NCBI GenBank assembly: GCA_965235115.1
Contig: OZ249436.1
Location: 3,412,001 to 3,476,000 of the forward strand
Reading direction: 5' to 3'
Length of the DNA stretch: 64,000 bases
From: Laetmonice hystrix
Taxonomy: Eukaryota
Each line of letters begins with the position of its first letter. Position 1 is the first letter of the stretch. The notes beneath the pieces were generated by a model. The model saw only the letters and a program-made list of their open reading frames with translations. It had not been told where the DNA came from and ran no database searches. The position numbers and the translations under genes were made by a program. This document shows, in pieces, positions 1 to 64,000 of this stretch.

Positions 1-3000
1 ATTTCCACTACCTCACTATAGTGTTTGCATGGCTACTAGGCCAGTCGGTAAGATGTAGGGACTTCTCACTCTACTGGTTGGCCTCCCACACTGCTTGGCC
101 TCACAGTGTACTGTTTGGCCTGACTTTACTCTTTGGCCTCACTGTAGTGTTCGCTGGGCTGCTAGGCCAGCCAGTACCTTGTAGCGATTTCTCACTGTAC
201 CGTTTGTCCTCCCTGTACCGTTTGCTTGTACACAACAGTAGCCAGTAATATAGGGACGCCTCATGTTTCATGTTTCCATGCCTTTATTGTCCAGGAGGCA
301 GGCCATACGTTTCATCTATCATCTACTCCCATCTAATCTGTGTCCCCTAGAGACCATCTGTAAGCGTGCGACAACGTTGTCAGGTCGTCCCAATGACTGT
401 TTGCCGTAGAAGTTTAGTTAACAATGGCAAATGACGTTGTACGCCTTTTCTATATCAGATATCCCATCCCCAAGTAAGAAACAAACAAAGAAAGAGTACA
501 GAGATTTGCAGGCAAGAAACACCAGGGTGCAGCGCAGCTCTACTGAAGCGGCGGCAGAGGCGGTGACTGCACTGCCATCTTCCGGCTACCGGTGGAATCA
601 CCACGTATACCTGGCCGGGCTGGCGGGCACCTATGGCTATTAGGTTAAAGCAATGAGAAGCGGAAAATGGCTCCATTTCTGATACGTCAAATTGAAACTA
701 CGCCCCCCAAAGTTCTTAGGCCAGATGTATAACTGTCAAACGTATAGGTCTCGTACGTTCGCTCCAGATATATGGTTGTGATGTGTATACTTCCCATTTG
801 AGGATCTTCTACAGATTTTAACATTAGATGCTCCTCGCCTGTACCTTTCATTTCCACTACCTTACTGTAGTGCTTGCATGGCTACTAGGCCAGTCGGTAA
901 GATGCAGGGACTTCTCACTCTACTCGTTGGCCTCCCACACTGCTTGGCCTCACAGTGTACTGTTTGGCCTGACTTTACTCTTTGGCCTCACTGTAGTGTT
1001 CGCTGGGGTGCTAGGCCAGCCAGTACCTTGTAGCAATTCCTCACTGTACCGTTGGCCTCCCTGTACCGTTTGCTTGTATACAACAGTAGCCAGTAATATA
1101 GGGACGCCTCATGTTTCATGTTTCCATGCCTTTATTGTCCAGGAGGCAGGCCATACGTTTCGTCTATTATCTACTCCCATCTAATCTATGTCCCCTAGGA
1201 CCATCTGTAAGCGTGCGAACACGTTGTCAGGTCGTCCCAATGACTGTTTGCCGTAAAGGTGTAGTTAACAATGGCAAATGACGTTGTACGCCTTTTCTAT
1301 ATCAGATATCCCATCCCCAAGTAAGAAACAAACAAAGAAAGAGTACAGAGATTTGCAGGCAAGAAACACCAGGGTGCAGCGCAGCTCTACTGAAGCGGCG
1401 GCAGAGGCGGTGACTGCACTGCCATCTTCCGGCTACCGGTGGAATCACCACGTATACCTGGCCGGGCTGGCGGGCACCTGTGGCTCTTAGGTTAAAGCAA
1501 TGAGAAGCGAAAAATGGCTACATTTCTGATACGTCAAATTGAAACTACGCCCCCCAAAGTTATGATTCTTAGGCCAGATGTATAACTGTCAAACGTATAG
1601 GTCTCGTACGTTCGCTACAGATATATGGTTGTGATGTGTATACTTCCCATTTGAGTATCTTCTCCAGATTTTAACATTAGATGCTCCTCGCCAGTACCTT
1701 TGATTTCCACTACCTCACTGTAGTGTTTGCATGGCTACTAGGCCAGTCGGTAAGATGTAGGGACTTCTCACTCTACTGGTTGGCCTCCCACACTGCTTGG
1801 CCTCACAGTGTACTGTTTGGCCTGACTTTACTCTTTGGCCTCACTGTAGTGTTCGCTGGGGTGCTATGCCAGCTAGTACCTTGTAGCGATTTCTCACTGT
1901 ACCGTTTGTCCTCCCTGTACCGTTTGCTTGTACACAACAGTAGCCAGTAATATAGGGACGCCTCATGTTTCATGTTTCCATGCCTTTATTGTCCAGGAGG
2001 CAGGCCATACGTTTCGTCTATTATCTACTCCCATCTAATCTATGTCCCCTAGGACCATCTGTAAGCGTGCGAACACGTTGTCAGGTCGTCCCAATGACTG
2101 TTTGCCGTAAAGGTTTAGTTAACAATGGCAAATGACGTTGTACGCCTTTTCTATATCAGATATCTCATCCCCAAGTAAGAAACAAACAAAGAAAGAGTAC
2201 AGAGATTTGCAGGCAAGAAACACCAGGGTGCAGCGCAGCTCTACTGAAGCGGCGGCAGAGGCGGTGACTGCACTGCCATCTTCCGGCTACCGGTGGAATC
2301 ACCACGTATACCTGGCCGGGCTGGCGGGCACCTGTGGCTCTTAGGTTAAAGCAATGAGAAGCGAAAAATGGCTACATTTCTGATACGTCAAATTAAAACT
2401 ACGCCCCCCAAGGTTATGATTCTTAGGCCAGATGTATAACTGTCAAACGTATAGGTCTCGTACGTTCGCTACAGATATATGGTTGTGATGTGTATACTTC
2501 CCATTTGAGTATCTTCTCCAGATTTTAACATTAGATGCTCCTCGCCAGTACCTTTGATTTCCACTACCTCACTGTAGTGTTTGCATGGCTACTAGGCCAG
2601 TCGGTAAGATGTAGGGACTTCTCACTCTACTGGTTGGCCTCCCACACTGCTTGGCCTCACAGTGTACTGTTTGGCCTGACTTTACTCTTTGGCCTCACTG
2701 TAGTGTTCGCTGGGGTGCTAGGCCAGCCAGTACCTTGTAGCAATTCCTCACTGTACCGTTGGCCTCCCTGTACCGTTTGCTTGGACACAACAGTAGCCAG
2801 TAATATAGGGACGCCTCATGTTTCATGTTTCCATGCCTTTATTGTCCAGGAGGCAGGCCATACGTTTCGTCTATTATCTACTCCCATCTAATCTATGTCC
2901 CCTAGGACCATCTGTAAGCGTGCGAACACGTTGTCAGGTCGTCCCAATGACTGTTTGCCGTAAAGGTTTAGTTAACAATGGCAAATGACGTTGTACGCCT

Positions 3001-6000
3001 TTTCTATATCAGATATCTCATCCCCAAGTAAGAAACAAACAAAGAAAGAGTACAGAGATTTGCAGGCAAGAAACACCAGGGTGCAGCGCAGCTCTACTGA
3101 AGCGGCGGCAGAGGCGGTGACTGCACTGCCATCTTCCGGCTACCGGTGGAATCACCACGTATACCTGGCCGGGCTGGCGGGCACCTATGGCTATTAGGTT
3201 AAAGCAATGAGAAGCGGAAAATGGCTCCATTTCTGATACGTCAAATTGAAACTACGCCCCCCAAAGTTCTTAGGCCAGATGTATAACTGTCAAACGTATA
3301 GGTCTCGTACGTTCGCTCCAGATATATGGTTGTGATGTGTATACTTCCCATTTGAGGATCTTCTACAGATTTTAACATTAGATGCTCCTCGCCTGTACCT
3401 TTCATTTCCACTACCTTACTGTAGTGCTTGCATGGCTACTAGGCCAGTCGGTAAGATGCAGGGACTTCTCACTCTACTCGTTGGCCTCCCACACTGCTTG
3501 GCCTCACAGTGTACTGTTTGGCCTGACTTTACTCTTTGGCCTCACTGTAGTGTTCGCTGGGGTGCTAGGCCAGCCAGTACCTTGTAGCAATTCCTCACTG
3601 TACCGTTGGCCTCCCTGTACCGTTTGCTTGTATACAACAGTAGCCAGTAATATAGGGACGCCTCATGTTTCATGTTTCCATGCCTTTATTGTCCAGGAGG
3701 CAGGCCATACGTTTCGTCTATTATCTACTCCCATCTAATCTATGTCCCCTAGGACCATCTGTAAGCGTGCGAACACGTTGTCAGGTCGTCCCAATGACTG
3801 TTTGCCGTAAAGGTTTAGTTAACAATGGCAAATGACGTTGTACGCCTTTTCTATATCAGATATCCCATCCCCAAGTAAGAAACAAACAAAGAAAGAGTAC
3901 AGAGATTTGCAGGCAAGAAACACCAGGGTGCAGCGCAGCTCTACTGAAGCGGCGGCAGAGGCGGTGACTGCACTGCCATCTTCCGGCTACCGGTGGAATC
4001 ACCACGTATACCTGGCCGGGCTGGCGGGCACCTGTGGCTCTTAGGTTAAAGCAATGAGAAGCGAAAAATGGCTACATTTCTGATACGTCAAATTGAAACT
4101 ACGCCCCCCAAAGTTATGATTCTTAGGCCAGATGTATAACTGTCAAACGTATAGGTCTCGTACGTTCGCTACAGATATATGGTTGTGATGTGTATACTTC
4201 CCATTTGAGTATCCTCTCCAGATTTTAACATTAGATGCTCCTCGCCAGTACCTTTGATTTCCACTACCTCACTGTAGTGTTTGCATGGCTACTAGGCCAG
4301 TCGGTAAGATGTAGGGACTTCTCACTCTACTGGTTGGCCTCCCACACTGCTTGGCCTCACAGTGTACTGTTTGGCCTGACTTTACTCTTTGGCCTCACTG
4401 TAGTGTTCGCTGGGGTGCTATGCCAGCCAGTACCTTGTAGCGATTTCTCACTGTACCGTTTGTCCTCCCTGTACCGTTTGCTTGTACACAACAGTAGCCA
4501 GTAATATAGGGACGCCTCATGTTTCATGTTTCCATGCCTTTATTGTCCAGGAGGCAGGCCATACGTTTCGTCTATTATCTACTCCCATCTAATCTATGTC
4601 CCCTAGGACCATCTGTAAGCGTGCGAACACGTTGTCAGGTCGTCCCAATGACCGTTTGCCGTAAAGGTTTAGTTAACAATGGCAAATGACGTTGTACGTC
4701 TTTTCTATATCAGATGTCCCATCCCCAAGTAAGAAACAAAGAAAGAAAGAGTACAGAGATTTGCAGGCAAGAAACACCAGGGTGCAGCGCAGCTCTACTG
4801 AAGCGGCGGCAGAGGCGGTGACTGCACTGCCATCTTCCGGCTACCGGTGGAATCACCACGTATACCTGGCCGGGCTGGCGGGCACCTGTGGCTCTTAGGT
4901 TAAAGCAATGAGAAGCGGAAAATGGCTACATTTCTGATACGTCAAATTGAAACTACGCCCCCCAAAGTTATGATTCTTAGGCCAGATGTATAACTGTCAA
5001 ACGTATAGGTCTCGTACGTTCGCTACAGATATATGGTTGTGATGTGTATACTTACCATTTGAGTATCTTCTCCAGATTTTACCATTAGATGCTCCTCGCC
5101 AGTACCTTTGATTTCCACTACCTCACTATAGTGTTTGCATGGCTACTAGGCCAGTCGGTAAGATGTAGGGACTTCTCACTCTACTGGTTGGCCTCCCACA
5201 CTGCTTGGCCTCACAGTGTACTGTTTGGCCTGACTTTACTCTTTGGCCTCACTGTAGTGTTCGCTGGGCTGCTAGGCCAGCCAGTACCTTGTAGCGATTT
5301 CTCACTGTACCGTTTGTCCTCCCTGTACCGTTTGCTTGTACACAACAGTAGCCAGTAATATAGGGACGCCTCATGTTTCATGTTTCCATGCCTTTATTGT
5401 CCAGGAGGCAGGCCATACGTTTCATCTATCATCTACTCCCATCTAATCTGTGTCCCCTAGAGACCATCTGTAAGCGTGCGACAACGTTGTCAGGTCGTCC
5501 CAATGACTGTTTGCCGTAGAAGTTTAGTTAACAATGGCAAATGACGTTGTACGCCTTTTCTATATCAGATATCCCATCCCCAAGTAAGAAACAAACAAAG
5601 AAAGAGTACAGAGATTTGCAGGCAAGAAACACCAGGGTGCAGCGCAGCTCTACTGAAGCGGCGGCAGAGGCGGTGACTGCACTGCCATCTTCCGGCTACC
5701 GGTGGAATCACCACGTATACCTGGCCGGGCTGGCGGGCACCTATGGCTATTAGGTTAAAGCAATGAGAAGCGGAAAATGGCTCCATTTCTGATACGTCAA
5801 ATTGAAACTACGCCCCCCAAAGTTCTTAGGCCAGATGTATAACTGTCAAACGTATAGGTCTCGTACGTTCGCTCCAGATATATGGTTGTGATGTGTATAC
5901 TTCCCATTTGAGGATCTTCTCCAGATTTTAACATTAGATGCTCCTCGCCAGTACCTTTGATTTCCACTACCTCACTGTAGTGTTTGCATGGCTACTAGGC

Positions 6001-8461
6001 CAGTCGGTAAGATGTAGGGACTTCTCACTCTACTGGTTGGCCTCCCACACTGCTTGGCCTCACAGTGTACTGTTTGGCCTGACTTTACTCTTTGGCCTCA
6101 CTGTAGTGTTCGCTGGGGTGCTATGCCAGCCAGTACCTTGTAGCGATTTCTCACTGTACCGTTTGTCCTCCCTGTACCGTTTGCTTGTACACAACAGTAG
6201 CCAGTAATATAGGGACGCCTCATGTTTCATGTTTCCATGCCTTTATTGTCCAGGAGGCAGGCCATACGTTTCGTCTATTATCTACTCCCATCTAATCTAT
6301 GTCCCCTAGGACCATCTGTAAGCGTGCGAACACGTTGTCAGGTCGTCCCAATGACTGTTTGCCGTAAAGGTTTAGTTAACAATGGCAAATGACGTTGTAC
6401 GCCTTTTCTATATCAGATATCTCATCCCCAAGTAAGAAACAAACAAAGAAAGAGTACAGAGATTTGCAGGCAAGAAACACCAGGGTGCAGCGCAGCTCTA
6501 CTGAAGCGGCGGCAGAGGCGGTGACTGCACTGCCATCTTCCGGCTACCGGTGGAATCACCACGTATACCTGGCCGGGCTGGCGGGCACCTGTGGCTCTTA
6601 GGTTAAAGCAATGAGAAGCGGAAAATGGCTACATTTCTGATACGTCAAATTGAAACTACGCCCCCCAAAGTTATGATTCTTAGGCCAGATGTATAACTGT
6701 CAAACGTATAGGTCTCGTACGTTCGCTACAGATATATGGTTGTGATGTGTATACTTACCATTTGAGTATCTTCTCCAGATTTTACCATTAGATGCTCCTC
6801 GCCAGTACCTTTGATTTCCACTACCTCACTATAGTGTTTGCATGGCTACTAGGCCAGTCGGTAAGATGTAGGGACTTCTCACTCTACTGGTTGGCCTCCC
6901 ACACTGCTTGGCCTCACAGTGTACTGTTTGGCCTGACTTTACTCTTTGGCCTCACTGTAGTGTTCGCTGGGCTGCTAGGCCAGCCAGTACCTTGTAGCGA
7001 TTTCTCACTGTACCGTTTGTCCTCCCTGTACCGTTTGCTTGTACACAACAGTAGCCAGTAATATAGGGACGCCTCATGTTTCATGTTTCCATGCCTTTAT
7101 TGTCCAGGAGGCAGGCCATACGTTTCATCTATCATCTACTCCCATCTAATCTGTGTCCCCTAGAGACCATCTGTAAGCGTGCGACAACGTTGTCAGGTCG
7201 TCCCAATGACTGTTTGCCGTAGAAGTTTAGTTAACAATGGCAAATGACGTTGTACGCCTTTTCTATATCAGATATCCCATCCCCAAGTAAGAAACAAACA
7301 AAGAAAGAGTACAGAGATTTGCAGGCAAGAAACACCAGGGTGCAGCGCAGCTCTACTGAAGCGGCGGCAGAGGCGGTGACTGCACTGCCATCTTCCGGCT
7401 ACCGGTGGAATCACCACGTATACCTGGCCGGGCTGGCGGGCACCTGTGGCTCTTAGGTTAAAGCAATGAGAAGCGAAAAATGGCTACATTTCTGATACGT
7501 CAAATTGAAACTACGCCCCCCAAAGTTATGATTCTTAGGCCAGATGTATAACTGTCAAACGTATAGGTCTCGTACGTTCGCTACAGATATATGGTTGTGA
7601 TGTGTATACTTCCCATTTGAGTATCTTCTCCAGATTTTAACATTAGATGCTCCTCGCCAGTACCTTTGATTTCCACTACCTCACTGTAGTGTTTGCATGG
7701 CTACTAGGCCAGTCGGTAAGATGTAGGGACTTCTCACTCTACTGGTTGGCCTCCCACACTGCTTGGCCTCACAGTGTACTGTTTGGCCTGACTTTACTCT
7801 TTGGCCTCACTGTAGTGTTCGCTGGGGTGCTATGCCAGCTAGTACCTTGTAGCGATTTCTCACTGTACCGTTTGTCCTCCCTGTACCGTTTGCTTGTACA
7901 CAACAGTAGCCAGTAATATAGGGACGCCTCATGTTTCATGTTTCCATGCCTTTATTGTCCAGGAGGCAGGCCATACGTTTCGTCTATTATCTACTCCCAT
8001 CTAATCTATGTCCCCTAGGACCATCTGTAAGCGTGCGAACACGTTGTCAGGTCGTCCCAATGACTGTTTGCCGTAAAGGTTTAGTTAACAATGGCAAATG
8101 ACGTTGTACGCCTTTTCTATATCAGATATCTCATCCCCAAGTAAGAAACAAACAAAGAAAGAGTACAGAGATTTGCAGGCAAGAAACACCAGGGTGCAGC
8201 GCAGCTCTACTGAAGCGGCGGCAGAGGCGGTGACTGCACTGCCATCTTCCGGCTACCGGTGGAATCACCACGTATACCTGGCCGGGCTGGCGGGCACCTG
8301 TGGCTCTTAGGTTAAAGCAATGAGAAGCGAAAAATGGCTACATTTCTGATACGTCAAATTAAAACTACGCCCCCCAAGGTTATGATTCTTAGGCCAGATG
8401 TATAACTGTCAAACGTATAGGTCTCGTACGTTCGCTACAGATATATGGTTGTGATGTGTAT
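1..8461. repeat. Tandem satellite array, ~847-855 bp monomer, ~10 copies (left of insertion; continues beyond the window start)
   Basis: The same sequence and the same short ORFs recur every 847-855 bp (e.g. the 70-aa ORF at 431, 1278, 2132, 2985). The last monomer is cut at ...GTGATGTGTAT (8461). Confidence 0.98.
8456..8461 (+). repeat. Left target site duplication GTGTAT
   Basis: The empty monomer reads GATGTGTATACTTCCC. GTGTAT occurs on both sides of the element, and 6 bp is typical of Polinton TSDs. Confidence 0.96.
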
Positions 8462-8470
8462 AGTAGTACT

Positions 8471-8610
8471 GGGGCCGTTATAAAGTCCAAATCAATGTCA
8501 AGGTCATCCTGGGGTCAAGGTCACCGGTCAAGGTCACGGACGTGACCTTGACCGGTGACCTTGACACCCAGGGTGACCTTGACATTGACTAGGACTTTAT
8601 AACCGACCCC
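8471..8610. repeat. 140-bp imperfect palindrome (hairpin) in the left TIR; mirror copy at 27189-27328
   Basis: GGGGCCGTTATAAAGTCC...AGGTCACG-GA-CGTGACCT...GGACTTTATAACCGACCCC is self-complementary around 8539-8540. Confidence 0.93.
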
Positions 8611-8670
8611 AAATTTGAATAATAGGTTTCTTTTTTAGATGATAACGTTTTTTGTACGTGAGATGAAAGT

Positions 8671-9038
8671 TGTAGAACGAGCACATGATGATGTGTGTTA
8701 GGTGAACGTTGTTTGATAATGAAAGTTATAGAACGAGTACATGATGATGTATGTTAGGTGAACGTTGTTCGATAATGAAAGTTATAGAACGAGTACATGA
8801 TGATGTATATTAGGTGAACGTTGTTCGATAATGAACATTGTAGAACGAGTATTATGATGATGTGTGTTAGGTGAACGTTGTTTGATAATGAAAGTTATAG
8901 AACGAGTACATGATGATGTATATTAGGTGAACGTTGTTCGATAATGAACATTGTAGAACGAGTATTATGATGATGTGTGTTAGGTGAACGTTGTTTGATA
9001 ATGAAAATTGTAGAAGGAGCACATGATGATGTGTATGC
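8671..9038 (+). repeat. 56/57-bp minisatellite in the left TIR (~6.5 units)
   Basis: Unit T(G/A)TAGAACGAGTACATGATGATGT..TTAGGTGAACGTTGTT(T/C)GATAATGAA starting at 8671, 8727, 8783, 8839, 8896, 8952 and 9009 (partial). Confidence 0.95.
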
Positions 9039-9357
9039 AGATGACTTGGTAATGAGGCGAGAGGTGTGATGTCGGTTGACCATATTGGTTGACCAAGGTC
9101 AACGACCTTGAGCCAACGGCCTTGACCGGTTGACCTTGACGTTGACATGACGTTGGCCGTTCCAGCTGACGGTGTGGTGGGGGATATGAATGAAAGGTAA
9201 TGGAGAGGTAACTGAAAAACTAGGTCAGCAGGTGTAAATGAATGGTAGCCAAAATGAGATGATAATAAAAGAGGTGAGGTGTGGACAAGAGGTGTGTGGA
9301 CTGAACGGATAGTTGGACGAAGAATCGAATCGAAAAAAAAAAATGGAACTGAACAAC

Positions 9358-10356
9358 ATGAAGAGGATAAACAATGCTGTAGAGGCAAAAATGGAATGTG
9401 TGTTTGAAACGTTGGTACTGGCGGAAAGGTCCTTGAAAAGATGCGATGACAAGTTTCGTATTGTGAGTACAGATAAGCTTAGACAGTCTGCAAGTGACGT
9501 GAATATACAAATGGCACGTCCAACAGAAAAGCTTGACGGGACATGTGTCCTAATTGAAACTTATGAAGGCAAGCCTTGGTTGTGGGTGAGACACGATCGG
9601 AAGCCAACCAAAGCTGCAAGACGTCGTTTTAAAAAGTTTGAGAGAGAACTTACACCCGGATCACGTGTGGGAAAAGGTGTTTTTGAATGGAACGTGGAGA
9701 CTGACTTTAATGACGTTCCTGTGAACTGGAAAGCAGCTGGCGGTGTGCCTATAATAGGTGACGTTCCACAACCAGATAGTCGAGGACATACGATGGGTTG
9801 GGTTCCATTAGACTGTCATAATGGTTCACACGTATGGCATGCAAGCACAATTGATTCGGATATCGGAGTTGGACTCGTTCTTCGGCCTTTAAAGTGTCAA
9901 ACAGACCTTGAATTGGAATTAACTGTTGTACCTTTGGAAGACTTGCAAGGTTCAACGATGGAATTGATTGGGACAAATGTTAATGGTAATCCATATAAAT
10001 TAGGCTCGAAAAAGCGACCTGTCCATTTCCTTGTGCAGCACGGCAGCATTGAGTTAGATGGAACGAGAGTAAGGCCTGATAAGAATGACTTGTTGGAATG
10101 GTTTGCATCGCGTGAAGGACGTGTTGAAGGTGTTGTTTGGCACTGTACAAATGGACAAATGTTTAAAGTTCATCGCCATCATGTTAACCTACCCTGGCCA
10201 TTGGAAGGTAGGGCAACCTTACTGACGAGGCCTCTTACTCTGAACACAGGAGGGTATGATTTCCAGCCCGACTACATGATGGCAGTAGGTAAACAGTTTA
10301 ATGGCAGACGTTTTGAATCACTCTGGAAGTTAAATATCATGTTCATGGTCGAGTAG
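9358..10356 (+). CDS. RLIG1: ATP-dependent 5'-3' RNA ligase, RLIG1/C12orf29 family homologue (332 aa from ATG 9358; alternative ATG at 9343)
   Basis: Nucleotidyltransferase motif I (PTEKLDGT, Lys codon 9529-9531), then WVRHDRKP, WNVETDF, GHTMGWVP, ELIGTNVNGNPYKLGSKKRPVHFLVQHG, EGRVEGVVWHC and FKVHRHH..LPWP. These are collinear over the full length with human C12orf29/RLIG1 as I recall it. Confidence 0.9.
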   Translation: MKRINNAVEAKMECVFETLVLAERSLKRCDDKFRIVSTDKLRQSASDVNIQMARPTEKLDGTCVLIETYEGKPWLWVRHDRKPTKAARRRFKKFERELTPGSRVGKGVFEWNVETDFNDVPVNWKAAGGVPIIGDVPQPDSRGHTMGWVPLDCHNGSHVWHASTIDSDIGVGLVLRPLKCQTDLELELTVVPLEDLQGSTMELIGTNVNGNPYKLGSKKRPVHFLVQHGSIELDGTRVRPDKNDLLEWFASREGRVEGVVWHCTNGQMFKVHRHHVNLPWPLEGRATLLTRPLTLNTGGYDFQPDYMMAVGKQFNGRRFESLWKLNIMFMVE

Positions 10357-10390
10357 GAACGTGTAGGACAGTGGTCCCTCCCCCAACATG

Positions 10391-10419
10391 ATTGGTTGAT
10401 TGGGAAGGACATATAAATA
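10391..10419 (+). promoter_or_regulatory. Putative Pol II promoter for the ATPase (two ATTGG/CCAAT boxes plus TATAAATA)
   Basis: ATTGG at 10391 and 10399, TATAAATA at 10412-10419, about 90 nt upstream of ATG 10506. Confidence 0.5.
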
Positions 10420-10505
10420 GGTCACAGTGGAATGACATCACTATGTTAATGTTCTGCGATAGAGTCGTTACTCAGAGCGCGTTGACTTGGTCGATAGATA
10501 GTAGA

Positions 10506-11192
10506 ATGGACCCGAGGACAACAAAGTGGTGGGAAACAACCAGCCTGGCCCCTTTTAAAGAGAGGTCCAGCATATGCGTGGTTGGTGGCACGGGAAGTGG
10601 AAAAACGTACTGGACGTTCAGACTGCTGCAAAATATGCCTGGCATGTTTGAAGGAGAGGCACCTCAAAAGATTCTCTACTGTTACGGAGTTTGGCAGTCG
10701 TTGTATGATGAAATGGACAGCGTAATACCCGGGCTAATCTTTCACGAGGGTCTGCCATCCCCTTCGACGTTGGACGAACTCTCTGCTGATGGGGGACACC
10801 ACGTCATAATCATCGACGATCTGATAGATCAGATGGTAAAGAGTCCAGATATGGAACTGTTACTCACGAGGGGCTGCCATCACAAAAACCTGAGCGTCCT
10901 GTACCTAACTCAAAACCTGTTTCAAGGTGGGAAGAACGCTCGCACTATTGCACTGAATACCTGGTATTTGGTCATTTTTAAAAACCTGAGGGATGCCTCG
11001 CAAATAGGGTACTTGGCAGCCCAAATGTTTCCTGGGAAGAAGAGTGTTTTGAAAGAAGCCTATCAGGACGCGACCAAAGAACCCTATGGTTGTCTGGTGA
11101 TTGACAGCTCGCCTCATGCCGACGAGAAATACAGGTTGCGGACGCGAATATTTCCAAACGAAGATCCTGTAGTGTACGTTCCAAAGATATAA
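10506..11192 (+). CDS. A32/FtsK-like genome packaging ATPase (228 aa from the likely ATG at 10506)
   Basis: Walker A GGTGSGKT, Walker B IIIIDD, and the Polinton ATPase motifs TRGCHHKNLSVLYLTQNLF and RTIALNTWYLVIFKNLRD. Confidence 0.95.
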   Translation: MDPRTTKWWETTSLAPFKERSSICVVGGTGSGKTYWTFRLLQNMPGMFEGEAPQKILYCYGVWQSLYDEMDSVIPGLIFHEGLPSPSTLDELSADGGHHVIIIDDLIDQMVKSPDMELLLTRGCHHKNLSVLYLTQNLFQGGKNARTIALNTWYLVIFKNLRDASQIGYLAAQMFPGKKSVLKEAYQDATKEPYGCLVIDSSPHADEKYRLRTRIFPNEDPVVYVPKI

Positions 11193-11239
11193 AAGTAAGT
11201 CGCGGGGTTCCTGGATGATTAGTGTGACCAGAGAACGTC

Positions 11240-11566
11240 ATGAGTAAACGCGTCAGAGCAAACTGGCCACTGATACAGTATTTGATGCAAACACTACCAC
11301 CGGTGCAGTTGAAAGCAGTCTTGACCACGCTGACATCTGATCAAGTGAATGCCTTGGGGGAGATTGCAGTAAATGTGTTGTATGGAACGATACCCATAAC
11401 GGCTGCCTACAAGCGTAACGGAAAGCGTTTTGCATCGAAGATCGAGTACATTGGAGATTCAACCCATAGCTGGAAAAAAAGAAGGACATTGATTCAAGCT
11501 AACGCCAATATCGTTCACTTCTTACTCAATGCAGCAAAGCCTTTCCTGAAAAGTCTTATACAATGA
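11240..11566 (+). CDS. Small Polinton hypothetical protein (108 aa)
   Basis: Clean ORF preceded by TATAAAAG (11188-11195). Its stop overlaps the next start (ATGA), and it lies in the structural gene block. Confidence 0.7.
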   Translation: MSKRVRANWPLIQYLMQTLPPVQLKAVLTTLTSDQVNALGEIAVNVLYGTIPITAAYKRNGKRFASKIEYIGDSTHSWKKRRTLIQANANIVHFLLNAAKPFLKSLIQ

Positions 11567-11901
11567 GTTCCAGGAAAATGGTTCTAGTGCCTATAGACAA
11601 ATACAATATTTTGCAAAAGTATCAAGTGGCAAAATCTCCCGCAGGCAGTGTGCTGGCCAATGCTGTGACGTCACCTTTAAACAGAGGAAAAGAAACACCC
11701 GAAACCCAAGAAGTCAGGGGAAAAGAAGAAGAAAAAGAAGAAGAAGAAGAAACTGTAGCCTCTCAACAAGTGATTCGACCCGACCTGACTCGTTTGAAGG
11801 TCGATGAATTAACCAGGAGAAGCAACAGGGCAATGAGGAGGAAACGTCGTCCCTCAAGAACAGACCAAAGCTTTAAGCGTGCCTCGTGGATCAAGATCTA
11901 G
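11563..11901 (+). CDS. Small hypothetical protein (112 aa) with an acidic run and basic C-terminus
   Basis: ATGA-coupled to the upstream ORF. N-terminal KMVLVP, poly-E tract, RRKRR and terminal WIKI. Confidence 0.6.
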   Translation: MSSRKMVLVPIDKYNILQKYQVAKSPAGSVLANAVTSPLNRGKETPETQEVRGKEEEKEEEEETVASQQVIRPDLTRLKVDELTRRSNRAMRRKRRPSRTDQSFKRASWIKI

Positions 11902-11936
11902 CTACACAGCAGTATACAGTCGTGACCAGGTCAGCC

Positions 11937-13043
11937 ATGGAAAGATATCTGCAAAGACGGTATAACGACCCTTCACAACCAGGAAGTTTCCAGAGCTTAC
12001 AGAAACTTTATACAAGTGCTAAAAGGGATGGACAACACGACATTACAAGAAAGGACGTTCAGCAGTACCTGCAAAAGGACAATGCTTATACCTTAAACCG
12101 ACAAGCTATCACTAAATTCCCAAGAAACCGGGTGGTAGTTGAAGGGATAGACTCTCAGTGGGATGTGGATCTCGCTGATCTCTCGTTGTTGGTGAAGGAT
12201 AATGATCAGTACAAGTACTTTTTACTTGCCATAGATATATTTAGCCGATACGTTTGGGTGAAACCGTTGAAGACAAAATATGCCAAGGAGATTGTACGTG
12301 CTCTAGAATCCGTTTTTAAAGACGGAAGACAGCCACAGTCGGTTAGGACAGACGGTGGCAGGGAATTTCAAAATCGAGTAGTCAAATCGTTCCTGAAAGA
12401 TCGAGGGGTACATCTGTTTAGAACTTTTAATGAGACACAAGCCAACTATGCGGAACGTGCTATTAAAACGATCAAATCCAGGATGTATCGTTACCTGATC
12501 AGCAAAAACTCGCTTCGATACATTACCGTCCTTCAAGATCTGGTAAAAAGCTACAACAAAACTGTGCACAGGAGCCTTGGACGATCGCCCTCAGAAGTAA
12601 ACGGCAACAATGAATCTGAGGTCCGGCTCGATCAGTACCTCCTCAGGAGACCGCCAAGGAACGACGAAGACATTCCAAGGCAGCGCATCTGGTTTAAGAT
12701 CGGTGATCAGGTACGGATTTCCTTCAGACGGGAACCGTTTGATCGTGAATACAATCAGCGTTGGACGGGTGAAGTATTTGTTATATCTGACAGACGCCGA
12801 CGCCACGGGATCCCCATCTATAATTTAAAAGACTGGAACGATGAACCTATTAAAGGCACATTTTATCAACACCAGCTTCAAAAGGTCGATGTGAGCGACG
12901 AAGACAACTTCAAGATCGAAAAGGTGTTGAAACGTAGGAAAAGAAACGGGAAAAAACAAGTGCTTGTCAAGTGGTTGCACTGGCCCTCAAAGTTCAATCA
13001 GTGGATCGACGAAGACATGATCGATGACCCAGGAAATGGATGA
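11937..13043 (+). CDS. Retroviral-like (rve/DDE) integrase with C-terminal chromodomain (368 aa from ATG 11937)
   Basis: Catalytic motifs WDVDLAD, VRTDGGREF and YAERAIKTIK. Chromodomain FKIEKVLKRRKRNGKKQVLVKWLHWPSKFNQWI. Confidence 0.96.
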   Translation: MERYLQRRYNDPSQPGSFQSLQKLYTSAKRDGQHDITRKDVQQYLQKDNAYTLNRQAITKFPRNRVVVEGIDSQWDVDLADLSLLVKDNDQYKYFLLAIDIFSRYVWVKPLKTKYAKEIVRALESVFKDGRQPQSVRTDGGREFQNRVVKSFLKDRGVHLFRTFNETQANYAERAIKTIKSRMYRYLISKNSLRYITVLQDLVKSYNKTVHRSLGRSPSEVNGNNESEVRLDQYLLRRPPRNDEDIPRQRIWFKIGDQVRISFRREPFDREYNQRWTGEVFVISDRRRRHGIPIYNLKDWNDEPIKGTFYQHQLQKVDVSDEDNFKIEKVLKRRKRNGKKQVLVKWLHWPSKFNQWIDEDMIDDPGNG

Positions 13044-13446
13044 CTTTTTCCTGTTTCTTTCTAGTGACGATTCTTTGGACTACTTTCCGCACAATACGCC
13101 GGGGGCGTTTACCATAAAATTGCACGAAACAGTGCATCTACAAGATGGACCCTGGTTTTGTGCGCTGAGGTATTTGAAATGTAAATCGACGGGTCCCACA
13201 GACATATACGTCTTCTGCGATCTTGTTGTCGATAGCTACGTCAGGAACGGAAAGTTGCCCATTCTACAACATGCCGTGCAGCACACAAAACGACACGTTA
13301 GCGAAAGTTTTGATTCTGTCGTATCCTTTCGATTGTCAAGACAAGTCTTCAACACTCTGACCGTGTATATAAAGAACGATAAAATGAAGACACCGGCATT
13401 CACAAAAGAACCGACGCGCTGCACTCTTCACATCTTTAAAAAATGA
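13024..13446 (+). CDS. Minor capsid (penton-like, single jelly-roll) protein, 140 aa
   Basis: N-terminus FFLFLSSDDSLDYFPHNTPGAFTIKL...W.CAL, then IYVFCDLV.DSYV...LPIL, and C-terminal CTLHI, matching the Polinton penton pattern. Confidence 0.8.
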   Translation: MTQEMDDFFLFLSSDDSLDYFPHNTPGAFTIKLHETVHLQDGPWFCALRYLKCKSTGPTDIYVFCDLVVDSYVRNGKLPILQHAVQHTKRHVSESFDSVVSFRLSRQVFNTLTVYIKNDKMKTPAFTKEPTRCTLHIFKK

Positions 13447-13814
13447 ATGAGAAACCTACGTTAGAACAGTGGAAACAACATTTTCGAGACATGCAACGCG
13501 GAACGACTAAACCAGGGAACAATGGCATGTGGCGCGTGCGTCATTACACAGAGAAGTCCAAGGACAGTGGGAATCCAAGTAGGCCGGTGATAAACTTGGT
13601 ATCGCCGACCCAGATGGCAGTACAGCAAGCCAGCCTGAAAAACAGAAAGAGAAAACTGAACGGTCGTGCTTCAAAGACAGTTGCAAAGCGTGCAAAAATT
13701 GCGACTGCAAAAAAGGGGAAAAAGCCAAAGGTAATCGGAAGAAGAAAACAACCACCACTCAAAATTAAAAAGAGGGGGAAAACGCAGCCCCTCAGGCAAA
13801 AGGTCTGGTCGTAA
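13443..13814 (+). CDS. Small highly basic protein (123 aa), possible DNA-condensing core protein
   Basis: ATGA-coupled to the penton. K/R-rich C-terminal half. Lies between the penton and the MCP. Confidence 0.65.
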   Translation: MNEKPTLEQWKQHFRDMQRGTTKPGNNGMWRVRHYTEKSKDSGNPSRPVINLVSPTQMAVQQASLKNRKRKLNGRASKTVAKRAKIATAKKGKKPKVIGRRKQPPLKIKKRGKTQPLRQKVWS

Positions 13815-13906
13815 GGATATAAAAGGAAAGGCACACGCAAACGGGATGTCACAGGCAGATAAATCACCGATCCAAGCACACCTATCCAAGCTTCAAAAAG
13901 AGAATC

Positions 13907-15220
13907 ATGGCCGGGCACGGTGATAACGTGTCCCTGTTTTACACGCCAATCAGTGACAAGACCGTGGACAATGTTCAATGGATCGAACATAGGCCCGTCG
14001 GTCAGCTAAGCAGTGATGGGGCCTTGGAATTCAACGTGCCAGGAAATAGTTCAAAGTATGTAGATCTTGAGAACACACGGCTGAAAATCAAGCTGAGAAT
14101 AGTACAAGGAAACGGCAGCATGGTTCCAACTGGAGACAAGGGTGCAGCAACGCCTGCAATAGCCAAAGTAGGACCCGTGAACCTGACTTTGCAATCCCTT
14201 TGGCGCCAAGTCGACGTGAGTCTTCAGCAGCACATCATTTCTCCTGGAGTTGCTACCAAATATCCTTACAAGGCATACCTGGAGACGATTCTACAATACG
14301 GGGGTGACGCTAGAAGGACCCGGCTACAATCCCAACTGTTTTACAAGGACCAAGGAAACGCGGCTGAAAACGACCCTTTGGACGGTACAAATGCTGGACT
14401 TATTCAAAGAACCTTGCTGACCGTAGCAAGTCGGGTCGTGGACCTGGAAGGACCCGTTTACATGGACATTTGTCAACAAAACAGATACATCCTAAACGGT
14501 GTCACGATCAATTTCAAATTTTGGCCATGCAACAACCAGTTCAGACTCATGAGCTCGAACCCCACTGCCGATTACAAGATTGAAATCTTAGAAGCGGCTC
14601 TACAGGTGTGCATGATAGACGTTTCTTCTGATGTCATGATTGCCCATGCCGAGGCCTTGAAAGAGGGCCCGGCGAAATACTTTTTTGAGCGTACCGACAT
14701 GAAGTCTTTTGCGATAGCCCAGGGACAATACGGGTGCTCTCTGGAGAACATTTATCAAGGAGAGGTTCCAAGTCAAGTCATCGTAGGACTGGTGTCGTCT
14801 GAAGGATTTATGGGGAGCTTTTCGAAAAACCCGTTTGACTTTAGACCTTATGCATGTAACTTTATCGGATTCTATGTGGACGGGAAAAGCCAGCCGAGCG
14901 AACCGTTGACGCCAAACTACAAAGGCGGGAATTATGTGTCGGCATATCTGTCGACCTTTGGAGATTTCCACAAAAAGGATTTCGGTAATGCCATTTCAAG
15001 AGAGGACTATACAAACGGATATACTTTGTACGTTTTTGATGTGTGTCAAAACCATTGCGAAAAGTTTTCTCAGCATACCAAGAAAGGACATACTAGATTA
15101 GAAGTGAAATTCGCTGAAGCACTACCCGAGGCCGTCACTCTTGTCATGATGGCTAAGTTCCCTAACGTTCTGCACATTGATCAGGCCCGTAACGTTCAAG
15201 TTATTACGTCTCAGCATTAA
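13907..15220 (+). CDS. Major capsid protein (double jelly-roll, Polinton PY type), 437 aa
   Basis: Motifs LEFNVPG..YVDL..TRL, SLWRQVDVSL, YPYKAYLETIL, P.QVIVGLV...F.GSFSKNPFDF, GYTLYVFD and RLEVKFAEALP. TATAAAAG at 13818-13825 upstream. Confidence 0.93.
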   Translation: MAGHGDNVSLFYTPISDKTVDNVQWIEHRPVGQLSSDGALEFNVPGNSSKYVDLENTRLKIKLRIVQGNGSMVPTGDKGAATPAIAKVGPVNLTLQSLWRQVDVSLQQHIISPGVATKYPYKAYLETILQYGGDARRTRLQSQLFYKDQGNAAENDPLDGTNAGLIQRTLLTVASRVVDLEGPVYMDICQQNRYILNGVTINFKFWPCNNQFRLMSSNPTADYKIEILEAALQVCMIDVSSDVMIAHAEALKEGPAKYFFERTDMKSFAIAQGQYGCSLENIYQGEVPSQVIVGLVSSEGFMGSFSKNPFDFRPYACNFIGFYVDGKSQPSEPLTPNYKGGNYVSAYLSTFGDFHKKDFGNAISREDYTNGYTLYVFDVCQNHCEKFSQHTKKGHTRLEVKFAEALPEAVTLVMMAKFPNVLHIDQARNVQVITSQH

Positions 15221-15653
15221 ATCATTAAATCTAAAAACACTTGGGAGTAAGTGTCTAGTCTAGTAACAACTAGAAGCAGTAGTTAGAATTCAATGTATTT
15301 TTATTATCATCATCGTCACCCAACCTCTTGTCTTCTTCCGTCATGTTAACAAATGTTAACACCAAATTGTAACAACAAGATAACTGGTTAATAAAAAGAA
15401 ATCATTGTATTTTGTTTTTCTTTGCATTCTTATTAACAACAATGCCCAGGTGGGTCATTTGCACTAGCCAATGACACTCACCGTTATACACAAAAGTGTT
15501 ATTACATAAAATGTTATTACATTATTACATATTACATGGGTCAATTGTACTAACCAATGACATAAGAGTGAAAAAAGTTAACAACTAGTTGTAACACCAA
15601 GATAACCGGAATCGAGTACAGTGGTCATAGGGGGAAAAGTTATACACACGAGT

Positions 15654-15716
15654 GACACACACACACACACCTCCACACACACACCTCCACACACACCTCC
15701 ACACACACACACACAC
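15654..15716 (+). repeat. (CA)n microsatellite between the convergent MCP and PolB 3' ends
   Basis: ACACAC tract with CTCC interruptions. Confidence 0.9.
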
Positions 15717-15729
15717 ATAAAAAAAGGAG

Positions 15730-18700
15730 CTAATACCCATACGGTAACGTGTCAAGATTGGGTTGTATCACCCTTTTAGTGTAAACCATACGATATTTCT
15801 TGTCTTCCACCTTGTTAAATATTTTGAAGGAACGCGGGTCTCTGCTAATTTTGGAGGGGTTTGTGATCCTGACTGTTTGTACCCCTTGTGGTTCACACAC
15901 CGTGCTTTTTAAAACATTAAAATTTATCTTTTTTGAATTACTGTAATTTAAAGTAAATCCTCGGACTTTGCACACTTCTTTGCCCGAGGCCGTCACGTAA
16001 GCATAATTTTTAGGTCCGGCAGACACATATTCAGTAATGTAATCCCCATCCAGTTCGTCAGTCAAATCTCCCAGATAATCCCCCGTTGGAGGGTCGTACT
16101 CGCCCTCCTTCGACACGTACATGACCGAGTCAGTGTCGAAATAACACAAGCGCCTTCCAATTTTATCGAGGACATCGTACAACTTTAATCTTGCCCAACA
16201 GGTGGTAAATGAGGCGAGAAAAACGTTTGTGCTGTTGTCGGGACCGCGGCAGTCGCTTGAATCGCGGTACTTGAGGTGAAGCATGTCCGAACTGACGATC
16301 GTAAAGTCAATCACCTCTTTTGTGGGATCAGTGAGGAGGGAATAAAAAAGACAGGCTTCAGAATCATGAATGAATTGCGATCTAGGGCGATTAAGACGTT
16401 GGCCAAATTTTCCCCAAAAACTGTTGAGGCATAGCTTCGCCAAAGAGCGCAATCCGGGGTTCTTTCTGATAGAATCGTAATGTAACTCTATCCCTTCATG
16501 ATCCCGATATTGGTTAATATACTGTCGTTTCTGGTCTTCGGTTTTACACCATTGCGGCCAGTCAGAGGCCTGCTGTTTGATTTTCAGGAATGTGTCTATA
16601 TATTCCTGGAAAAGGCCTGGTGTCTTACCATCTTTACTACATGTGACGGTGTCTTCCCAGTGATACACCTCGTACACTTTTACGATGGTGTATCCTTTCT
16701 CTAACGCTCGCCACAGTTCGGGGGTGCACCACGTGCCTGTTAACGCTCTTTCGTCATCAGAGCAAGCACAAACAGTCGTAAGTTCTCTGTCTGCACAGGT
16801 ACGACACAACGGGAACTTTAGTTTGCCGTTTGACCTGTACGGGAGAACCGGACTGTACAGCCCATGGGGTGGCAGGACTTTCACCTTGGCAATGCCGAAA
16901 TAGGATGTCAAGTCTTTGTCAACTTTGTCCATGGTCAAAATGGTGGGGTGCCCTCGGGGGTATGTCGCATATTTGTTCACGCTCGGGTAAAGACTGGTAA
17001 AATCGACATACTTTATCCGCTCCCCATCCTGAACTTTGTAATAGAGTTTACTGGCGTTAGTCCTGCCGCCGAAAAAGGAATCTCGGGGGTTTAATCTGGG
17101 TTGAACGTCCAGAGATTTGACAAAATCTCTCAGGATTGGATTTTGGGAATTTTCCCTTCGAAACTCACATTCCCACTTGGAACGGTAACTGTATCCCAAG
17201 CTACGGACGTGAGCTTCCCTTGTGAGGGTCAACGTGTGCAACTCGGATGTGGTTTGTCGGGTTAGAGGATGTCTCGTTGTTCTGTCAGGAAAACAACGAG
17301 GACATCCGTGAAAAACACACCCTAAAAATTCAAAGATTGTGTTTGTGGCAGGCTCGAATCCGTCTGCTCGGTAGGACGTGCCAGGTATTCTGAACTCGTC
17401 CCCATTCAGTGCATGCCGAATGGTCCGACCCTCACTGTGGACGAGCCATTCCAGCCACTGAATGGACACGTGGCTGTACTGATCTCTGCTATAACCATGT
17501 GTTGGCACTTGGGCAATGTCGGAAGATTCAAACTTCGAGAAAATCACGTCCCAGTCCTGACAAACCTGGGTAGCGCTCATCCAACAGTCGTGGATATAGT
17601 ACAGCCAAGAGTTGTCCTGCAGGCAGGCCTCCACACACAATTGGTCACCCGTTATTTTGTGTTTCAGATTAACGATGTGTTTTTCCTTCAAATGTTTGGT
17701 CTTAAAGACCGCCATGCACACTGAAGCTATTGTCACATACTGAAAAGGATCAACAGCCCCTGCCAAAGAGTCGTCGTCGGAGCTTGTGGTTACGGCAAGG
17801 AGTAAATTTCGAAATTTCATGCATGCTTCACGGAGAATCGTGACGTCAGAAATGCAATATTCTTTCATTTCTTTTCTGAAATCAAAAACTCGGCCGCTCT
17901 GCTGAGCATGCCATCCTAGAAACTCGCCTCTCTCTTTTGACGACATGTGGGCAACTCCGTAATCTTCAATGTCAGGATAGTTGCCCACATAGTGTTGGTT
18001 TTCCACTCTGTTAAACAGGTGAGGAAAATGACCCTTCTTTAGCTCAGCTAAATCAAAAGCTTTTGGTAGAGCAGAAAGCTTCATCGGGAAATAATTTAAG
18101 GAATCTAGGATCCTGATGTTCAACCCTTTGCCCACAGACATGTACATTATTTTTGAACCGTTATAAATTAGGGAATCGGGTCGAATGGATTGGCTAATTA
18201 GATATTCCAGAACGAAATATCCGTCATAACCACGCATGTTGTGGGCTAGGAGAGTGAACCCCCTGTGCTGAACGTTAAACACATACTCTCCAAAACTGTG
18301 AGCTGTGGTATCACCCTCAAAAATGCGCTGTCGAGCACCACATCCATCACATGGAAGACCAGCAAACGACTGAGATTCCCTATCCCACTTGTTGCACTGA
18401 CTACACCGATCGCCGCAGATCTCGCATGCCTCACTGATCGGGGAGTTTTGACACGCGTGACACGTCTTCTGGATTACGATATAATTTGGTACGTGAAAGT
18501 TTCTGCCACAGGAGGGATCCTGACAGTTTTGGCAAGTCCGACATGTGGCACACAATTCCCGCTTACCCACACAACCAGTGCACAAAAGCTTTTTCCGGGA
18601 ATAACCTCCAGAACACTCAAAAACACTGTCTTGACGACACTCAAAATCGAAAAACATAAATTTTGCCTTGGTCAGGTCCTTGTTCGGCGGAAGGGCACGG

Positions 18701-19989
18701 TGGAAACACAGGTGGTCCCCCGAAACGTACTGGTTACAGGTGCGGCAAAACCATTCCCCACATTTGTGTTTAGCAACGTGTCGCTTCTGCCGATCAACGA
18801 CGGCCTTGCAAGAAACACAACGCCACCAGCGTTGACATTGAGAGATTTCAGTATTCTTTTGGGGGTTTCTTTTTTTTGTTTGGGGAATTTTCTTGTGTCG
18901 GGCAAAACAGGCCTCACTCCTACACGTCATGTTACAATCTTGACAAACCACTGTACTGTCGGTCTGTGGACACCGTGTGGACTTGCAAACATTGCAGGTG
19001 GTGAGGCACGAATGCCTCTCTCTATTCTGGTAGGGCTTGAGACAGGCCTCGCAGAAATAGGAGTGGCAGAAAAAGCCTGCAATGTTTGCAATGGAGTGAA
19101 AGTGACCCTCCCCTTCAACGTCATCGACAAAATACAAATACAGCCGTTTTTTGGTTGATGGCGTTAAAGGCTGCTTTTCTTGTTGTGGGGGTATGCGGAG
19201 AAATTGGTTCCCCAGACGAGCGCTGAGGACAAAGATGTCCACACCGAGGACCTGCTCAAATTTGGAGATGTCATTGAGACATGCAGGTCCATCGGTGGAC
19301 ACCCCCGCCATTCCACATATCTTTCTTGCCAGCTTTTCTTGATCCCTCCTATCGCTGCGTTTAACATTTTGGTAATACCACTGAGGGACCTGATTATACC
19401 TTAACATAATGTTTAGCGTGTCTCGGGTGGTCAATCCGCGTGTCAAGACTCCCCATACTTGCGGGGACACAACGTGGGCTTTGGTCCACGATACACCTAT
19501 GGCGCGGGCAAGACAAAGGTGATCGGCATTAACAATTTCTACCAGAGACCTCTTTCTGTGAATAGAATTGTCCTCGCCCGATAACTGGGTGAGCTGCATC
19601 CGATCACCGTAACCACCTATGGGCATTTCTATTGTGCCGATGTCCACTCTAAAATTTTCGTCGATTGCCAAATCTTTTTCACTGTTCTCGACATTTTCGA
19701 CGGTGTCATGGATGTCTTCGATCTCCAACCTTTCTATGGGGCGAAGGGGTACAACGATTGGACTGTCCAAACTAGGATGGTGGATTACAATGCGAATAAG
19801 GTCCGTACCTTTAAGATGGTCGGCAGCTTCTGACACCATGTCGCCAAACACATTGCGTAGGGAACGGTGCACCTCAGACGGTTTACGACCTTGCATATGC
19901 GCTTGATTTATTTTAACTTCATAGGTTGTGTCCCGCGCACCGTTACACTTGAAAGTCCGGGTGCTCCGCTGCCTCAATGTGTATGGCTC
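15730..19989 (-). CDS. Protein-primed family B DNA polymerase, main (last) exon, 1419 aa
   Basis: ExoI FFDFEC, ExoII AHNMRGYDGYF, ExoIII YCISDV; polymerase motifs VDFTSLYP, KLCLNSFWGKFG and YFDTDS. Also Cys-rich Zn-finger regions, a VSR-like insert (RADGF...EFLGCVFHGC) and an OTU-like Cys/His pair (DHLCLARAI...GHF). A splice acceptor (TTCTTACAG) ends at 19990. Confidence 0.95.
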   Translation of the reverse strand, partial: EPYTLRQRSTRTFKCNGARDTTYEVKINQAHMQGRKPSEVHRSLRNVFGDMVSEAADHLKGTDLIRIVIHHPSLDSPIVVPLRPIERLEIEDIHDTVENVENSEKDLAIDENFRVDIGTIEMPIGGYGDRMQLTQLSGEDNSIHRKRSLVEIVNADHLCLARAIGVSWTKAHVVSPQVWGVLTRGLTTRDTLNIMLRYNQVPQWYYQNVKRSDRRDQEKLARKICGMAGVSTDGPACLNDISKFEQVLGVDIFVLSARLGNQFLRIPPQQEKQPLTPSTKKRLYLYFVDDVEGEGHFHSIANIAGFFCHSYFCEACLKPYQNRERHSCLTTCNVCKSTRCPQTDSTVVCQDCNMTCRSEACFARHKKIPQTKKRNPQKNTEISQCQRWWRCVSCKAVVDRQKRHVAKHKCGEWFCRTCNQYVSGDHLCFHRALPPNKDLTKAKFMFFDFECRQDSVFECSGGYSRKKLLCTGCVGKRELCATCRTCQNCQDPSCGRNFHVPNYIVIQKTCHACQNSPISEACEICGDRCSQCNKWDRESQSFAGLPCDGCGARQRIFEGDTTAHSFGEYVFNVQHRGFTLLAHNMRGYDGYFVLEYLISQSIRPDSLIYNGSKIMYMSVGKGLNIRILDSLNYFPMKLSALPKAFDLAELKKGHFPHLFNRVENQHYVGNYPDIEDYGVAHMSSKERGEFLGWHAQQSGRVFDFRKEMKEYCISDVTILREACMKFRNLLLAVTTSSDDDSLAGAVDPFQYVTIASVCMAVFKTKHLKEKHIVNLKHKITGDQLCVEACLQDNSWLYYIHDCWMSATQVCQDWDVIFSKFESSDIAQVPTHGYSRDQYSHVSIQWLEWLVHSEGRTIRHALNGDEFRIPGTSYRADGFEPATNTIFEFLGCVFHGCPRCFPDRTTRHPLTRQTTSELHTLTLTREAHVRSLGYSYRSKWECEFRRENSQNPILRDFVKSLDVQPRLNPRDSFFGGRTNASKLYYKVQDGERIKYVDFTSLYPSVNKYATYPRGHPTILTMDKVDKDLTSYFGIAKVKVLPPHGLYSPVLPYRSNGKLKFPLCRTCADRELTTVCACSDDERALTGTWCTPELWRALEKGYTIVKVYEVYHWEDTVTCSKDGKTPGLFQEYIDTFLKIKQQASDWPQWCKTEDQKRQYINQYRDHEGIELHYDSIRKNPGLRSLAKLCLNSFWGKFGQRLNRPRSQFIHDSEACLFYSLLTDPTKEVIDFTIVSSDMLHLKYRDSSDCRGPDNSTNVFLASFTTCWARLKLYDVLDKIGRRLCYFDTDSVMYVSKEGEYDPPTGDYLGDLTDELDGDYITEYVSAGPKNYAYVTASGKEVCKVRGFTLNYSNSKKINFNVLKSTVCEPQGVQTVRITNPSKISRDPRSFKIFNKVEDKKYRMVYTKRVIQPNLDTLPYGY

Positions 19990-20134
19990 CTGTAAGAAAC
20001 GAATGCACACGAATTGTAAACAGCGTGTCTTTATTACTGCGTCTTCTTTATCGCAATGTACAATAATGTAAGTGAAGTATAAATAAATAAATAAATAAAA
20101 AAATAAATAAAAAAATAAATAAATAAATAAATAC

Positions 20135-20869
20135 CATGGTATCAGCATCATCGCTGTCCTCATCGGTTCCCGAGAAACCAGCGACATAGGGGAGGGTCAT
20201 CGGCTGGAACAAGGGATAAAACACAACCTATTTACACAGGCGAAATATATTGAGTATTTCACGTATTTATTATTATTTATTTATTTATTTCAATTTTTAT
20301 TATCATTACTATTATGAAGAAAGAAAAGTGGTGACGTAAGGCGTAAGACGTACCACGTAACACAACTTGAGACTGTTTTTACCTCGAATGTTGAGTTTCC
20401 TGTACCGGGACCTTCGGGAGACCATCCCGAAGGTCCCGGTACGGAAGACTCCACCGAGTATCCCGACTGAGGGGACCCAGCCGAAGGGCCAGTCACGGGA
20501 GACAGCGTCGAGGGTCCTGGAGACATAATCAACTGTCGTGGAGAGAAAAAAAAAATCAAATGAGGTAAAATAATAAAAAAAGATGAATGGATGAATGAAT
20601 GAATGAATGAATGAATGAATGAATAAAGTAATCCTTATGTATTACTTATAAAGTAAAGTGGTCCTTACCAGGTCTTCTCCTCTTAGCAACCGTTCCAAGA
20701 TGCTCTTGGCTCGTTTAGGAGGAGGATGTTGTCTGTCAGACTCGCAGTCTGGCTTCCTTTTCCGTGTTGTCTGAAACAATTTAAATTCATTTTACTTGAA
20801 TAATTTCATGTTTTTAATTTAATGTCTTATTTAATATTCGTCGTCTTCTTCATCTTCTTCTTCTTGTTC

Positions 20870-20905
<36 letters not shown>

Positions 20906-22159
20906 AGTACCTTCTCCTCCTGCATGCTTTTCACCTCCTCCACCGCCTTGCTTGTCTCCTCCACCGTCATTGTTGCATCTTTTTCCTCCTGCCGAAATTC
21001 AGCGTCCCAACTCACCTCCTCAACGATATCGATATCGTTCTGAAACGATGGTGCACGCAAGTCAATAAACACCTCAAGGTAGAGTTTAAAACTATGGCTT
21101 GTCACAGCGAGAATAGTTAAATAGCGAAAATTATAATAATAAAATTGATAGAAAAACTAATATAACTAATACCTCTTCCTCCTTCTCTTGGTCAAATTCC
21201 GAGTCCCAATCAACTCCCTCGACTAAGGCCTCGATATCGATATCGTTCTGAAACGACGGTGCACGCACGTCAATAAACACCTCAAGGTAGAGTTTAAAAC
21301 TATGGCTTGTCAGCGAAAATAGTTAAATAGCGAAAATAATAATAATAAAATTGATAGAAAAACTAATATAACTAATACCTCCTGCTCTTTCTCCTGTTCG
21401 AAGTCCGAGTCCCAATCGACTCCCTCGACAAGTGCATCGATATCAATATCGACGGTTGTATTGTTTGGCGCCTCATTTAAGTTGTCAGAAAATGAGGCGC
21501 CATGATCGATCGGAGTCGGATCAGTCTGAAACAATCACGTGTTTGTAACAATAAACTCCGAAACAAAGAATGCATAGATGTAAGTCTGTGCAAACAAATG
21601 TTTGTAAAACTCAATAATTCCATTATTTCCAACAAGAGCTGGATATCCATTCTATGTGTGGACTACCATCCTTACCGGAGTGTCGGGTGCCTCCGCCCCC
21701 CAGTCTATAGTGTCCAGCAAAGCTGCCACCTCTGCTGGATCAAAGTTCTGAAAGTCAAATCAAATGAAGGTTGAGCAGACAGTTAGAGATTTAGAGATTA
21801 TCACATATCTGCTATGCTCTGAACGCACAAGCGTAAGTAAAAGACCTAGCCTGCCCACCTGTCGTCACGCCAACGACTCCGTCACTGACCTTACTTGACC
21901 CCCACTTGACCCTAACACGTCCCCCATCACACTACCCTAGTAGCGCTCCATTACAGACCTTGATAGCACATACAGCCATAGGCTTACGTGTGGGGGTGTG
22001 GGTGGGTGGGTGTGTGTGGGTGCGTGTGTGGGTGTGGGTGTGTGTGGGTGGGTGGGTGTAACCGTTTTAAATAAGAAAAGTCAATGAGTTTACCTGGATA
22101 TCGGTGCTGCTGCTCATGTTAACGAGCTCTTGATCAATCCAGTCAAGAATACCATCCAT
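20135..22159 (-). CDS. Eight predicted upstream coding exons of the PolB gene: 22159-22094, 21747-21676, 21525-21379, 21247-21173, 21039-20911, 20770-20669, 20532-20383, 20203-20135 (270 aa)
   Basis: Each exon is bounded by YAG and GTA, has a length divisible by 3 and is stop-free. The chain starts at ATG 22159 and joins in frame to 19989. Introns are mostly AT-rich or contain microsatellites. Confidence 0.8.
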
Positions 22160-22348
22160 CTGTAAGAATAAAAATGTTTATATATTCTCTCAGTATATAT
22201 CCTAGACATAATGGTACTTCCATTCAGTTCACAGAGAAACATTCTTCGAGACAGATCTTGGTTAGGTCAACGAGAGTCTCGTTAGTTAGGTCAACCATAT
22301 CAAGATTTATATCAATATTTATAAGAATACAGTTAAGCTAAAACAATC

Positions 22349-22936
22349 ATGTACATGGCTACATGTGTACTGTTATCACTTGTAATAATGCTAAACGCTG
22401 AAACCGAGACTGGTTATACGTGTGCTCCATGCCAATGCAAACCTTCGGGGTTGGTAATGTGTGCCGACAAAAACCTTTCAACGTATCCACAATTTGCAAG
22501 AACTGACGATTCTCTTCGATTGGATTTAAGAAGCAACAGGATAACACGACCACCTCTTCGCCATTACGCCTTACAGTTTAAAGAAATTGATTTACGAGGC
22601 AATCCCCTCTCGTGTATGTTATGGGATGCATTGCCACATACAGTCATGGAAAGGATTCTTCAAGACAGATGTACCACCAATTCAACCCTGCCAAGTCAAC
22701 ATAAGGACAACATAACGGAGGATGATCCACGCCCTTCATACAGGGGTTTACTACCCCCAAAGGAGACGAACAACCCCCTGCTACTGCTTGTGTTAGGTAG
22801 CGGTTCAGGGGTCGTAGCACTGTTCATGGCCTCTCTAATTGCTCTCCGCTTGAAGCACAACTATTTACGTATACTCGCTAACAAACATGGTCGTTTTGAC
22901 GGATGGAATACCGACAGTACGCCTAGGACTATCTAA
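22349..22936 (+). CDS. Type I membrane protein with LRRNT cap and short leucine-rich repeats (195 aa)
   Basis: Hydrophobic signal peptide, LRRNT (CAPCQCKPSGLVMCADKNLSTYP), LRRs LRLDLRSNRIT and FKEIDLRGNPLSC, a TM helix (LLLLVLGSGSGVVALFMASLIAL) and a short tail. Confidence 0.82.
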   Translation: MYMATCVLLSLVIMLNAETETGYTCAPCQCKPSGLVMCADKNLSTYPQFARTDDSLRLDLRSNRITRPPLRHYALQFKEIDLRGNPLSCMLWDALPHTVMERILQDRCTTNSTLPSQHKDNITEDDPRPSYRGLLPPKETNNPLLLLVLGSGSGVVALFMASLIALRLKHNYLRILANKHGRFDGWNTDSTPRTI

Positions 22937-23025
22937 GTTTTCCCCTTTTTTCATTCCTAGCATAGTGATACCCTTGTAGTTCTAAGTAGTTGTAACAAAC
23001 AAAAGTTGTAAAAAAAAAAACTTAC

Positions 23026-23156
23026 CTTAAGACGTCTAATGATGCGCTTGTCCGTGAGGAATAGGGTGTTTTGTGTCAACCTGTGCGTTACCACTGTGTC
23101 CCAATGCGAACTCTGGTGGTGATGACCGATGTTCTGGCGCGTGACCTCTTTTATAG
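23026..23156 (-). promoter_or_regulatory. Putative PolB promoter (TATAAAAG) and non-coding first exon ending at donor AAG|GTAAGT (23026/23025)
   Basis: CTTTTATA at ~23148-23155 on +, a consensus donor, no ATG in the exon, and an acceptor TTCTTACAG directly before ATG 22159. Confidence 0.6.
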
Positions 23157-24525
23157 GGTGTGACCCCAGGTCATCGCGGTGGGGTGAAATCCTGTCGCTG
23201 GACCTATTTTCTTTACAAGGACTATGACTACCGTTAATTATATTTATGTATTAAACTTTTTTTAATATAGAAATGATCGTGTCCTGTGTCTGAAACAATA
23301 TGTTACTTGGATATTCGCAAAATAAATTGTTAACTGATTTTCCACAATCATTCAGTTAACCAACATGACCTTGACCTTGTCGGCCTGACCCTGTCCAGTC
23401 TTCACTTTAACCTCAGAGCAGATAAGTCCGCTTAGCGTCCCTCTTTGGCAGTGTCACCTGGGGGATGCAACAAGTCTTGACATGCAACACCTGCATCCTT
23501 TTTGTGAGGATCAGCGTCAACAAAGTGTCTTGCGAACAACATGTGCGGGTGGGGGGATATAATATATATAAATAAATATAACAAACAAACAAACAAAACA
23601 ACAAACAACAACAAAATAAAAATAAAACAACCAAGAACCGTATCGTGAAATACCCGCAGGAATCAGGCTGGGTTTTGTCTGTCATGAAAGAATATCTCAT
23701 TATGTTATAACCAATGGGTTTTTCATATTTTATATGAAATAATATCCCAAAGATTACAACAATATGGGGATATTACCGTACGGGGCCATAACCACACTTT
23801 ACTTTATTTTTCTGTTTGAGAATAAAATGAGACGTTCATTCCCAGTGCATCAATGTGTCTATCACTATATTTTCGCCTCTAAATTAATAGTGAACATGCG
23901 TTCTTTATGTCTGATCATTACTCTTTATTTATTTTATTTGCTACTCTTTATTTGTCAAAACCTTAACCCTAAAACCCTCAGCCATACCGTCCCATGGTCA
24001 GCTTACCTGACTCGTTACCATGACAACCGTCACTGTCGGCTGCACTGCAGAAGGGGTACAGAAAAACTGGCGGCGCCCGCTCGCGCATGCTTCAAAATAA
24101 AGGTCTATAGACATTCATGGCTAGAACCGATAGTTTTTCTCCTACAAATGCCATGACATGAGCTTCAATGTTTCCTCTTTAATTTGTCCTCCTCATTTTT
24201 TTCCCCCCGCAACGTCTTTTTTATAATGGACAGTTGACCTTCGTCTTAAAAAAAACAAGGCGAGCATCAAGCCATTGGTAGAGGTGTCAGTGTCAGCATA
24301 AATACTGAAGTCACTATAGTTTTGAACGGTAGACGCCGCGTGACTGCCGCGACAAGGCGAGCGGCACCTCCTTGGCAGGTGTGGGATCAGTCGTACATGC
24401 CAGTACATCGCATAAATGCTGACGTCCGAACGATGGACGCCACGCATCTTTAACACACCTGCAGGGGTATCGAGTCACCAGCGTGCAGAGGGCGGGAAAA
24501 GACAATCACAAAACTGTCCACGCAC

Positions 24526-24633
24526 GGGTCTCATTCACAAAGCACACGCGGACTATTGTTGTCCATTTAGTTTGCGAGTCCGCAAACTATTGTTGTCCAT
24601 TTGGTTTTTGCGTGTCCTTTGTGAATAAGGCCC
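24526..24633. mobile_element. Possible ~108-bp MITE-like inverted-repeat element
   Basis: GGGTCTCATTCACAAAGCACACGC...GCGTGTCCTTTGTGAATAAGGCCC imperfect inverted ends, an internal hairpin TAGTTTGCG..CGCAAACTA, and flanks CAC / CAG. Confidence 0.4.
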
Positions 24634-25034
24634 CAGTGTTTTACCGAGAATTCTGTGAGAATGCCATCAGTAGACTCCATCTAAAGACCAAACCCGGAAT
24701 AGTTTTCCCCCTGCCCCTTTCCCTTTCCCTTCCTTCCTACTTCCTTCCTTCCTTCCTTCCATGACAATTAGTTTCTCAGCATTATCTGTTCAAGTGGTGA
24801 GGAGGATTGGATTGTTTAATCGGATTCAATTGGATTGGGACCAGGCTGGCTGTTTTCACACACGCACACTCTTTTTAGGCGTTGATACCTTATGCTATGT
24901 GAATGGGTGCAGTAATCTTTGGGGCCGGGGTTCGATTCTAGTAGAGGACTATGTATTTTTCAGGTCGGACATTGTCAAAGTAACATCTAAATATAAGGCA
25001 TCTATATAAGGCATCTATATATAAAAATCACATG

Positions 25035-25051
25035 CGCACACACACGCACAC

Positions 25052-25097
<46 letters not shown>

Positions 25098-25115
25098 CAC
25101 CCCCACACACACGCA
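25035..25115 (+). repeat. (AC)n microsatellite
   Basis: Direct observation. Confidence 0.9.
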
Positions 25116-25300
25116 CAAAAATCACATACAAGATATGTTGATTTCAATTTTTTTTTTAATTCGACACCAAAAAACAACGTACTACATACCAACTACATAC
25201 CATCCAGAATACCAAATATATGACGCATGAACGTGCTATATATCAAATACATGTAATCCAGAACACTAAATTCATGGCGAATCAATGTGCTACATACCAA

Positions 25301-26008
25301 CTACATGTCATCCAGAACACCAAATTCGTACAGAGACATTTCGGTGGCTGCTGTGGCGGACATCAGTACCTCTGCTGGATCTACATTTTTTATAAAGTTT
25401 AAAACGACCGCATAATACAACCCCTCCGCATCATACCACTTGTTCATATATCTACATGCCTCGTATAGTCGAGGTACAGAAATGCGCAAGTGACAGTATC
25501 GTGCATAACATGCCACAAGTCCGGCCTTGTCAGACTGACAACCGGCCATGTGGTCTTTCTGACTCGATCGGTCATAGATGCAACCATAGCATTTCGTTTT
25601 CACACGATTGTCATACTCCTTTTTCAAAATATATCGATACACAGTCCCAATTAATTCCTCTGCACATTGAGTGGGGATAGTCTCCGTCATCACTTCTAGT
25701 GTGTACTCCTCCCCTAACGGTTCCTTCAGATGGCCATCGTCATGGCAGGTGTCAGAGTCCAAATAGTACTGAGGCGAGACGCAAACACACTCCCCTTGAC
25801 CGTCCACACTTTTCCACCGGTACACATTCATACTGGTACGAATACGTTTCTCAGCAGGGGCGTCCCCGTCCTCTTCGTATTCCAACTTTCTCTTTGGCGC
25901 CTTCCTTTTCTCCCCCGTCGTTAAGGAGACTATCGCAAAATACTCTGACCGGCCCACGTTCATCGACTGCAAACTGCAACACCAGACATAATGATTAGGA
26001 TCTGACAT
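25301..26008 (-). CDS. Accessory protein (235 aa) with NLS-like segment and a CxxC..SQxxH..C putative zinc-binding motif
   Basis: Long ORF containing KRKAPKRK...EKRIR and CYGCIYDRSSQKDHMAGC, which resembles a motif I recall from Maverick accessory proteins. Confidence 0.72.
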   Translation of the reverse strand: MSDPNHYVWCCSLQSMNVGRSEYFAIVSLTTGEKRKAPKRKLEYEEDGDAPAEKRIRTSMNVYRWKSVDGQGECVCVSPQYYLDSDTCHDDGHLKEPLGEEYTLEVMTETIPTQCAEELIGTVYRYILKKEYDNRVKTKCYGCIYDRSSQKDHMAGCQSDKAGLVACYARYCHLRISVPRLYEACRYMNKWYDAEGLYYAVVLNFIKNVDPAEVLMSATAATEMSLYEFGVLDDM

Positions 26009-26087
26009 CGATGCTTAGGTGGAGACCTACATGAATACGTTTGACATGAATTTAATACAAAACATCAAAATAAAAAAACTCTACTTA

Positions 26088-26384
26088 CTAGTCCCTCCGT
26101 CCATATTTGTCCTTCCTGACGTAGCACACGTATACCCTGTCTTGGTAATCGACGACCGTCACCTTCCAACTTTCGGTCGATATCAACACTTGGGCCTTGC
26201 CACCAGCAAAACATTCCACCTGACGCGCCGCCATAGAACTCGCCTGCACTACACCGACAGGAACATATATCGTCCGGCGATCTTCTCCTGGTTTCATTCT
26301 CGTCAACTTCAATACAGACTCCGTATATTCACAAACCAACGTGGCGCTCAACTGAACCTCCTCGATGCATGCCATTGCTGCCAT
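26088..26384 (-). CDS. Small protein (98 aa), weakly PC4-like ssDNA-binding fold
   Basis: ORF downstream of a TATA-like TTATAAAG (~26467-26474, minus strand) near the right TIR. The beta-rich segment WKVTVVDYQDRVYVCYVR resembles PC4. Confidence 0.5.
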   Translation of the reverse strand: MAAMACIEEVQLSATLVCEYTESVLKLTRMKPGEDRRTIYVPVGVVQASSMAARQVECFAGGKAQVLISTESWKVTVVDYQDRVYVCYVRKDKYGRRD

Positions 26385-26567
26385 TTTCTTCCCTCTCAGT
26401 TGTCGAACTCAAGCTCGTGACTCAATAGATGACTCGATAGATGACTCCTTTCCAGAATTTCCAACCTTTATAAGGGAACCACCCTATGTATCCCCCCACC
26501 ACATCCCCACACACCACCAGGTGGGGCGGCCAAGGTCATGGCAAGGTCAAGGCCAACCAGACAAGGT

Positions 26568-27337
26568 CGTTGGCTCAAGGTCGTTGACCTTGGTCAACCA
26601 ATATGGTCAACCGACATCACACCTCTCGCCTCATTACCAAGTCATCTGCATACACATCATCATGTGCTCCTTCTACAATTTTCATTATCAAACAACGTTC
26701 ACCTAACACACATCATCATAATACTCGTTCTACAATGTTCATTATCGAACAACGTTCACCTAATATACATCATCATGTACTCGTTCTATAACTTTCATTA
26801 TCAAACAACGTTCACCTAACACACATCATCATAATACTCGTTCTACAATGTTCATTATCGAACAACGTTCACCTAATATACATCATCATGTACTCGTTCT
26901 ATAACTTTCATTATCAAACAACGTTCACCTAACACACATCATCATAATACTCGTTCTACAATGTTCATTATCGAACAACGTTCACCTAATATACATCATC
27001 ATGTACTCGTTCTATAACTTTCATTATCGAACAACGTTCACCTAACATACATCATCATGTACTCGTTCTATAACTTTCATTATCAAACAACGTTCACCTA
27101 ACACACATCATCATGTGCTCGTTCTACAACTTTCATCTCACGTACAAAAAACGTTATCATCTAAAAAAGAAACCTAAAATTCAAATTTGGGGTCGGTTAT
27201 AAAGTCCTAGTCAATGTCAAGGTCACCCTGGGTGTCAAGGTCACCGGTCAAGGTCACGTCCGTGACCTTGACCGGTGACCTTGACCCCAGGATGACCTTG
27301 ACATTGATTTGGACTTTATAACGGCCCCAGTACTACT
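26568..27337 (-). repeat. Right terminal inverted repeat (770 bp)
   Basis: Reverse complement of the left TIR, with two extra 56/57-bp units. Confidence 0.96.
26648..27128 (-). repeat. 56/57-bp minisatellite in the right TIR (~8.5 units)
   Basis: Reverse complement of the left array plus one extra 56+57 bp pair. Confidence 0.93.
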
Positions 27338-27343
27338 GTGTAT
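27338..27343 (+). repeat. Right target site duplication GTGTAT
   Basis: Immediately follows the terminal ACTACT and is identical to 8456-8461. Confidence 0.96.
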
Positions 27344-30300
27344 ACTTCCCATTTGAGTATCTTCTCCAGATTTTAACATTAGATGCTCCTCGCCAGTACC
27401 TTTGATTTCCACTACCTCACTGTAGTGTTTGCATGGCTACTAGGCCAGTCGGTAAGATGTAGGGACTTCTCACTCTACTGGTTGGCCTCCCACACTGCTT
27501 GGCCTCACAGTGTACTGTTTGGCCTGACTTTACTCTTTGGCCTCACTGTAGTGTTCGCTGGGGTGCTAGGCCAGCCAGTACCTTGTAGCAATTCCTCACT
27601 GTACCGTTGGCCTCCCTGTACCGTTTGCTTGTATACAACAGTAGCCAGTAATATAGGGACGCCTCATGTTTCATGTTTCCATGCCTTTATTGTCCAGGAG
27701 GAAGGCCATACGTTTCGTCTATTATCTACTCCCATCTAATCTATGTCCCCTAGGACCATCTGTAAGCGTGCGAACACGTTGTCAGGTCGTCCCAATGACT
27801 GTTTGCCGTAAAGGTTTAGTTAACAATGGCAAATGACGTTGTACGCCTTTTCTATATCAGATATCCCATCCCCAAGTAAGAAACAAACAAAGAAAGAGTA
27901 CAGAGATTTGCAGGCAAGAAACACCAGGGTGCAGCGCAGCTCTACTGAAGCGGCGGCAGAGGCGGTGACTGCACTGCCATCTTCCGGCTACCGGTGGAAT
28001 CACCACGTATACGTGGCCGGGCTGGCGGGCACCTGTGGCTCTTAGGTTAAAGCAATGAGAAGCGAAAAATGGCTACATTTCTGATACGTCAAATTGAAAC
28101 TACGCCCCCCAAAGTTATGATTCTTAGGCCAGATGTATAACTGTCAAACGTATAGGTCTCGTACGTTCGCTACAGTTATATGGTTGTGATGTGTATACTT
28201 CCCATTTGAGTATCTTCTCCAGATTTTAACATTAGATGCTCCTCGCCAGTACCTTTGATTTCCACTACCTCACTGTAGTGTTTGCATGGCTACTAGGCCA
28301 GTCGGTAAGATGTAGGGACTTCTCACTCTACTGGTTGGCCTCCCACACTGCTTGGCCTCACAGTGTACTGTTTGGCCTGACTTTACTCTTTGGCCTCACT
28401 GTAGTGTTCGCTGGGGTGCTAGGCCAGCCAGTACCTTGTAGCGATTTTTCACTGTACCGTTGGCCTCCCTGTACCGTTTGCTTGTACACAACAGTAGCCA
28501 GTAATATAGGGACGCCTCATGTTTCATGTTTCCATGCCTTTATTGTCCAGGAGGCAGGCCATACGTTTCATCTATCATCTACTCCCATCTAATCTGTGTC
28601 CCCTAGAGACCATCTGTAAGCGTGCGACAACGTTGTCAGGTCGTCCCAATGACTGTTTGCCGTAGAAGTTTAGTTAACAATGGCAAATGACGTTGTACGC
28701 TTTTTCTATATCAGATATCCCATCCCCAAGTAAGAAACAAACAAAGAAAGAGTACAGAGATTTGCAGGCAAGAAACACCAGGGTGCAGCGCAGCTCTACT
28801 GAAGCGGCGGCAGAGGCGGTGACTGCACTGCCATCTTCCGGCTACCGGTGGAATCACCACGTATACCTGGCCGGGCTGGCGGGCACCTATGGCTATTAGG
28901 TTAAAGCAATGAGAAGCGAAAAATGGCTACATTTCTGATACGTCAAATTGAAACTACGCCCCCCAAAGTTATGATTCTTAGGCCAGATGTATAACTGTCA
29001 AACGTATAGGTCTCGTACGTTCGCTACAGATATATGGTTGTGATGTGTATACTTCCCATTTGAGTATCTTCTCCAGATTTTAACATTAGATGCTCCTCGC
29101 CAGTACCTTTGATTTCCACTACCTCACTGTAGAGTTTGCATGGCTACTAGGCCAGTCGGTAAGATGTAGGGACTTCTCACTCTACTGGTTGGCCTCCCAC
29201 ACTGCTTGGCCTCACAGTGTACTGTTTGGCCTGACTTTACTCTTTGGCCTCACTGTAGTGTTCGCTCGGGTGCTATGCCAGCCAGTACCTTGTAGCGATT
29301 TCTCACTGTACCGTTTGTCCTCCCTGTACCGTTTGCTTGTACACAACAGCAGCCAGTAATATAGGGACGCCTCATGTTTCATGTTTCCATGCCTTTATTG
29401 TCCAGGAGGCAGGCCATACGTTTCGTCTATTATCTACTCCCATCTAATCTATGTCCCCTAGGACCATCTGTAAGCGTGCGAACACGTTGTCAGGTCGTCC
29501 CAATGACTGTTTGCCGTAAAGGTTTAGTTAACAATGGCAAATGACGTTGTACGCCTTTTCTATATCAGATATCTCATCCCCAAGTAAGAAACAAACAAAG
29601 AAAGAGTACAGAGATTTGCAGGCAAGAAACACCAGGGTGCAGCGCAGCTCTACTGAAGCGGCGGCAGAGGCGGTGACTGCACTGCCATCTTCCGGCTACC
29701 GGTGGAATCACCACGTATACCTGGCCGGGCTGGCGGGCACCTGTGGCTCTTAGGTTAAAGCAATGAGAAGCGAAAAATGGCTACATTTCTGATACGTCAA
29801 ATTAAAACTACGCCCCCCAAGGTTATGATTCTTAGGCCAGATGTATAACTGTCAAACGTATAGGTCTCGTACGTTCGCTACAGATATATGGTTGTGATGT
29901 GTATACTTCCCATTTGAGTATCTTCTCCAGATCTTAACATTAGATGCTCCTCGCCAGTACCTTTGATTTCCACTACCTCACTGTAGTGTTTGCATGGCTA
30001 CTAGGCCAGTCGGTAAGATGTAGGGACTTCTCACTCTACTGGTTGGCCTCCCACACTGCTTGGCCTCACAGTGTACTGTTTGGCCTGGCTTTACTCTTTG
30101 GCCTCACTGTAGTGTTCGCTGGGGTGCTAGGCCAGCCAGTACCTTGTAGCAATTCCTCACTGTACCGTTGGCCTCCCTGTACCGTTTGCTTGTATACAAC
30201 AGTAGCCAGTAATATAGGGACGCCTCATGTTTCATGTTTCCATGCCTTTATTGTCCAGGAGGAAGGCCATACGTTTCGTCTATTATCTACTCCCATCTAA

Positions 30301-33300
30301 TCTATGTCCCCTAGGACCATCTGTAAGCGTGCGAACACGTTGTCAGGTCGTCCCAATGACTGTTTGCCGTAAAGGTTTAGTTAACAATGGCAAATGACGT
30401 TGTACGCCTTTTCTATATCAGATATCCCATCCCCAAGTAAGAAACAAACAAAGAAAGAGTACAGAGATTTGCAGGCAAGAAACACCAGGGTGCAGCGCAG
30501 CTCTACTGAAGCGGCGGCAGAGGCGGTGACTGCACTGCCATCTTTCGGCTACCGGTGGAATCACCACGTATACGTGGCCGGGCTGGCGGGCACCTGTGGC
30601 TCTTAGGTTAAAGCAATGAGAAGCGAAAAATGGCTACATTTCTGATACGTCAAATTGAAACTACGCCCCCCAAAGTTATGATTCTTAGGCCAGATGTATA
30701 ACTGTCAAACGTATAGGTCTCGTACGTTCGCTACAGTTATATGGTTGTGATGTGTATACTTCCCATTTGAGTATCTTCTCCAGATTTTAACATTAGATGC
30801 TCCTCGCCAGTACCTTTGATTTCCACTACCTCACTGTAGTGTTTGCATGGCTACTAGGCCAGTCGGTAAGATGTAGGGACTTCTCACTCTACTGGTTGGC
30901 CTCCCACACTGCTTGGCCTCACAGTGTACTGTTTGGCCTGACTTTACTCTTTGGCCTCACTGTAGTGTTCGCTGGGGTGCTAGGCCAGCCAGTACCTTGT
31001 AGCGATTTTTCACTGTACCGTTGGCCTCCCTGTACCGTTTGCTTGTACACAACAGTAGCCAGTAATATAGGGACGCCTCATGTTTCATGTTTCCATGCCT
31101 TTATTGTCCAGGAGGCAGGCCATACGTTTCATCTATCATCTACTCCCATCTAATCTGTGTCCCCTAGAGACCATCTGTAAGCGTGCGACAACGTTGTCAG
31201 GTCGTCCCAATGACTGTTTGCCGTAGAAGTTTAGTTAACAATGGCAAATGACGTTGTACGCTTTTTCTATATCAGATATCCCATCCCCAAGTAAGAAACA
31301 AACAAAGAAAGAGTACAGAGATTTGCAGGCAAGAAACACCAGGGTGCAGCGCAGCTCTACTGAAGCGGCGGCAGAGGCGGTGACTGCACTGCCATCTTCC
31401 GGCTACCGGTGGAATCACCACGTATACCTGGCCGGGCTGGCGGGCACCTATGGCTATTAGGTTAAAGCAATGAGAAGCGAAAAATGGCTACATTTCTGAT
31501 ACGTCAAATTGAAACTACGCCCCCCAAAGTTATGATTCTTAGGCCAGATGTATAACTGTCAAACGTATAGGTCTCGTACGTTCGCTACAGATATATGGTT
31601 GTGATGTGTATACTTCCCATTTGAGTATCTTCTCCAGATTTTAACATTAGATGCTCCTCGCCAGTACCTTTGATTTCCACTACCTCACTGTAGTGTTTGC
31701 ATGGCTACTAGGCCAGTCGGTAAGATGTAGGGACTTCTCACTCTACTGGTTGGCCTCCCACACTGCTTGGCCTCACAGTGTACTGTTTGGCCTGACTTTA
31801 CTCTTTGGCCTCACTGTAGTGTTCGCTGGGGTGCTATGCCAGCCAGTACCTTGTAGCGATTTCTCACTGTACCGTTTGTCCTCCCTGTACCGTTTGCTTG
31901 TACACAACAGCAGCCAGTAATATAGGGACGCCTCATGTTTCATGTTTCCATGCCTTTATTGTCCAGGAGGCAGGCCATACGTTTCGTCTATTATCTACTC
32001 CCATCTAATCTATGTCCCCTAGGACCATCTGTAAGCGTGCGAACACGTTGTCAGGTCGTCCCAATGACTGTTTGCCGTAAAGGTTTAGTTAACAATGGCA
32101 AATGACGTTGTACGCCTTTTCTATATCAGATATCTCATCCCCAAGTAAGAAACAAACAAAGAAAGAGTACAGAGATTTGCAGGCAAGAAACACCAGGGTG
32201 CAGCGCAGCTCTACTGAAGCGGCGGCAGAGGCGGTGACTGCACTGCCATCTTCCGGCTACCGGTGGAATCACCACGTATACCTGGCCGGGCTGGCGGGCA
32301 CCTGTGGCTCTTAGGTTAAAGCAATGAGAAGCGAAAAATGGCTACATTTCTGATACGTCAAATTAAAACTACGCCCCCCAAGGTTATGATTCTTAGGCCA
32401 GATGTATAACTGTCAAACGTATAGGTCTCGTACGTTCGCTACAGATATATGGTTGTGATGTGTATACTTCCCATTTGAGTATCTTCTCCAGATTTTAACA
32501 TTAGATGCTCCTCGCCAGTACCTTTGATTTCCACTACCTCACTGTAGTGTTTGCATGGCTACTAGGCCAGTCGGTAAGATGTAGGGACTTCTCACTCTAC
32601 TGGTTGGCCTCCCACACTGCTTGGCCTCACAGTGTACTGTTTGGCCTGACTTTACTCTTTGGCCTCACTGTAGTGTTCGCTGGGGTGCTATGCCAGCCAG
32701 TACCTTGTAGCGATTTCTCACTGTACCGTTTGTCCTCCCTGTACCGTTTGCTTGTACACAACAGTAGCCAGTAATATAGGGACGCCTCATGTTTCATGTT
32801 TCCATGCCTTTATTGTCCAGGAGGCAGGCCATACGTTTCGTCTATTATCTACTCCCATCTAATCTATGTCCCCTAGGACCATCTGTAAGCGTGCGAACAC
32901 GTTGTCAGGTCGTCCCAATGACTGTTTGCCGTAAAGGTTTAGTTAACAATGGCAAATGACGTTGTACGCCTTTTCTATATCAGATATCTCATCCCCAAGT
33001 AAGAAACAAACAAAGAAAGAGTACAGAGATTTGCAGGCAAGAAACACCAGGGTGCAGCGCAGCTCTACTGAAGCGGCGGCAGAGGCGGTGACTGCACTGC
33101 CATCTTCCGGCTACCGGTGGAATCACCACGTATACCTGGCCGGGCTGGCGGGCACCTATGGCTATTAGGTTAAAGCAATGAGAAGCGGAAAATGGCTCCA
33201 TTTCTGATACGTCAAATTGAAACTACGCCCCCCAAAGTTCTTAGGCCAGATGTATAACTGTCAAACGTATAGGTCTCGTACGTTCGCTCCAGATATATGG

Positions 33301-36300
33301 TTGTGATGTGTATACTTCCCATTTGAGGATCTTCTACAGATTTTAACATTAGATGCTCCTCGCCTGTACCTTTCATTTCCACTACCTTACTGTAGTGCTT
33401 GCATGGCTACTAGGCCAGTCGGTAAGATGCAGGGACTTCTCACTCTACTCGTTAGCCTCCCACACTGCTTGGCCTCACAGTGTACTGTTTGGCCTGACTT
33501 TACTCTTTGGCCTCACTGTGGTGTTCGCTGGGGTGCTAGGCCAGCCAGTACCTTGTAGCAATTCCTCACTGTACCGTTGGCCTCCCTGTACCGTTTGCTT
33601 GTATACAACAGTAGCCAGTAATATAGGGACGCCTCATGTTTCATGTTTCCATGCCTTTATTGTCCAGGAGGCAGGCCATACGTTTCGTCTATTATCTACT
33701 CCCATCTAATCTATGTCCCCTAGGACCATCTGTAAGCGTGCGAACACGTTGTCAGGTCGTCCCAATGACTGTTTGCCGTAAAGGTTTAGTTAACAATGGC
33801 AAATGACGTTGTACGCCTTTTCTATATCAGATATCCCATCCCCAAGTAAGAAACAAACAAAGAAAGAGTACAGAGATTTGCAGGCAAGAAACACCAGGGT
33901 GCAGCGCAGCTCTACTGAAGCGGCGGCAGAGGCGGTGACTGCACTGCCATCTTCCGGCTACCGGTGGAATCACCACGTATACCTGGCCGGGCTGGCGGGC
34001 ACCTGTGGCTCTTAGGTTAAAGCAATGAGAAGCGAAAAATGGCTACATTTCTGATACGTCAAATTGAAACTACGCCCCCCAAAGTTATGATTCTTAGGCC
34101 AGATGTATAACTGTCAAACGTATAGGTCTCGTACGTTCGCTACAGATATATGGTTGTGATGTGTATACTTCCCATTTGAGTATCCTCTCCAGATTTTAAC
34201 ATTAGATGCTCCTCGCCAGTACCTTTGATTTCCACTACCTCACTGTAGTGTTTGCATGGCTACTAGGCCAGTCGGTAAGATGTAGGGACTTCTCACTCTA
34301 CTGGTTGGCCTCCCACACTGCTTGGCCTCACAGTGTACTGTTTGGCCTGACTTTACTCTTTGGCCTCACTGTAGTGTTCGCTGGGGTGCTATGCCAGCCA
34401 GTACCTTGTAGCGATTTCTCACTGTACCGTTTGTCCTCCCTGTACCGTTTGCTTGTACACAACAGTAGCCAGTAATATAGGGACGCCTCATGTTTCATGT
34501 TTCCATGCCTTTATTGTCCAGGAGGCAGGCCATACGTTTCGTCTATTATCTACTCCCATCTAATCTATGTCCCCTAGGACCATCTGTAAGCGTGCGAACA
34601 CGTTGTCAGGTCGTCCCAATGACTGTTTGCCGTAAAGGTTTAGTTAACAATGGCAAATGACGTTGTACGCCTTTTCTATATCAGATATCTCATCCCCAAG
34701 TAAGAAACAAACAAAGAAAGAGTACAGAGATTTGCAGGCAAGAAACACCAGGGTGCAGCGCAGCTCTACTGAAGCGGCGGCAGAGGCGGTGACTGCACTG
34801 CCATCTTCCGGCTACCGGTGGAATCACCACGTATACCTGGCCGGGCTGGCGGGCACCTGTGGCTCTTAGGTTAAAGCAATGAGAAGCGGAAAATGGCTAC
34901 ATTTCTGATACGTCAAATTGAAACTACGCCCCCTCAAAGTTATGATTCTTAGGCCAGATGTATAACTGTCAAACGTATAGGTCTCGTACGTTCGCTACAG
35001 ATATATGGTTGTGATGTGTATACTTCCCATTTGAGTATCTTCTCCAGATTTTAACATTAGATGCTCCTCGCCAGTACCTTTGATTTCCACTACCTCACTG
35101 TAGTGTTTGCATGGCTACTAGGCCAGTCGGTAAGATGTAGGGACTTCTCACTCTACTGGTTGGCCTCCCACACTGCTTGGCCTCACAGTGTACTGTTTGG
35201 CCTGACTTTACTCTTTGGCCTCACTGTAGTGTTCGCTGGGGTGCTAGGCCAGCCAGTACCTTGTAGCAATTCCTCACTGTACCGTTGGCCTCCCTGTACC
35301 GTTTGCTTGTATACAACAGTAGCCAGTAATATAGGGACGCCTCATGTTTCATGTTTCCATGCCTTTATTGTCCAGGAGGAAGGCCATACGTTTCGTCTAT
35401 TATCTACTCCCATCTAATCTATGTCCCCTAGGACCATCTGTAAGCGTGCGAACACGTTGTCAGGTCGTCCCAATGACTGTTTGCCGTAAAGGTTTAGTTA
35501 ACAATGGCAAATGACGTTGTACGCCTTTTCTATATCAGATATCCCATCCCCAAGTAAGAAACAAACAAAGAAAGAGTACAGAGATTTGCAGGCAAGAAAC
35601 ACCAGGGTGCAGCGCAGCTCTACTGAAGCGGCGGCAGAGGCGGTGACTGCACTGCCATCTTCCGGCTACCGGTGGAATCACCACGTATACGTGGCCGGGC
35701 TGGCGGGCACCTGTGGCTCTTAGGTTAAAGCAATGAGAAGCGAAAAATGGCTACATTTCTGATGCGTCAAATTGAAACTACGCCCCCCAAAGTTATGATT
35801 CTTAGGCCAGATGTATAACTGTCAAACGTATAGGTCTCGTACGTTCGCTACAGTTATATGGTTGTGATGTGTATACTTCCCATTTGAGTATCTTCTCCAG
35901 ATTTTAACATTAGATGCTCCTCGCCAGTACCTTTGATTTCCACTACCTCACTGTAGTGTTTGCATGGCTACTAGGCCAGTCGGTAAGATGTAGGGACTTC
36001 TCACTCTACTGGTTGGCCTCCCACACTGCTTGGCCTCACAGTGTACTGTTTGGCCTGACTTTACTCTTTGGCCTCACTGTAGTGTTCGCTGGGGTGCTAG
36101 GCCAGCCAGTACCTTGTAGCGATTTTTCACTGTACCGTTGGCCTCCCTGTACCGTTTGCTTGTACACAACAGTAGCCAGTAATATAGGGACGCCTCATGT
36201 TTCATGTTTCCATGCCTTTATTGTCCAGGAGGCAGGCCATACGTTTCATCTATCATCTACTCCCATCTAATCTGTGTCCCCTAGAGACCATCTGTAAGCG

Positions 36301-39300
36301 TGCGACAACGTTGTCAGGTCGTCCCAATGACTGTTTGCCGTAGAAGTTTAGTTAACAATGGCAAATGACGTTGTACGCTTTTTCTATATCAGATATCCCA
36401 TCCCCAAGTAAGAAACAAACAAAGAAAGAGTACAGAGATTTGCAGGCAAGAAACACCAGGGTGCAGCGCAGCTCTACTGAAGCGGCGGCAGAGGCGGTGA
36501 CTGCACTGCCATCTTCCGGCTACCGGTGGAATCACCACGTATACCTGGCCGGGCTGGCGGGCACCTATGGCTATTAGGTTAAAGCAATGAGAAGCGAAAA
36601 ATGGCTACATTTCTGATACGTCAAATTGAAACTACGCCCCCCAAAGTTATGATTCTTAGGCCAGATGTATAACTGTCAAACGTATAGGTCTCGTACGTTC
36701 GCTACAGATATATGGTTGTGATGTGTATACTTCCCATTTGAGTATCTTCTCCAGATTTTAACATTAGATGCTCCTCGCCAGTACCTTTGATTTCCACTAC
36801 CTCACTGTAGTGTTTGCATGGCTACTAGGCCAGTCGGTAAGCTGTAGGAACTTCTCACTCTACTGGTTGGCCTCCCACACTGCTTGGCCTCACAGTGTAC
36901 TGTTTGGCCTGACTTTACTCTTTGGCCTCACTGTAGTGTTCGCTGGGGTGCTATGCCAGCCAGTACCTTGTAGCGATTTCTCACTGTACCGTTTGTCCTC
37001 CCTGTACCGTTTGCTTGTACACAACAGTAGCCAGTAATATAGGGACGCCTCATGTTTCATGTTTCCATGCCTTTATTGTCCAGGAGGCAGGCCATACGTT
37101 TCGTCTATTATCTACTCCCATCTAATCTATGTCCCCTAGGACCATCTGTAAGCGTGCGAACACGTTGTCAGGTCGTCCCAATGACTGTTTGCCGTAAAGG
37201 TTTAGTTAACAATGGCAAATGACGTTGTACGCCTTTTCTATATCAGATATCTCATCCCCAAGTAAGAAACAAACAAAGAAAGAGTACAGAGATTTGCAGG
37301 CAAGAAACACCAGGGTGCAGCGCAGCTCTACTGAAGCGGCGGCAGAGGCGGTGACTGCACTGCCATCTTCCGGCTACCGGTGGAATCACCACGTATACCT
37401 GGCCGGGCTGGCGGGCACCTGTGGCTCTTAGGTTAAAGCAATGAGAAGCGAAAAATGGCTACATTTCTGATACGTCAAATTAAAACTACGCCCCCCAAGG
37501 TTATGATTCTTAGGCCAGATGTATAACTGTCAAACGTATAGGTCTCGTACGTTCGCTACAGATATATGGTTGTGATGTGTATACTTCCCATTTGAGTATC
37601 TTCTCCAGATTTTAACATTAGATGCTCCTCGCCAGTACCTTTGATTTCCACTACCTCACTGTAGTGTTTGCATGGCTACTAGGCCAGTCGGTAAGATGTA
37701 GGGACTTCTCACTCTACTGGTTGGCCTCCCACACTGCTTGGCCTCACAGTGTACTGTTTGGCCTGACTTTACTCTTTGGCCTCACTGTAGTGTTCGCTGG
37801 GGTGCTAGGCCAGCCAGTACCTTGTAGCAATTCCTCACTGTACCGTTGGCCTCCCTGTACCGTTTGCTTGTATACAACAGTAGCCAGTAATATAGGGACG
37901 CCTCATGTTTTATGTTTCCATGCCTTTATTGTCCAGGAGGAAGGCCATACGTTTCGTCTATTATCTACTCCCATCTAATCTATGTCCCCTAGGACCATCT
38001 GTAAGCGTGCGAACACGTTGTCAGGTCGTCCCAATGACTGTTTGCCGTAAAGGTTTAGTTAACAATGGCAAATGACGTTGTACGCCTTTTCTATATCAGA
38101 TGTCCCATCCCCAAGTAAGAAACAAAGAAAGAAAGAGTACAGAGATTTGCAGGCAAGAAACACCAGGGTGCAGCGCAGCTCTACTGAAGCGGCGGCAGAG
38201 GCGGTGACTGCACTGCCATCTATCGGCTACCGGTGGAATCACCACGTATACCTGGCCGGGCTGGCGGGCACCTGTGGCTCTTAGGTTAAAGCAATGAGAA
38301 GCGGAAAATGGCTACATTTCTGATACGTCAAATTGAAACTACGCCCCCCAAAGTTATGATTCTTAGGCCAGATGTATAACTGTCAAACGTATAGGTCTCG
38401 TACGTTCGCTACAGATATATGGTTGTGATGTGTATACTTACCATTTGAGTATCTTCTCCAGATTTTACCATTAGATGCTCCTCGCCAGTACCTTTGATTT
38501 CCACTACCTCACTATAGTGTTTGCATGGCTACTAGGCCAGTCGGTAAGATGTAGGGACTTCTCACTCTACTGGTTGGCCTCCCACACTGCTTGGCCTCAC
38601 AGTGTACTGTTTGGCCTGACTTTACTCTTTGGCCTCACTGTAGTGTTCGCTGGGCTGCTAGGCCAGCCAGTACCTTGTAGCGATTTCTCACTGTACCGTT
38701 TGTCCTCCCTGTACCGTTTGCTTGTACACAACAGTAGCCAGTAATATAGGGACGCCTCATGTTTCATGTTTCCATGCCTTTATTGTCCAGGAGGCAGGCC
38801 ATACGTTTCATCTATCATCTACTCCCATCTAATCTGTGTCCCCTAGAGACCATCTGTAAGCGTGCGACAACGTTGTCAGGTCGTCCCAATGACTGTTTGC
38901 CGTAGAAGTTTAGTTAACAATGGCAAATGACGTTGTACGCCTTTTCTATATCAGATATCCCATCCCCAAGTAAGAAACAAACAAAGAAAGAGTACAGAGA
39001 TTTGCAGGCAAGAAACACCAGGGTGCAGCGCAGCTCTACTGAAGCGGCGGCAGAGGCGGTGACTGCACTGCCATCTTCCGGCTACCGGTGGAATCACCAC
39101 GTATACCTGGCCGGGCTGGCGGGCACCTATGGCTATTAGGTTAAAGCAATGAGAAGCGGAAAATGGCTCCATTTCTGATACGTCAAATTGAAACTACGCC
39201 CCCCAAAGTTCTTAGGCCAGATGTATAACTGTCAAACGTAAAGGTCTCGTACGTTCGCTCCAGATATATGGTTGTGATGTGTATACTTCCCATTTGAGGA

Positions 39301-42300
39301 TCTTCTACAGATTTTAACATTAGATGCTCCTCGCCTGTACCTTTCATTTCCACTACCTTACTGTAGTGCTTGCATGGCTACTAGGCCAGTCGGTAAGATG
39401 CAGGGACTTCTCACTCTACTCGTTGGCCTCCCACACTGCTTGGCCTCACAGTGTACTGTTTGGCCTGACTTTACTCTTTTGCCTCACTGTAGTGTTCGCT
39501 GGGGTGCTAGGCCAGCCAGTACCTTGTAGCAATTCCTCACTGTACCGTTGGCCTCCCTGTACCGTTTGCTTGTATACAACAGTAGCCAGTAATATAGGGA
39601 CGCCTCATGTTTCATGTTTCCATGCCTTTATTGTCCAGGAGGCAGGCCATACGTTTCGTCTATTATCTACTCCCATCTAATCTATGTCCCCTAGGACCAT
39701 CTGTAAGCGTGCGAACACGTTGTCAGGTCGTCCCAATGACTGTTTGCCGTAAAGGTTTAGTTAACAATGGCAAATGACGTTGTACGCCTTTTCTATATCA
39801 GATATCCCATCCCCAAGTAAGAAACAAACAAAGAAAGAGTACAGAGATTTGCAGGCAAGAAACACCAGGGTGCAGCGCAGCTCTACTGAAGCGGCGGCAG
39901 AGGCGGTGACTGCACTGCCATCTTCCGGCTACCGGTGGAATCACCACGTATACGTGGCCGGGCTGGCGGGCACCTGTGGCTCTTAGGTTAAAGCAATGAG
40001 AAGCGAAAAATGGCTACATTTCTGATACGTCAAATTGAAACTACGCCCCCCAAAGTTATGATTCTTAGGCCAGATGTATAACTGTCAAACGTATAGGTCT
40101 CGTACGTTCGCTACAGTTATATGGTTGTGATGTGTATACTTCCCATTTGAGTATCTTCTCCAGATTTTAACATTAGATGCTCCTCGCCAGTACCTTTGAT
40201 TTCCACTACCTCACTGTAGTGTTTGCATGGCTACTAGGCCAGTCGGTAAGATGTAGGGACTTCTCACTCTACTGGTTGGCCTCCCACACTGCTTGGCCTC
40301 ACAGTGTACTGTTTGGCCTGACTTTACTCTTTGGCCTCACTGTAGTGTTCGCTGGGGTGCTAGGCCAGCCAGTACCTTGTAGCGATTTTTCACTGTACCG
40401 TTGGCCTCCCTGTACCGTTTGCTTGTACACAACAGTAGCCAGTAATATAGGGACGCCTCATGTTTCATGTTTCCATGCCTTTATTGTCCAGGAGGCAGGC
40501 CATACGTTTCATCTATCATCTACTCCCATCTAATCTGTGTCCCCTAGAGACCATCTGTAAGCGTGCGACAACGTTGTCAGGTCGTCCCAATGACTGTTTG
40601 CCGTAGAAGTTTAGTTAACAATGGCAAATGACGTTGTACGCTTTTTCTATATCAGATATCCCATCCCCAAGTAAGAAACAAACAAAGAAAGAGTACAGAG
40701 ATTTGCAGGCAAGAAACACCAGGGTGCAGCGCAGCTCTACTGAAGCGGCGGCAGAGGCGGTGACTGCACTGCCATCTTCCGGCTACCGGTGGAATCACCA
40801 CGTATACCTGGCCGGGCTGGCGGGCACCTATGGCTATTAGGTTAAAGCAATGAGAAGCGGAAAATGGCTCCATTTCTGATACGTCAAATTGAAACTACGC
40901 CCCCCAAAGTTATGATTCTTAGGCCAGATGTATAACTGTCAAACGTATAGGTCTCGTACGTTCGCTACAGATATATGGTTGTGATGTGTATACTTCCCAT
41001 TTGAGTATCTTCTCCAGATTTTAACATTAGATGCTCCTCGCCAGTACCTTTGATTTCCACTACCTCACTGTAGTGTTTGCATGGCTACTAGGCCAGTCGG
41101 TAAGATGTAGGGACTTCTCACTCTACTGGTTGGCCTCCCACACTGCTTGGCCTCACAGTGTACTGTTTGGCCTGACTTTACTCTTTGGCCTCACTGTAGT
41201 GTTCGCTGGGGTGCTAGGCCAGCCAGTACCTTGTAGCAATTCCTCACTGTACCGTTGGCCTCCCTGTACCGTTTGCTTGTATACAACAGTAGCCAGTAAT
41301 ATAGGGACGCCTCATGTTTCATGTTTCCATGCCTTTATTGTCCAGGAGGCAGGCCATACGTTTCGTCTATTATCTACTCCCATCTAATCTATGTCCCCTA
41401 GGACCATCTGTAAGCGTGCGAACACGTTGTCAGGTCGTCCCAATGACTGTTTGCCGTAAAGGTTTAGTTAACAATGGCAAATGACGTTGTACGCCTTTTC
41501 TATATCAGATGTCCCATCCCCAAGTAAGAAACAAAGAAAGAAAGAGTACAGAGATTTGCAGGCAAGAAACACCAGGGTGCAGCGCAGCTCTACTGAAGCG
41601 GCGGCAGAGGCGGTGACTGCACTGCCATCTTCCGGCTACCGGTGGAATCACCACGTATACCTGGCCGGGCTGGCGGGCACCTGTGGCTCTTAGGTTAAAG
41701 CAATGAGAAGCGGAAAATGGCTACATTTCTGATACGTCAAATTGAAACTACGCCCCCCAAAGTTATGATTCTTAGGCCAGATGTATAACTGTCAAACGTA
41801 TAGGTCTCGTACGTTCGCTACAGATATATGGTTGTGATGTGTATACTTACCATTTGAGTATCTTCTCCAGATTTTACCATTAGATGCTCCTCGCCAGTAC
41901 CTTTGATTTCCACTACCTCACTATAGTGTTTGCATGGCTACTAGGCCAGTCGGTAAGATGTAGGGACTTCTCACTCTACTGGTTGGCCTCCCACACTGCT
42001 TGGCCTCACAGTGTACTGTTTGGCCTGACTTTACTCTTTGGCCTCACTGTAGTGTTCGCTGGGCTGCTAGGCCAGCCAGTACCTTGTAGCGATTTCTCAC
42101 TGTACCGTTTGTCCTCCCTGTACCGTTTGCTTGTACACAACAGTAGCCAGTAATATAGGGACGCCTCATGTTTCATGTTTCCATGCCTTTATTGTCCAGG
42201 AGGCAGGCCATACGTTTCATCTATCATCTACTCCCATCTAATCTGTGTCCCCTAGAGACCATCTGTAAGCGTGCGACAACGTTGTCAGGTCGTCCCAATG

Positions 42301-45300
42301 ACTGTTTGCCGTAGAAGTTTAGTTAACAATGGCAAATGACGTTGTACGCCTTTTCTATATCAGATATCCCATCCCCAAGTAAGAAACAAACAAAGAAAGA
42401 GTACAGAGATTTGCAGGCAAGAAACACCAGGGTGCAGCGCAGCTCTACTGAAGCGGCGGCAGAGGCGGTGACTGCACTGCCATCTTCCGGCTACCGGTGG
42501 AATCACCACGTATACCTGGCCGGGCTGGCGGGCACCTATGGCTATTAGGTTAAAGCAATGAGAAGCGGAAAATGGCTCCATTTCTGATACGTCAAATTGA
42601 AACTACGCCCCCCAAAGTTCTTAGGCCAGATGTATAACTGTCAAACGTAAAGGTCTCGTACGTTCGCTACAGATATATGGTTGTGATGTGTATACTTCCC
42701 ATTTGAGTATCTTCTCCAGATTTTAACATTAGATGCTCCTCGCCAGTACCTTTGATTTCCACTACCTCACTGTAGTGCTTGCATGGCTACTAGGCCAGTC
42801 GGTAAGATGCAGGGACTTCTCACTCTACTCGTTGGCCTCCCACACTGATTGGCCTCACAGTGTACTGTTTGGCCTGACTTTACTCTTTGGCCTCACTGTA
42901 GTGTTCGCTGGGGTGCTAGGCCAGCCAGTACCTTGTAGCAATTCCTCACTGTACCGTTGGCCTCCCTGTACCGTTTGCTTGTATACAACAGTAGCCAGTA
43001 ATATAGGGACGCCTCATGTTTCATGTTTCCATGCCTTTATTGTCCAGGAGGCAGGCCATACGTTTCGTCTATTATCTACTCCCATCTAATCTATGTCCCC
43101 TAGGACCATCTGTAAGCGTGCGAACACGTTGTCAGGTCGTCCCAATGACTGTTTGCCGTAAAGGTTTAGTTAACAATGGCAAATGACGTTGTACGCCTTT
43201 TCTATATCAGATATCCCATCCCCAAGTAAGAAACAAACAAAGAAAGAGTACAGAGATTTGCAGGCAAGAAACACCAGGGTGCAGCGCAGCTCTACTGAAG
43301 CGGCGGCAGAGGCGGTGACTGCACTGCCATCTTCCGGCTACCGGTGGAATCACCACGTATACCTGGCCGGGCTGGCGGGCACCTGTGGCTCTTAGGTTAA
43401 AGCAATGAGAAGCGAAAAATGGCTACATTTCTGATACGTCAAATTGAAACTACGCCCCCCAAAGTTATGATTCTTAGGCCAGATGTATAACTGTCAAACG
43501 TATAGGTCTCGTACGTTCGCTACAGATATATGGTTGTGATGTGTATACTTCCCATTTGAGTATCTTCTCCAGATTTTAACATTAGATGCTCCTCGCCAGT
43601 ACCTTTCATTTCAACTACCTCACTGTAGTGTTTGCATGGCTACTAGGCCAGTCGGTAAGATGTAGGGACTTCTCACTCTACTGGTTGGCCTCCCACACTG
43701 CTTGGCCTCACAGTGTACTGTTTGGCCTGACTTTACTCTTTGGCCTCACTGTAGTGTTCGCTGGGGTGCTAGGCCAGCCAGTACCTTGTAGCGATTTTTC
43801 ACTGTACCGTTGGCCTCCCTGTACCGTTTGCTTGTACACAACAGTAGCCAGTAATATAGGGACGCCTCATGTTTCATGTTTCCATGCCTTTATTGTCCAG
43901 GAGGCAGGCCATACGTTTCATCTATCATCTACTCCCATCTAATCTGTGTCCCCTAGAGACCATCTGTAAGCGTGCGACAACGTTGTCAGGTCGTCCCAAT
44001 GACTGTTTGCCGTAGAAGTTTAGTTAACAATGGCAAATGACGTTGTACGCTTTTTCTATATCAGATATCCCATCCCCAAGTAAGAAACAAACAAAGAAAG
44101 AGTACAGAGATTTGCAGGCAAGAAACACCAGGGTGCAGCGCAGCTCTACTGAAGCGGCGGCAGAGGCGGTGACTGCACTGCCATCTTCCGGCTACCGGTG
44201 GAATCACCACGTATACCTGGCCGGGCTGGCGGGCACCTATGGCTATTAGGTTAAAGCAATGAGAAGCGGAAAATGGCTACATTTCTGATACGTCAAATTG
44301 AAACTACGCCCCCCAAAGTTATGATTCTTAGGCCAGATGTATAACTGTCAAACGTATAGGTCTCGTACGTTCGCTACAGATATATGGTTGTGATGTGTAT
44401 ACTTCCCATTTGAGTATCTTCTCCAGATTTTAACATTAGATGCTCCTCGCCAGTACCTTTGATTTCCACTACCTCACTGTAGTGTTTGCATGGCTACTAG
44501 GCCAGTCGGTAAGATGTAGGGACTTCTCACTCTACTGGTTGGCCTCCCACACTGCTTGGCCTCACAGTGTACTGTTTGGCCTGACTTTACTCTTTGGCCT
44601 CACTGTAGTGTTCGCTGGGGTGCTAGGCCAGCCAGTACCTTGTAGCAATTCCTCACTGTACCGTTGGCCTCCCTGTACCGTTTGCTTGTATACAACAGTA
44701 GCCAGTAATATAGGGACGCCTCATGTTTCATGTTTCCATGCCTTTATTGTCCAGGAGGCAGGCCATACGTTTCGTCTATTATCTACTCCCATCTAATCTA
44801 TGTCCCCTAGGACCATCTGTAAGCGTGCGAACACGTTGTCAGGTCGTCCCAATGACTGTTTGCCGTAAAGGTTTAGTTAACAATGGCAAATGACGTTGTA
44901 CGCCTTTTCTATATCAGATGTCCCATCCCCAAGTAAGAAACAAAGAAAGAAAGAGTACAGAGATTTGCAGGCAAGAAACACCAGGGTGCAGCGCAGCTCT
45001 ACTGAAGCGGCGGCAGAGGCGGTGACTGCACTGCCATCTTCCGGCTACCGGTGGAATCACCACGTATACCTGGCCGGGCTGGCGGGCACCTGTGGCTCTT
45101 AGGTTAAAGCAATGAGAAGCGGAAAATGGCTCCATTTCTGATACGTCAAATTGAAACTACGCCCCCCAAAGTTCTTAGGCCAGATGTATAACTGTCAAAC
45201 GTAAAGGTCTCGTACGTTCGCTCCAGATATATGGTTGTGATGTGTATACTTCCCATTTGAGGATCTTCTACAGATTTTAACATTAGATGCTCCTCGCCTG

Positions 45301-48300
45301 TACCTTTCATTTCCACTACCTTACTGTAGTGCTTGCATGGCTACTAGGCCAGTCGGTAAGATGCAGGGACTTCTCACTCTACTCGTTGGCCTCCCACACT
45401 GCTTGGCCTCACAGTGTACTGTTTGGCCTGACTTTACTCTTTGGCCTCACTGTAGTGTTCGCTGGGGTGCTAGGCCAGCCAGTACCTTGTAGCAATTCCT
45501 CACTGTACCGTTGGCCTCCCTGTACCGTTTGCTTGTATACAACAGTAGCCAGTAATATAGGGACGCCTCATGTTTCATGTTTCCATGCCTTTATTGTCCA
45601 GGAGGCAGGCCATACGTTTCGTCTATTATCTACTCCCATCTAATCTATGTCCCCTAGGACCATCTGTAAGCGTGCGAACACGTTGTCAGGTCGTCCCAAT
45701 GACTGTTTGCCGTAAAGGTTTAGTTAACAATGGCAAATGACGTTGTACGCCTTTTCTATATCAGATATCCCATCCCCAAGTTAGAAACAAAGAAAGAAAG
45801 AGTACAGAGATTTGCAGGCAAGAAACACCAGGGTGCAGCGCAGCTCTACTGAAGCGGCGGCAGAGGCGGTGACTGCACTGCCATCTTCCGGCTACCGGTG
45901 GAATCACCACGTATACCTGGCCGGGCTGGCGGGCACCTGTGGCTCTTAGGTTAAAGCAATGAGAAGCGAAAAATGGCTACATTTCTGATACGTCAAATTG
46001 AAACTACGCCCCCTAAGTTATGATTCTTAGGCCAGATGTATAACTGTCAAACGTATAGGTCTCGTACGTTCGCTACAGATATATGGTTGTGATGTGTATA
46101 CTTCCCATTTGAGTATCTTCTCCAGATTTTAACATTAGATGCTCCTCGCCAGTACCTTTGATTTCCACTACCTCACTGTAGTGTTTGCATGGCTACTAGG
46201 CCAGTCGGTAAGATGTAGGGACTTCTCACTCTACTGGTTGGCCTCCCACACTGCTTGGCCTCACAGTGTACTGTTTGGCCTGACTTTACTCTTTGGCCTC
46301 ACTGTAGTGTTCGCTGGGGTGCTAGGCCAGCCAGTACCTTGTAGCGATTTTTCACTGTACCGTTTGTCCTCCCTGTACCGTTTGCTTGTACACAACAGTA
46401 GCCAGTAATATAGGGACGCCTCATGTTTCATGTTTCCATGCCTTTATTGTCCAGGAGGCAGGCCATACGTTTCATCTATCATCTACTCCCATCTAATCTG
46501 TGTCCCCTAGAGACCATCTGTAAGCGTGCGACAACGTTGTCAGGTCGTCCCAATGACTGTTTGCCGTAGAAGTTTAGTTAACAATGGCAAATGACGTTGT
46601 ACGCTTTTTCTATATCAGATATCCCATCCCCAAGTAAGAAACAAACAAAGAAAGAGTACAGAGATTTGCAGGCAAGAAACACCAGGGTGCAGCGCAGCTC
46701 TACTGAAGCGGCGGCAGAGGCGGTGACTGCACTGCCATCTTCCGGCTACCGGTGGAATCACCACGTATACCTGGCCGGGCTGGCGGGCACCTATGGCTAT
46801 TAGGTTAAAGCAATGAGAAGCGGAAAATGGCTACATTTCTGATACGTCAAATTGAAACTACGCCCCCCAAAGTTATGATTCTTAGGCCAGATGTATAACT
46901 GTCAAACGTATAGGTCTCGTACGTTCGCTACAGATATATGGTTGTGATGTGTATACTTCCCATTTGAGTATCTTCTCCAGATTTTAACATTAGATGCTCC
47001 TCGCCAGTACCTTTGATTTCCACTACCTCACTGTAGTGTTTGCATGGCTACTAGGCCAGTCGGTAAGATGTAGGGACTTCTCACTCTACTGGTTGGCCTC
47101 CCACACTGCTTGGCCTCACAGTGTACTGTTTGGCCTGACTTTACTCTTTGGCCTCACTGTAGTGTTCGCTGGGGTGCTAGGCCAGCCAGTACCTTGTAGC
47201 AATTCGTCACTGTACCGTTGGCCTCCCTGTACCGTTTGCTTGTATACAACAGTAGCCAGTAATATAGGGACGCCTCATGTTTCATGTTTCCATGCCTTTA
47301 TTGTCCAGGAGGCAGGCCATACGTTTCGTCTATTATCTACTCCCATCTAATCTATGTCCCCTAGGACCATCTGTAAGCGTGCGAACACGTTGTCAGGTCG
47401 TCCCAATGACTGTTTGCCGTAAAGGTTTAGTTAACAATGGCAAATGACGTTGTACGCCTTTTCTATATCAGATGTCCCATCCCCAAGTAAGAAACAAAGA
47501 AAGAAAGAGTACAGAGATTTGCAGGCAAGAAACACCAGGGTGCAGCGCAGCTCTACTGAAGCGGCGGCAGAGGCGGTGACTGCACTGCCATCTTCCGGCT
47601 ACCGGTGGAATCACCACGTATACCTGGCCGGGCTGGCGGGCACCTGTGGCTCTTAGGTTAAAGCAATGAGAAGCGGAAAATGGCTACATTTCTGATACGT
47701 CAAATTGAAACTACGCCCCCCAAAGTTATGATTCTTAGGCCAGATGTATAACTGTCAAACGTATAGGTCTCGTACGTTCGCTACAGATATATGGTTGTGA
47801 TGTTTATACATGTACTTCCCATTTGAGTATCTTCTCCAGATTTTAACATTAGATGCTCCTCGCCAGTACCTTTCATTTCCACTACCTCACTGTAGTGTTT
47901 GCATGGCTACTAGGCCAGTCGGTAAGATGTAGGGACTTCTCACTCTACTGGTTGGCCTCCCACACTGCTTGGCCTTACAGTGTGACTTTACTCTTTGGCC
48001 TCACTGTAGTGTTCGCTGGGGTGCTAGGCCAGCCAGTACCTTGTATCAATTCGTCACTGTACCGTTGGCCTCCCTGTACCGTTTGCTTGTATACAACAGT
48101 AGCCAGTAATATAGGGACGCCTCATGTTTCATGTTTCCATGCCTTTATTGTCCAGGAGGCAGGCCATACGTTTCGTCTATTATCTACTCCCATCTAATCT
48201 ATGTCCCCTAGGACCATCTGTAAGCGTGCGAACACGTTGTCAGGTCGTCCCAATGACTGTTTGCCGTAAAGGTTTAGTTAACAATGGCAAATGACGTTGT

Positions 48301-51300
48301 ACGCCTTTTCTATATCAGATGTCCCATCCCCAAGTAAGAAACAAAGAAAGAAAGAGTACAGAGATTTGCAGGCAAGAAACACCAGGGTGCAGCGCAGCTC
48401 TACTGAAGCGGCGGCAGAGGCGGTGACTGCACTGCCATCTTCCGGCTACCGGTGGAATCACCACGTATACCTGGCCGGGCTGGCGGGCACCTGTGGCTCT
48501 TAGGTTAAAGCAATGAGAAGCGGAAAATGGCTACATTTCTGATACGTCAAATTGAAACTACGCCCCCCAAAGTTATGATTCTTAGGCCAGATGTATAACT
48601 GTCAAACGTATAGGTCTCGTACGTTCGCTACAGATATATGGTTGTGATGTTTATACATGTACTTCCCATTTGAGTATCTTCTCCAGATTTTAACATTAGA
48701 TGCTCCTCGCCAGTACCTTTCATTTCCACTACCTCACTGTAGTGTTTGCATGGCTACTAGGCCAGTCGGTAAGATGTAGGGACTTCTCACTCTACTGGTT
48801 GGCCTCCCACACTGCTTGGCCTTACAGTGTGACTTTACTCTTTGGCCTCACTGTAGTGTTCGCTGGGGTGCTAGGCCAGCCAGTACCTTGTAGCAATTCG
48901 TCACTGTACCGTTGGCCTCCCTGTACCGTTTGCTTGTATACAACAGTAGCCAGTAATATAGGGACGCCTCATGTTTCATGTTTCCATGCCTTTATTGTCC
49001 AGGAGGCAGGCCATACGTTTCGTCTATTATCTACTCCCATCTAATCTATGTCCCCTAGGACCATCTGTAAGCGTGCGAACACGTTGTCAGGTCGTCCCAA
49101 TGACTGTTTGCCGTAAAGGTTTAGTTAACAATGGCAAATGACGTTGTACGCCTTTTCTATATCAGATGTCCCATCCCCAAGTAAGAAACAAAGAAAGAAA
49201 GAGTACAGAGATTTGCAGGCAAGAAACACCAGGGTGCAGCGCAGCTCTACTGAAGCGGCGGCAGAGGCGGTGACTGCACTGCCATCTTCCGGCTACCGGT
49301 GGAATCACCACGTATACCTGGCCGGGCTGGCGGGCACCTGTGGCTCTTAGGTTAAAGCAATGAGAAGCGGAAAATGGCTCCATTTCTGATACGTCAAATT
49401 GAAACTACGCCCCCCAAAGTTCTTAGGCCAGATGTATAACTGTCAAACGTAAAGGTCTCGTACGTTCGCTCCAGATATATGGTTGTGATGTGTATACTTC
49501 CCATTTGAGGATCTTCTACAGATTTTAACATTAGATGCTCCTCGCCTGTACCTTTCATTTCCACTACCTTACTGTAGTGCTTGCATGGCTACTAGGCCAG
49601 TCGGTAAGATGCAGGGACTTCTCACTCTACTCGTTGGCCTCCCACACTGCTTGGCCTCACAGTGTACTGTTTGGCCTGACTTTACTCTTTGGCCTCACTG
49701 TAGTGTTCGCTGGGGTGCTAGGCCAGCCAGTACCTTGTAGCAATTCCTCACTGTACCGTTGGCCTCCCTGTACCGTTTGCTTGTATACAACAGTAGCCAG
49801 TAATATAGGGACGCCTCATGTTTCATGTTTCCATGCCTTTATTGTCCAGGAGGCAGGCCATACGTTTCGTCTATTATCTACTCCCATCTAATCTATGTCC
49901 CCTAGGACCATCTGTAAGCGTGCGAACACGTTGTCAGGTCGTCCCAATGACTGTTTGCCGTAAAGGTTTAGTTAACAATGGCAAATGACGTTGTACGCCT
50001 TTTCTATATCAGATATCCCATCCCCAAGTTAGAAACAAAGAAAGAAAGAGTACAGAGATTTGCAGGCAAGAAACACCAGGGTGCAGCGCAGCTCTACTGA
50101 AGCGGCGGCAGAGGCGGTGACTGCACTGCCATCTTCCGGCTACCGGTGGAATCACCACGTATACCTGGCCGGGCTGGCGGGCACCTGTGGCTCTTAGGTT
50201 AAAGCAATGAGAAGCGAAAAATGGCTACATTTCTGATACGTCAAATTGAAACTACGCCCCCTAAGTTATGATTCTTAGGCCAGATGTATAACTGTCAAAC
50301 GTATAGGTCTCGTACGTTCGCTACAGATATATGGTTGTGATGTGTATACTTCCCATTTGAGTATCTTCTCCAGATTTTAACATTAGATGCTCCTCGCCAG
50401 TACCTTTGATTTCCACTACCTCACTGTAGTGTTTGCATGGCTACTAGGCCAGTCGGTAAGATGTAGGGACTTCTCACTCTACTGGTTGGCCTCCCACACT
50501 GCTTGGCCTCACAGTGTACTGTTTGGCCTGACTTTACTCTTTGGCCTCACTGTAGTGTTCGCTGGGGTGCTAGGCCAGCCAGTACCTTGTAGCGATTTTT
50601 CACTGTACCGTTTGTCCTCCCTGTACCGTTTGCTTGTACACAACAGTAGCCAGTAATATAGGGACGCCTCATGTTTCATGTTTCCATGCCTTTATTGTCC
50701 AGGAGGCAGGCCATACGTTTCATCTATCATCTACTCCCATCTAATCTGTGTCCCCTAGAGACCATCTGTAAGCGTGCGACAACGTTGTCAGGTCGTCCCA
50801 ATGACTGTTTGCCGTAGAAGTTTAGTTAACAATGGCAAATGACGTTGTACGCTTTTTCTATATCAGATATCCCATCCCCAAGTAAGAAACAAACAAAGAA
50901 AGAGTACAGAGATTTGCAGGCAAGAAACACCAGGGTGCAGCGCAGCTCTACTGAAGCGGCGGCAGAGGCGGTGACTGCACTGCCATCTTCCGGCTACCGG
51001 TGGAATCACCACGTATACCTGGCCGGGCTGGCGGGCACCTATGGCTATTAGGTTAAAGCAATGAGAAGCGGAAAATGGCTACATTTCTGATACGTCAAAT
51101 TGAAACTACGCCCCCCAAAGTTATGATTCTTAGGCCAGATGTATAACTGTCAAACGTATAGGTCTCGTACGTTCGCTACAGATATATGGTTGTGATGTGT
51201 ATACTTCCCATTTGAGTATCTTCTCCAGATTTTAACATTAGATGCTCCTCGCCAGTACCTTTGATTTCCACTACCTCACTGTAGTGTTTGCATGGCTACT

Positions 51301-54300
51301 AGGCCAGTCGGTAAGATGTAGGGACTTCTCACTCTACTGGTTGGCCTCCCACACTGCTTGGCCTCACAGTGTACTGTTTGGCCTGACTTTACTCTTTGGC
51401 CTCACTGTAGTGTTCGCTGGGGTGCTAGGCCAGCCAGTACCTTGTAGCAATTCGTCACTGTACCGTTGGCCTCCCTGTACCGTTTGCTTGTATACAACAG
51501 TAGCCAGTAATATAGGGACGCCTCATGTTTCATGTTTCCATGCCTTTATTGTCCAGGAGGCAGGCCATACGTTTCGTCTATTATCTACTCCCATCTAATC
51601 TATGTCCCCTAGGACCATCTGTAAGCGTGCGAACACGTTGTCAGGTCGTCCCAATGACTGTTTGCCGTAAAGGTTTAGTTAACAATGGCAAATGACGTTG
51701 TACGCCTTTTCTATATCAGATGTCCCATCCCCAAGTAAGAAACAAAGAAAGAAAGAGTACAGAGATTTGCAGGCAAGAAACACCAGGGTGCAGCGCAGCT
51801 CTACTGAAGCGGCGGCAGAGGCGGTGACTGCACTGCCATCTTCCGGCTACCGGTGGAATCACCACGTATACCTGGCCGGGCTGGCGGGCACCTGTGGCTC
51901 TTAGGTTAAAGCAATGAGAAGCGGAAAATGGCTACATTTCTGATACGTCAAATTGAAACTACGCCCCCCAAAGTTATGATTCTTAGGCCAGATGTATAAC
52001 TGTCAAACGTATAGGTCTCGTACGTTCGCTACAGATATATGGTTGTGATGTTTATACATGTACTTCCCATTTGAGTATCTTCTCCAGATTTTAACATTAG
52101 ATGCTCCTCGCCAGTACCTTTCATTTCCACTACCTCACTGTAGTGTTTGCATGGCTACTAGGCCAGTCGGTAAGATGTAGGGACTTCTCACTCTACTGGT
52201 TGGCCTCCCACACTGCTTGGCCTTACAGTGTGACTTTACTCTTTGGCCTCACTGTAGTGTTCGCTGGGGTGCTAGGCCAGCCAGTACCTTGTATCAATTC
52301 GTCACTGTACCGTTGGCCTCCCTGTACCGTTTGCTTGTATACAACAGTAGCCAGTAATATAGGGACGCCTCATGTTTCATGTTTCCATGCCTTTATTGTC
52401 CAGGAGGCAGGCCATACGTTTCGTCTATTATCTACTCCCATCTAATCTATGTCCCCTAGGACCATCTGTAAGCGTGCGAACACGTTGTCAGGTCGTCCCA
52501 ATGACTGTTTGCCGTAAAGGTTTAGTTAACAATGGCAAATGACGTTGTACGCCTTTTCTATATCAGATGTCCCATCCCCAAGTAAGAAACAAAGAAAGAA
52601 AGAGTACAGAGATTTGCAGGCAAGAAACACCAGGGTGCAGCGCAGCTCTACTGAAGCGGCGGCAGAGGCGGTGACTGCACTGCCATCTTCCGGCTACCGG
52701 TGGAATCACCACGTATACCTGGCCGGGCTGGCGGGCACCTGTGGCTCTTAGGTTAAAGCAATGAGAAGCGGAAAATGGCTACATTTCTGATACGTCAAAT
52801 TGAAACTACGCCCCCCAAAGTTATGATTCTTAGGCCAGATGTATAACTGTCAAACGTATAGGTCTCGTACGTTCGCTACAGATATATGGTTGTGATGTTT
52901 ATACATGTACTTCCCATTTGAGTATCTTCTCCAGATTTTAACATTAGATGCTCCTCGCCAGTACCTTTCATTTCCACTACCTCACTGTAGTGTTTGCATG
53001 GCTACTAGGCCAGTCGGTAAGATGTAGGGACTTCTCACTCTACTGGTTGGCCTCCCACACTGCTTGGCCTTACAGTGTGACTTTACTCTTTGGCCTCACT
53101 GTAGTGTTCGCTGGGGTGCTAGGCCAGCCAGTACCTTGTAGCAATTCGTCACTGTACCGTTGGCCTCCCTGTACCGTTTGCTTGTATACAACAGTAGCCA
53201 GTAATATAGGGACGCCTCATGTTTCATGTTTCCATGCCTTTATTGTCCAGGAGGCAGGCCATACGTTTCGTCTATTATCTACTCCCATCTAATCTATGTC
53301 CCCTAGGACCATCTGTAAGCGTGCGAACACGTTGTCAGGTCGTCCCAATGACTGTTTGCCGTAAAGGTTTAGTTAACAATGGCAAATGACGTTGTACGCC
53401 TTTTCTATATCAGATGTCCCATCCCCAAGTAAGAAACAAAGAAAGAAAGAGTACAGAGATTTGCAGGCAAGAAACACCAGGGTGCAGCGCAGCTCTACTG
53501 AAGCGGCGGCAGAGGCGGTGACTGCACTGCCATCTTCCGGCTACCGGTGGAATCACCACGTATACCTGGCCGGGCTGGCGGGCACCTGTGGCTCTTAGGT
53601 TAAAGCAATGAGAAGCGGAAAATGGCTACATTTCTGATACGTCAAATTGAAACTACGCCCCCCAAAGTTATGATTCTTAGGCCAGATGTATAACTGTCAA
53701 ACGTATAGGTCTCGTACGTTCGCTACAGATATATGGTTGTGATGTTTATACATGTACTTCCCATTTGAGTATCTTCTCCAGATTTTAACATTAGATGCTC
53801 CTCGCCAGTACCTTTCAGTTCCACTACCTCACTGTAGTGTTTGCATGGCTACTAGGCCAGTCGGTAAGATGTAGGGACTTCTCACTCTACTGGTTGGCCT
53901 CCCACACTGCTTGGCCTTACAGTGTGACTTTACTCTTTGGCCTCACTGTAGTGTTCGCTGGGGTGCTAGGCCAGCCAGTACCTTGTAGCAATTCGTCACT
54001 GTACCGTTGGCCTCCCTGTACCGTTTGCTTGTATACAACAGTAGCCAGTAATATAGGGACGCCTCATGTTTCATGTTTCCATGCCTTTATTGTCCAGGAG
54101 GCAGGCCATACGTTTCGTCTATTATCTACTCCCATCTAATCTATGTCCCCTAGGACCATCTGTAAGCGTGCGAACACGTTGTCAGGTCGTCCCAATGACT
54201 GTTTGCCGTAAAGGTTTAGTTAACAATGGCAAATGACGTTGTACGCCTTTTCTATATCAGATGTCCCATCCCCAAGTAAGAAACAAAGAAAGAAAGAGTA

Positions 54301-57300
54301 CAGAGATTTGCAGGCAAGAAACACCAGGGTGCAGCGCAGCTCTACTGAAGCGGCGGCAGAGGCGTTGACTGCACTGCCATCTTCCGGCTACCGGTGGAAT
54401 CACCACGTATACCTGGCCGGGCTGGCGGGCACCTGTGGCTCTTAGGTTAAAGCAATAAGAAGCGGAAAATGGCTACATTTCTGATACGTCAAATTGAAAC
54501 TACGCCCCCAAGGTTATGATTCTTAGGCCAGATGTATAACTGTCAAACGTATAGGTCTCGTACGTTCGCTACAGATATATGGTTGTGATGTGTATACTTC
54601 CCATTTGAGTATCTTCTCCAGATTTTAACATTAGATGCTCCTCGCCAGTACCTTTGATTTCCACTACCTCACTGTAGTGTTTGCATGGCTACTAGGCCAG
54701 TCGGTAAGATGTAGGGACTTCTCACTCTACTGGTTGGCCTCCCACACTGCTTGGCCTTACAGTGTGACTTTACTCTTTGGCCTCACTGTAGTTTTCGCTG
54801 GGGTGCTAGGCCAGCCAGTACCTTGTAGCAATTCCTCACTGTACCGTTGGCCTCCCTGTACCGTTTGCTTGTATACAACAGTAGCCAGTAATATAGGGAC
54901 GCCTCATGTTTTATGTTTCCATGCCTTTATTGTCCAGGAGGAAGGCCATACGTTTCGTCTATTATCTACTCCCATCTAATCTATGTCCCCTAGGACCATC
55001 TGTAAGCGTGCGAACACGTTGTCAGGTCGTCCCAATGACTGTTTGCCGTAAAGGTTTAGTTAACAATGGCAAATGACGTTGTACGCCTTTTCTATATCAG
55101 ATGTCCCATCCCCAAGTAAGAAACAAAGAAAGAAAGAGTACAGAGATTTGCAGGCAAGAAACACCAGGGTGCAGCGCAGCTCTACTGAAGCGGCGGCAGA
55201 GGCGGTGACTGCACTGCCATCTTCCGGCTACCGGTGGAATCACCACGTATACCTGGCCGGGCTGGCGGGCACCTGTGGCTCTTAGGTTAAAGCAATGAGA
55301 AGCGGAAAATGGCTACATTTCTGATACGTCAAATTGAAACTACGCCCCCCAAAGTTATGATTCTTAGGCCAGATGTATAACTGTCAAACGTATAGGTCTC
55401 GTACGTTCGCTACAGATATATGGTTGTGATGTGTATACTTACCATTTGAGTATCTTCTCCAGATTTTACCATTAGATGCTCCTCGCCAGTACCTTTGATT
55501 TCCACTACCTCACTATAGTGTTTGCATGGCTACTAGGCCAGTCGGTAAGATGTAGGGACTTCTCACTCTACTGGTTGGCCTCCCACACTGCTTGGCCTCA
55601 CAGTGTACTGTTTGGCCTGACTTTACTCTTTGGCCTCACTGTAGTGTTCGCTGGGCTGCTAGGCCAGCCAGTACCTTGTAGCGATTTCTCACTGTACCGT
55701 TTGTCCTCCCTGTACCGTTTGCTTGTACACAACAGTAGCCAGTAATATAGGGACGCCTCATGTTTCATGTTTCCATGCCTTTATTGTCCAGGAGGCAGGC
55801 CATACGTTTCATCTATCATCTACTCCCATCTAATCTGTGTCCCCTAGAGACCATCTGTAAGCGTGCGACAACGTTGTCAGGTCGTCCCAATGACTGTTTG
55901 CCGTAGAAGTTTAGTTAACAATGGCAAATGACGTTGTACGCCTTTTCTATATCAGATATCCCATCCCCAAGTAAGAAACAAACAAAGAAAGAGTACAGAG
56001 ATTTGCAGGCAAGAAACACCAGGGTGCAGCGCAGCTCTACTGAAGCGGCGGCAGAGGCGGTGACTGCACTGCCATCTTCCGGCTACCGGTGGAATCACCA
56101 CGTATACCTGGCCGGGCTGGCGGGCACCTATGGCTATTAGGTTAAAGCAATGAGAAGCGGAAAATGGCTCCATTTCTGATACGTCAAATTGAAACTACGC
56201 CCCCCAAAGTTCTTAGGCCAGATGTATAACTGTCAAACGTAAAGGTCTTGTACGTTCGCTCCAGATATATGGTTGTGATGTGTATACTTCCCATTTGAGG
56301 ATCTTCTACAGATTTTAACATTAGATGCTCCTCGCCTGTACCTTTCATTTCCACTACCTTACTGTAGTGCTTGCATGGCTACTAGGCCAGTCGGTAAGAT
56401 GCAGGGACTTCTCACTCTACTCGTTGGTCTCCCACACTGATTGGCCTCACAGTGTACTGTTTGGCCTGACTTTACTCTTTGGCCTCACTGTAGTGTTCGC
56501 TGGGGTGCTAGGCCAGCCAGTACCTTGTAGCAATTCCTCACTGTACCGTTGGCCTCCCTGTACCGTTTGCTTGTATACAACAGTAGCCAGTAATATAGGG
56601 ACGCCTCATGTTTCATGTTTCCATGCCTTTATTGTCCAGGAGGCAGGCCATACGTTTCGTCTATTATCTACTCCCATCTAATCTATGTCCCCTAGGACCA
56701 TCTGTAAGCGTGCGAACACGTTGTCAGGTCGTCCCAATGACTGTTTGCCGTAAAGGTTTAGTTAACAATGGCAAATGACGTTGTACGCCTTTTCTATATC
56801 AGATATCCCATCCCCAAGTAAGAAACAAACAAAGAAAGAGTACAGAGATTTGCAGGCAAGAAACACCAGGGTGCAGCGCAGCTCTACTGAAGCGGCGGCA
56901 GAGGCGGTGACTGCACTGCCATCTTCCGGCTACCGGTGGAATCACCACGTATACCTGGCCGGGCTGGCGGGCACCTGTGGCTCTTAGGTTAAAGCAATGA
57001 GAAGCGAAAAATGGCTACATTTCTGATACGTCAAATTGAAACTACGCCCCCCAAAGTTATGATTCTTAGGCCAGATGTATAACTGTCAAACGTATAGGTC
57101 TCGTACGTTCGCTACAGATATATGGTTGTGATGTGTATACTTCCCATTTGAGTATCTTCTCCAGATTTTAACATTAGATGCTCCTCGCCAGTACCTTTCA
57201 TTTCAACTACCTCACTGTAGTGTTTGCATGGCTACTAGGCCAGTCGGTAAGATGTAGGGACTTCTCACTCTACTGGTTGGCCTCCCACACTGCTTGGCCT

Positions 57301-60300
57301 CACAGTGTACTGTTTGGCCTGACTTTACTCTTTGGCCTCACTGTAGTGTTCGCTGGGGTGCTAGGCCAGCCAGTACCTTGTAGCGATTTTTCACTGTACC
57401 GTTGGCCTCCCTGTACCGTTTGCTTGTACACAACAGTAGCCAGTAATATAGGGACGCCTCATGTTTCATGTTTCCATGCCTTTATTGTCCAGGAGGCAGG
57501 CCATACGTTTCATCTATCATCTACTCCCATCTAATCTGTGTCCCCTAGAGACCATCTGTAAGCGTGCGACAACGTTGTCAGGTCGTCCCAATGACTGTTT
57601 GCCGTAGAAGTTTAGTTAACAATGGCAAATGACGTTGTACGCTTTTTCTATATCAGATATCCCATCCCCAAGTAAGAAACAAACAAAGAAAGAGTACAGA
57701 GATTTGCAGGCAAGAAACACCAGGGTGCAGCGCAGCTCTACTGAAGCGGCGGCAGAGGCGGTGACTGCACTGCCATCTACCGGCTACCGGTGGAATCACC
57801 ACGTATACCTGGCCGGGCTGGCGGGCACCTATGGCTATTAGGTTAAAGCAATGAGAAGCGGAAAATGGCTACATTTCTGATACGTCAAATTGAAACTACG
57901 CCCCCCAAAGTTATGATTCTTAGGCCAGATGTATAACTGTCAAACGTATAGGTCTCGTACGTTCGCTACAGATATATGGTTGTGATGTGTATACTTCCCA
58001 TTTGAGTATCTTCTCCAGATTTTAACATTAGATGCTCCTCGCCAGTACCTTTGATTTCCACTACCTCACTGTAGTGTTTGCATGGCTACTAGGCCAGTCG
58101 GTAAGATGTAGGGACTTCTCACTCTACTGGTTGGCCTCCCACACTGCTTGGCCTCACAGTGTACTGTTTGGCCTGACTTTACTCTTTGGCCTCACTGTAG
58201 TGTTCGCTGGAGTGCTAGGCCAGCCAGTACCTTGTAGCAATTCCTCACTGTACCGTTGGCCTCCCTGTACCGTTTGCTTGTATACAACAGTAGCCAGTAA
58301 TATAGGGACGCCTCATGTTTCATGTTTCCATGCCTTTATTGTCCAGGAGGCAGGCCATACGTTTCATCTATCATCTACTCCCATCTAATCTGTGTCCCCT
58401 AGAGACCATCTGTAAGCGTGCGACAACGTTGTCAGGTCGTCCCAATGACTGTTTGCCGTAGAAGTTTAGTTAACAATGGCAAATGACGTTGTACGCTTTT
58501 TCTATATCAGATATCCCATCCCCAAGTAAGAAACAAACAAAGAAAGAGTACAGAGATTTGCAGGCAAGAAACACCAGGGTGCAGCGCAGCTCTACTGAAG
58601 CGGCGGCAGAGGCGGTGACTGCACTGCCATCTACCGGCTACCGGTGGAATCACCACGTATACCTGGCCGGGCTGGCGGGCACCTATGGCTATTAGGTTAA
58701 AGCAATGAGAAGCGGAAAATGGCTACATTTCTGATACGTCAAATTGAAACTACGCCCCCCAAAGTTATGATTCTTAGGCCAGATGTATAACTGTCAAACG
58801 TATAGGTCTCGTACGTTCGCTACAGATATATGGTTGTGATGTGTATACTTCCCATTTGAGTATCTTCTCCAGATTTTAACATTAGATGCTCCTCGCCAGT
58901 ACCTTTGATTTCCACTACCTCACTGTAGTGTTTGCATGGCTACTAGGCCAGTCGGTAAGATGTAGGGACTTCTCACTCTACTGGTTGGCCTCCCACACTG
59001 CTTGGCCTCACAGTGTACTGTTTGGCCTGACTTTACTCTTTGGCCTCACTGTAGTGTTCGCTGGGGTGCTAGGCCAGCCAGTACCTTGTAGCAATTCCTC
59101 ACTGTACCGTTGGCCTCCCTGTACCGTTTGCTTGTATACAACAGTAGCCAGTAATATAGGGACGCCTCATGTTTCATGTTTCCATGCCTTTATTGTCCAG
59201 GAGGCAGGCCATACGTTTCATCTATCATCTACTCCCATCTAATCTGTGTCCCCTAGAGACCATCTGTAAGCGTGCGACAACGTTGTCAGGTCGTCCCAAT
59301 GACTGTTTGCCGTAGAAGTTTAGTTAACAATGGCAAATGACGTTGTACGCTTTTTCTATATCAGATATCCCATCCCCAAGTAAGAAACAAACAAAGAAAG
59401 AGTACAGAGATTTGCAGGCAAGAAACACCAGGGTGCAGCGCAGCTCTACTGAAGCGGCGGCAGAGGCGGTGACTGCACTGCCATCTACCGGCTACCGGTG
59501 GAATCACCACGTATACCTGGCCGGGCTGGCGGGCACCTATGGCTATTAGGTTAAAGCAATGAGAAGCGGAAAATGGCTACATTTCTGATACGTCAAATTG
59601 AAACTACGCCCCCCAAAGTTATGATTCTTAGGCCAGATGTATAACTGTCAAACGTATAGGTCTCGTACGTTCGCTACAGATATATGGTTGTGATGTGTAT
59701 ACTTCCCATTTGAGTATCTTCTCCAGATTTTAACATTAGATGCTCCTCGCCAGTACCTTTGATTTCCACTACCTCACTGTAGTGTTTGCATGGCTACTAG
59801 GCCAGTCGGTAAGATGTAGGGACTTCTCACTCTACTGGTTGGCCTCCCACACTGCTTGGCCTCACAGTGTACTGTTTGGCCTGACTTTACTCTTTGGCCT
59901 CACTGTAGTGTTCGCTGGGGTGCTAGGCCAGCCAGTACCTTGTAGCAATTCCTCACTGTACCGTTGGCCTCCCTGTACCGTTTGCTTGTATACAACAGTA
60001 GCCAGTAATATAGGGACGCCTCATGTTTCATGTTTCCATGCCTTTATTGTCCAGGAGGCAGGCCATACGTTTCGTCTATTATCTACTCCCATCTAATCTA
60101 TGTCCCCTAGGACCATCTGTAAGCGTGCGAACACGTTGTCAGGTCGTCCCAATGACTGTTTGCCGTAAAGGTTTAGTTAACAATGGCAAATGACGTTGTA
60201 CGCCTTTTCTATATCAGATGTCCCATCCCCAAGTAAGAAACAAAGAAAGAAAGAGTACAGAGATTTGCAGGCAAGAAACACCAGGGGCAGCGCAGCTCTA

Positions 60301-63300
60301 CTGAAGCGGCGGCAGAGGCGGTGACTGCACTGCCATCTTCCGGCTACCGGTGGAATCACCACGTATACCTGGCCGGGCTGGCGGGCACCTGTGGCTCTTA
60401 GGTTAAAGCAATGAGAAGCGGAAAATGGCTCCATTTCTGATACGTCAAATTGAAACTACGCCCCCCAAAGTTCTTAGGCCAGATGTATAACTGTCAAACG
60501 TAAAGGTCTCGTACGTTCGCTCCAGATATATGGTTGTGATGTGTATACTTCCCATTTGAGGATCTTCTACAGATTTTAACATTAGATGCTCCTCGCCTGT
60601 ACCTTTCATTTCCACTACCTTACTGTAGTGCTTGCATGGCTACTAGGCCAGTCGGTAAGATGCAGGGACTTCTCACTCTACTCGTTGGCCTCCCACACTG
60701 CTTGGCCTCACAGTGTACTGTTTGGCCTGACTTTACTCTTTGGCCTCACTGTAGTGTTCGCTGGGGTGCTAGGCCAGCCAGTACCTTGTAGCAATTCCTC
60801 ACTGTACCGTTGGCCTCCCTGTACCGTTTGCTTGTATACAACAGTAGCCAGTAATATAGGGACGCCTCATGTTTCATGTTTCCATGCCTTTATTGTCCAG
60901 GAGGCAGGCCATACGTTTCGTCTATTATCTACTCCCATCTAATCTATGTCCCCTAGGACCATCTGTAAGCGTGCGAACACGTTGTCAGGTCGTCCCAATG
61001 ACTGTTTGCCGTAAAGGTTTAGTTAACAATGGCAAATGACGTTGTACGCCTTTTCTATATCAGATATCCCATCCCCAAGTAAGAAACAAAGAAAGAAAGA
61101 GTACAGAGATTTGCAGGCAAGAAACACCAGGGTGCAGCGCAGCTCTACTGAAGCGGCGGCAGAGGCGGTGACTGCACTGCCATCTTCCGGCTACCGGTGG
61201 AATCACCACGTATACCTGGCCGGGCTGGCGGGCACCTGTGGCTCTTAGGTTAAAGCAATGAGAAGCGGAAAATGGCTACATTTCTGATACGTCAAATTGA
61301 AACTACGCCCCCCAAAGTTATGATTCTTAGGCCAGATGTATAACTGTCAAACGTATAGGTCTCGTACGTTCGCTACAGATATATGGTTGTGATGTGTATA
61401 CTTCCCATTTGAGTATCTTCTCCAGATTTTAACATTAGATGCTCCTCGCCAGTACCTTTGATTTCCACTACCTCACTGTAGTGTTTGCATGGCTACTAGG
61501 CCAGTCGGTAAGATGTAGGGACTTCTCACTCTACTGGTTGGCCTCCCACACTGCTTGGCCTCACAGTGTACTGTTTGGCCTGACTTTACTCTTTGGCCTC
61601 ACTGTAGTGTTCGCTGGGGTGCTAGGCCAGCCAGTACCTTGTAGCAATTCCTCACTGTACCGTTGGCCTCCCTGTACCGTTTGCTTGTATACAACAGTAG
61701 CCAGTAATATAGGGACGCCTCATGTTTCATGTTTCCATGCCTTTATTGTCCAGGAGGCAGGCCATACGTTTCGTCTATTATCTACTCCCATCTAATCTAT
61801 GTCCCCTAGGACCATCTGTAAGCGTGCGAACACGTTGTCAGGTCGTCCCAATGACTGTTTGCCGTAAAGGTTTAGTTAACAATGGCAAATGACGTTGTAC
61901 GCCTTTTCTATATCAGATGTCCCATCCCCAAGTAAGAAACAAAGAAAGAAAGAGTACAGAGATTTGCAGGCAAGAAACACCAGGGGCAGCGCAGCTCTAC
62001 TGAAGCGGCGGCAGAGGCGGTGACTGCACTGCCATCTTCCGGCTACCGGTGGAATCACCACGTATACCTGGCCGGGCTGGCGGGCACCTGTGGCTCTTAG
62101 GTTAAAGCAATGAGAAGCGGAAAATGGCTCCATTTCTGATACGTCAAATTGAAACTACGCCCCCCAAAGTTCTTAGGCCAGATGTATAACTGTCAAACGT
62201 AAAGGTCTCGTACGTTCGCTCCAGATATATGGTTGTGATGTGTATACTTCCCATTTGAGGATCTTCTACAGATTTTAACATTAGATGCTCCTCGCCTGTA
62301 CCTTTCATTTCCACTACCTTACTGTAGTGCTTGCATGGCTACTAGGCCAGTCGGTAAGATGCAGGGACTTCTCACTCTACTCGTTGGCCTCCCACACTGC
62401 TTGGCCTCACAGTGTACTGTTTGGCCTGACTTTACTCTTTGGCCTCACTGTAGTGTTCGCTGGGGTGCTAGGCCAGCCAGTACCTTGTAGCAATTCCTCA
62501 CTGTACCGTTGGCCTCCCTGTACCGTTTGCTTGTATACAACAGTAGCCAGTAATATAGGGACGCCTCATGTTTCATGTTTCCATGCCTTTATTGTCCAGG
62601 AGGCAGGCCATACGTTTCGTCTATTATCTACTCCCATCTAATCTATGTCCCCTAGGACCATCTGTAAGCGTGCGAACACGTTGTCAGGTCGTCCCAATGA
62701 CTGTTTGCCGTAAAGGTTTAGTTAACAATGGCAAATGACGTTGTACGCCTTTTCTATATCAGATATCCCATCCCCAAGTAAGAAACAAAGAAAGAAAGAG
62801 TACAGAGATTTGCAGGCAAGAAACACCAGGGTGCAGCGCAGCTCTACTGAAGCGGCGGCAGAGGCGGTGACTGCACTGCCATCTTCCGGCTACCGGTGGA
62901 ATCACCACGTATACCTGGCCGGGCTGGCGGGCACCTGTGGCTCTTAGGTTAAAGCAATGAGAAGCGAAAAATGGCTACATTTCTGATACGTCAAATTGAA
63001 ACTACGCCCCCCAAAGTTATGATTCTTAGGCCAGATGTATAACTGTCAAACGTATAGGTCTCGTACGTTCGCTACAGATATATGGTTGTGATGTGTATAC
63101 TTCCCATTTGAGTATCTTCTCCAGATTTTAACATTAGATGCTCCTCGCCAGTACCTTTGATTTCCACTACCTCACTGTAGTGTTTGCATGGCTACTAGGC
63201 CAGTCGGTAAGATGTAGGGACTTCTCACTCTACTGGTTGGCCTCCCACACTGCTTGGCCTCACAGTGTACTGTTTGGCCTGACTTTACTCTTTGGCCTCA

Positions 63301-64000
63301 CTGTAGTGTTCGCTGGGGTGCTAGGCCAGCCAGTACCTTGTAGCGATTTCTCACTGTACCGTTTGTCCTCCCTGTACCGTTTGCTTGTACACAACAGTAG
63401 CCAGTAATATAGGGACGCCTCATGTTTCATGTTTCCATGCCTTTATTGTCCAGGAGGCAGGCCATACGTTTCGTCTATTATCTACTCCCATCTAATCTAT
63501 GTCCCCTAGGACCATCTGTAAGCGTGCGAACACGTTGTCAGGTCGTCCCAATGACTGTTTGCCGTAAAGGTTTAGTTAACAATGGCAAATGACGTTGTAC
63601 GCCTTTTCTATATCAGATATCCCATCCCCAAGTAAGAAACAAACAAAGAAAGAGTACAGAGATTTGCAGGTAAGAAACACCAGGGTGCAGCGCAGCTCTA
63701 CTGAAGCGGCGGCAGAGGCGGTGACTGCACTGCCATCTTCCGGCTACCGGCGGAATCACCACGTATACCTGGCCGGGCTGGCGGGCACCTGTGGCTCTTA
63801 GGTTAAAGCAATGAGAAGCGAAAAATGGCTACATTTCTGATACGTCAAATTAAAACTACGCCCCCCAAGGTTATGATTCTTAGGCCAGATGTATAACTGT
63901 CAAACGTATAGGTCTCGTACGTTCGCTACAGATATATGGTTGTGATGTGTATACTTCCCATTTGAGTATCTTCTCCAGATTTTAACATTAGATGCTCCTC
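27338..64000. repeat. Tandem satellite array, same ~853 bp monomer, ~43 copies (right of insertion; continues beyond the window end)
   Basis: Resumes at GTGTAT-ACTTCCC, the point where the left array was interrupted. Monomers differ only by a limited set of recurrent SNPs and small indels. Confidence 0.98.

What the first reader, a model, noticed from the sequence alone, without database searches (positions are those of the whole stretch)
9358..10356. Polinton carries an intact RLIG1/C12orf29-family RNA ligase, a candidate viral RNA-repair / counter-defence gene
Seen: the first gene inside the left TIR is an intronless 332-aa ORF with all ligase motifs (KxDG at Lys58, ELIG, EGVVW, FKVH). Established: RLIG1 is an ATP-dependent ligase that joins 5'-phosphate to 3'-OH RNA ends. 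It is not a core Polinton gene, and viral RNA ligases such as T4 Rnl1 repair tRNAs cut by host anticodon nucleases. Inference: the element captured a host-type RNA ligase and may use it to repair RNA cleaved by antiviral or stress nucleases. I see no polynucleotide kinase/phosphatase partner, so end-healing would have to come from the host. I am not aware of RLIG1 being described as Polinton cargo, but I cannot check the literature.
Basis: partly seen in the sequence, partly recalled or inferred. Interest (0 to 1): 0.92.

Follow-up and report, generated by a model that had tools for sequence, protein, structure and literature searches.

The report
Virus-like transposon carrying captured RNA ligase
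A recently active virus-like transposon (Polinton) in an invertebrate genome carries an intact copy of the animal RNA-joining enzyme RLIG1 that it took from its host lineage and has kept under selection, which hints at a conflict fought at the level of broken RNA.

Summary
Window 9358-10356 (+) is an intact RLIG1-family RNA ligase (Pfam PF17720, E 1.8e-103). All 14 family-invariant residues are present, and a confident model matches only the solved viral RLIG1 structure. It is the first gene inside the left terminal repeat of an 18,876-bp Polinton (8462-27337) with a 6-bp target duplication, polymerase, integrase, packaging ATPase and capsid gene.

New here:
- The genome also holds a solitary RLIG1 on contig C13, next to an Rft-1 gene as in two metagenome contigs. 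This looks like the host's own gene.
- The Polinton copies form one clade (100/100) that is sister to that host gene and nested among animal RLIG1s. This points to capture from the host lineage.
- At least two Polinton lineages carry it. Their RLIG1 genes differ by dS 0.36-0.52, while core genes are saturated, so the gene moved between lineages as a cassette.
- dN/dS is 0.27-0.31 (95% bounds below 0.45).

No end-healing partner was found and no RNA data exist. The repair or counter-defence role is therefore inferred, and had already been predicted in print for viral RLIG1s in general.

The parts
8456..8461 (.). Left target-site duplication GTGTAT
   Evidence: Read directly. Empty units of the flanking satellite show the uninterrupted site.
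8462..9181 (.). Left terminal inverted repeat. It begins AGTAGT and contains 56/113-nt internal tandem repeats at 8663-9036.
   Evidence: Inverted-repeat pairs I1 (575 nt, 99%) and I2 (441 nt, 96%); tandem repeats. The AGTAGT...ACTACT end motif is as reported for vertebrate Mavericks (PMC8097293, passages).
9343..10356 (+). RLIG1-family RNA ligase gene.
   Evidence: Pfam PF17720 E 1.8e-103. 14 invariant residues K58 D60 G61 W124 G147 E202 G205 H223 H228 E257 G258 K270 H275 W280. AF2 model pLDDT 94.2, pTM 0.91. All 12 Foldseek PDB hits at E<=1e-3 are chains of Yasminevirus RLIG1 9c6l/9c6m. Upstream ATG.
10392..11192 (+). A32-like genome-packaging ATPase
   Evidence: Pfam Pox_A32 E 1.4e-5, 25.1 bits against a cut-off of 22.8. 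109 matches in the genome.
11240..11901 (+). Two small ORFs (108 and 112 aa), function unassigned. The first is conserved in the second lineage.
11886..13043 (+). Retrovirus-like integrase with C-terminal chromodomain
   Evidence: Pfam rve E 9e-11 and Chromo E 4.6e-9.
13024..13814 (+). Two small conserved ORFs (140 and 123 aa), unassigned
13907..15220 (+). Double jelly-roll major capsid protein
   Evidence: AF2 model pLDDT 88.6. Foldseek PDB: PBCV-1, iridovirus, mavirus and Sputnik capsid proteins, best E 3.5e-15, 253 hits at E<=1e-3. Atlas lead PF21738. Homologues named F54H12.2-like.
15730..20187 (-). [quoted passage not shown]
   Evidence: Pfam DNA_pol_B_2 E 5.3e-48 at residues 1035-1337.
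20188..26504 (.). Second accessory region with ORFs 22349-22936(+), 23764-24156(+), 25301-26008(-) and 26019-26420(+). Penton and protease were not identified.
   Evidence: No Pfam family above its cut-off. ORFs 22349 and 25301 are conserved in the second lineage at 38-47%.
26505..27337 (.). Right terminal inverted repeat, ends ACTACT
27338..27343 (.). Right target-site duplication GTGTAT

Best explanation
A Polinton/Maverick (an integrating virus-like element) captured the host lineage's own RLIG1 gene and keeps it as an accessory gene in the region just inside one terminal repeat.

Shown:
- The protein is a complete RLIG1-family ATP-dependent RNA ligase with the adenylylated lysine (K58) and all other family-invariant residues.
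- It derives from animal, host-lineage RLIG1.
- It has been under purifying selection while on Polintons.
- It has moved as a gene-sized cassette between two Polinton lineages whose core genes are saturated at synonymous sites.
- The carrying element transposed recently.

Inferred (my odds about 0.4 for this part): during element expression the ligase adenylylates itself, transfers AMP to a 5'-phosphate RNA end and seals it to a 3'-OH end in single-stranded loops such as tRNA anticodon loops or rRNA. This would raise the cell's capacity to reseal RNAs broken by stress or by host RNA-cleaving responses, and so keep translation running for the element. Because no end-healing enzyme is encoded, either the breaks must already carry 5'-P/3'-OH ends or host enzymes must heal them.
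For: - Family and catalytic integrity: Pfam E 1.8e-103. There are 14 invariant columns in a 56-sequence alignment, among them K58, D60, E202, E257 and K270. These correspond by motif and constant offset to human K57, D59, E195, E250 and K263, named as key residues in PMC9931718 (passages). K58 aligns with the lysine that is Met in the Yasminevirus K73M structure. The fold matches 9c6l at E 3.6e-15 with target TM 0.74.
- Host origin: in the careful tree of 50 rows the Polinton clade has support 100/100, it is sister to (C13 solitary copy + P0002) at 100/99, and P0003 comes next at 100/97. The C13 copy has no Polinton gene within about 14 kb. It has Rft-1 exons 4.6 kb downstream in convergent orientation, as in metagenome contigs L040 and L065.
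- Selection: dN/dS is 0.276 (95% 0.199-0.389), 0.310 (0.227-0.430) and 0.266 (0.193-0.358) for the three between-lineage pairs.
- Catalytic residues are kept in 8 of 8 other full-length copies.
- Cassette transfer: RLIG1 dS between the window and second-lineage copies is 0.36-0.52, while every other shared gene except two small ORFs (o11240, pS 0.67; o26019, pS 0.59; both against C2a) has pS 0.76-0.90. Nucleotide similarity stops within 23 nt of the ORF ends.
- Recent activity: a second full copy of 18,876 bp with its own TSD GCTCTG has all 13 ORFs 99-100% identical.
- Enzymology of the family (5'-P/3'-OH ends, ssRNA loops, tRNA anticodon loops, 28S rRNA under oxidative stress) comes from PMC9931718 and PMC11494293 (passages) and from abstracts.
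Against: - There is no expression or activity evidence for this gene.
- No polynucleotide kinase, phosphatase or phosphodiesterase was found: 16 + 40 ORFs of this element and 28 ORFs of the second lineage's accessory region gave nothing. PMC11494293 notes that many RNases leave ends RLIG1 cannot join without healing.
- dN/dS of about 0.3 is looser than for core genes of the same elements (0.05-0.17) and than the Polinton-host comparison (0.12-0.18).
- 15 of the 22 RLIG1 loci in the genome are truncated, fragmented or carry a stop. This is expected for dead insertions but gives no support.
- None of the 120 listed database hits exceeds 60% identity, so the Polinton-type gene has so far been seen in this genome only.
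- No host nuclease that it would counter was identified.
Confidence: 0.5

Rival explanations
1. The ligase works on the element's own transcripts rather than on damaged host RNA. It would circularise or join element RNAs without the spliceosome, giving stable circular or processed RNAs that help expression or persistence.
For: Knock-down of host RLIG1 lowered circular/linear ratios of HSV-1 and KSHV RNAs. It halved HSV-1 yield and about doubled KSHV yield (PMC12000468, passages). A nuclear dsDNA virus can therefore depend on this enzyme for its own RNAs. The gene is intact and under purifying selection.
Against: There are no RNA data for this element. The herpesvirus effects were modest and locus-specific. 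The host already has its own RLIG1, so a second copy would matter only through dosage or timing.
Confidence: 0.15
2. The gene is a passenger. It was picked up in the accessory region and spreads with the element without helping it. Its intactness would reflect residual or host-level selection, or cargo that benefits the host.
For: - Polintons are known to carry and move host genes as cargo (Widen et al. 2023, as cited in PMC11131425, passage seen).
- Only 9 of 27 PolB loci have RLIG1 nearby, so elements do without it.
- dN/dS is looser than for core genes.
Against: - Divergence of dS 0.36-0.74 among Polinton-borne copies with dN/dS 0.27-0.31 and upper bounds below 0.45 means long purifying selection on Polinton backbones.
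- All 14 invariant residues are kept.
- The gene was acquired a second time by an unrelated backbone as a precise cassette. That is hard to explain without an advantage.
Confidence: 0.2
3. The enzyme is used mainly for its second step.
For: Human RLIG1 forms Ap2N-capped RNA from 5'-p RNA in vitro and accounts for about 20% of such caps in cells (PMC13598233, passages).
Against: That paper calls the in vivo contribution minor. No feature of this protein separates it from ligating homologues, since all the invariant residues are the same.
Confidence: 0.07
4. The ORF is a decaying or non-functional remnant, or a chance open frame.
For: 15 of the 22 genomic RLIG1 loci are truncated, fragmented or carry a stop.
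Against: The profile match covers the full length. Seven full-length copies have no stop. The model is confident. dN/dS is well below 1.
Confidence: 0.02

Closest known systems
Vertebrate RLIG1 / C12orf29 (Pfam PF17720), human 5'-P/3'-OH RNA ligase
   Same: Full-length profile match. 43-48% identity to fish, lancelet and mollusc RLIG1s. Same invariant residues. Single-domain minimal ligase.
   Different: It is encoded by a mobile virus-like element rather than at a chromosomal host locus. It is present in many copies (22 loci). Its constraint is looser than in the host comparison. Its activity is untested.
The host's own RLIG1 in this genome (contig C13:18866673-18867716)
   Same: 61% amino-acid identity and the same 14 invariant residues. 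Both are intronless single ORFs.
   Different: The host copy is solitary and lies next to an Rft-1 gene, as in two metagenome contigs. P0002, from another assembly, is 80% identical to it. Its dS to the Polinton copies is 1.4-2.6.
Viral RLIG1 homologues: Yasminevirus (PDB 9c6l/9c6m), Terrestrivirus, Marseillevirus LCMAC201, Cellulophaga phage phi10:1
   Same: Same fold and a virus-borne context. A counter-defence role like T4 Rnl1 is predicted for them in PMC11494293.
   Different: They are only 13-26% identical and shorter (166-277 aa). They belong to giant viruses and a phage. The Polinton gene is of the animal type and is a separate, later capture. Viral-contig relatives are 21-35% identical.
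Phage T4 Rnl1 + Pnk tRNA repair against the PrrC anticodon nuclease
   Same: A virus-encoded ligase for 5'-P/3'-OH RNA ends that acts on single-stranded loops. RLIG1 is described as structurally and functionally similar to T4 RNA ligase (PMC11494293).
   Different: No Pnk-type healing enzyme is present in either Polinton lineage. No cognate host nuclease is known. The RNA-binding domain of Rnl1 is absent in RLIG1.
Polinton/Maverick accessory (cargo) genes
   Same: The gene lies in the accessory region between a TIR and the core modules, as described for vertebrate Mavericks (PMC8097293). Host-gene capture is reported in nematode elements (cited in PMC11131425).
   Different: 'Ligase' does not occur in the three surveys checked. 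Here the source host gene can be named, and the cargo has been exchanged between lineages.

Membership tests
RLIG1 / C12orf29 (PF17720) | Profile match above Pfam's curated cut-off over the whole domain | tested here: met
   346.2 bits against a cut-off of 25, E 1.8e-103, profile positions 5-320 of 324.
RLIG1 / C12orf29 (PF17720) | Motif I KxDG with the lysine that is adenylylated (human K57) | tested here: met
   EKLDG with K58. The column is invariant in 56 sequences. It aligns with Yasminevirus K73, which is Met in the K73M entry.
RLIG1 / C12orf29 (PF17720) | Other catalytic residues (human D59, E195, E250, K263) | tested here: met
   D60, E202, E257 and K270 are invariant columns. The human numbering comes from PMC9931718. 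The correspondence rests on motif and constant offset, because the human sequence itself was not in the alignment.
RLIG1 / C12orf29 (PF17720) | Minimal ATP-grasp-like nucleotidyltransferase fold of the solved RLIG1 | tested here: met
   Model pLDDT 94.2. All 12 of 12 Foldseek hits at E<=1e-3 are chains of 9c6l/9c6m; best E 3.6e-15, target TM 0.74.
RLIG1 / C12orf29 (PF17720) | ATP-dependent auto-adenylylation and ligation of 5'-P to 3'-OH RNA | not testable with these tools
   Needs recombinant protein and a K58A control.
Polinton / Maverick | Protein-primed family B polymerase and retrovirus-like integrase | tested here: met
   DNA_pol_B_2 E 5.3e-48; rve E 9e-11.
Polinton / Maverick | Long terminal inverted repeats and a 6-bp target-site duplication | tested here: met
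   TIR 575 nt at 99%. TSD GTGTAT here and GCTCTG at the sister copy. AGTAGT...ACTACT ends as in PMC8097293.
Polinton / Maverick | Virion module: double jelly-roll capsid protein and A32-like ATPase | tested here: met
   Capsid fold. Pox_A32 at 25.1 bits against a cut-off of 22.8.
Polinton / Maverick | Penton (minor capsid) protein and adenain-like protease | tested here: inconclusive
   No Pfam hit among 56 ORFs. The Atlas gave no usable hit for ORF 25301-26008.
T4-type heal-and-seal RNA repair system (Rnl1 + Pnk) | A 5'-kinase / 3'-phosphatase end-healing enzyme encoded with the ligase | tested here: not met
   No such family in 16 + 40 ORFs of this element or in 28 ORFs of the second lineage. 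It may work like Rnl1 but is not a member of that two-enzyme system.
T4-type heal-and-seal RNA repair system (Rnl1 + Pnk) | A cognate host nuclease whose cuts are repaired | not tested
   No candidate was sought in the host genome.

The most novel reading that the evidence does not exclude
RLIG1 is a mobile counter-defence cassette of animal Polintons, traded between lineages because it reseals RNAs cut by a host anti-element response. That would make it the first animal-virus counterpart of T4 Rnl1. It would also imply that this host attacks Polintons, or shuts down its own translation, by RNA cleavage. One pointed version rests on my own recollection and on no call: Argonaute/PIWI slicing leaves 5'-P and 3'-OH ends, exactly what RLIG1 joins without healing, so the ligase could blunt small-RNA silencing of the element. 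Against that version, human RLIG1 did not seal nicks in DNA-splinted duplexes (PMC9931718).
Probability: 0.25. Interest if true: 0.85.

Novelty: new member of a known kind. Interest (0 to 1): 0.55.

Why it matters
RLIG1 was recognised as an animal RNA ligase only in 2023, and a 2025 paper (PMC12000468, passage seen) still calls its in vivo substrates largely unknown. Here a virus-like element has taken the animal-type gene, kept it functional-looking for a long time and passed it to an unrelated element. That is the pattern expected of a gene that pays its way during infection. The same genome holds the host copy and the element copies at 61% identity, so transcripts and proteins can be told apart. 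This gives a natural system for asking what RNA breaks RLIG1 repairs and whether viruses exploit it. It also adds an RNA-repair enzyme to the known cargo of Polintons, with a clear case of gene-sized exchange between lineages.

Tried and rejected
- RNA evidence: the look-up of sequencing runs listed 3 runs of one study that hold the DNA, and no RNA holder was listed. This says nothing about expression.
- A scan of viral contigs with the single protein found nothing. With the alignment it found 10 loci at 21-35% identity, none Polinton-like by tblastn with the 13 element proteins.
- Metagenome contigs (64 loci): the same tblastn found only RLIG1. Their neighbours are ordinary host genes, so they gave host context and no further Polinton carriers.
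The context of those 10 loci therefore rests on coordinates only. The PolB list is a lower bound, since 31 of 520 candidates were scored.
- Rfam found nothing in the window.
- The Atlas gave no usable hit for ORF 25301-26008.
- Earlier notes of this scan: none on Polinton-borne RLIG1.
- Rejected reading: independent capture of the host gene by each lineage. The Polinton copies are one clade on a long stem (0.26) apart from the host copy. Their mutual dS (0.36-0.74) is far below their dS to the host copy (1.4-2.6).
- Rejected reading: intronlessness as a sign of capture through mRNA. The host copy and the metagenome host genes are mostly single frames too.
- Rejected reading: RLIG1 as the most divergent gene between sibling elements C2a and C5 because of replacement. 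Its dS there (0.74) is like that of integrase and capsid (0.68, 0.70), so the lower amino-acid identity comes from looser constraint.
Full report
**1. The observation**

Window 9358-10356 (+) reads as one open frame of 332 codons plus a stop. Against Pfam it matches a single family, RLIG1 (PF17720). The match has E 1.8e-103 and 346.2 bits against a curated cut-off of 25, and it runs end to end: residues 6-324, profile positions 5-320 of 324.

- In an alignment of 56 family members there are 14 invariant columns: K58, D60, G61, W124, G147, E202, G205, H223, H228, E257, G258, K270, H275 and W280 in this protein's numbering.
- PMC9931718 (passages seen) names human K57, D59, E195, E250 and K263 as the key catalytic residues. 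K58/D60 and E202/E257/K270 correspond by motif and by constant offsets (+1 and +7). The human sequence itself was not in my alignment, so this step is inference.
- A sequence search of the PDB finds only the Yasminevirus RLIG1 entries (E 2.8e-12). K58 aligns with their K73, which is Met in the K73M mutant entry.
- An AlphaFold2 model built on the alignment is confident (mean pLDDT 94.2, pTM 0.91).
- In Foldseek against the PDB, all 12 hits at E<=1e-3 are chains of 9c6l/9c6m (best E 3.6e-15, target TM 0.74).
- Against predicted viral structures there are 4 hits at E<=1e-3: Yasminevirus, Terrestrivirus, Cellulophaga phage phi10:1 and Marseillevirus LCMAC201, at 13-24% identity.
- One correction of detail. 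An in-frame ATG at 9343 lies 15 nt upstream. The second-lineage copies begin MELND at the same place, and nucleotide similarity between lineages begins at 9335. The product is therefore probably 337 aa.

**2. The element**

Inverted repeats of 575 nt (99%) and 441 nt (96%) bound the region, with arms 8462-9181 and 26505-27337. The flanks are a tandem satellite of about 853 bp, and many empty units show the uninterrupted site.

- Reading the junctions gives an element of exactly 8462-27337 (18,876 bp). It begins AGTAGT, ends ACTACT, and is flanked by a 6-bp duplication GTGTAT. PMC8097293 (passages) reports the same end motif for vertebrate Mavericks. It also describes accessory regions between the TIRs and the core modules, which is where RLIG1 lies.
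- Core genes: A32-like ATPase (10392-11192), rve integrase with chromodomain (11886-13043), and protein-primed PolB (15730-20187, minus strand).
- The 437-aa ORF at 13907-15220 had no Pfam hit. Its model (pLDDT 88.6) matches double jelly-roll capsid proteins of PBCV-1, an iridovirus, mavirus and Sputnik (best E 3.5e-15; 253 hits at E<=1e-3).
- I could not identify a penton or a protease.
- No kinase, phosphatase or phosphodiesterase family appears among 16 + 40 ORFs of the element or among 28 ORFs of the second lineage's accessory region.

**3. Copies in the same genome**

The window lies in a 627-Mb assembly of 35 contigs. A six-frame search with the protein gives 31 matches, which I group into 22 loci.

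- Seven loci are full length without a stop. Two are full length with one stop. One covers residues 13-330 with one stop. Twelve are truncated or fragmented.
- A bivalve RLIG1 used as query finds the same loci and no intron-bearing extra gene (29 matches).
- A second complete copy on C1 is also 18,876 bp long. It has its own duplication GCTCTG, and all 13 ORFs are 99-100% identical, so the element moved recently.
- A third copy on C7 is a fragment without TIR or polymerase.
- Three further elements (two on C2, one on C5) belong to a second lineage with a different gene order. There RLIG1 is again the gene next to a terminus, but it is followed by the homologue of ORF 25301 and then the ATPase.
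- By coordinates, 12 of the 22 RLIG1 loci have a Polinton ATPase within 6 kb or a PolB within 30 kb, and 9 of 27 PolB loci have RLIG1 within 30 kb. The PolB list is a lower bound, since 31 of 520 candidates were scored. Flanks of the other 10 loci could not be fetched.
- All 14 invariant residues are kept in the 8 other full-length copies examined, including the two with a stop.

**4. The host's own gene and the direction of transfer**

One intact copy, on C13, has no Polinton gene within about 14 kb.

- Metagenome contigs that carry animal-type RLIG1 (64 loci) have ordinary cellular neighbours: Rft-1 in L040 and L065, PAXX in L042 and L052, RPC5 in L041, and a zinc-finger gene in L058. None carries a homologue of the other 12 element proteins.
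- The C13 copy has Rft-1 exons 4.6 kb downstream on the opposite strand. This is the arrangement seen in L040 and L065.
- P0002, from another assembly, is 80% identical to the C13 protein.
- In a careful maximum-likelihood tree of 50 rows the four Polinton-borne sequences form a clade (100/100). C13 pairs with P0002 (98/86), the two groups are sisters (100/99), and P0003 is next (100/97). All lie among lophotrochozoan sequences, apart from the mollusc and vertebrate clades. A quick tree of 73 rows agrees.
- The Rft1-linked locus occurs on both sides of the Polinton clade, so the simplest reading is capture from the host lineage, not donation to it.
- Intronlessness says nothing about how the gene was captured, because the host gene is also a single frame.
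- Among the 120 database hits listed, none exceeds 60% identity to the window protein. The Polinton-type gene is therefore so far known only from this genome.

**5. Selection and exchange**

All values below are Nei-Gojobori estimates.

- Between the window element and the second lineage, every shared gene except RLIG1 and two small ORFs (o11240, pS 0.67; o26019, pS 0.59; both only against C2a) is saturated at synonymous sites (pS 0.76-0.90). RLIG1 has dS 0.36-0.52.
- In protein identity RLIG1 is the best conserved gene between the lineages: 72-81%, against 66-67% for the ATPase and 50-53% for PolB.
- Nucleotide similarity of 80-86% is confined to 9335-10364. The TIR and flanks do not align.
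- Within the second lineage (C2a against C5), RLIG1 dS (0.74) is like that of integrase (0.68) and capsid (0.70).
- The window lineage therefore acquired its RLIG1 from a second-lineage-like donor long after the backbones had diverged, and as a gene-sized cassette.
- dN/dS among Polinton-borne copies is 0.276 (95% bootstrap 0.199-0.389), 0.310 (0.227-0.430) and 0.266 (0.193-0.358); no bootstrap replicate exceeded 0.54. This is purifying selection. It is looser than for the core genes (0.05-0.17) and than the comparisons with the host copy (0.12-0.18). Part of that looseness may come from neutral change after each copy died.

**6. How it most likely works**

From print:
- RLIG1 adenylylates itself on the motif I lysine and joins 5'-phosphate to 3'-hydroxyl RNA ends.
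- It does not seal nicks in DNA-splinted duplexes, but it joins ends in open hairpin loops (PMC9931718).
- It ligates tRNA in the anticodon loop in vitro.
- Its authors predict that viral homologues combat host immunity as T4 Rnl1 does (PMC11494293, passages and a supplement passage).

My best reading is that the element supplies extra ligase during its expression, to reseal broken tRNA, rRNA or its own RNAs and so protect translation. I give this part odds of about 0.4. The anatomy, origin, constraint and exchange I take as shown.

The lack of a healing enzyme means that the ends must already be ligatable, or that host enzymes prepare them.

Rivals with some published backing:
- Ligase-dependent circular RNA formation. 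RLIG1 knock-down lowered HSV-1 and KSHV circular/linear ratios (PMC12000468).
- App-capping of 5'-p RNA (PMC13598233).
- A pure passenger gene remains possible, but it fits poorly with long constraint and a second acquisition.

No RNA run was listed for this DNA, so expression is open.

**7. Novelty**

Viral RLIG1 homologues (giant viruses, a phage) and Polinton cargo genes are both known.

- Searches of the held library found 0 papers with C12orf29 + polinton, 0 with RLIG1 + polinton and 0 with 'RNA ligase' + mavericks. They found 10 with 'RNA ligase' + polinton, none of which concerns a Polinton-borne ligase by title or abstract.
- 'Ligase' does not occur in three Polinton/Maverick surveys (passage searches only). 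bioRxiv supplements and subscription journals were not searchable.
- Earlier notes of this scan mention RLIG1 in a phage, in Naegleria and in a DPANN archaeon, and none on a Polinton.

I file it as a new member of known kinds. The added points are that the host source gene can be named and that the gene moved between lineages.

Noticed in passing
window 1-8461 and 27338-64000: The rest of the window is one tandem satellite array with a unit of about 853 bp. Units are 96-100% identical. The Polinton sits inside one unit. A 118-aa ORF recurs in the array (27383-27739, 28236-28592, 29944-30300); the one copy scanned, 27383-27739, has no Pfam match.
   Followed up: partly
window 8663-9036 and 26650-27136: Both TIRs contain a 56-nt (113-nt higher-order) tandem repeat, with 6.6 copies on the left and 8.6 on the right. 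This accounts for the unequal TIR lengths.
   Followed up: no
window 21024-21451 and 25175-25327: The right-hand accessory region holds further tandem repeats: 206 nt x 2.1 copies and 54 nt x 2.8 copies.
   Followed up: no
window 15730-20187 (-): The polymerase is 1485 aa, but Pfam explains only residues 1035-1337. About 1000 N-terminal residues are unassigned.
   Followed up: no
own genome, e.g. C8:29306548-29335844: The ATPase query also hits 50 or more loci at 34-39% identity inside open frames of 260-640 aa. Among them are five copies spaced 6-8 kb apart on C8. This is a different, abundant element family carrying a related ATPase domain.
   Followed up: no
L040, L065, L042, L052, L041 (metagenome contigs): Host-type RLIG1 genes show recurring neighbours: Rft-1 (L040, L065), PAXX (L042, L052) and RPC5 (L041). 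L065 has a mariner-like transposase fragment between RLIG1 and Rft-1. In L040 two same-frame open stretches (586-1137, 1141-1740) overlap its RLIG1 match and are split by one stop codon.
   Followed up: partly
own genome C7:9768117-9773980 (L012): This is a fragment of the same element. It is cut 163 nt upstream of RLIG1 and has no left TIR. Its integrase frame is broken near residue 221, and nothing follows the capsid gene in the stretch fetched. Its RLIG1 ORF is still intact.
   Followed up: yes
window 10411-10419: A TATAAATAG lies just inside the listed TTG-start frame of the ATPase ORF, 55 nt after the RLIG1 stop. The ATPase probably starts further downstream and may have its own promoter.
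   Followed up: no

Follow-up and report, generated by a model that had tools for sequence, protein, structure and literature searches.

The pPolB2 Polintons, which include the mollusc VSR subgroup, share with the element studied here terminal inverted repeats (TIRs), a 6-bp target duplication, an integrase, an A32-type ATPase, a putative capsid-like protein, and a protein-primed family B DNA polymerase (PolB). The accessible part of the study describing them gives pPolB as ORFs, and its two mentions of introns concern group I introns (bioRxiv 10.1101/2023.08.22.554363). Vertebrate and nematode Mavericks also resemble our element, in their (AGT)2//(ACT)2 ends, 6-bp duplication, and core gene set. 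In the sections available, the core genes are described as intronless in vertebrates (PMC8097293) and in nematodes, where introns are reported only in cargo genes (bioRxiv 10.1101/2022.07.12.499685). The TP-vOTU-pPolB architecture has a beta-sheet domain and then an OTU-like domain ahead of the exonuclease, an order that our predicted model also suggests; the strings "intron" and "splic" have no occurrence in the accessible text of the corresponding paper (bioRxiv 10.1101/2024.03.18.585575). Spliceosomal introns inside Polinton-like proviruses, as predicted here, are described in dinoflagellates, where introner copies are scattered through the element and are mostly post-integration gains, according to the part of that report at hand (PMC11957031). 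The spliced leader that we predict below is unusual because the core genes of such elements have been described as intron-free.

The window, i.e., the whole stretch of 64,000 nucleotides of Laetmonice hystrix DNA that we analysed, contains a Polinton/Maverick element of 18,876 bp (8462..27337, without strand) inside a ~853-bp satellite array (period 853-855). Its TIRs (8462-9036 and 26763-27337) have arms of 575 nt that are 99% identical, its ends are of the (AGT)2 type (AGTAGT/ACTACT), and it is flanked by the 6-bp target duplication GTGTAT. A second, near-identical copy lies at another insertion site with a different duplication (GCTCTG); the 32 columns that differ between the two are all intronic. 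Pfam identifies a retroviral-like integrase (ORF 11877-13043; rve, E = 9e-11, plus a chromodomain) and an A32-type packaging ATPase (ORF 10392-11192; Pox_A32, E = 1.4e-5, above the cut-off). The ORF at 13895-15220 resembles (Atlas 0.98) clusters in which 14-30% of the members carry DJR-like_dom, with a recognition value of 2069, below threshold, and has no capsid family match in Pfam and PHROGs. There was no family match to the adenain maturation protease among the ORFs scanned (overlapping sets of 15, 5, and 9), and the single match from a six-frame scan for its motif did not fall in an ORF of 100 aa. Most but not all Polintons carry this protease, and these ORF scans could overlook a gene that is short or spliced. 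Judging by these features, the element is an intact, recently mobile Polinton/Maverick, and polB is the putative TP-vOTU-pPolB gene of this 18.9-kb Polinton.

The polB unit lies on the reverse strand. A putative TATA box, TATAAAAG (23155-23148), precedes a non-coding exon 1 (5' UTR; 23026..23125, start approximate) that ends at the donor 23025; no ATG occurs in the stretch 23135-23026. The 5' UTR intron (22160..23025, 866 nt) has the region's best donor and best acceptor and, as the earlier note had claimed, ends directly at an ATG, that of position 22159. Then come the small coding exons: E1 (22094..22159, 66 nt), which starts with this ATG; E2 (21676..21747, 72 nt), an acidic Trp module; E3 (21379..21525, 147 nt), with such a module at its end; E4 (21173..21247, 75 nt), another, within a 206-bp tandem duplication; E5 (20911..21039, 129 nt), whose internal donor 21015 is stronger and also in phase 0; E6 (20669..20770, 102 nt), basic (K+R 0.29), with RKRK and PPPKRAK, which we take to be NLS-like motifs; E7 (20383..20532, 150 nt), rich in S, P, G, and T, with a rival acceptor AG at 20518-20517; and E8 (20135..20203, 69 nt), acidic, with a terminal ATG. 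Intron 7 (20204..20382) contains five AATAAA hexamers. Intron 8 (19990..20134, 145 nt, 23% GC) carries an (AAAT)n repeat, here (ATAA)x13.8 at 20079-20133, and the residues YLFIYLFF with which the ORF track starts the polymerase are indeed its translation. The last exon (15730..19989, 4260 nt) encodes 1419 aa, comprising putative terminal-protein (TP) and vOTU domains, a Cys-rich region, an exonuclease, and the protein-primed PolB.

The coordinates and frames are read directly from the DNA. Recomputation returned exactly the exon lengths, frame, and ~1689 aa that had been proposed (5070 nt, 1689 aa plus stop), and all nine introns (9/9) start with GT and end with AG where this had been claimed. 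The coding introns, of 113-346 nt, have the GT-AG ends and pyrimidine-rich acceptors of U2-type spliceosomal introns. The GC content is 45-60% in the small exons, 19-35% in seven of the eight coding introns, and 50% in the remaining one (21748-22093). All eight small exons are stop-free in frame 0 and seven are open only there, the exception being 20383-20532, also open in frame 2. The gene polB very probably begins with eight small phase-0 exons encoding an acidic, floppy leader.

The polymerase core itself is well recognised as a protein-primed family B polymerase (DNA_pol_B_2, PF03175, E = 4.4e-48). The last exon has the Exo I-III and Pol A-C motifs and OTU Cys/His-like motifs, the vOTU region showing Cys- and His-bearing motifs at last-exon residues 156-164 and 295-300. 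A Foldseek search with the predicted model gave OTU proteases in the top 17 rows (best E = 2.5e-3, none below 1e-3). In this model, the TP (D1) region, residues 3-121, forms a beta-sheet with two helices, and its matches are weak and to Y-family polymerase chains only. Residues ~840-930 look VSR-like by eye, and a motif pattern gave no match there; the assignment to the pPolB2/VSR subgroup is by resemblance. The closest named proteins are molluscan (Ruditapes, Mya, Gigantopelta; 43-46% identity).

Nested antisense in the 5' UTR intron is an ORF of 195 aa (22349..22936, forward strand) with a signal peptide, a leucine-rich repeat (LRR), and a transmembrane segment, in a GPIb-beta/GPIX-like layout. 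It matches Pfam LRR_1 at E = 0.0099, under the family cut-off, and LRR membrane proteins in the Atlas (0.93). Homologues of this ORF also occur upstream of polB in family C elements (see below).

We scored splice sites with approximate generic matrices, not trained for this genome. The nine donors of the model rank 1-24 among 193 GT, 23025 being the best of the 193, and the nine acceptors rank 1-15 among 197 AG. A segmentation blind to frame and ORF recovered four exons (21525-21379, 21039-20911, 20770-20669, and 20203-20135) and the acceptor 19990 in all five settings, the exon 21747-21676 in two, and the exon 21247-21173 in one. It never picked the donor 22093 (0/5) and preferred the acceptor 20517 to 20533 every time. 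When the phase was left free, a model with a phase-1 intron scored up to 3.8 bits higher in three of the five settings; it departs from the all-phase-0 model at intron 1 and where E2 begins, and nowhere else. The weak points of the gene model are therefore intron 1 and the intron 6 acceptor. The acceptor, ATG, and donor of E1 are retained in a decayed copy (L008).

Related elements of the same genome provide additional information. We call the window's family A, its sisters B and C, and a fourth family D. The two sister families, whose polymerases are 44-50% identical, have the same layout and form one clade with A (support 97/95). Family C (L065+L039 and L063+L036) has the AG|ATG start, a 5' UTR intron of 223-226 nt, and six coding introns. 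With phase left free, an entirely phase-0 chain is the best stop-free one in L036, by 10-13 bits, and also in one of two settings in L039. Family B is all phase 0 by 9-11 bits, counted from an internal ATG; starting from an upstream ATG in L048 would bring in a first intron of phase 1. The exon make-up of family B varies with the frame kept: a single exon of 99 nt in L034 and L050 corresponds to two exons in L048 (57 + 63 nt). The small exons of family C show purifying selection at the codon level (pN/pS is 0.38 for the predicted frame and 1.19 and 1.24 for the other two), with exons 2 and 5 taken singly showing no purifying selection (0.78 and 0.99). Indels are multiples of 3 in 9/9 cases in family C exons and in 6/40 in introns. 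For the window's exons compared with decayed copies, pN/pS is 0.49 (0.82 and 1.05 in the other frames), indicating weaker selection than in family C. Similarity between the introns of different families is absent. As regards splice-site conservation in related Polintons, suggested as a check by the earlier note, both sister families share the layout, and family C also the AG|ATG junction.

Other related Polintons encode a leader of 90-200 aa in a single ORF: an acidic leader and PolB share one frame in P0001, P0002, P0004, and P0006, and also in L067, L068, L071, L074-L076, L078, and L081. These intron-free relatives have a C.EDG.W motif that is matched by three exons of family C, namely 2, 3, and 4 (each at P = 0.0005). 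None of the window's exons matches it (best P = 0.16), and it is by position and composition that they are taken as homologous to the ancestral leader.

The leader modules resemble each other. E2 is similar to E4 (P = 0.003 against shuffles) and to E3 and E5 (P = 0.02-0.03), and 11 of the 15 changes between E3 and E4 fall in third codon positions. The tandem duplication (21024-21451, unit of 206 bp) encloses E4, and the introns flanking this exon differ at 4/133 columns (97% identical). Intron similarity reaches z = 41 for A_i3/A_i4 and z = 22 for C36_i1/i2; it is confined to introns that are neighbours in tandem or orthologous in sister copies. Introners, in contrast, form families of near-identical introns at unrelated genomic sites. 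Searching the genome with the introns gave, outside Polinton copies, matches to the intron 8 repeat and other short repeats.

These duplications bear on the uniform phase 0, which the earlier note had judged unlikely by chance and suited to modular exon skipping. The pattern is real and extends to 17/17 coding introns on PolB-leading chains (eight in A, six in C, three in B). This uniformity and the exon variation of family B speak for phase 0 being kept for regulated skipping of cassette exons, giving PolB isoforms with different leader modules. In the window, eight independent phase-0 introns would have a probability of 0.46^8 = 0.002. However, exons 2-5 are duplicated, the families are related by descent, and one intron of family D is in phase 2, which together make the uniformity less improbable than claimed. 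The 17 introns are not independent, given the common ancestor, and one depends on a weaker donor. Collapsing duplicates leaves ~5 independent events instead of 8, and P = 0.02, or 0.05 if one allows for the AG|G bias that leaders lacking introns show; this residual still speaks for skipping. Yet tandem duplication alone yields same-phase exon runs over disordered, duplicated sequence, at least in the accessible part of a study of human genes (PMC3632108), so skipping is not needed and we consider it unlikely. The phase uniformity would be mostly explained by this known exon-duplication logic, and matters less than had been held. Even less probable is a leaderless PolB, started at ATG 20187 on unspliced RNA or at the ATG ending E8, with the upstream exons forming a separate gene. 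In both copies, intron 8 has no stop in the PolB frame, and therefore an unspliced ORF of 1485 aa also exists; E8 ends in ACC-ATG before an exon starting with G, a good start context, and family C has a Met right before the core. Against this, we noticed no TATA resembling a promoter around 20200; without splicing the N-terminus is a microsatellite, and its frame stays open in 18% of block shuffles; relatives fuse leader and PolB in one ORF; and there would be no need for a reading frame that runs on through every exon in three families. In L033, L048, and L041 the core has no preceding Met in open frame, so that a start there would need splicing. The least credible explanation of all is that the exons were picked by chance from decayed DNA rich in AT and repeats. 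Some donors are weak (4.1-4.3 bits), but most exons were recovered frame-blind, the sister family shows codon-level selection and 3n indels, its motifs are homologous to those of intron-free relatives, and there are two intact copies with different target duplications.

A further possibility is compatible with a spliced polB: the leader exons would mainly make a short, acidic, NLS-bearing regulator, by frame-shifting splicing or intronic polyadenylation, and the PolB fusion, reached via the weaker sites, would be a minor product. The acceptor 20517 outscores 20533 (7.1 against 5.8) and shifts the frame, with a stop after 7 codons, although its AG is missing in one decayed copy and a comparable site was not noticed in family B. 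Read-through from E7 gives 30 aa, and four of the five AATAAA of intron 7 (intron positions 82, 94, 98, 102, and 112) lie at or just behind its stop, making the cluster a candidate intronic poly(A) site; yet this hexamer is frequent in AT-rich introns (P = 0.12-0.23, the chance of any AATAAA in intron 7 being 0.23). In family C, exon 5 has tandem donors 4 nt apart in 6/6 copies examined. The downstream donor scores higher (7.6-9.7, the upstream one 5.0-6.7), and in the two copies that were translated, L039 and L036, its use brings a stop within the following exon. Tandem GT donors at this distance are, however, a common by-product of the donor consensus, and all scores come from the approximate matrices. 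Over the first ~100 columns of this exon, pN/pS is about 1.0 for the PolB frame and 0.7 for the shifted one, and the intron after it is the best conserved (p = 0.19), with AATAAA or ATTAAA in both subfamilies. The frame-shifting sites and intronic AATAAA thus hint at a second, short leader-only protein, and we regard the two-product arrangement as possible but doubtful. Somewhat more speculative is the broader idea that this Polinton clade controls replication by splicing, producing from one promoter either an acidic, nuclear, E1A-like short regulator, via strong frame-shifting sites and intronic poly(A), or, via weaker in-frame sites, the leader-TP-vOTU-PolB polyprotein; thanks to the phase-0 exon array, modules of a host-binding leader could be gained, lost, or skipped with the polymerase unharmed.

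Overall, a genuine spliceosomal, intron-rich polB of an intact Polinton is the probable explanation. The spliced 10-exon interpretation and its phase-0 pattern draw support from the sister families, from selection at the codon level, and from the relatives that lack introns, without the exon-skipping role once attached to them. Host Pol II would transcribe polB from the TATA box at 23155, and the host spliceosome would take out the 5' UTR intron and the eight short coding introns, thus placing a 270-aa acidic, low-complexity leader (acidic Trp repeats, NLS-like exon, S/P/G-rich exon) before the TP-vOTU-exonuclease-polymerase core. This leader might act in nuclear import or in binding host proteins. 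It would be ancestral, the introns being a trait of one element clade in this host. We propose that the uniform phase 0 goes back chiefly to founding introns lying between codons: one acceptor is at the ATG, and AG-ending Glu, Gln, and Lys codons are common in acidic sequence. Units of exon plus intron, duplicated in tandem, would then have lengthened the leader, such units surviving only with the same phase at both ends.

If so, some Polinton lineages depend on host splicing and carry their introns along when they transpose, and their polymerase N-terminus is a fast-changing acidic leader ahead of the TP domain. As core Maverick/Polinton genes are annotated by ORF calling, the true N-terminus would be missed or mis-called. 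The polB junctions offer a direct RNA test of Polinton expression, and the frame-shifting sites suggest a way, open to testing, for an integrated element to restrain its polymerase and still produce a regulator.

Several differences from known systems emerge, within the accessible text of the sources. Unlike in the pPolB2/VSR study, the N-terminal 270 aa lie in eight predicted spliced exons, and the acidic leader before the TP domain is absent from the description of the TP-vOTU-pPolB architecture. Intronless core genes, a descriptive trait of Mavericks in PMC8097293 and not a class definition, contrast with nine predicted introns in the core polymerase of an element found at two insertion sites, in which an adenain protease ORF was not found. 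In contrast to dinoflagellate introners, the introns are confined to the polB leader, dissimilar between families, and travel with the element. Human symmetric-exon runs over disordered regions (PMC3632108) have in common same-phase exons, a low-complexity product, and internal tandem duplication; here the run is in a viral-type replication gene. By analogy, the acidic leader could act as a viral transactivator, like adenovirus E1A. In the adenovirus E2B unit, pTP and Pol start from small spliced upstream exons; they are two distinct proteins, and the leader is only a few residues long. The likeness would be that protein-primed replication proteins are reached only by splicing, as predicted here, the difference being one polyprotein with a 270-aa multi-exon leader. 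If true, splicing control would be an adenovirus-style switch in a transposon-like element, and ORF-only annotation would truncate these polymerases.

The predicted structure of polB (minus strand, 15730-23156) places eight small leader exons (E1-E8, 22159 down to 20135) ahead of a long core exon (15730-19989) and an intron in the 5' UTR (22160-23025). The coding exons measure 66, 72, 147, 75, 129, 102, 150, 69 and 4260 nt, each a multiple of three. A recheck of the window sequence returned exactly the nine GT-AG introns, the exon lengths and the 1689 aa claimed by the earlier note, with GT-AG ends in 9/9 introns, and the frame from the first base is the sole open frame in seven of the eight small exons. 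We scored every GT and AG in the region with approximate generic splice matrices, by which the nine donors rank 1, 3, 4, 7, 9, 13, 22, 23 and 24 among 193 GT, and the nine acceptors 1, 2, 4, 6, 11, 12, 13, 14 and 15 among 197 AG. Segmentation blind to the frame found the last acceptor and four of the small exons in 5/5 settings, E2 in 2/5, and E4 in 1/5; at intron 1, whose GC content is 50%, it never chose the donor, and every time it preferred an acceptor for E7 lying 16 nt downstream. A further programme, restricted to open frames but free in intron phase, retained introns 2, 6, 7, and 8 in 10/10 models and gave phase 0 at every donor from 21675 onward, while models with a phase-1 intron, whose differences are confined to intron 1 and the beginning of E2, were up to 3.8 bits better in 3/5 settings. 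An additional 42-nt phase-0 exon within intron 1 (21936-21895), with an acceptor that is poor by eye, appears in 4/5 all-phase-0 models. Three contigs of one sample span introns and exons alike, have their 3 joints off the predicted sites, and are uninformative on splicing; viral contigs gave 218 pattern matches and 0 relatives.

The gene lies in a Polinton/Maverick of 18,876 bp (8462-27337) that interrupts a homogeneous satellite array with a period of ~853 bp (1-8461 and 27338-64000) in the 627-Mb, 35-contig assembly of Laetmonice hystrix. The terminal inverted repeats of this element span 575 nt (99%), its ends read AGTAGT/ACTACT, and a 6-bp target duplication flanks it. Besides a protein-primed PolB, whose closest named polymerases are mollusc proteins, it encodes an rve integrase carrying a chromodomain, an A32 ATPase, an RNA-ligase-like protein, and probably a capsid protein. 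An adenain protease ORF was not found in 8462-27337, though the ATPase, the integrase, and the capsid-like ORF are intact. A second copy of equal length (C1:30419851-30438726) has a target duplication different from that of the window, so the element has moved recently and took its introns along; the flanks of this copy are unrelated to the window satellite. Several other features of the element were recorded. The ligase gene (9313-10356, plus strand) is of the RLIG1 type (Pfam PF17720, E 2e-103), an unusual Polinton cargo. The terminal inverted repeats contain a 56/113-bp tandem array (8663-9036 and 26650-27136), with one more 113-bp unit in the right arm. Near each element end lies a palindrome with many GGTCAAGGTCA motifs, which also occur around 23380 and within intron 1. 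The stretch 23200-25300 lacks long ORFs over about 2 kb; it has CA and CCTT repeats and, at 24006 (minus strand), a strong donor-like site, and it may form a further unit, spliced or non-coding. Two minus-strand ORFs of 235 and 98 aa (25301-26008 and 26088-26384) follow a TATA box near 26470; PHROGs gave no match to them, and Pfam none above its cut-off.

The same genome holds further Polinton families, with a polymerase identity of 40-50%, and it was in related Polintons that the earlier note proposed to look for the splice layout. Families B and C are indeed also intron-bearing, in phase 0. In the two subfamilies of family C, a 5' intron ends in an AG directly before the ATG, the first exon has 204/210 nt (68/70 aa), and six coding introns follow; past an internal ATG, the coding introns of family B number two or three, all in phase 0. 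Upstream regions were extended for six of the many polB copies. Because L033, L048, and L041 have no Met in the open frame ahead of the core, these loci need splicing for a start; in L035, L037, and L064 neither a full leader nor the AG-ATG pattern was found, L037 being interrupted upstream. Between the subfamilies of C, the six small exons have a pN/pS of 0.38 in the predicted frame versus 1.19 and 1.24 in the other frames (core, 0.20). The signal comes mostly from exons 1, 3, and 4 (0.27, 0.23, and 0.18), with some from exon 6 (0.56) and none from exons 2 and 5 (0.78 and 0.99). Indels are multiples of three in 9/9 cases in these exons and in 6/40 in the introns. The window exons compared with decayed copies give a pN/pS of 0.49 (other frames, 0.82 and 1.05), and the 32 columns that differ between the two intact copies are all intronic, only 3 being substitutions. 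The sister families and this codon-level selection argue for the spliced, phase-0 reading of the earlier note; gene anatomy, duplication, and selection are shown, splicing itself and all functional roles inferred. The introns also differ less than the leader exons, both between the tandem modules at 21040-21378 (3% vs 20%) and against the decayed copies L004-L006 (about 7% vs 11-17%). Homogenisation, intron constraint, and fast leader evolution are candidate causes of this pattern.

Uniform phase 0 was held to be unlikely by chance. Phase 0 makes up 46% of human introns in the available part of PMC3632108, and at this share, which may not be the host's, eight independent introns would agree with a probability of 0.002. 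They are not independent, because introns 3 and 4 are duplicates and E2-E5 form one module family: the two introns lie within a 206-bp tandem repeat and differ at 4/133 columns, and introns 1 and 2 of family C are likewise homologous. With ~5 events left in the window, the probability is 0.02, or 0.05 using the share of AG/G (47/86 in 14 intron-free leaders). A small excess survives the collapse of duplicates. All 17 introns on the PolB-leading chains of A (the window's family), B, and C are in phase 0, although the three families are related and, for one intron, the weaker of two donors is required. Family D, a separate Polinton lineage of the same genome, has a 220-aa single-exon leader and only one intron, for which phase 2 is favoured by 27 bits (L041:728-1497 in the sense of polB, e.g., C3:1256054); it interrupts the core's first conserved motif, with identical match scores in three copies. 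Proto-splice bias was rejected as the sole cause of phase 0, the matrix-weighted phase-0 share being only 0.35-0.38 and AG/G giving the 47/86 above, and the literature sections available report a general phase-0 excess of which protosplice sites explain only part (PMC3488318). A descent of the whole intron set from the one in the 5' UTR found no support, since no cross-family or 5' UTR-derived similarity stands clearly above shuffled controls (27 introns compared pairwise, best z about 5). Runs of same-phase exons are associated with disorder and internal duplication in the part of PMC3632108 available, and the phase-0 excess that remains does not demand regulated exon skipping.

Asp/Glu make up 25% of the 270 leader residues and P/S/T/G 31% (core, 12% and 23%). 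E2-E5 are copies of one acidic Trp module, the basic exon E6 is NLS-like, and E7 is rich in S/P/G. Among 21 database relatives, 8 have 120-260 residues ahead of the core, acidic in 7 (14-27% Asp/Glu), and in most of 28 metagenome loci examined a leader that starts at a Met shares its frame with the core (length in the closest loci, 90-190 aa). The relatives' leaders contain the motif D..A..C.EDG.W, doubled in P0004, P0006, and L074, which exons 2, 3, and 4 of family C each match (P 0.0005). The leader thus appears to be an old part of the polymerase, and the introns and the expansion new. The Trp modules of the window gave no significant match to C.EDG.W. In a tree of the first ~460 aa of the core (27 rows, after 5/32 were removed for early stops), the window, B, C, and the relative P0007 form one clade (97/95), with family D and a bivalve group outside. 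(P/A)GPS or PSTS motifs recur in leaders, mostly just ahead of the core (P0001-P0004, P0007, L067, L068, L074-L078, and E7 of the window); they are reminiscent of USP7- or SPOP-binding motifs.

The 5' UTR intron may be older than the coding introns, because an acceptor-like AG lies at or ≤3 nt from the ATG in 4/14 intron-free relatives (L071, L074, L076, and L078). It has 866 nt in the window versus 207-226 in families B and C because it contains an antisense ORF of 195 aa (22349-22936, plus strand) with a signal peptide, LRR, and a transmembrane segment, which is the same in the second copy. Family C elements have homologues of this ORF (38-47% identity) on the same strand as polB and upstream of it, which suggests an inversion of the LRR gene into the intron within the window's family; weaker matches occur on contigs C3 and C8.

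In the mechanism we consider most likely, host Pol II would start ~25-30 nt behind TATAAAAG (23155), the host spliceosome would join ten exons, and translation would begin at 22159. The leader would carry the polyprotein to the nucleus and bind host proteins, and a vOTU would then release the terminal protein, as proposed for such polymerases in the available text of 10.1101/2024.03.18.585575. A model of the first 463 aa of the core (pLDDT 68.5) gave weak OTU protease matches (best E 2.5e-3). That the leader is also made as a short protein of its own, in addition to the polymerase fusion, is doubtful. Such a product is suggested jointly by the stronger E7 acceptor (20517), which leads to a stop after seven codons, by AATAAA hexamers clustered in intron 7 where read-through from E7 ends, and by two donors 4 nt apart in exon 5 of family C (6/6 copies examined), the stronger of which shifts the frame to a stop in exon 6 (two copies translated) and leaves PolB to the weaker only; each of these hints, however, can arise by chance.

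The literature listings searched showed no prior spliced Polinton polB; an earlier mention in Repbase entries, the original descriptions of 2006-2007, or supplements is possible. A term search of the accessible portion of PMC8502044 gave no "splic", and that of 10.1101/2024.03.18.585575 gave 0 "intron" and 0 "splic"; splice sites were not found in the elements of PMC12721341, as far as its available sections go. Excerpts of other reports describe mollusc pPolB2 with VSR, identified as ORFs (10.1101/2023.08.22.554363), introners in dinoflagellate elements (PMC11957031), and group I introns in Polinton-like viruses (PMC12220804). In the Mavericks of 10.1101/2022.07.12.499685, according to the part of that text available, the core genes are without introns and the cargo genes have them, whereas in the window the predicted introns lie in polB.
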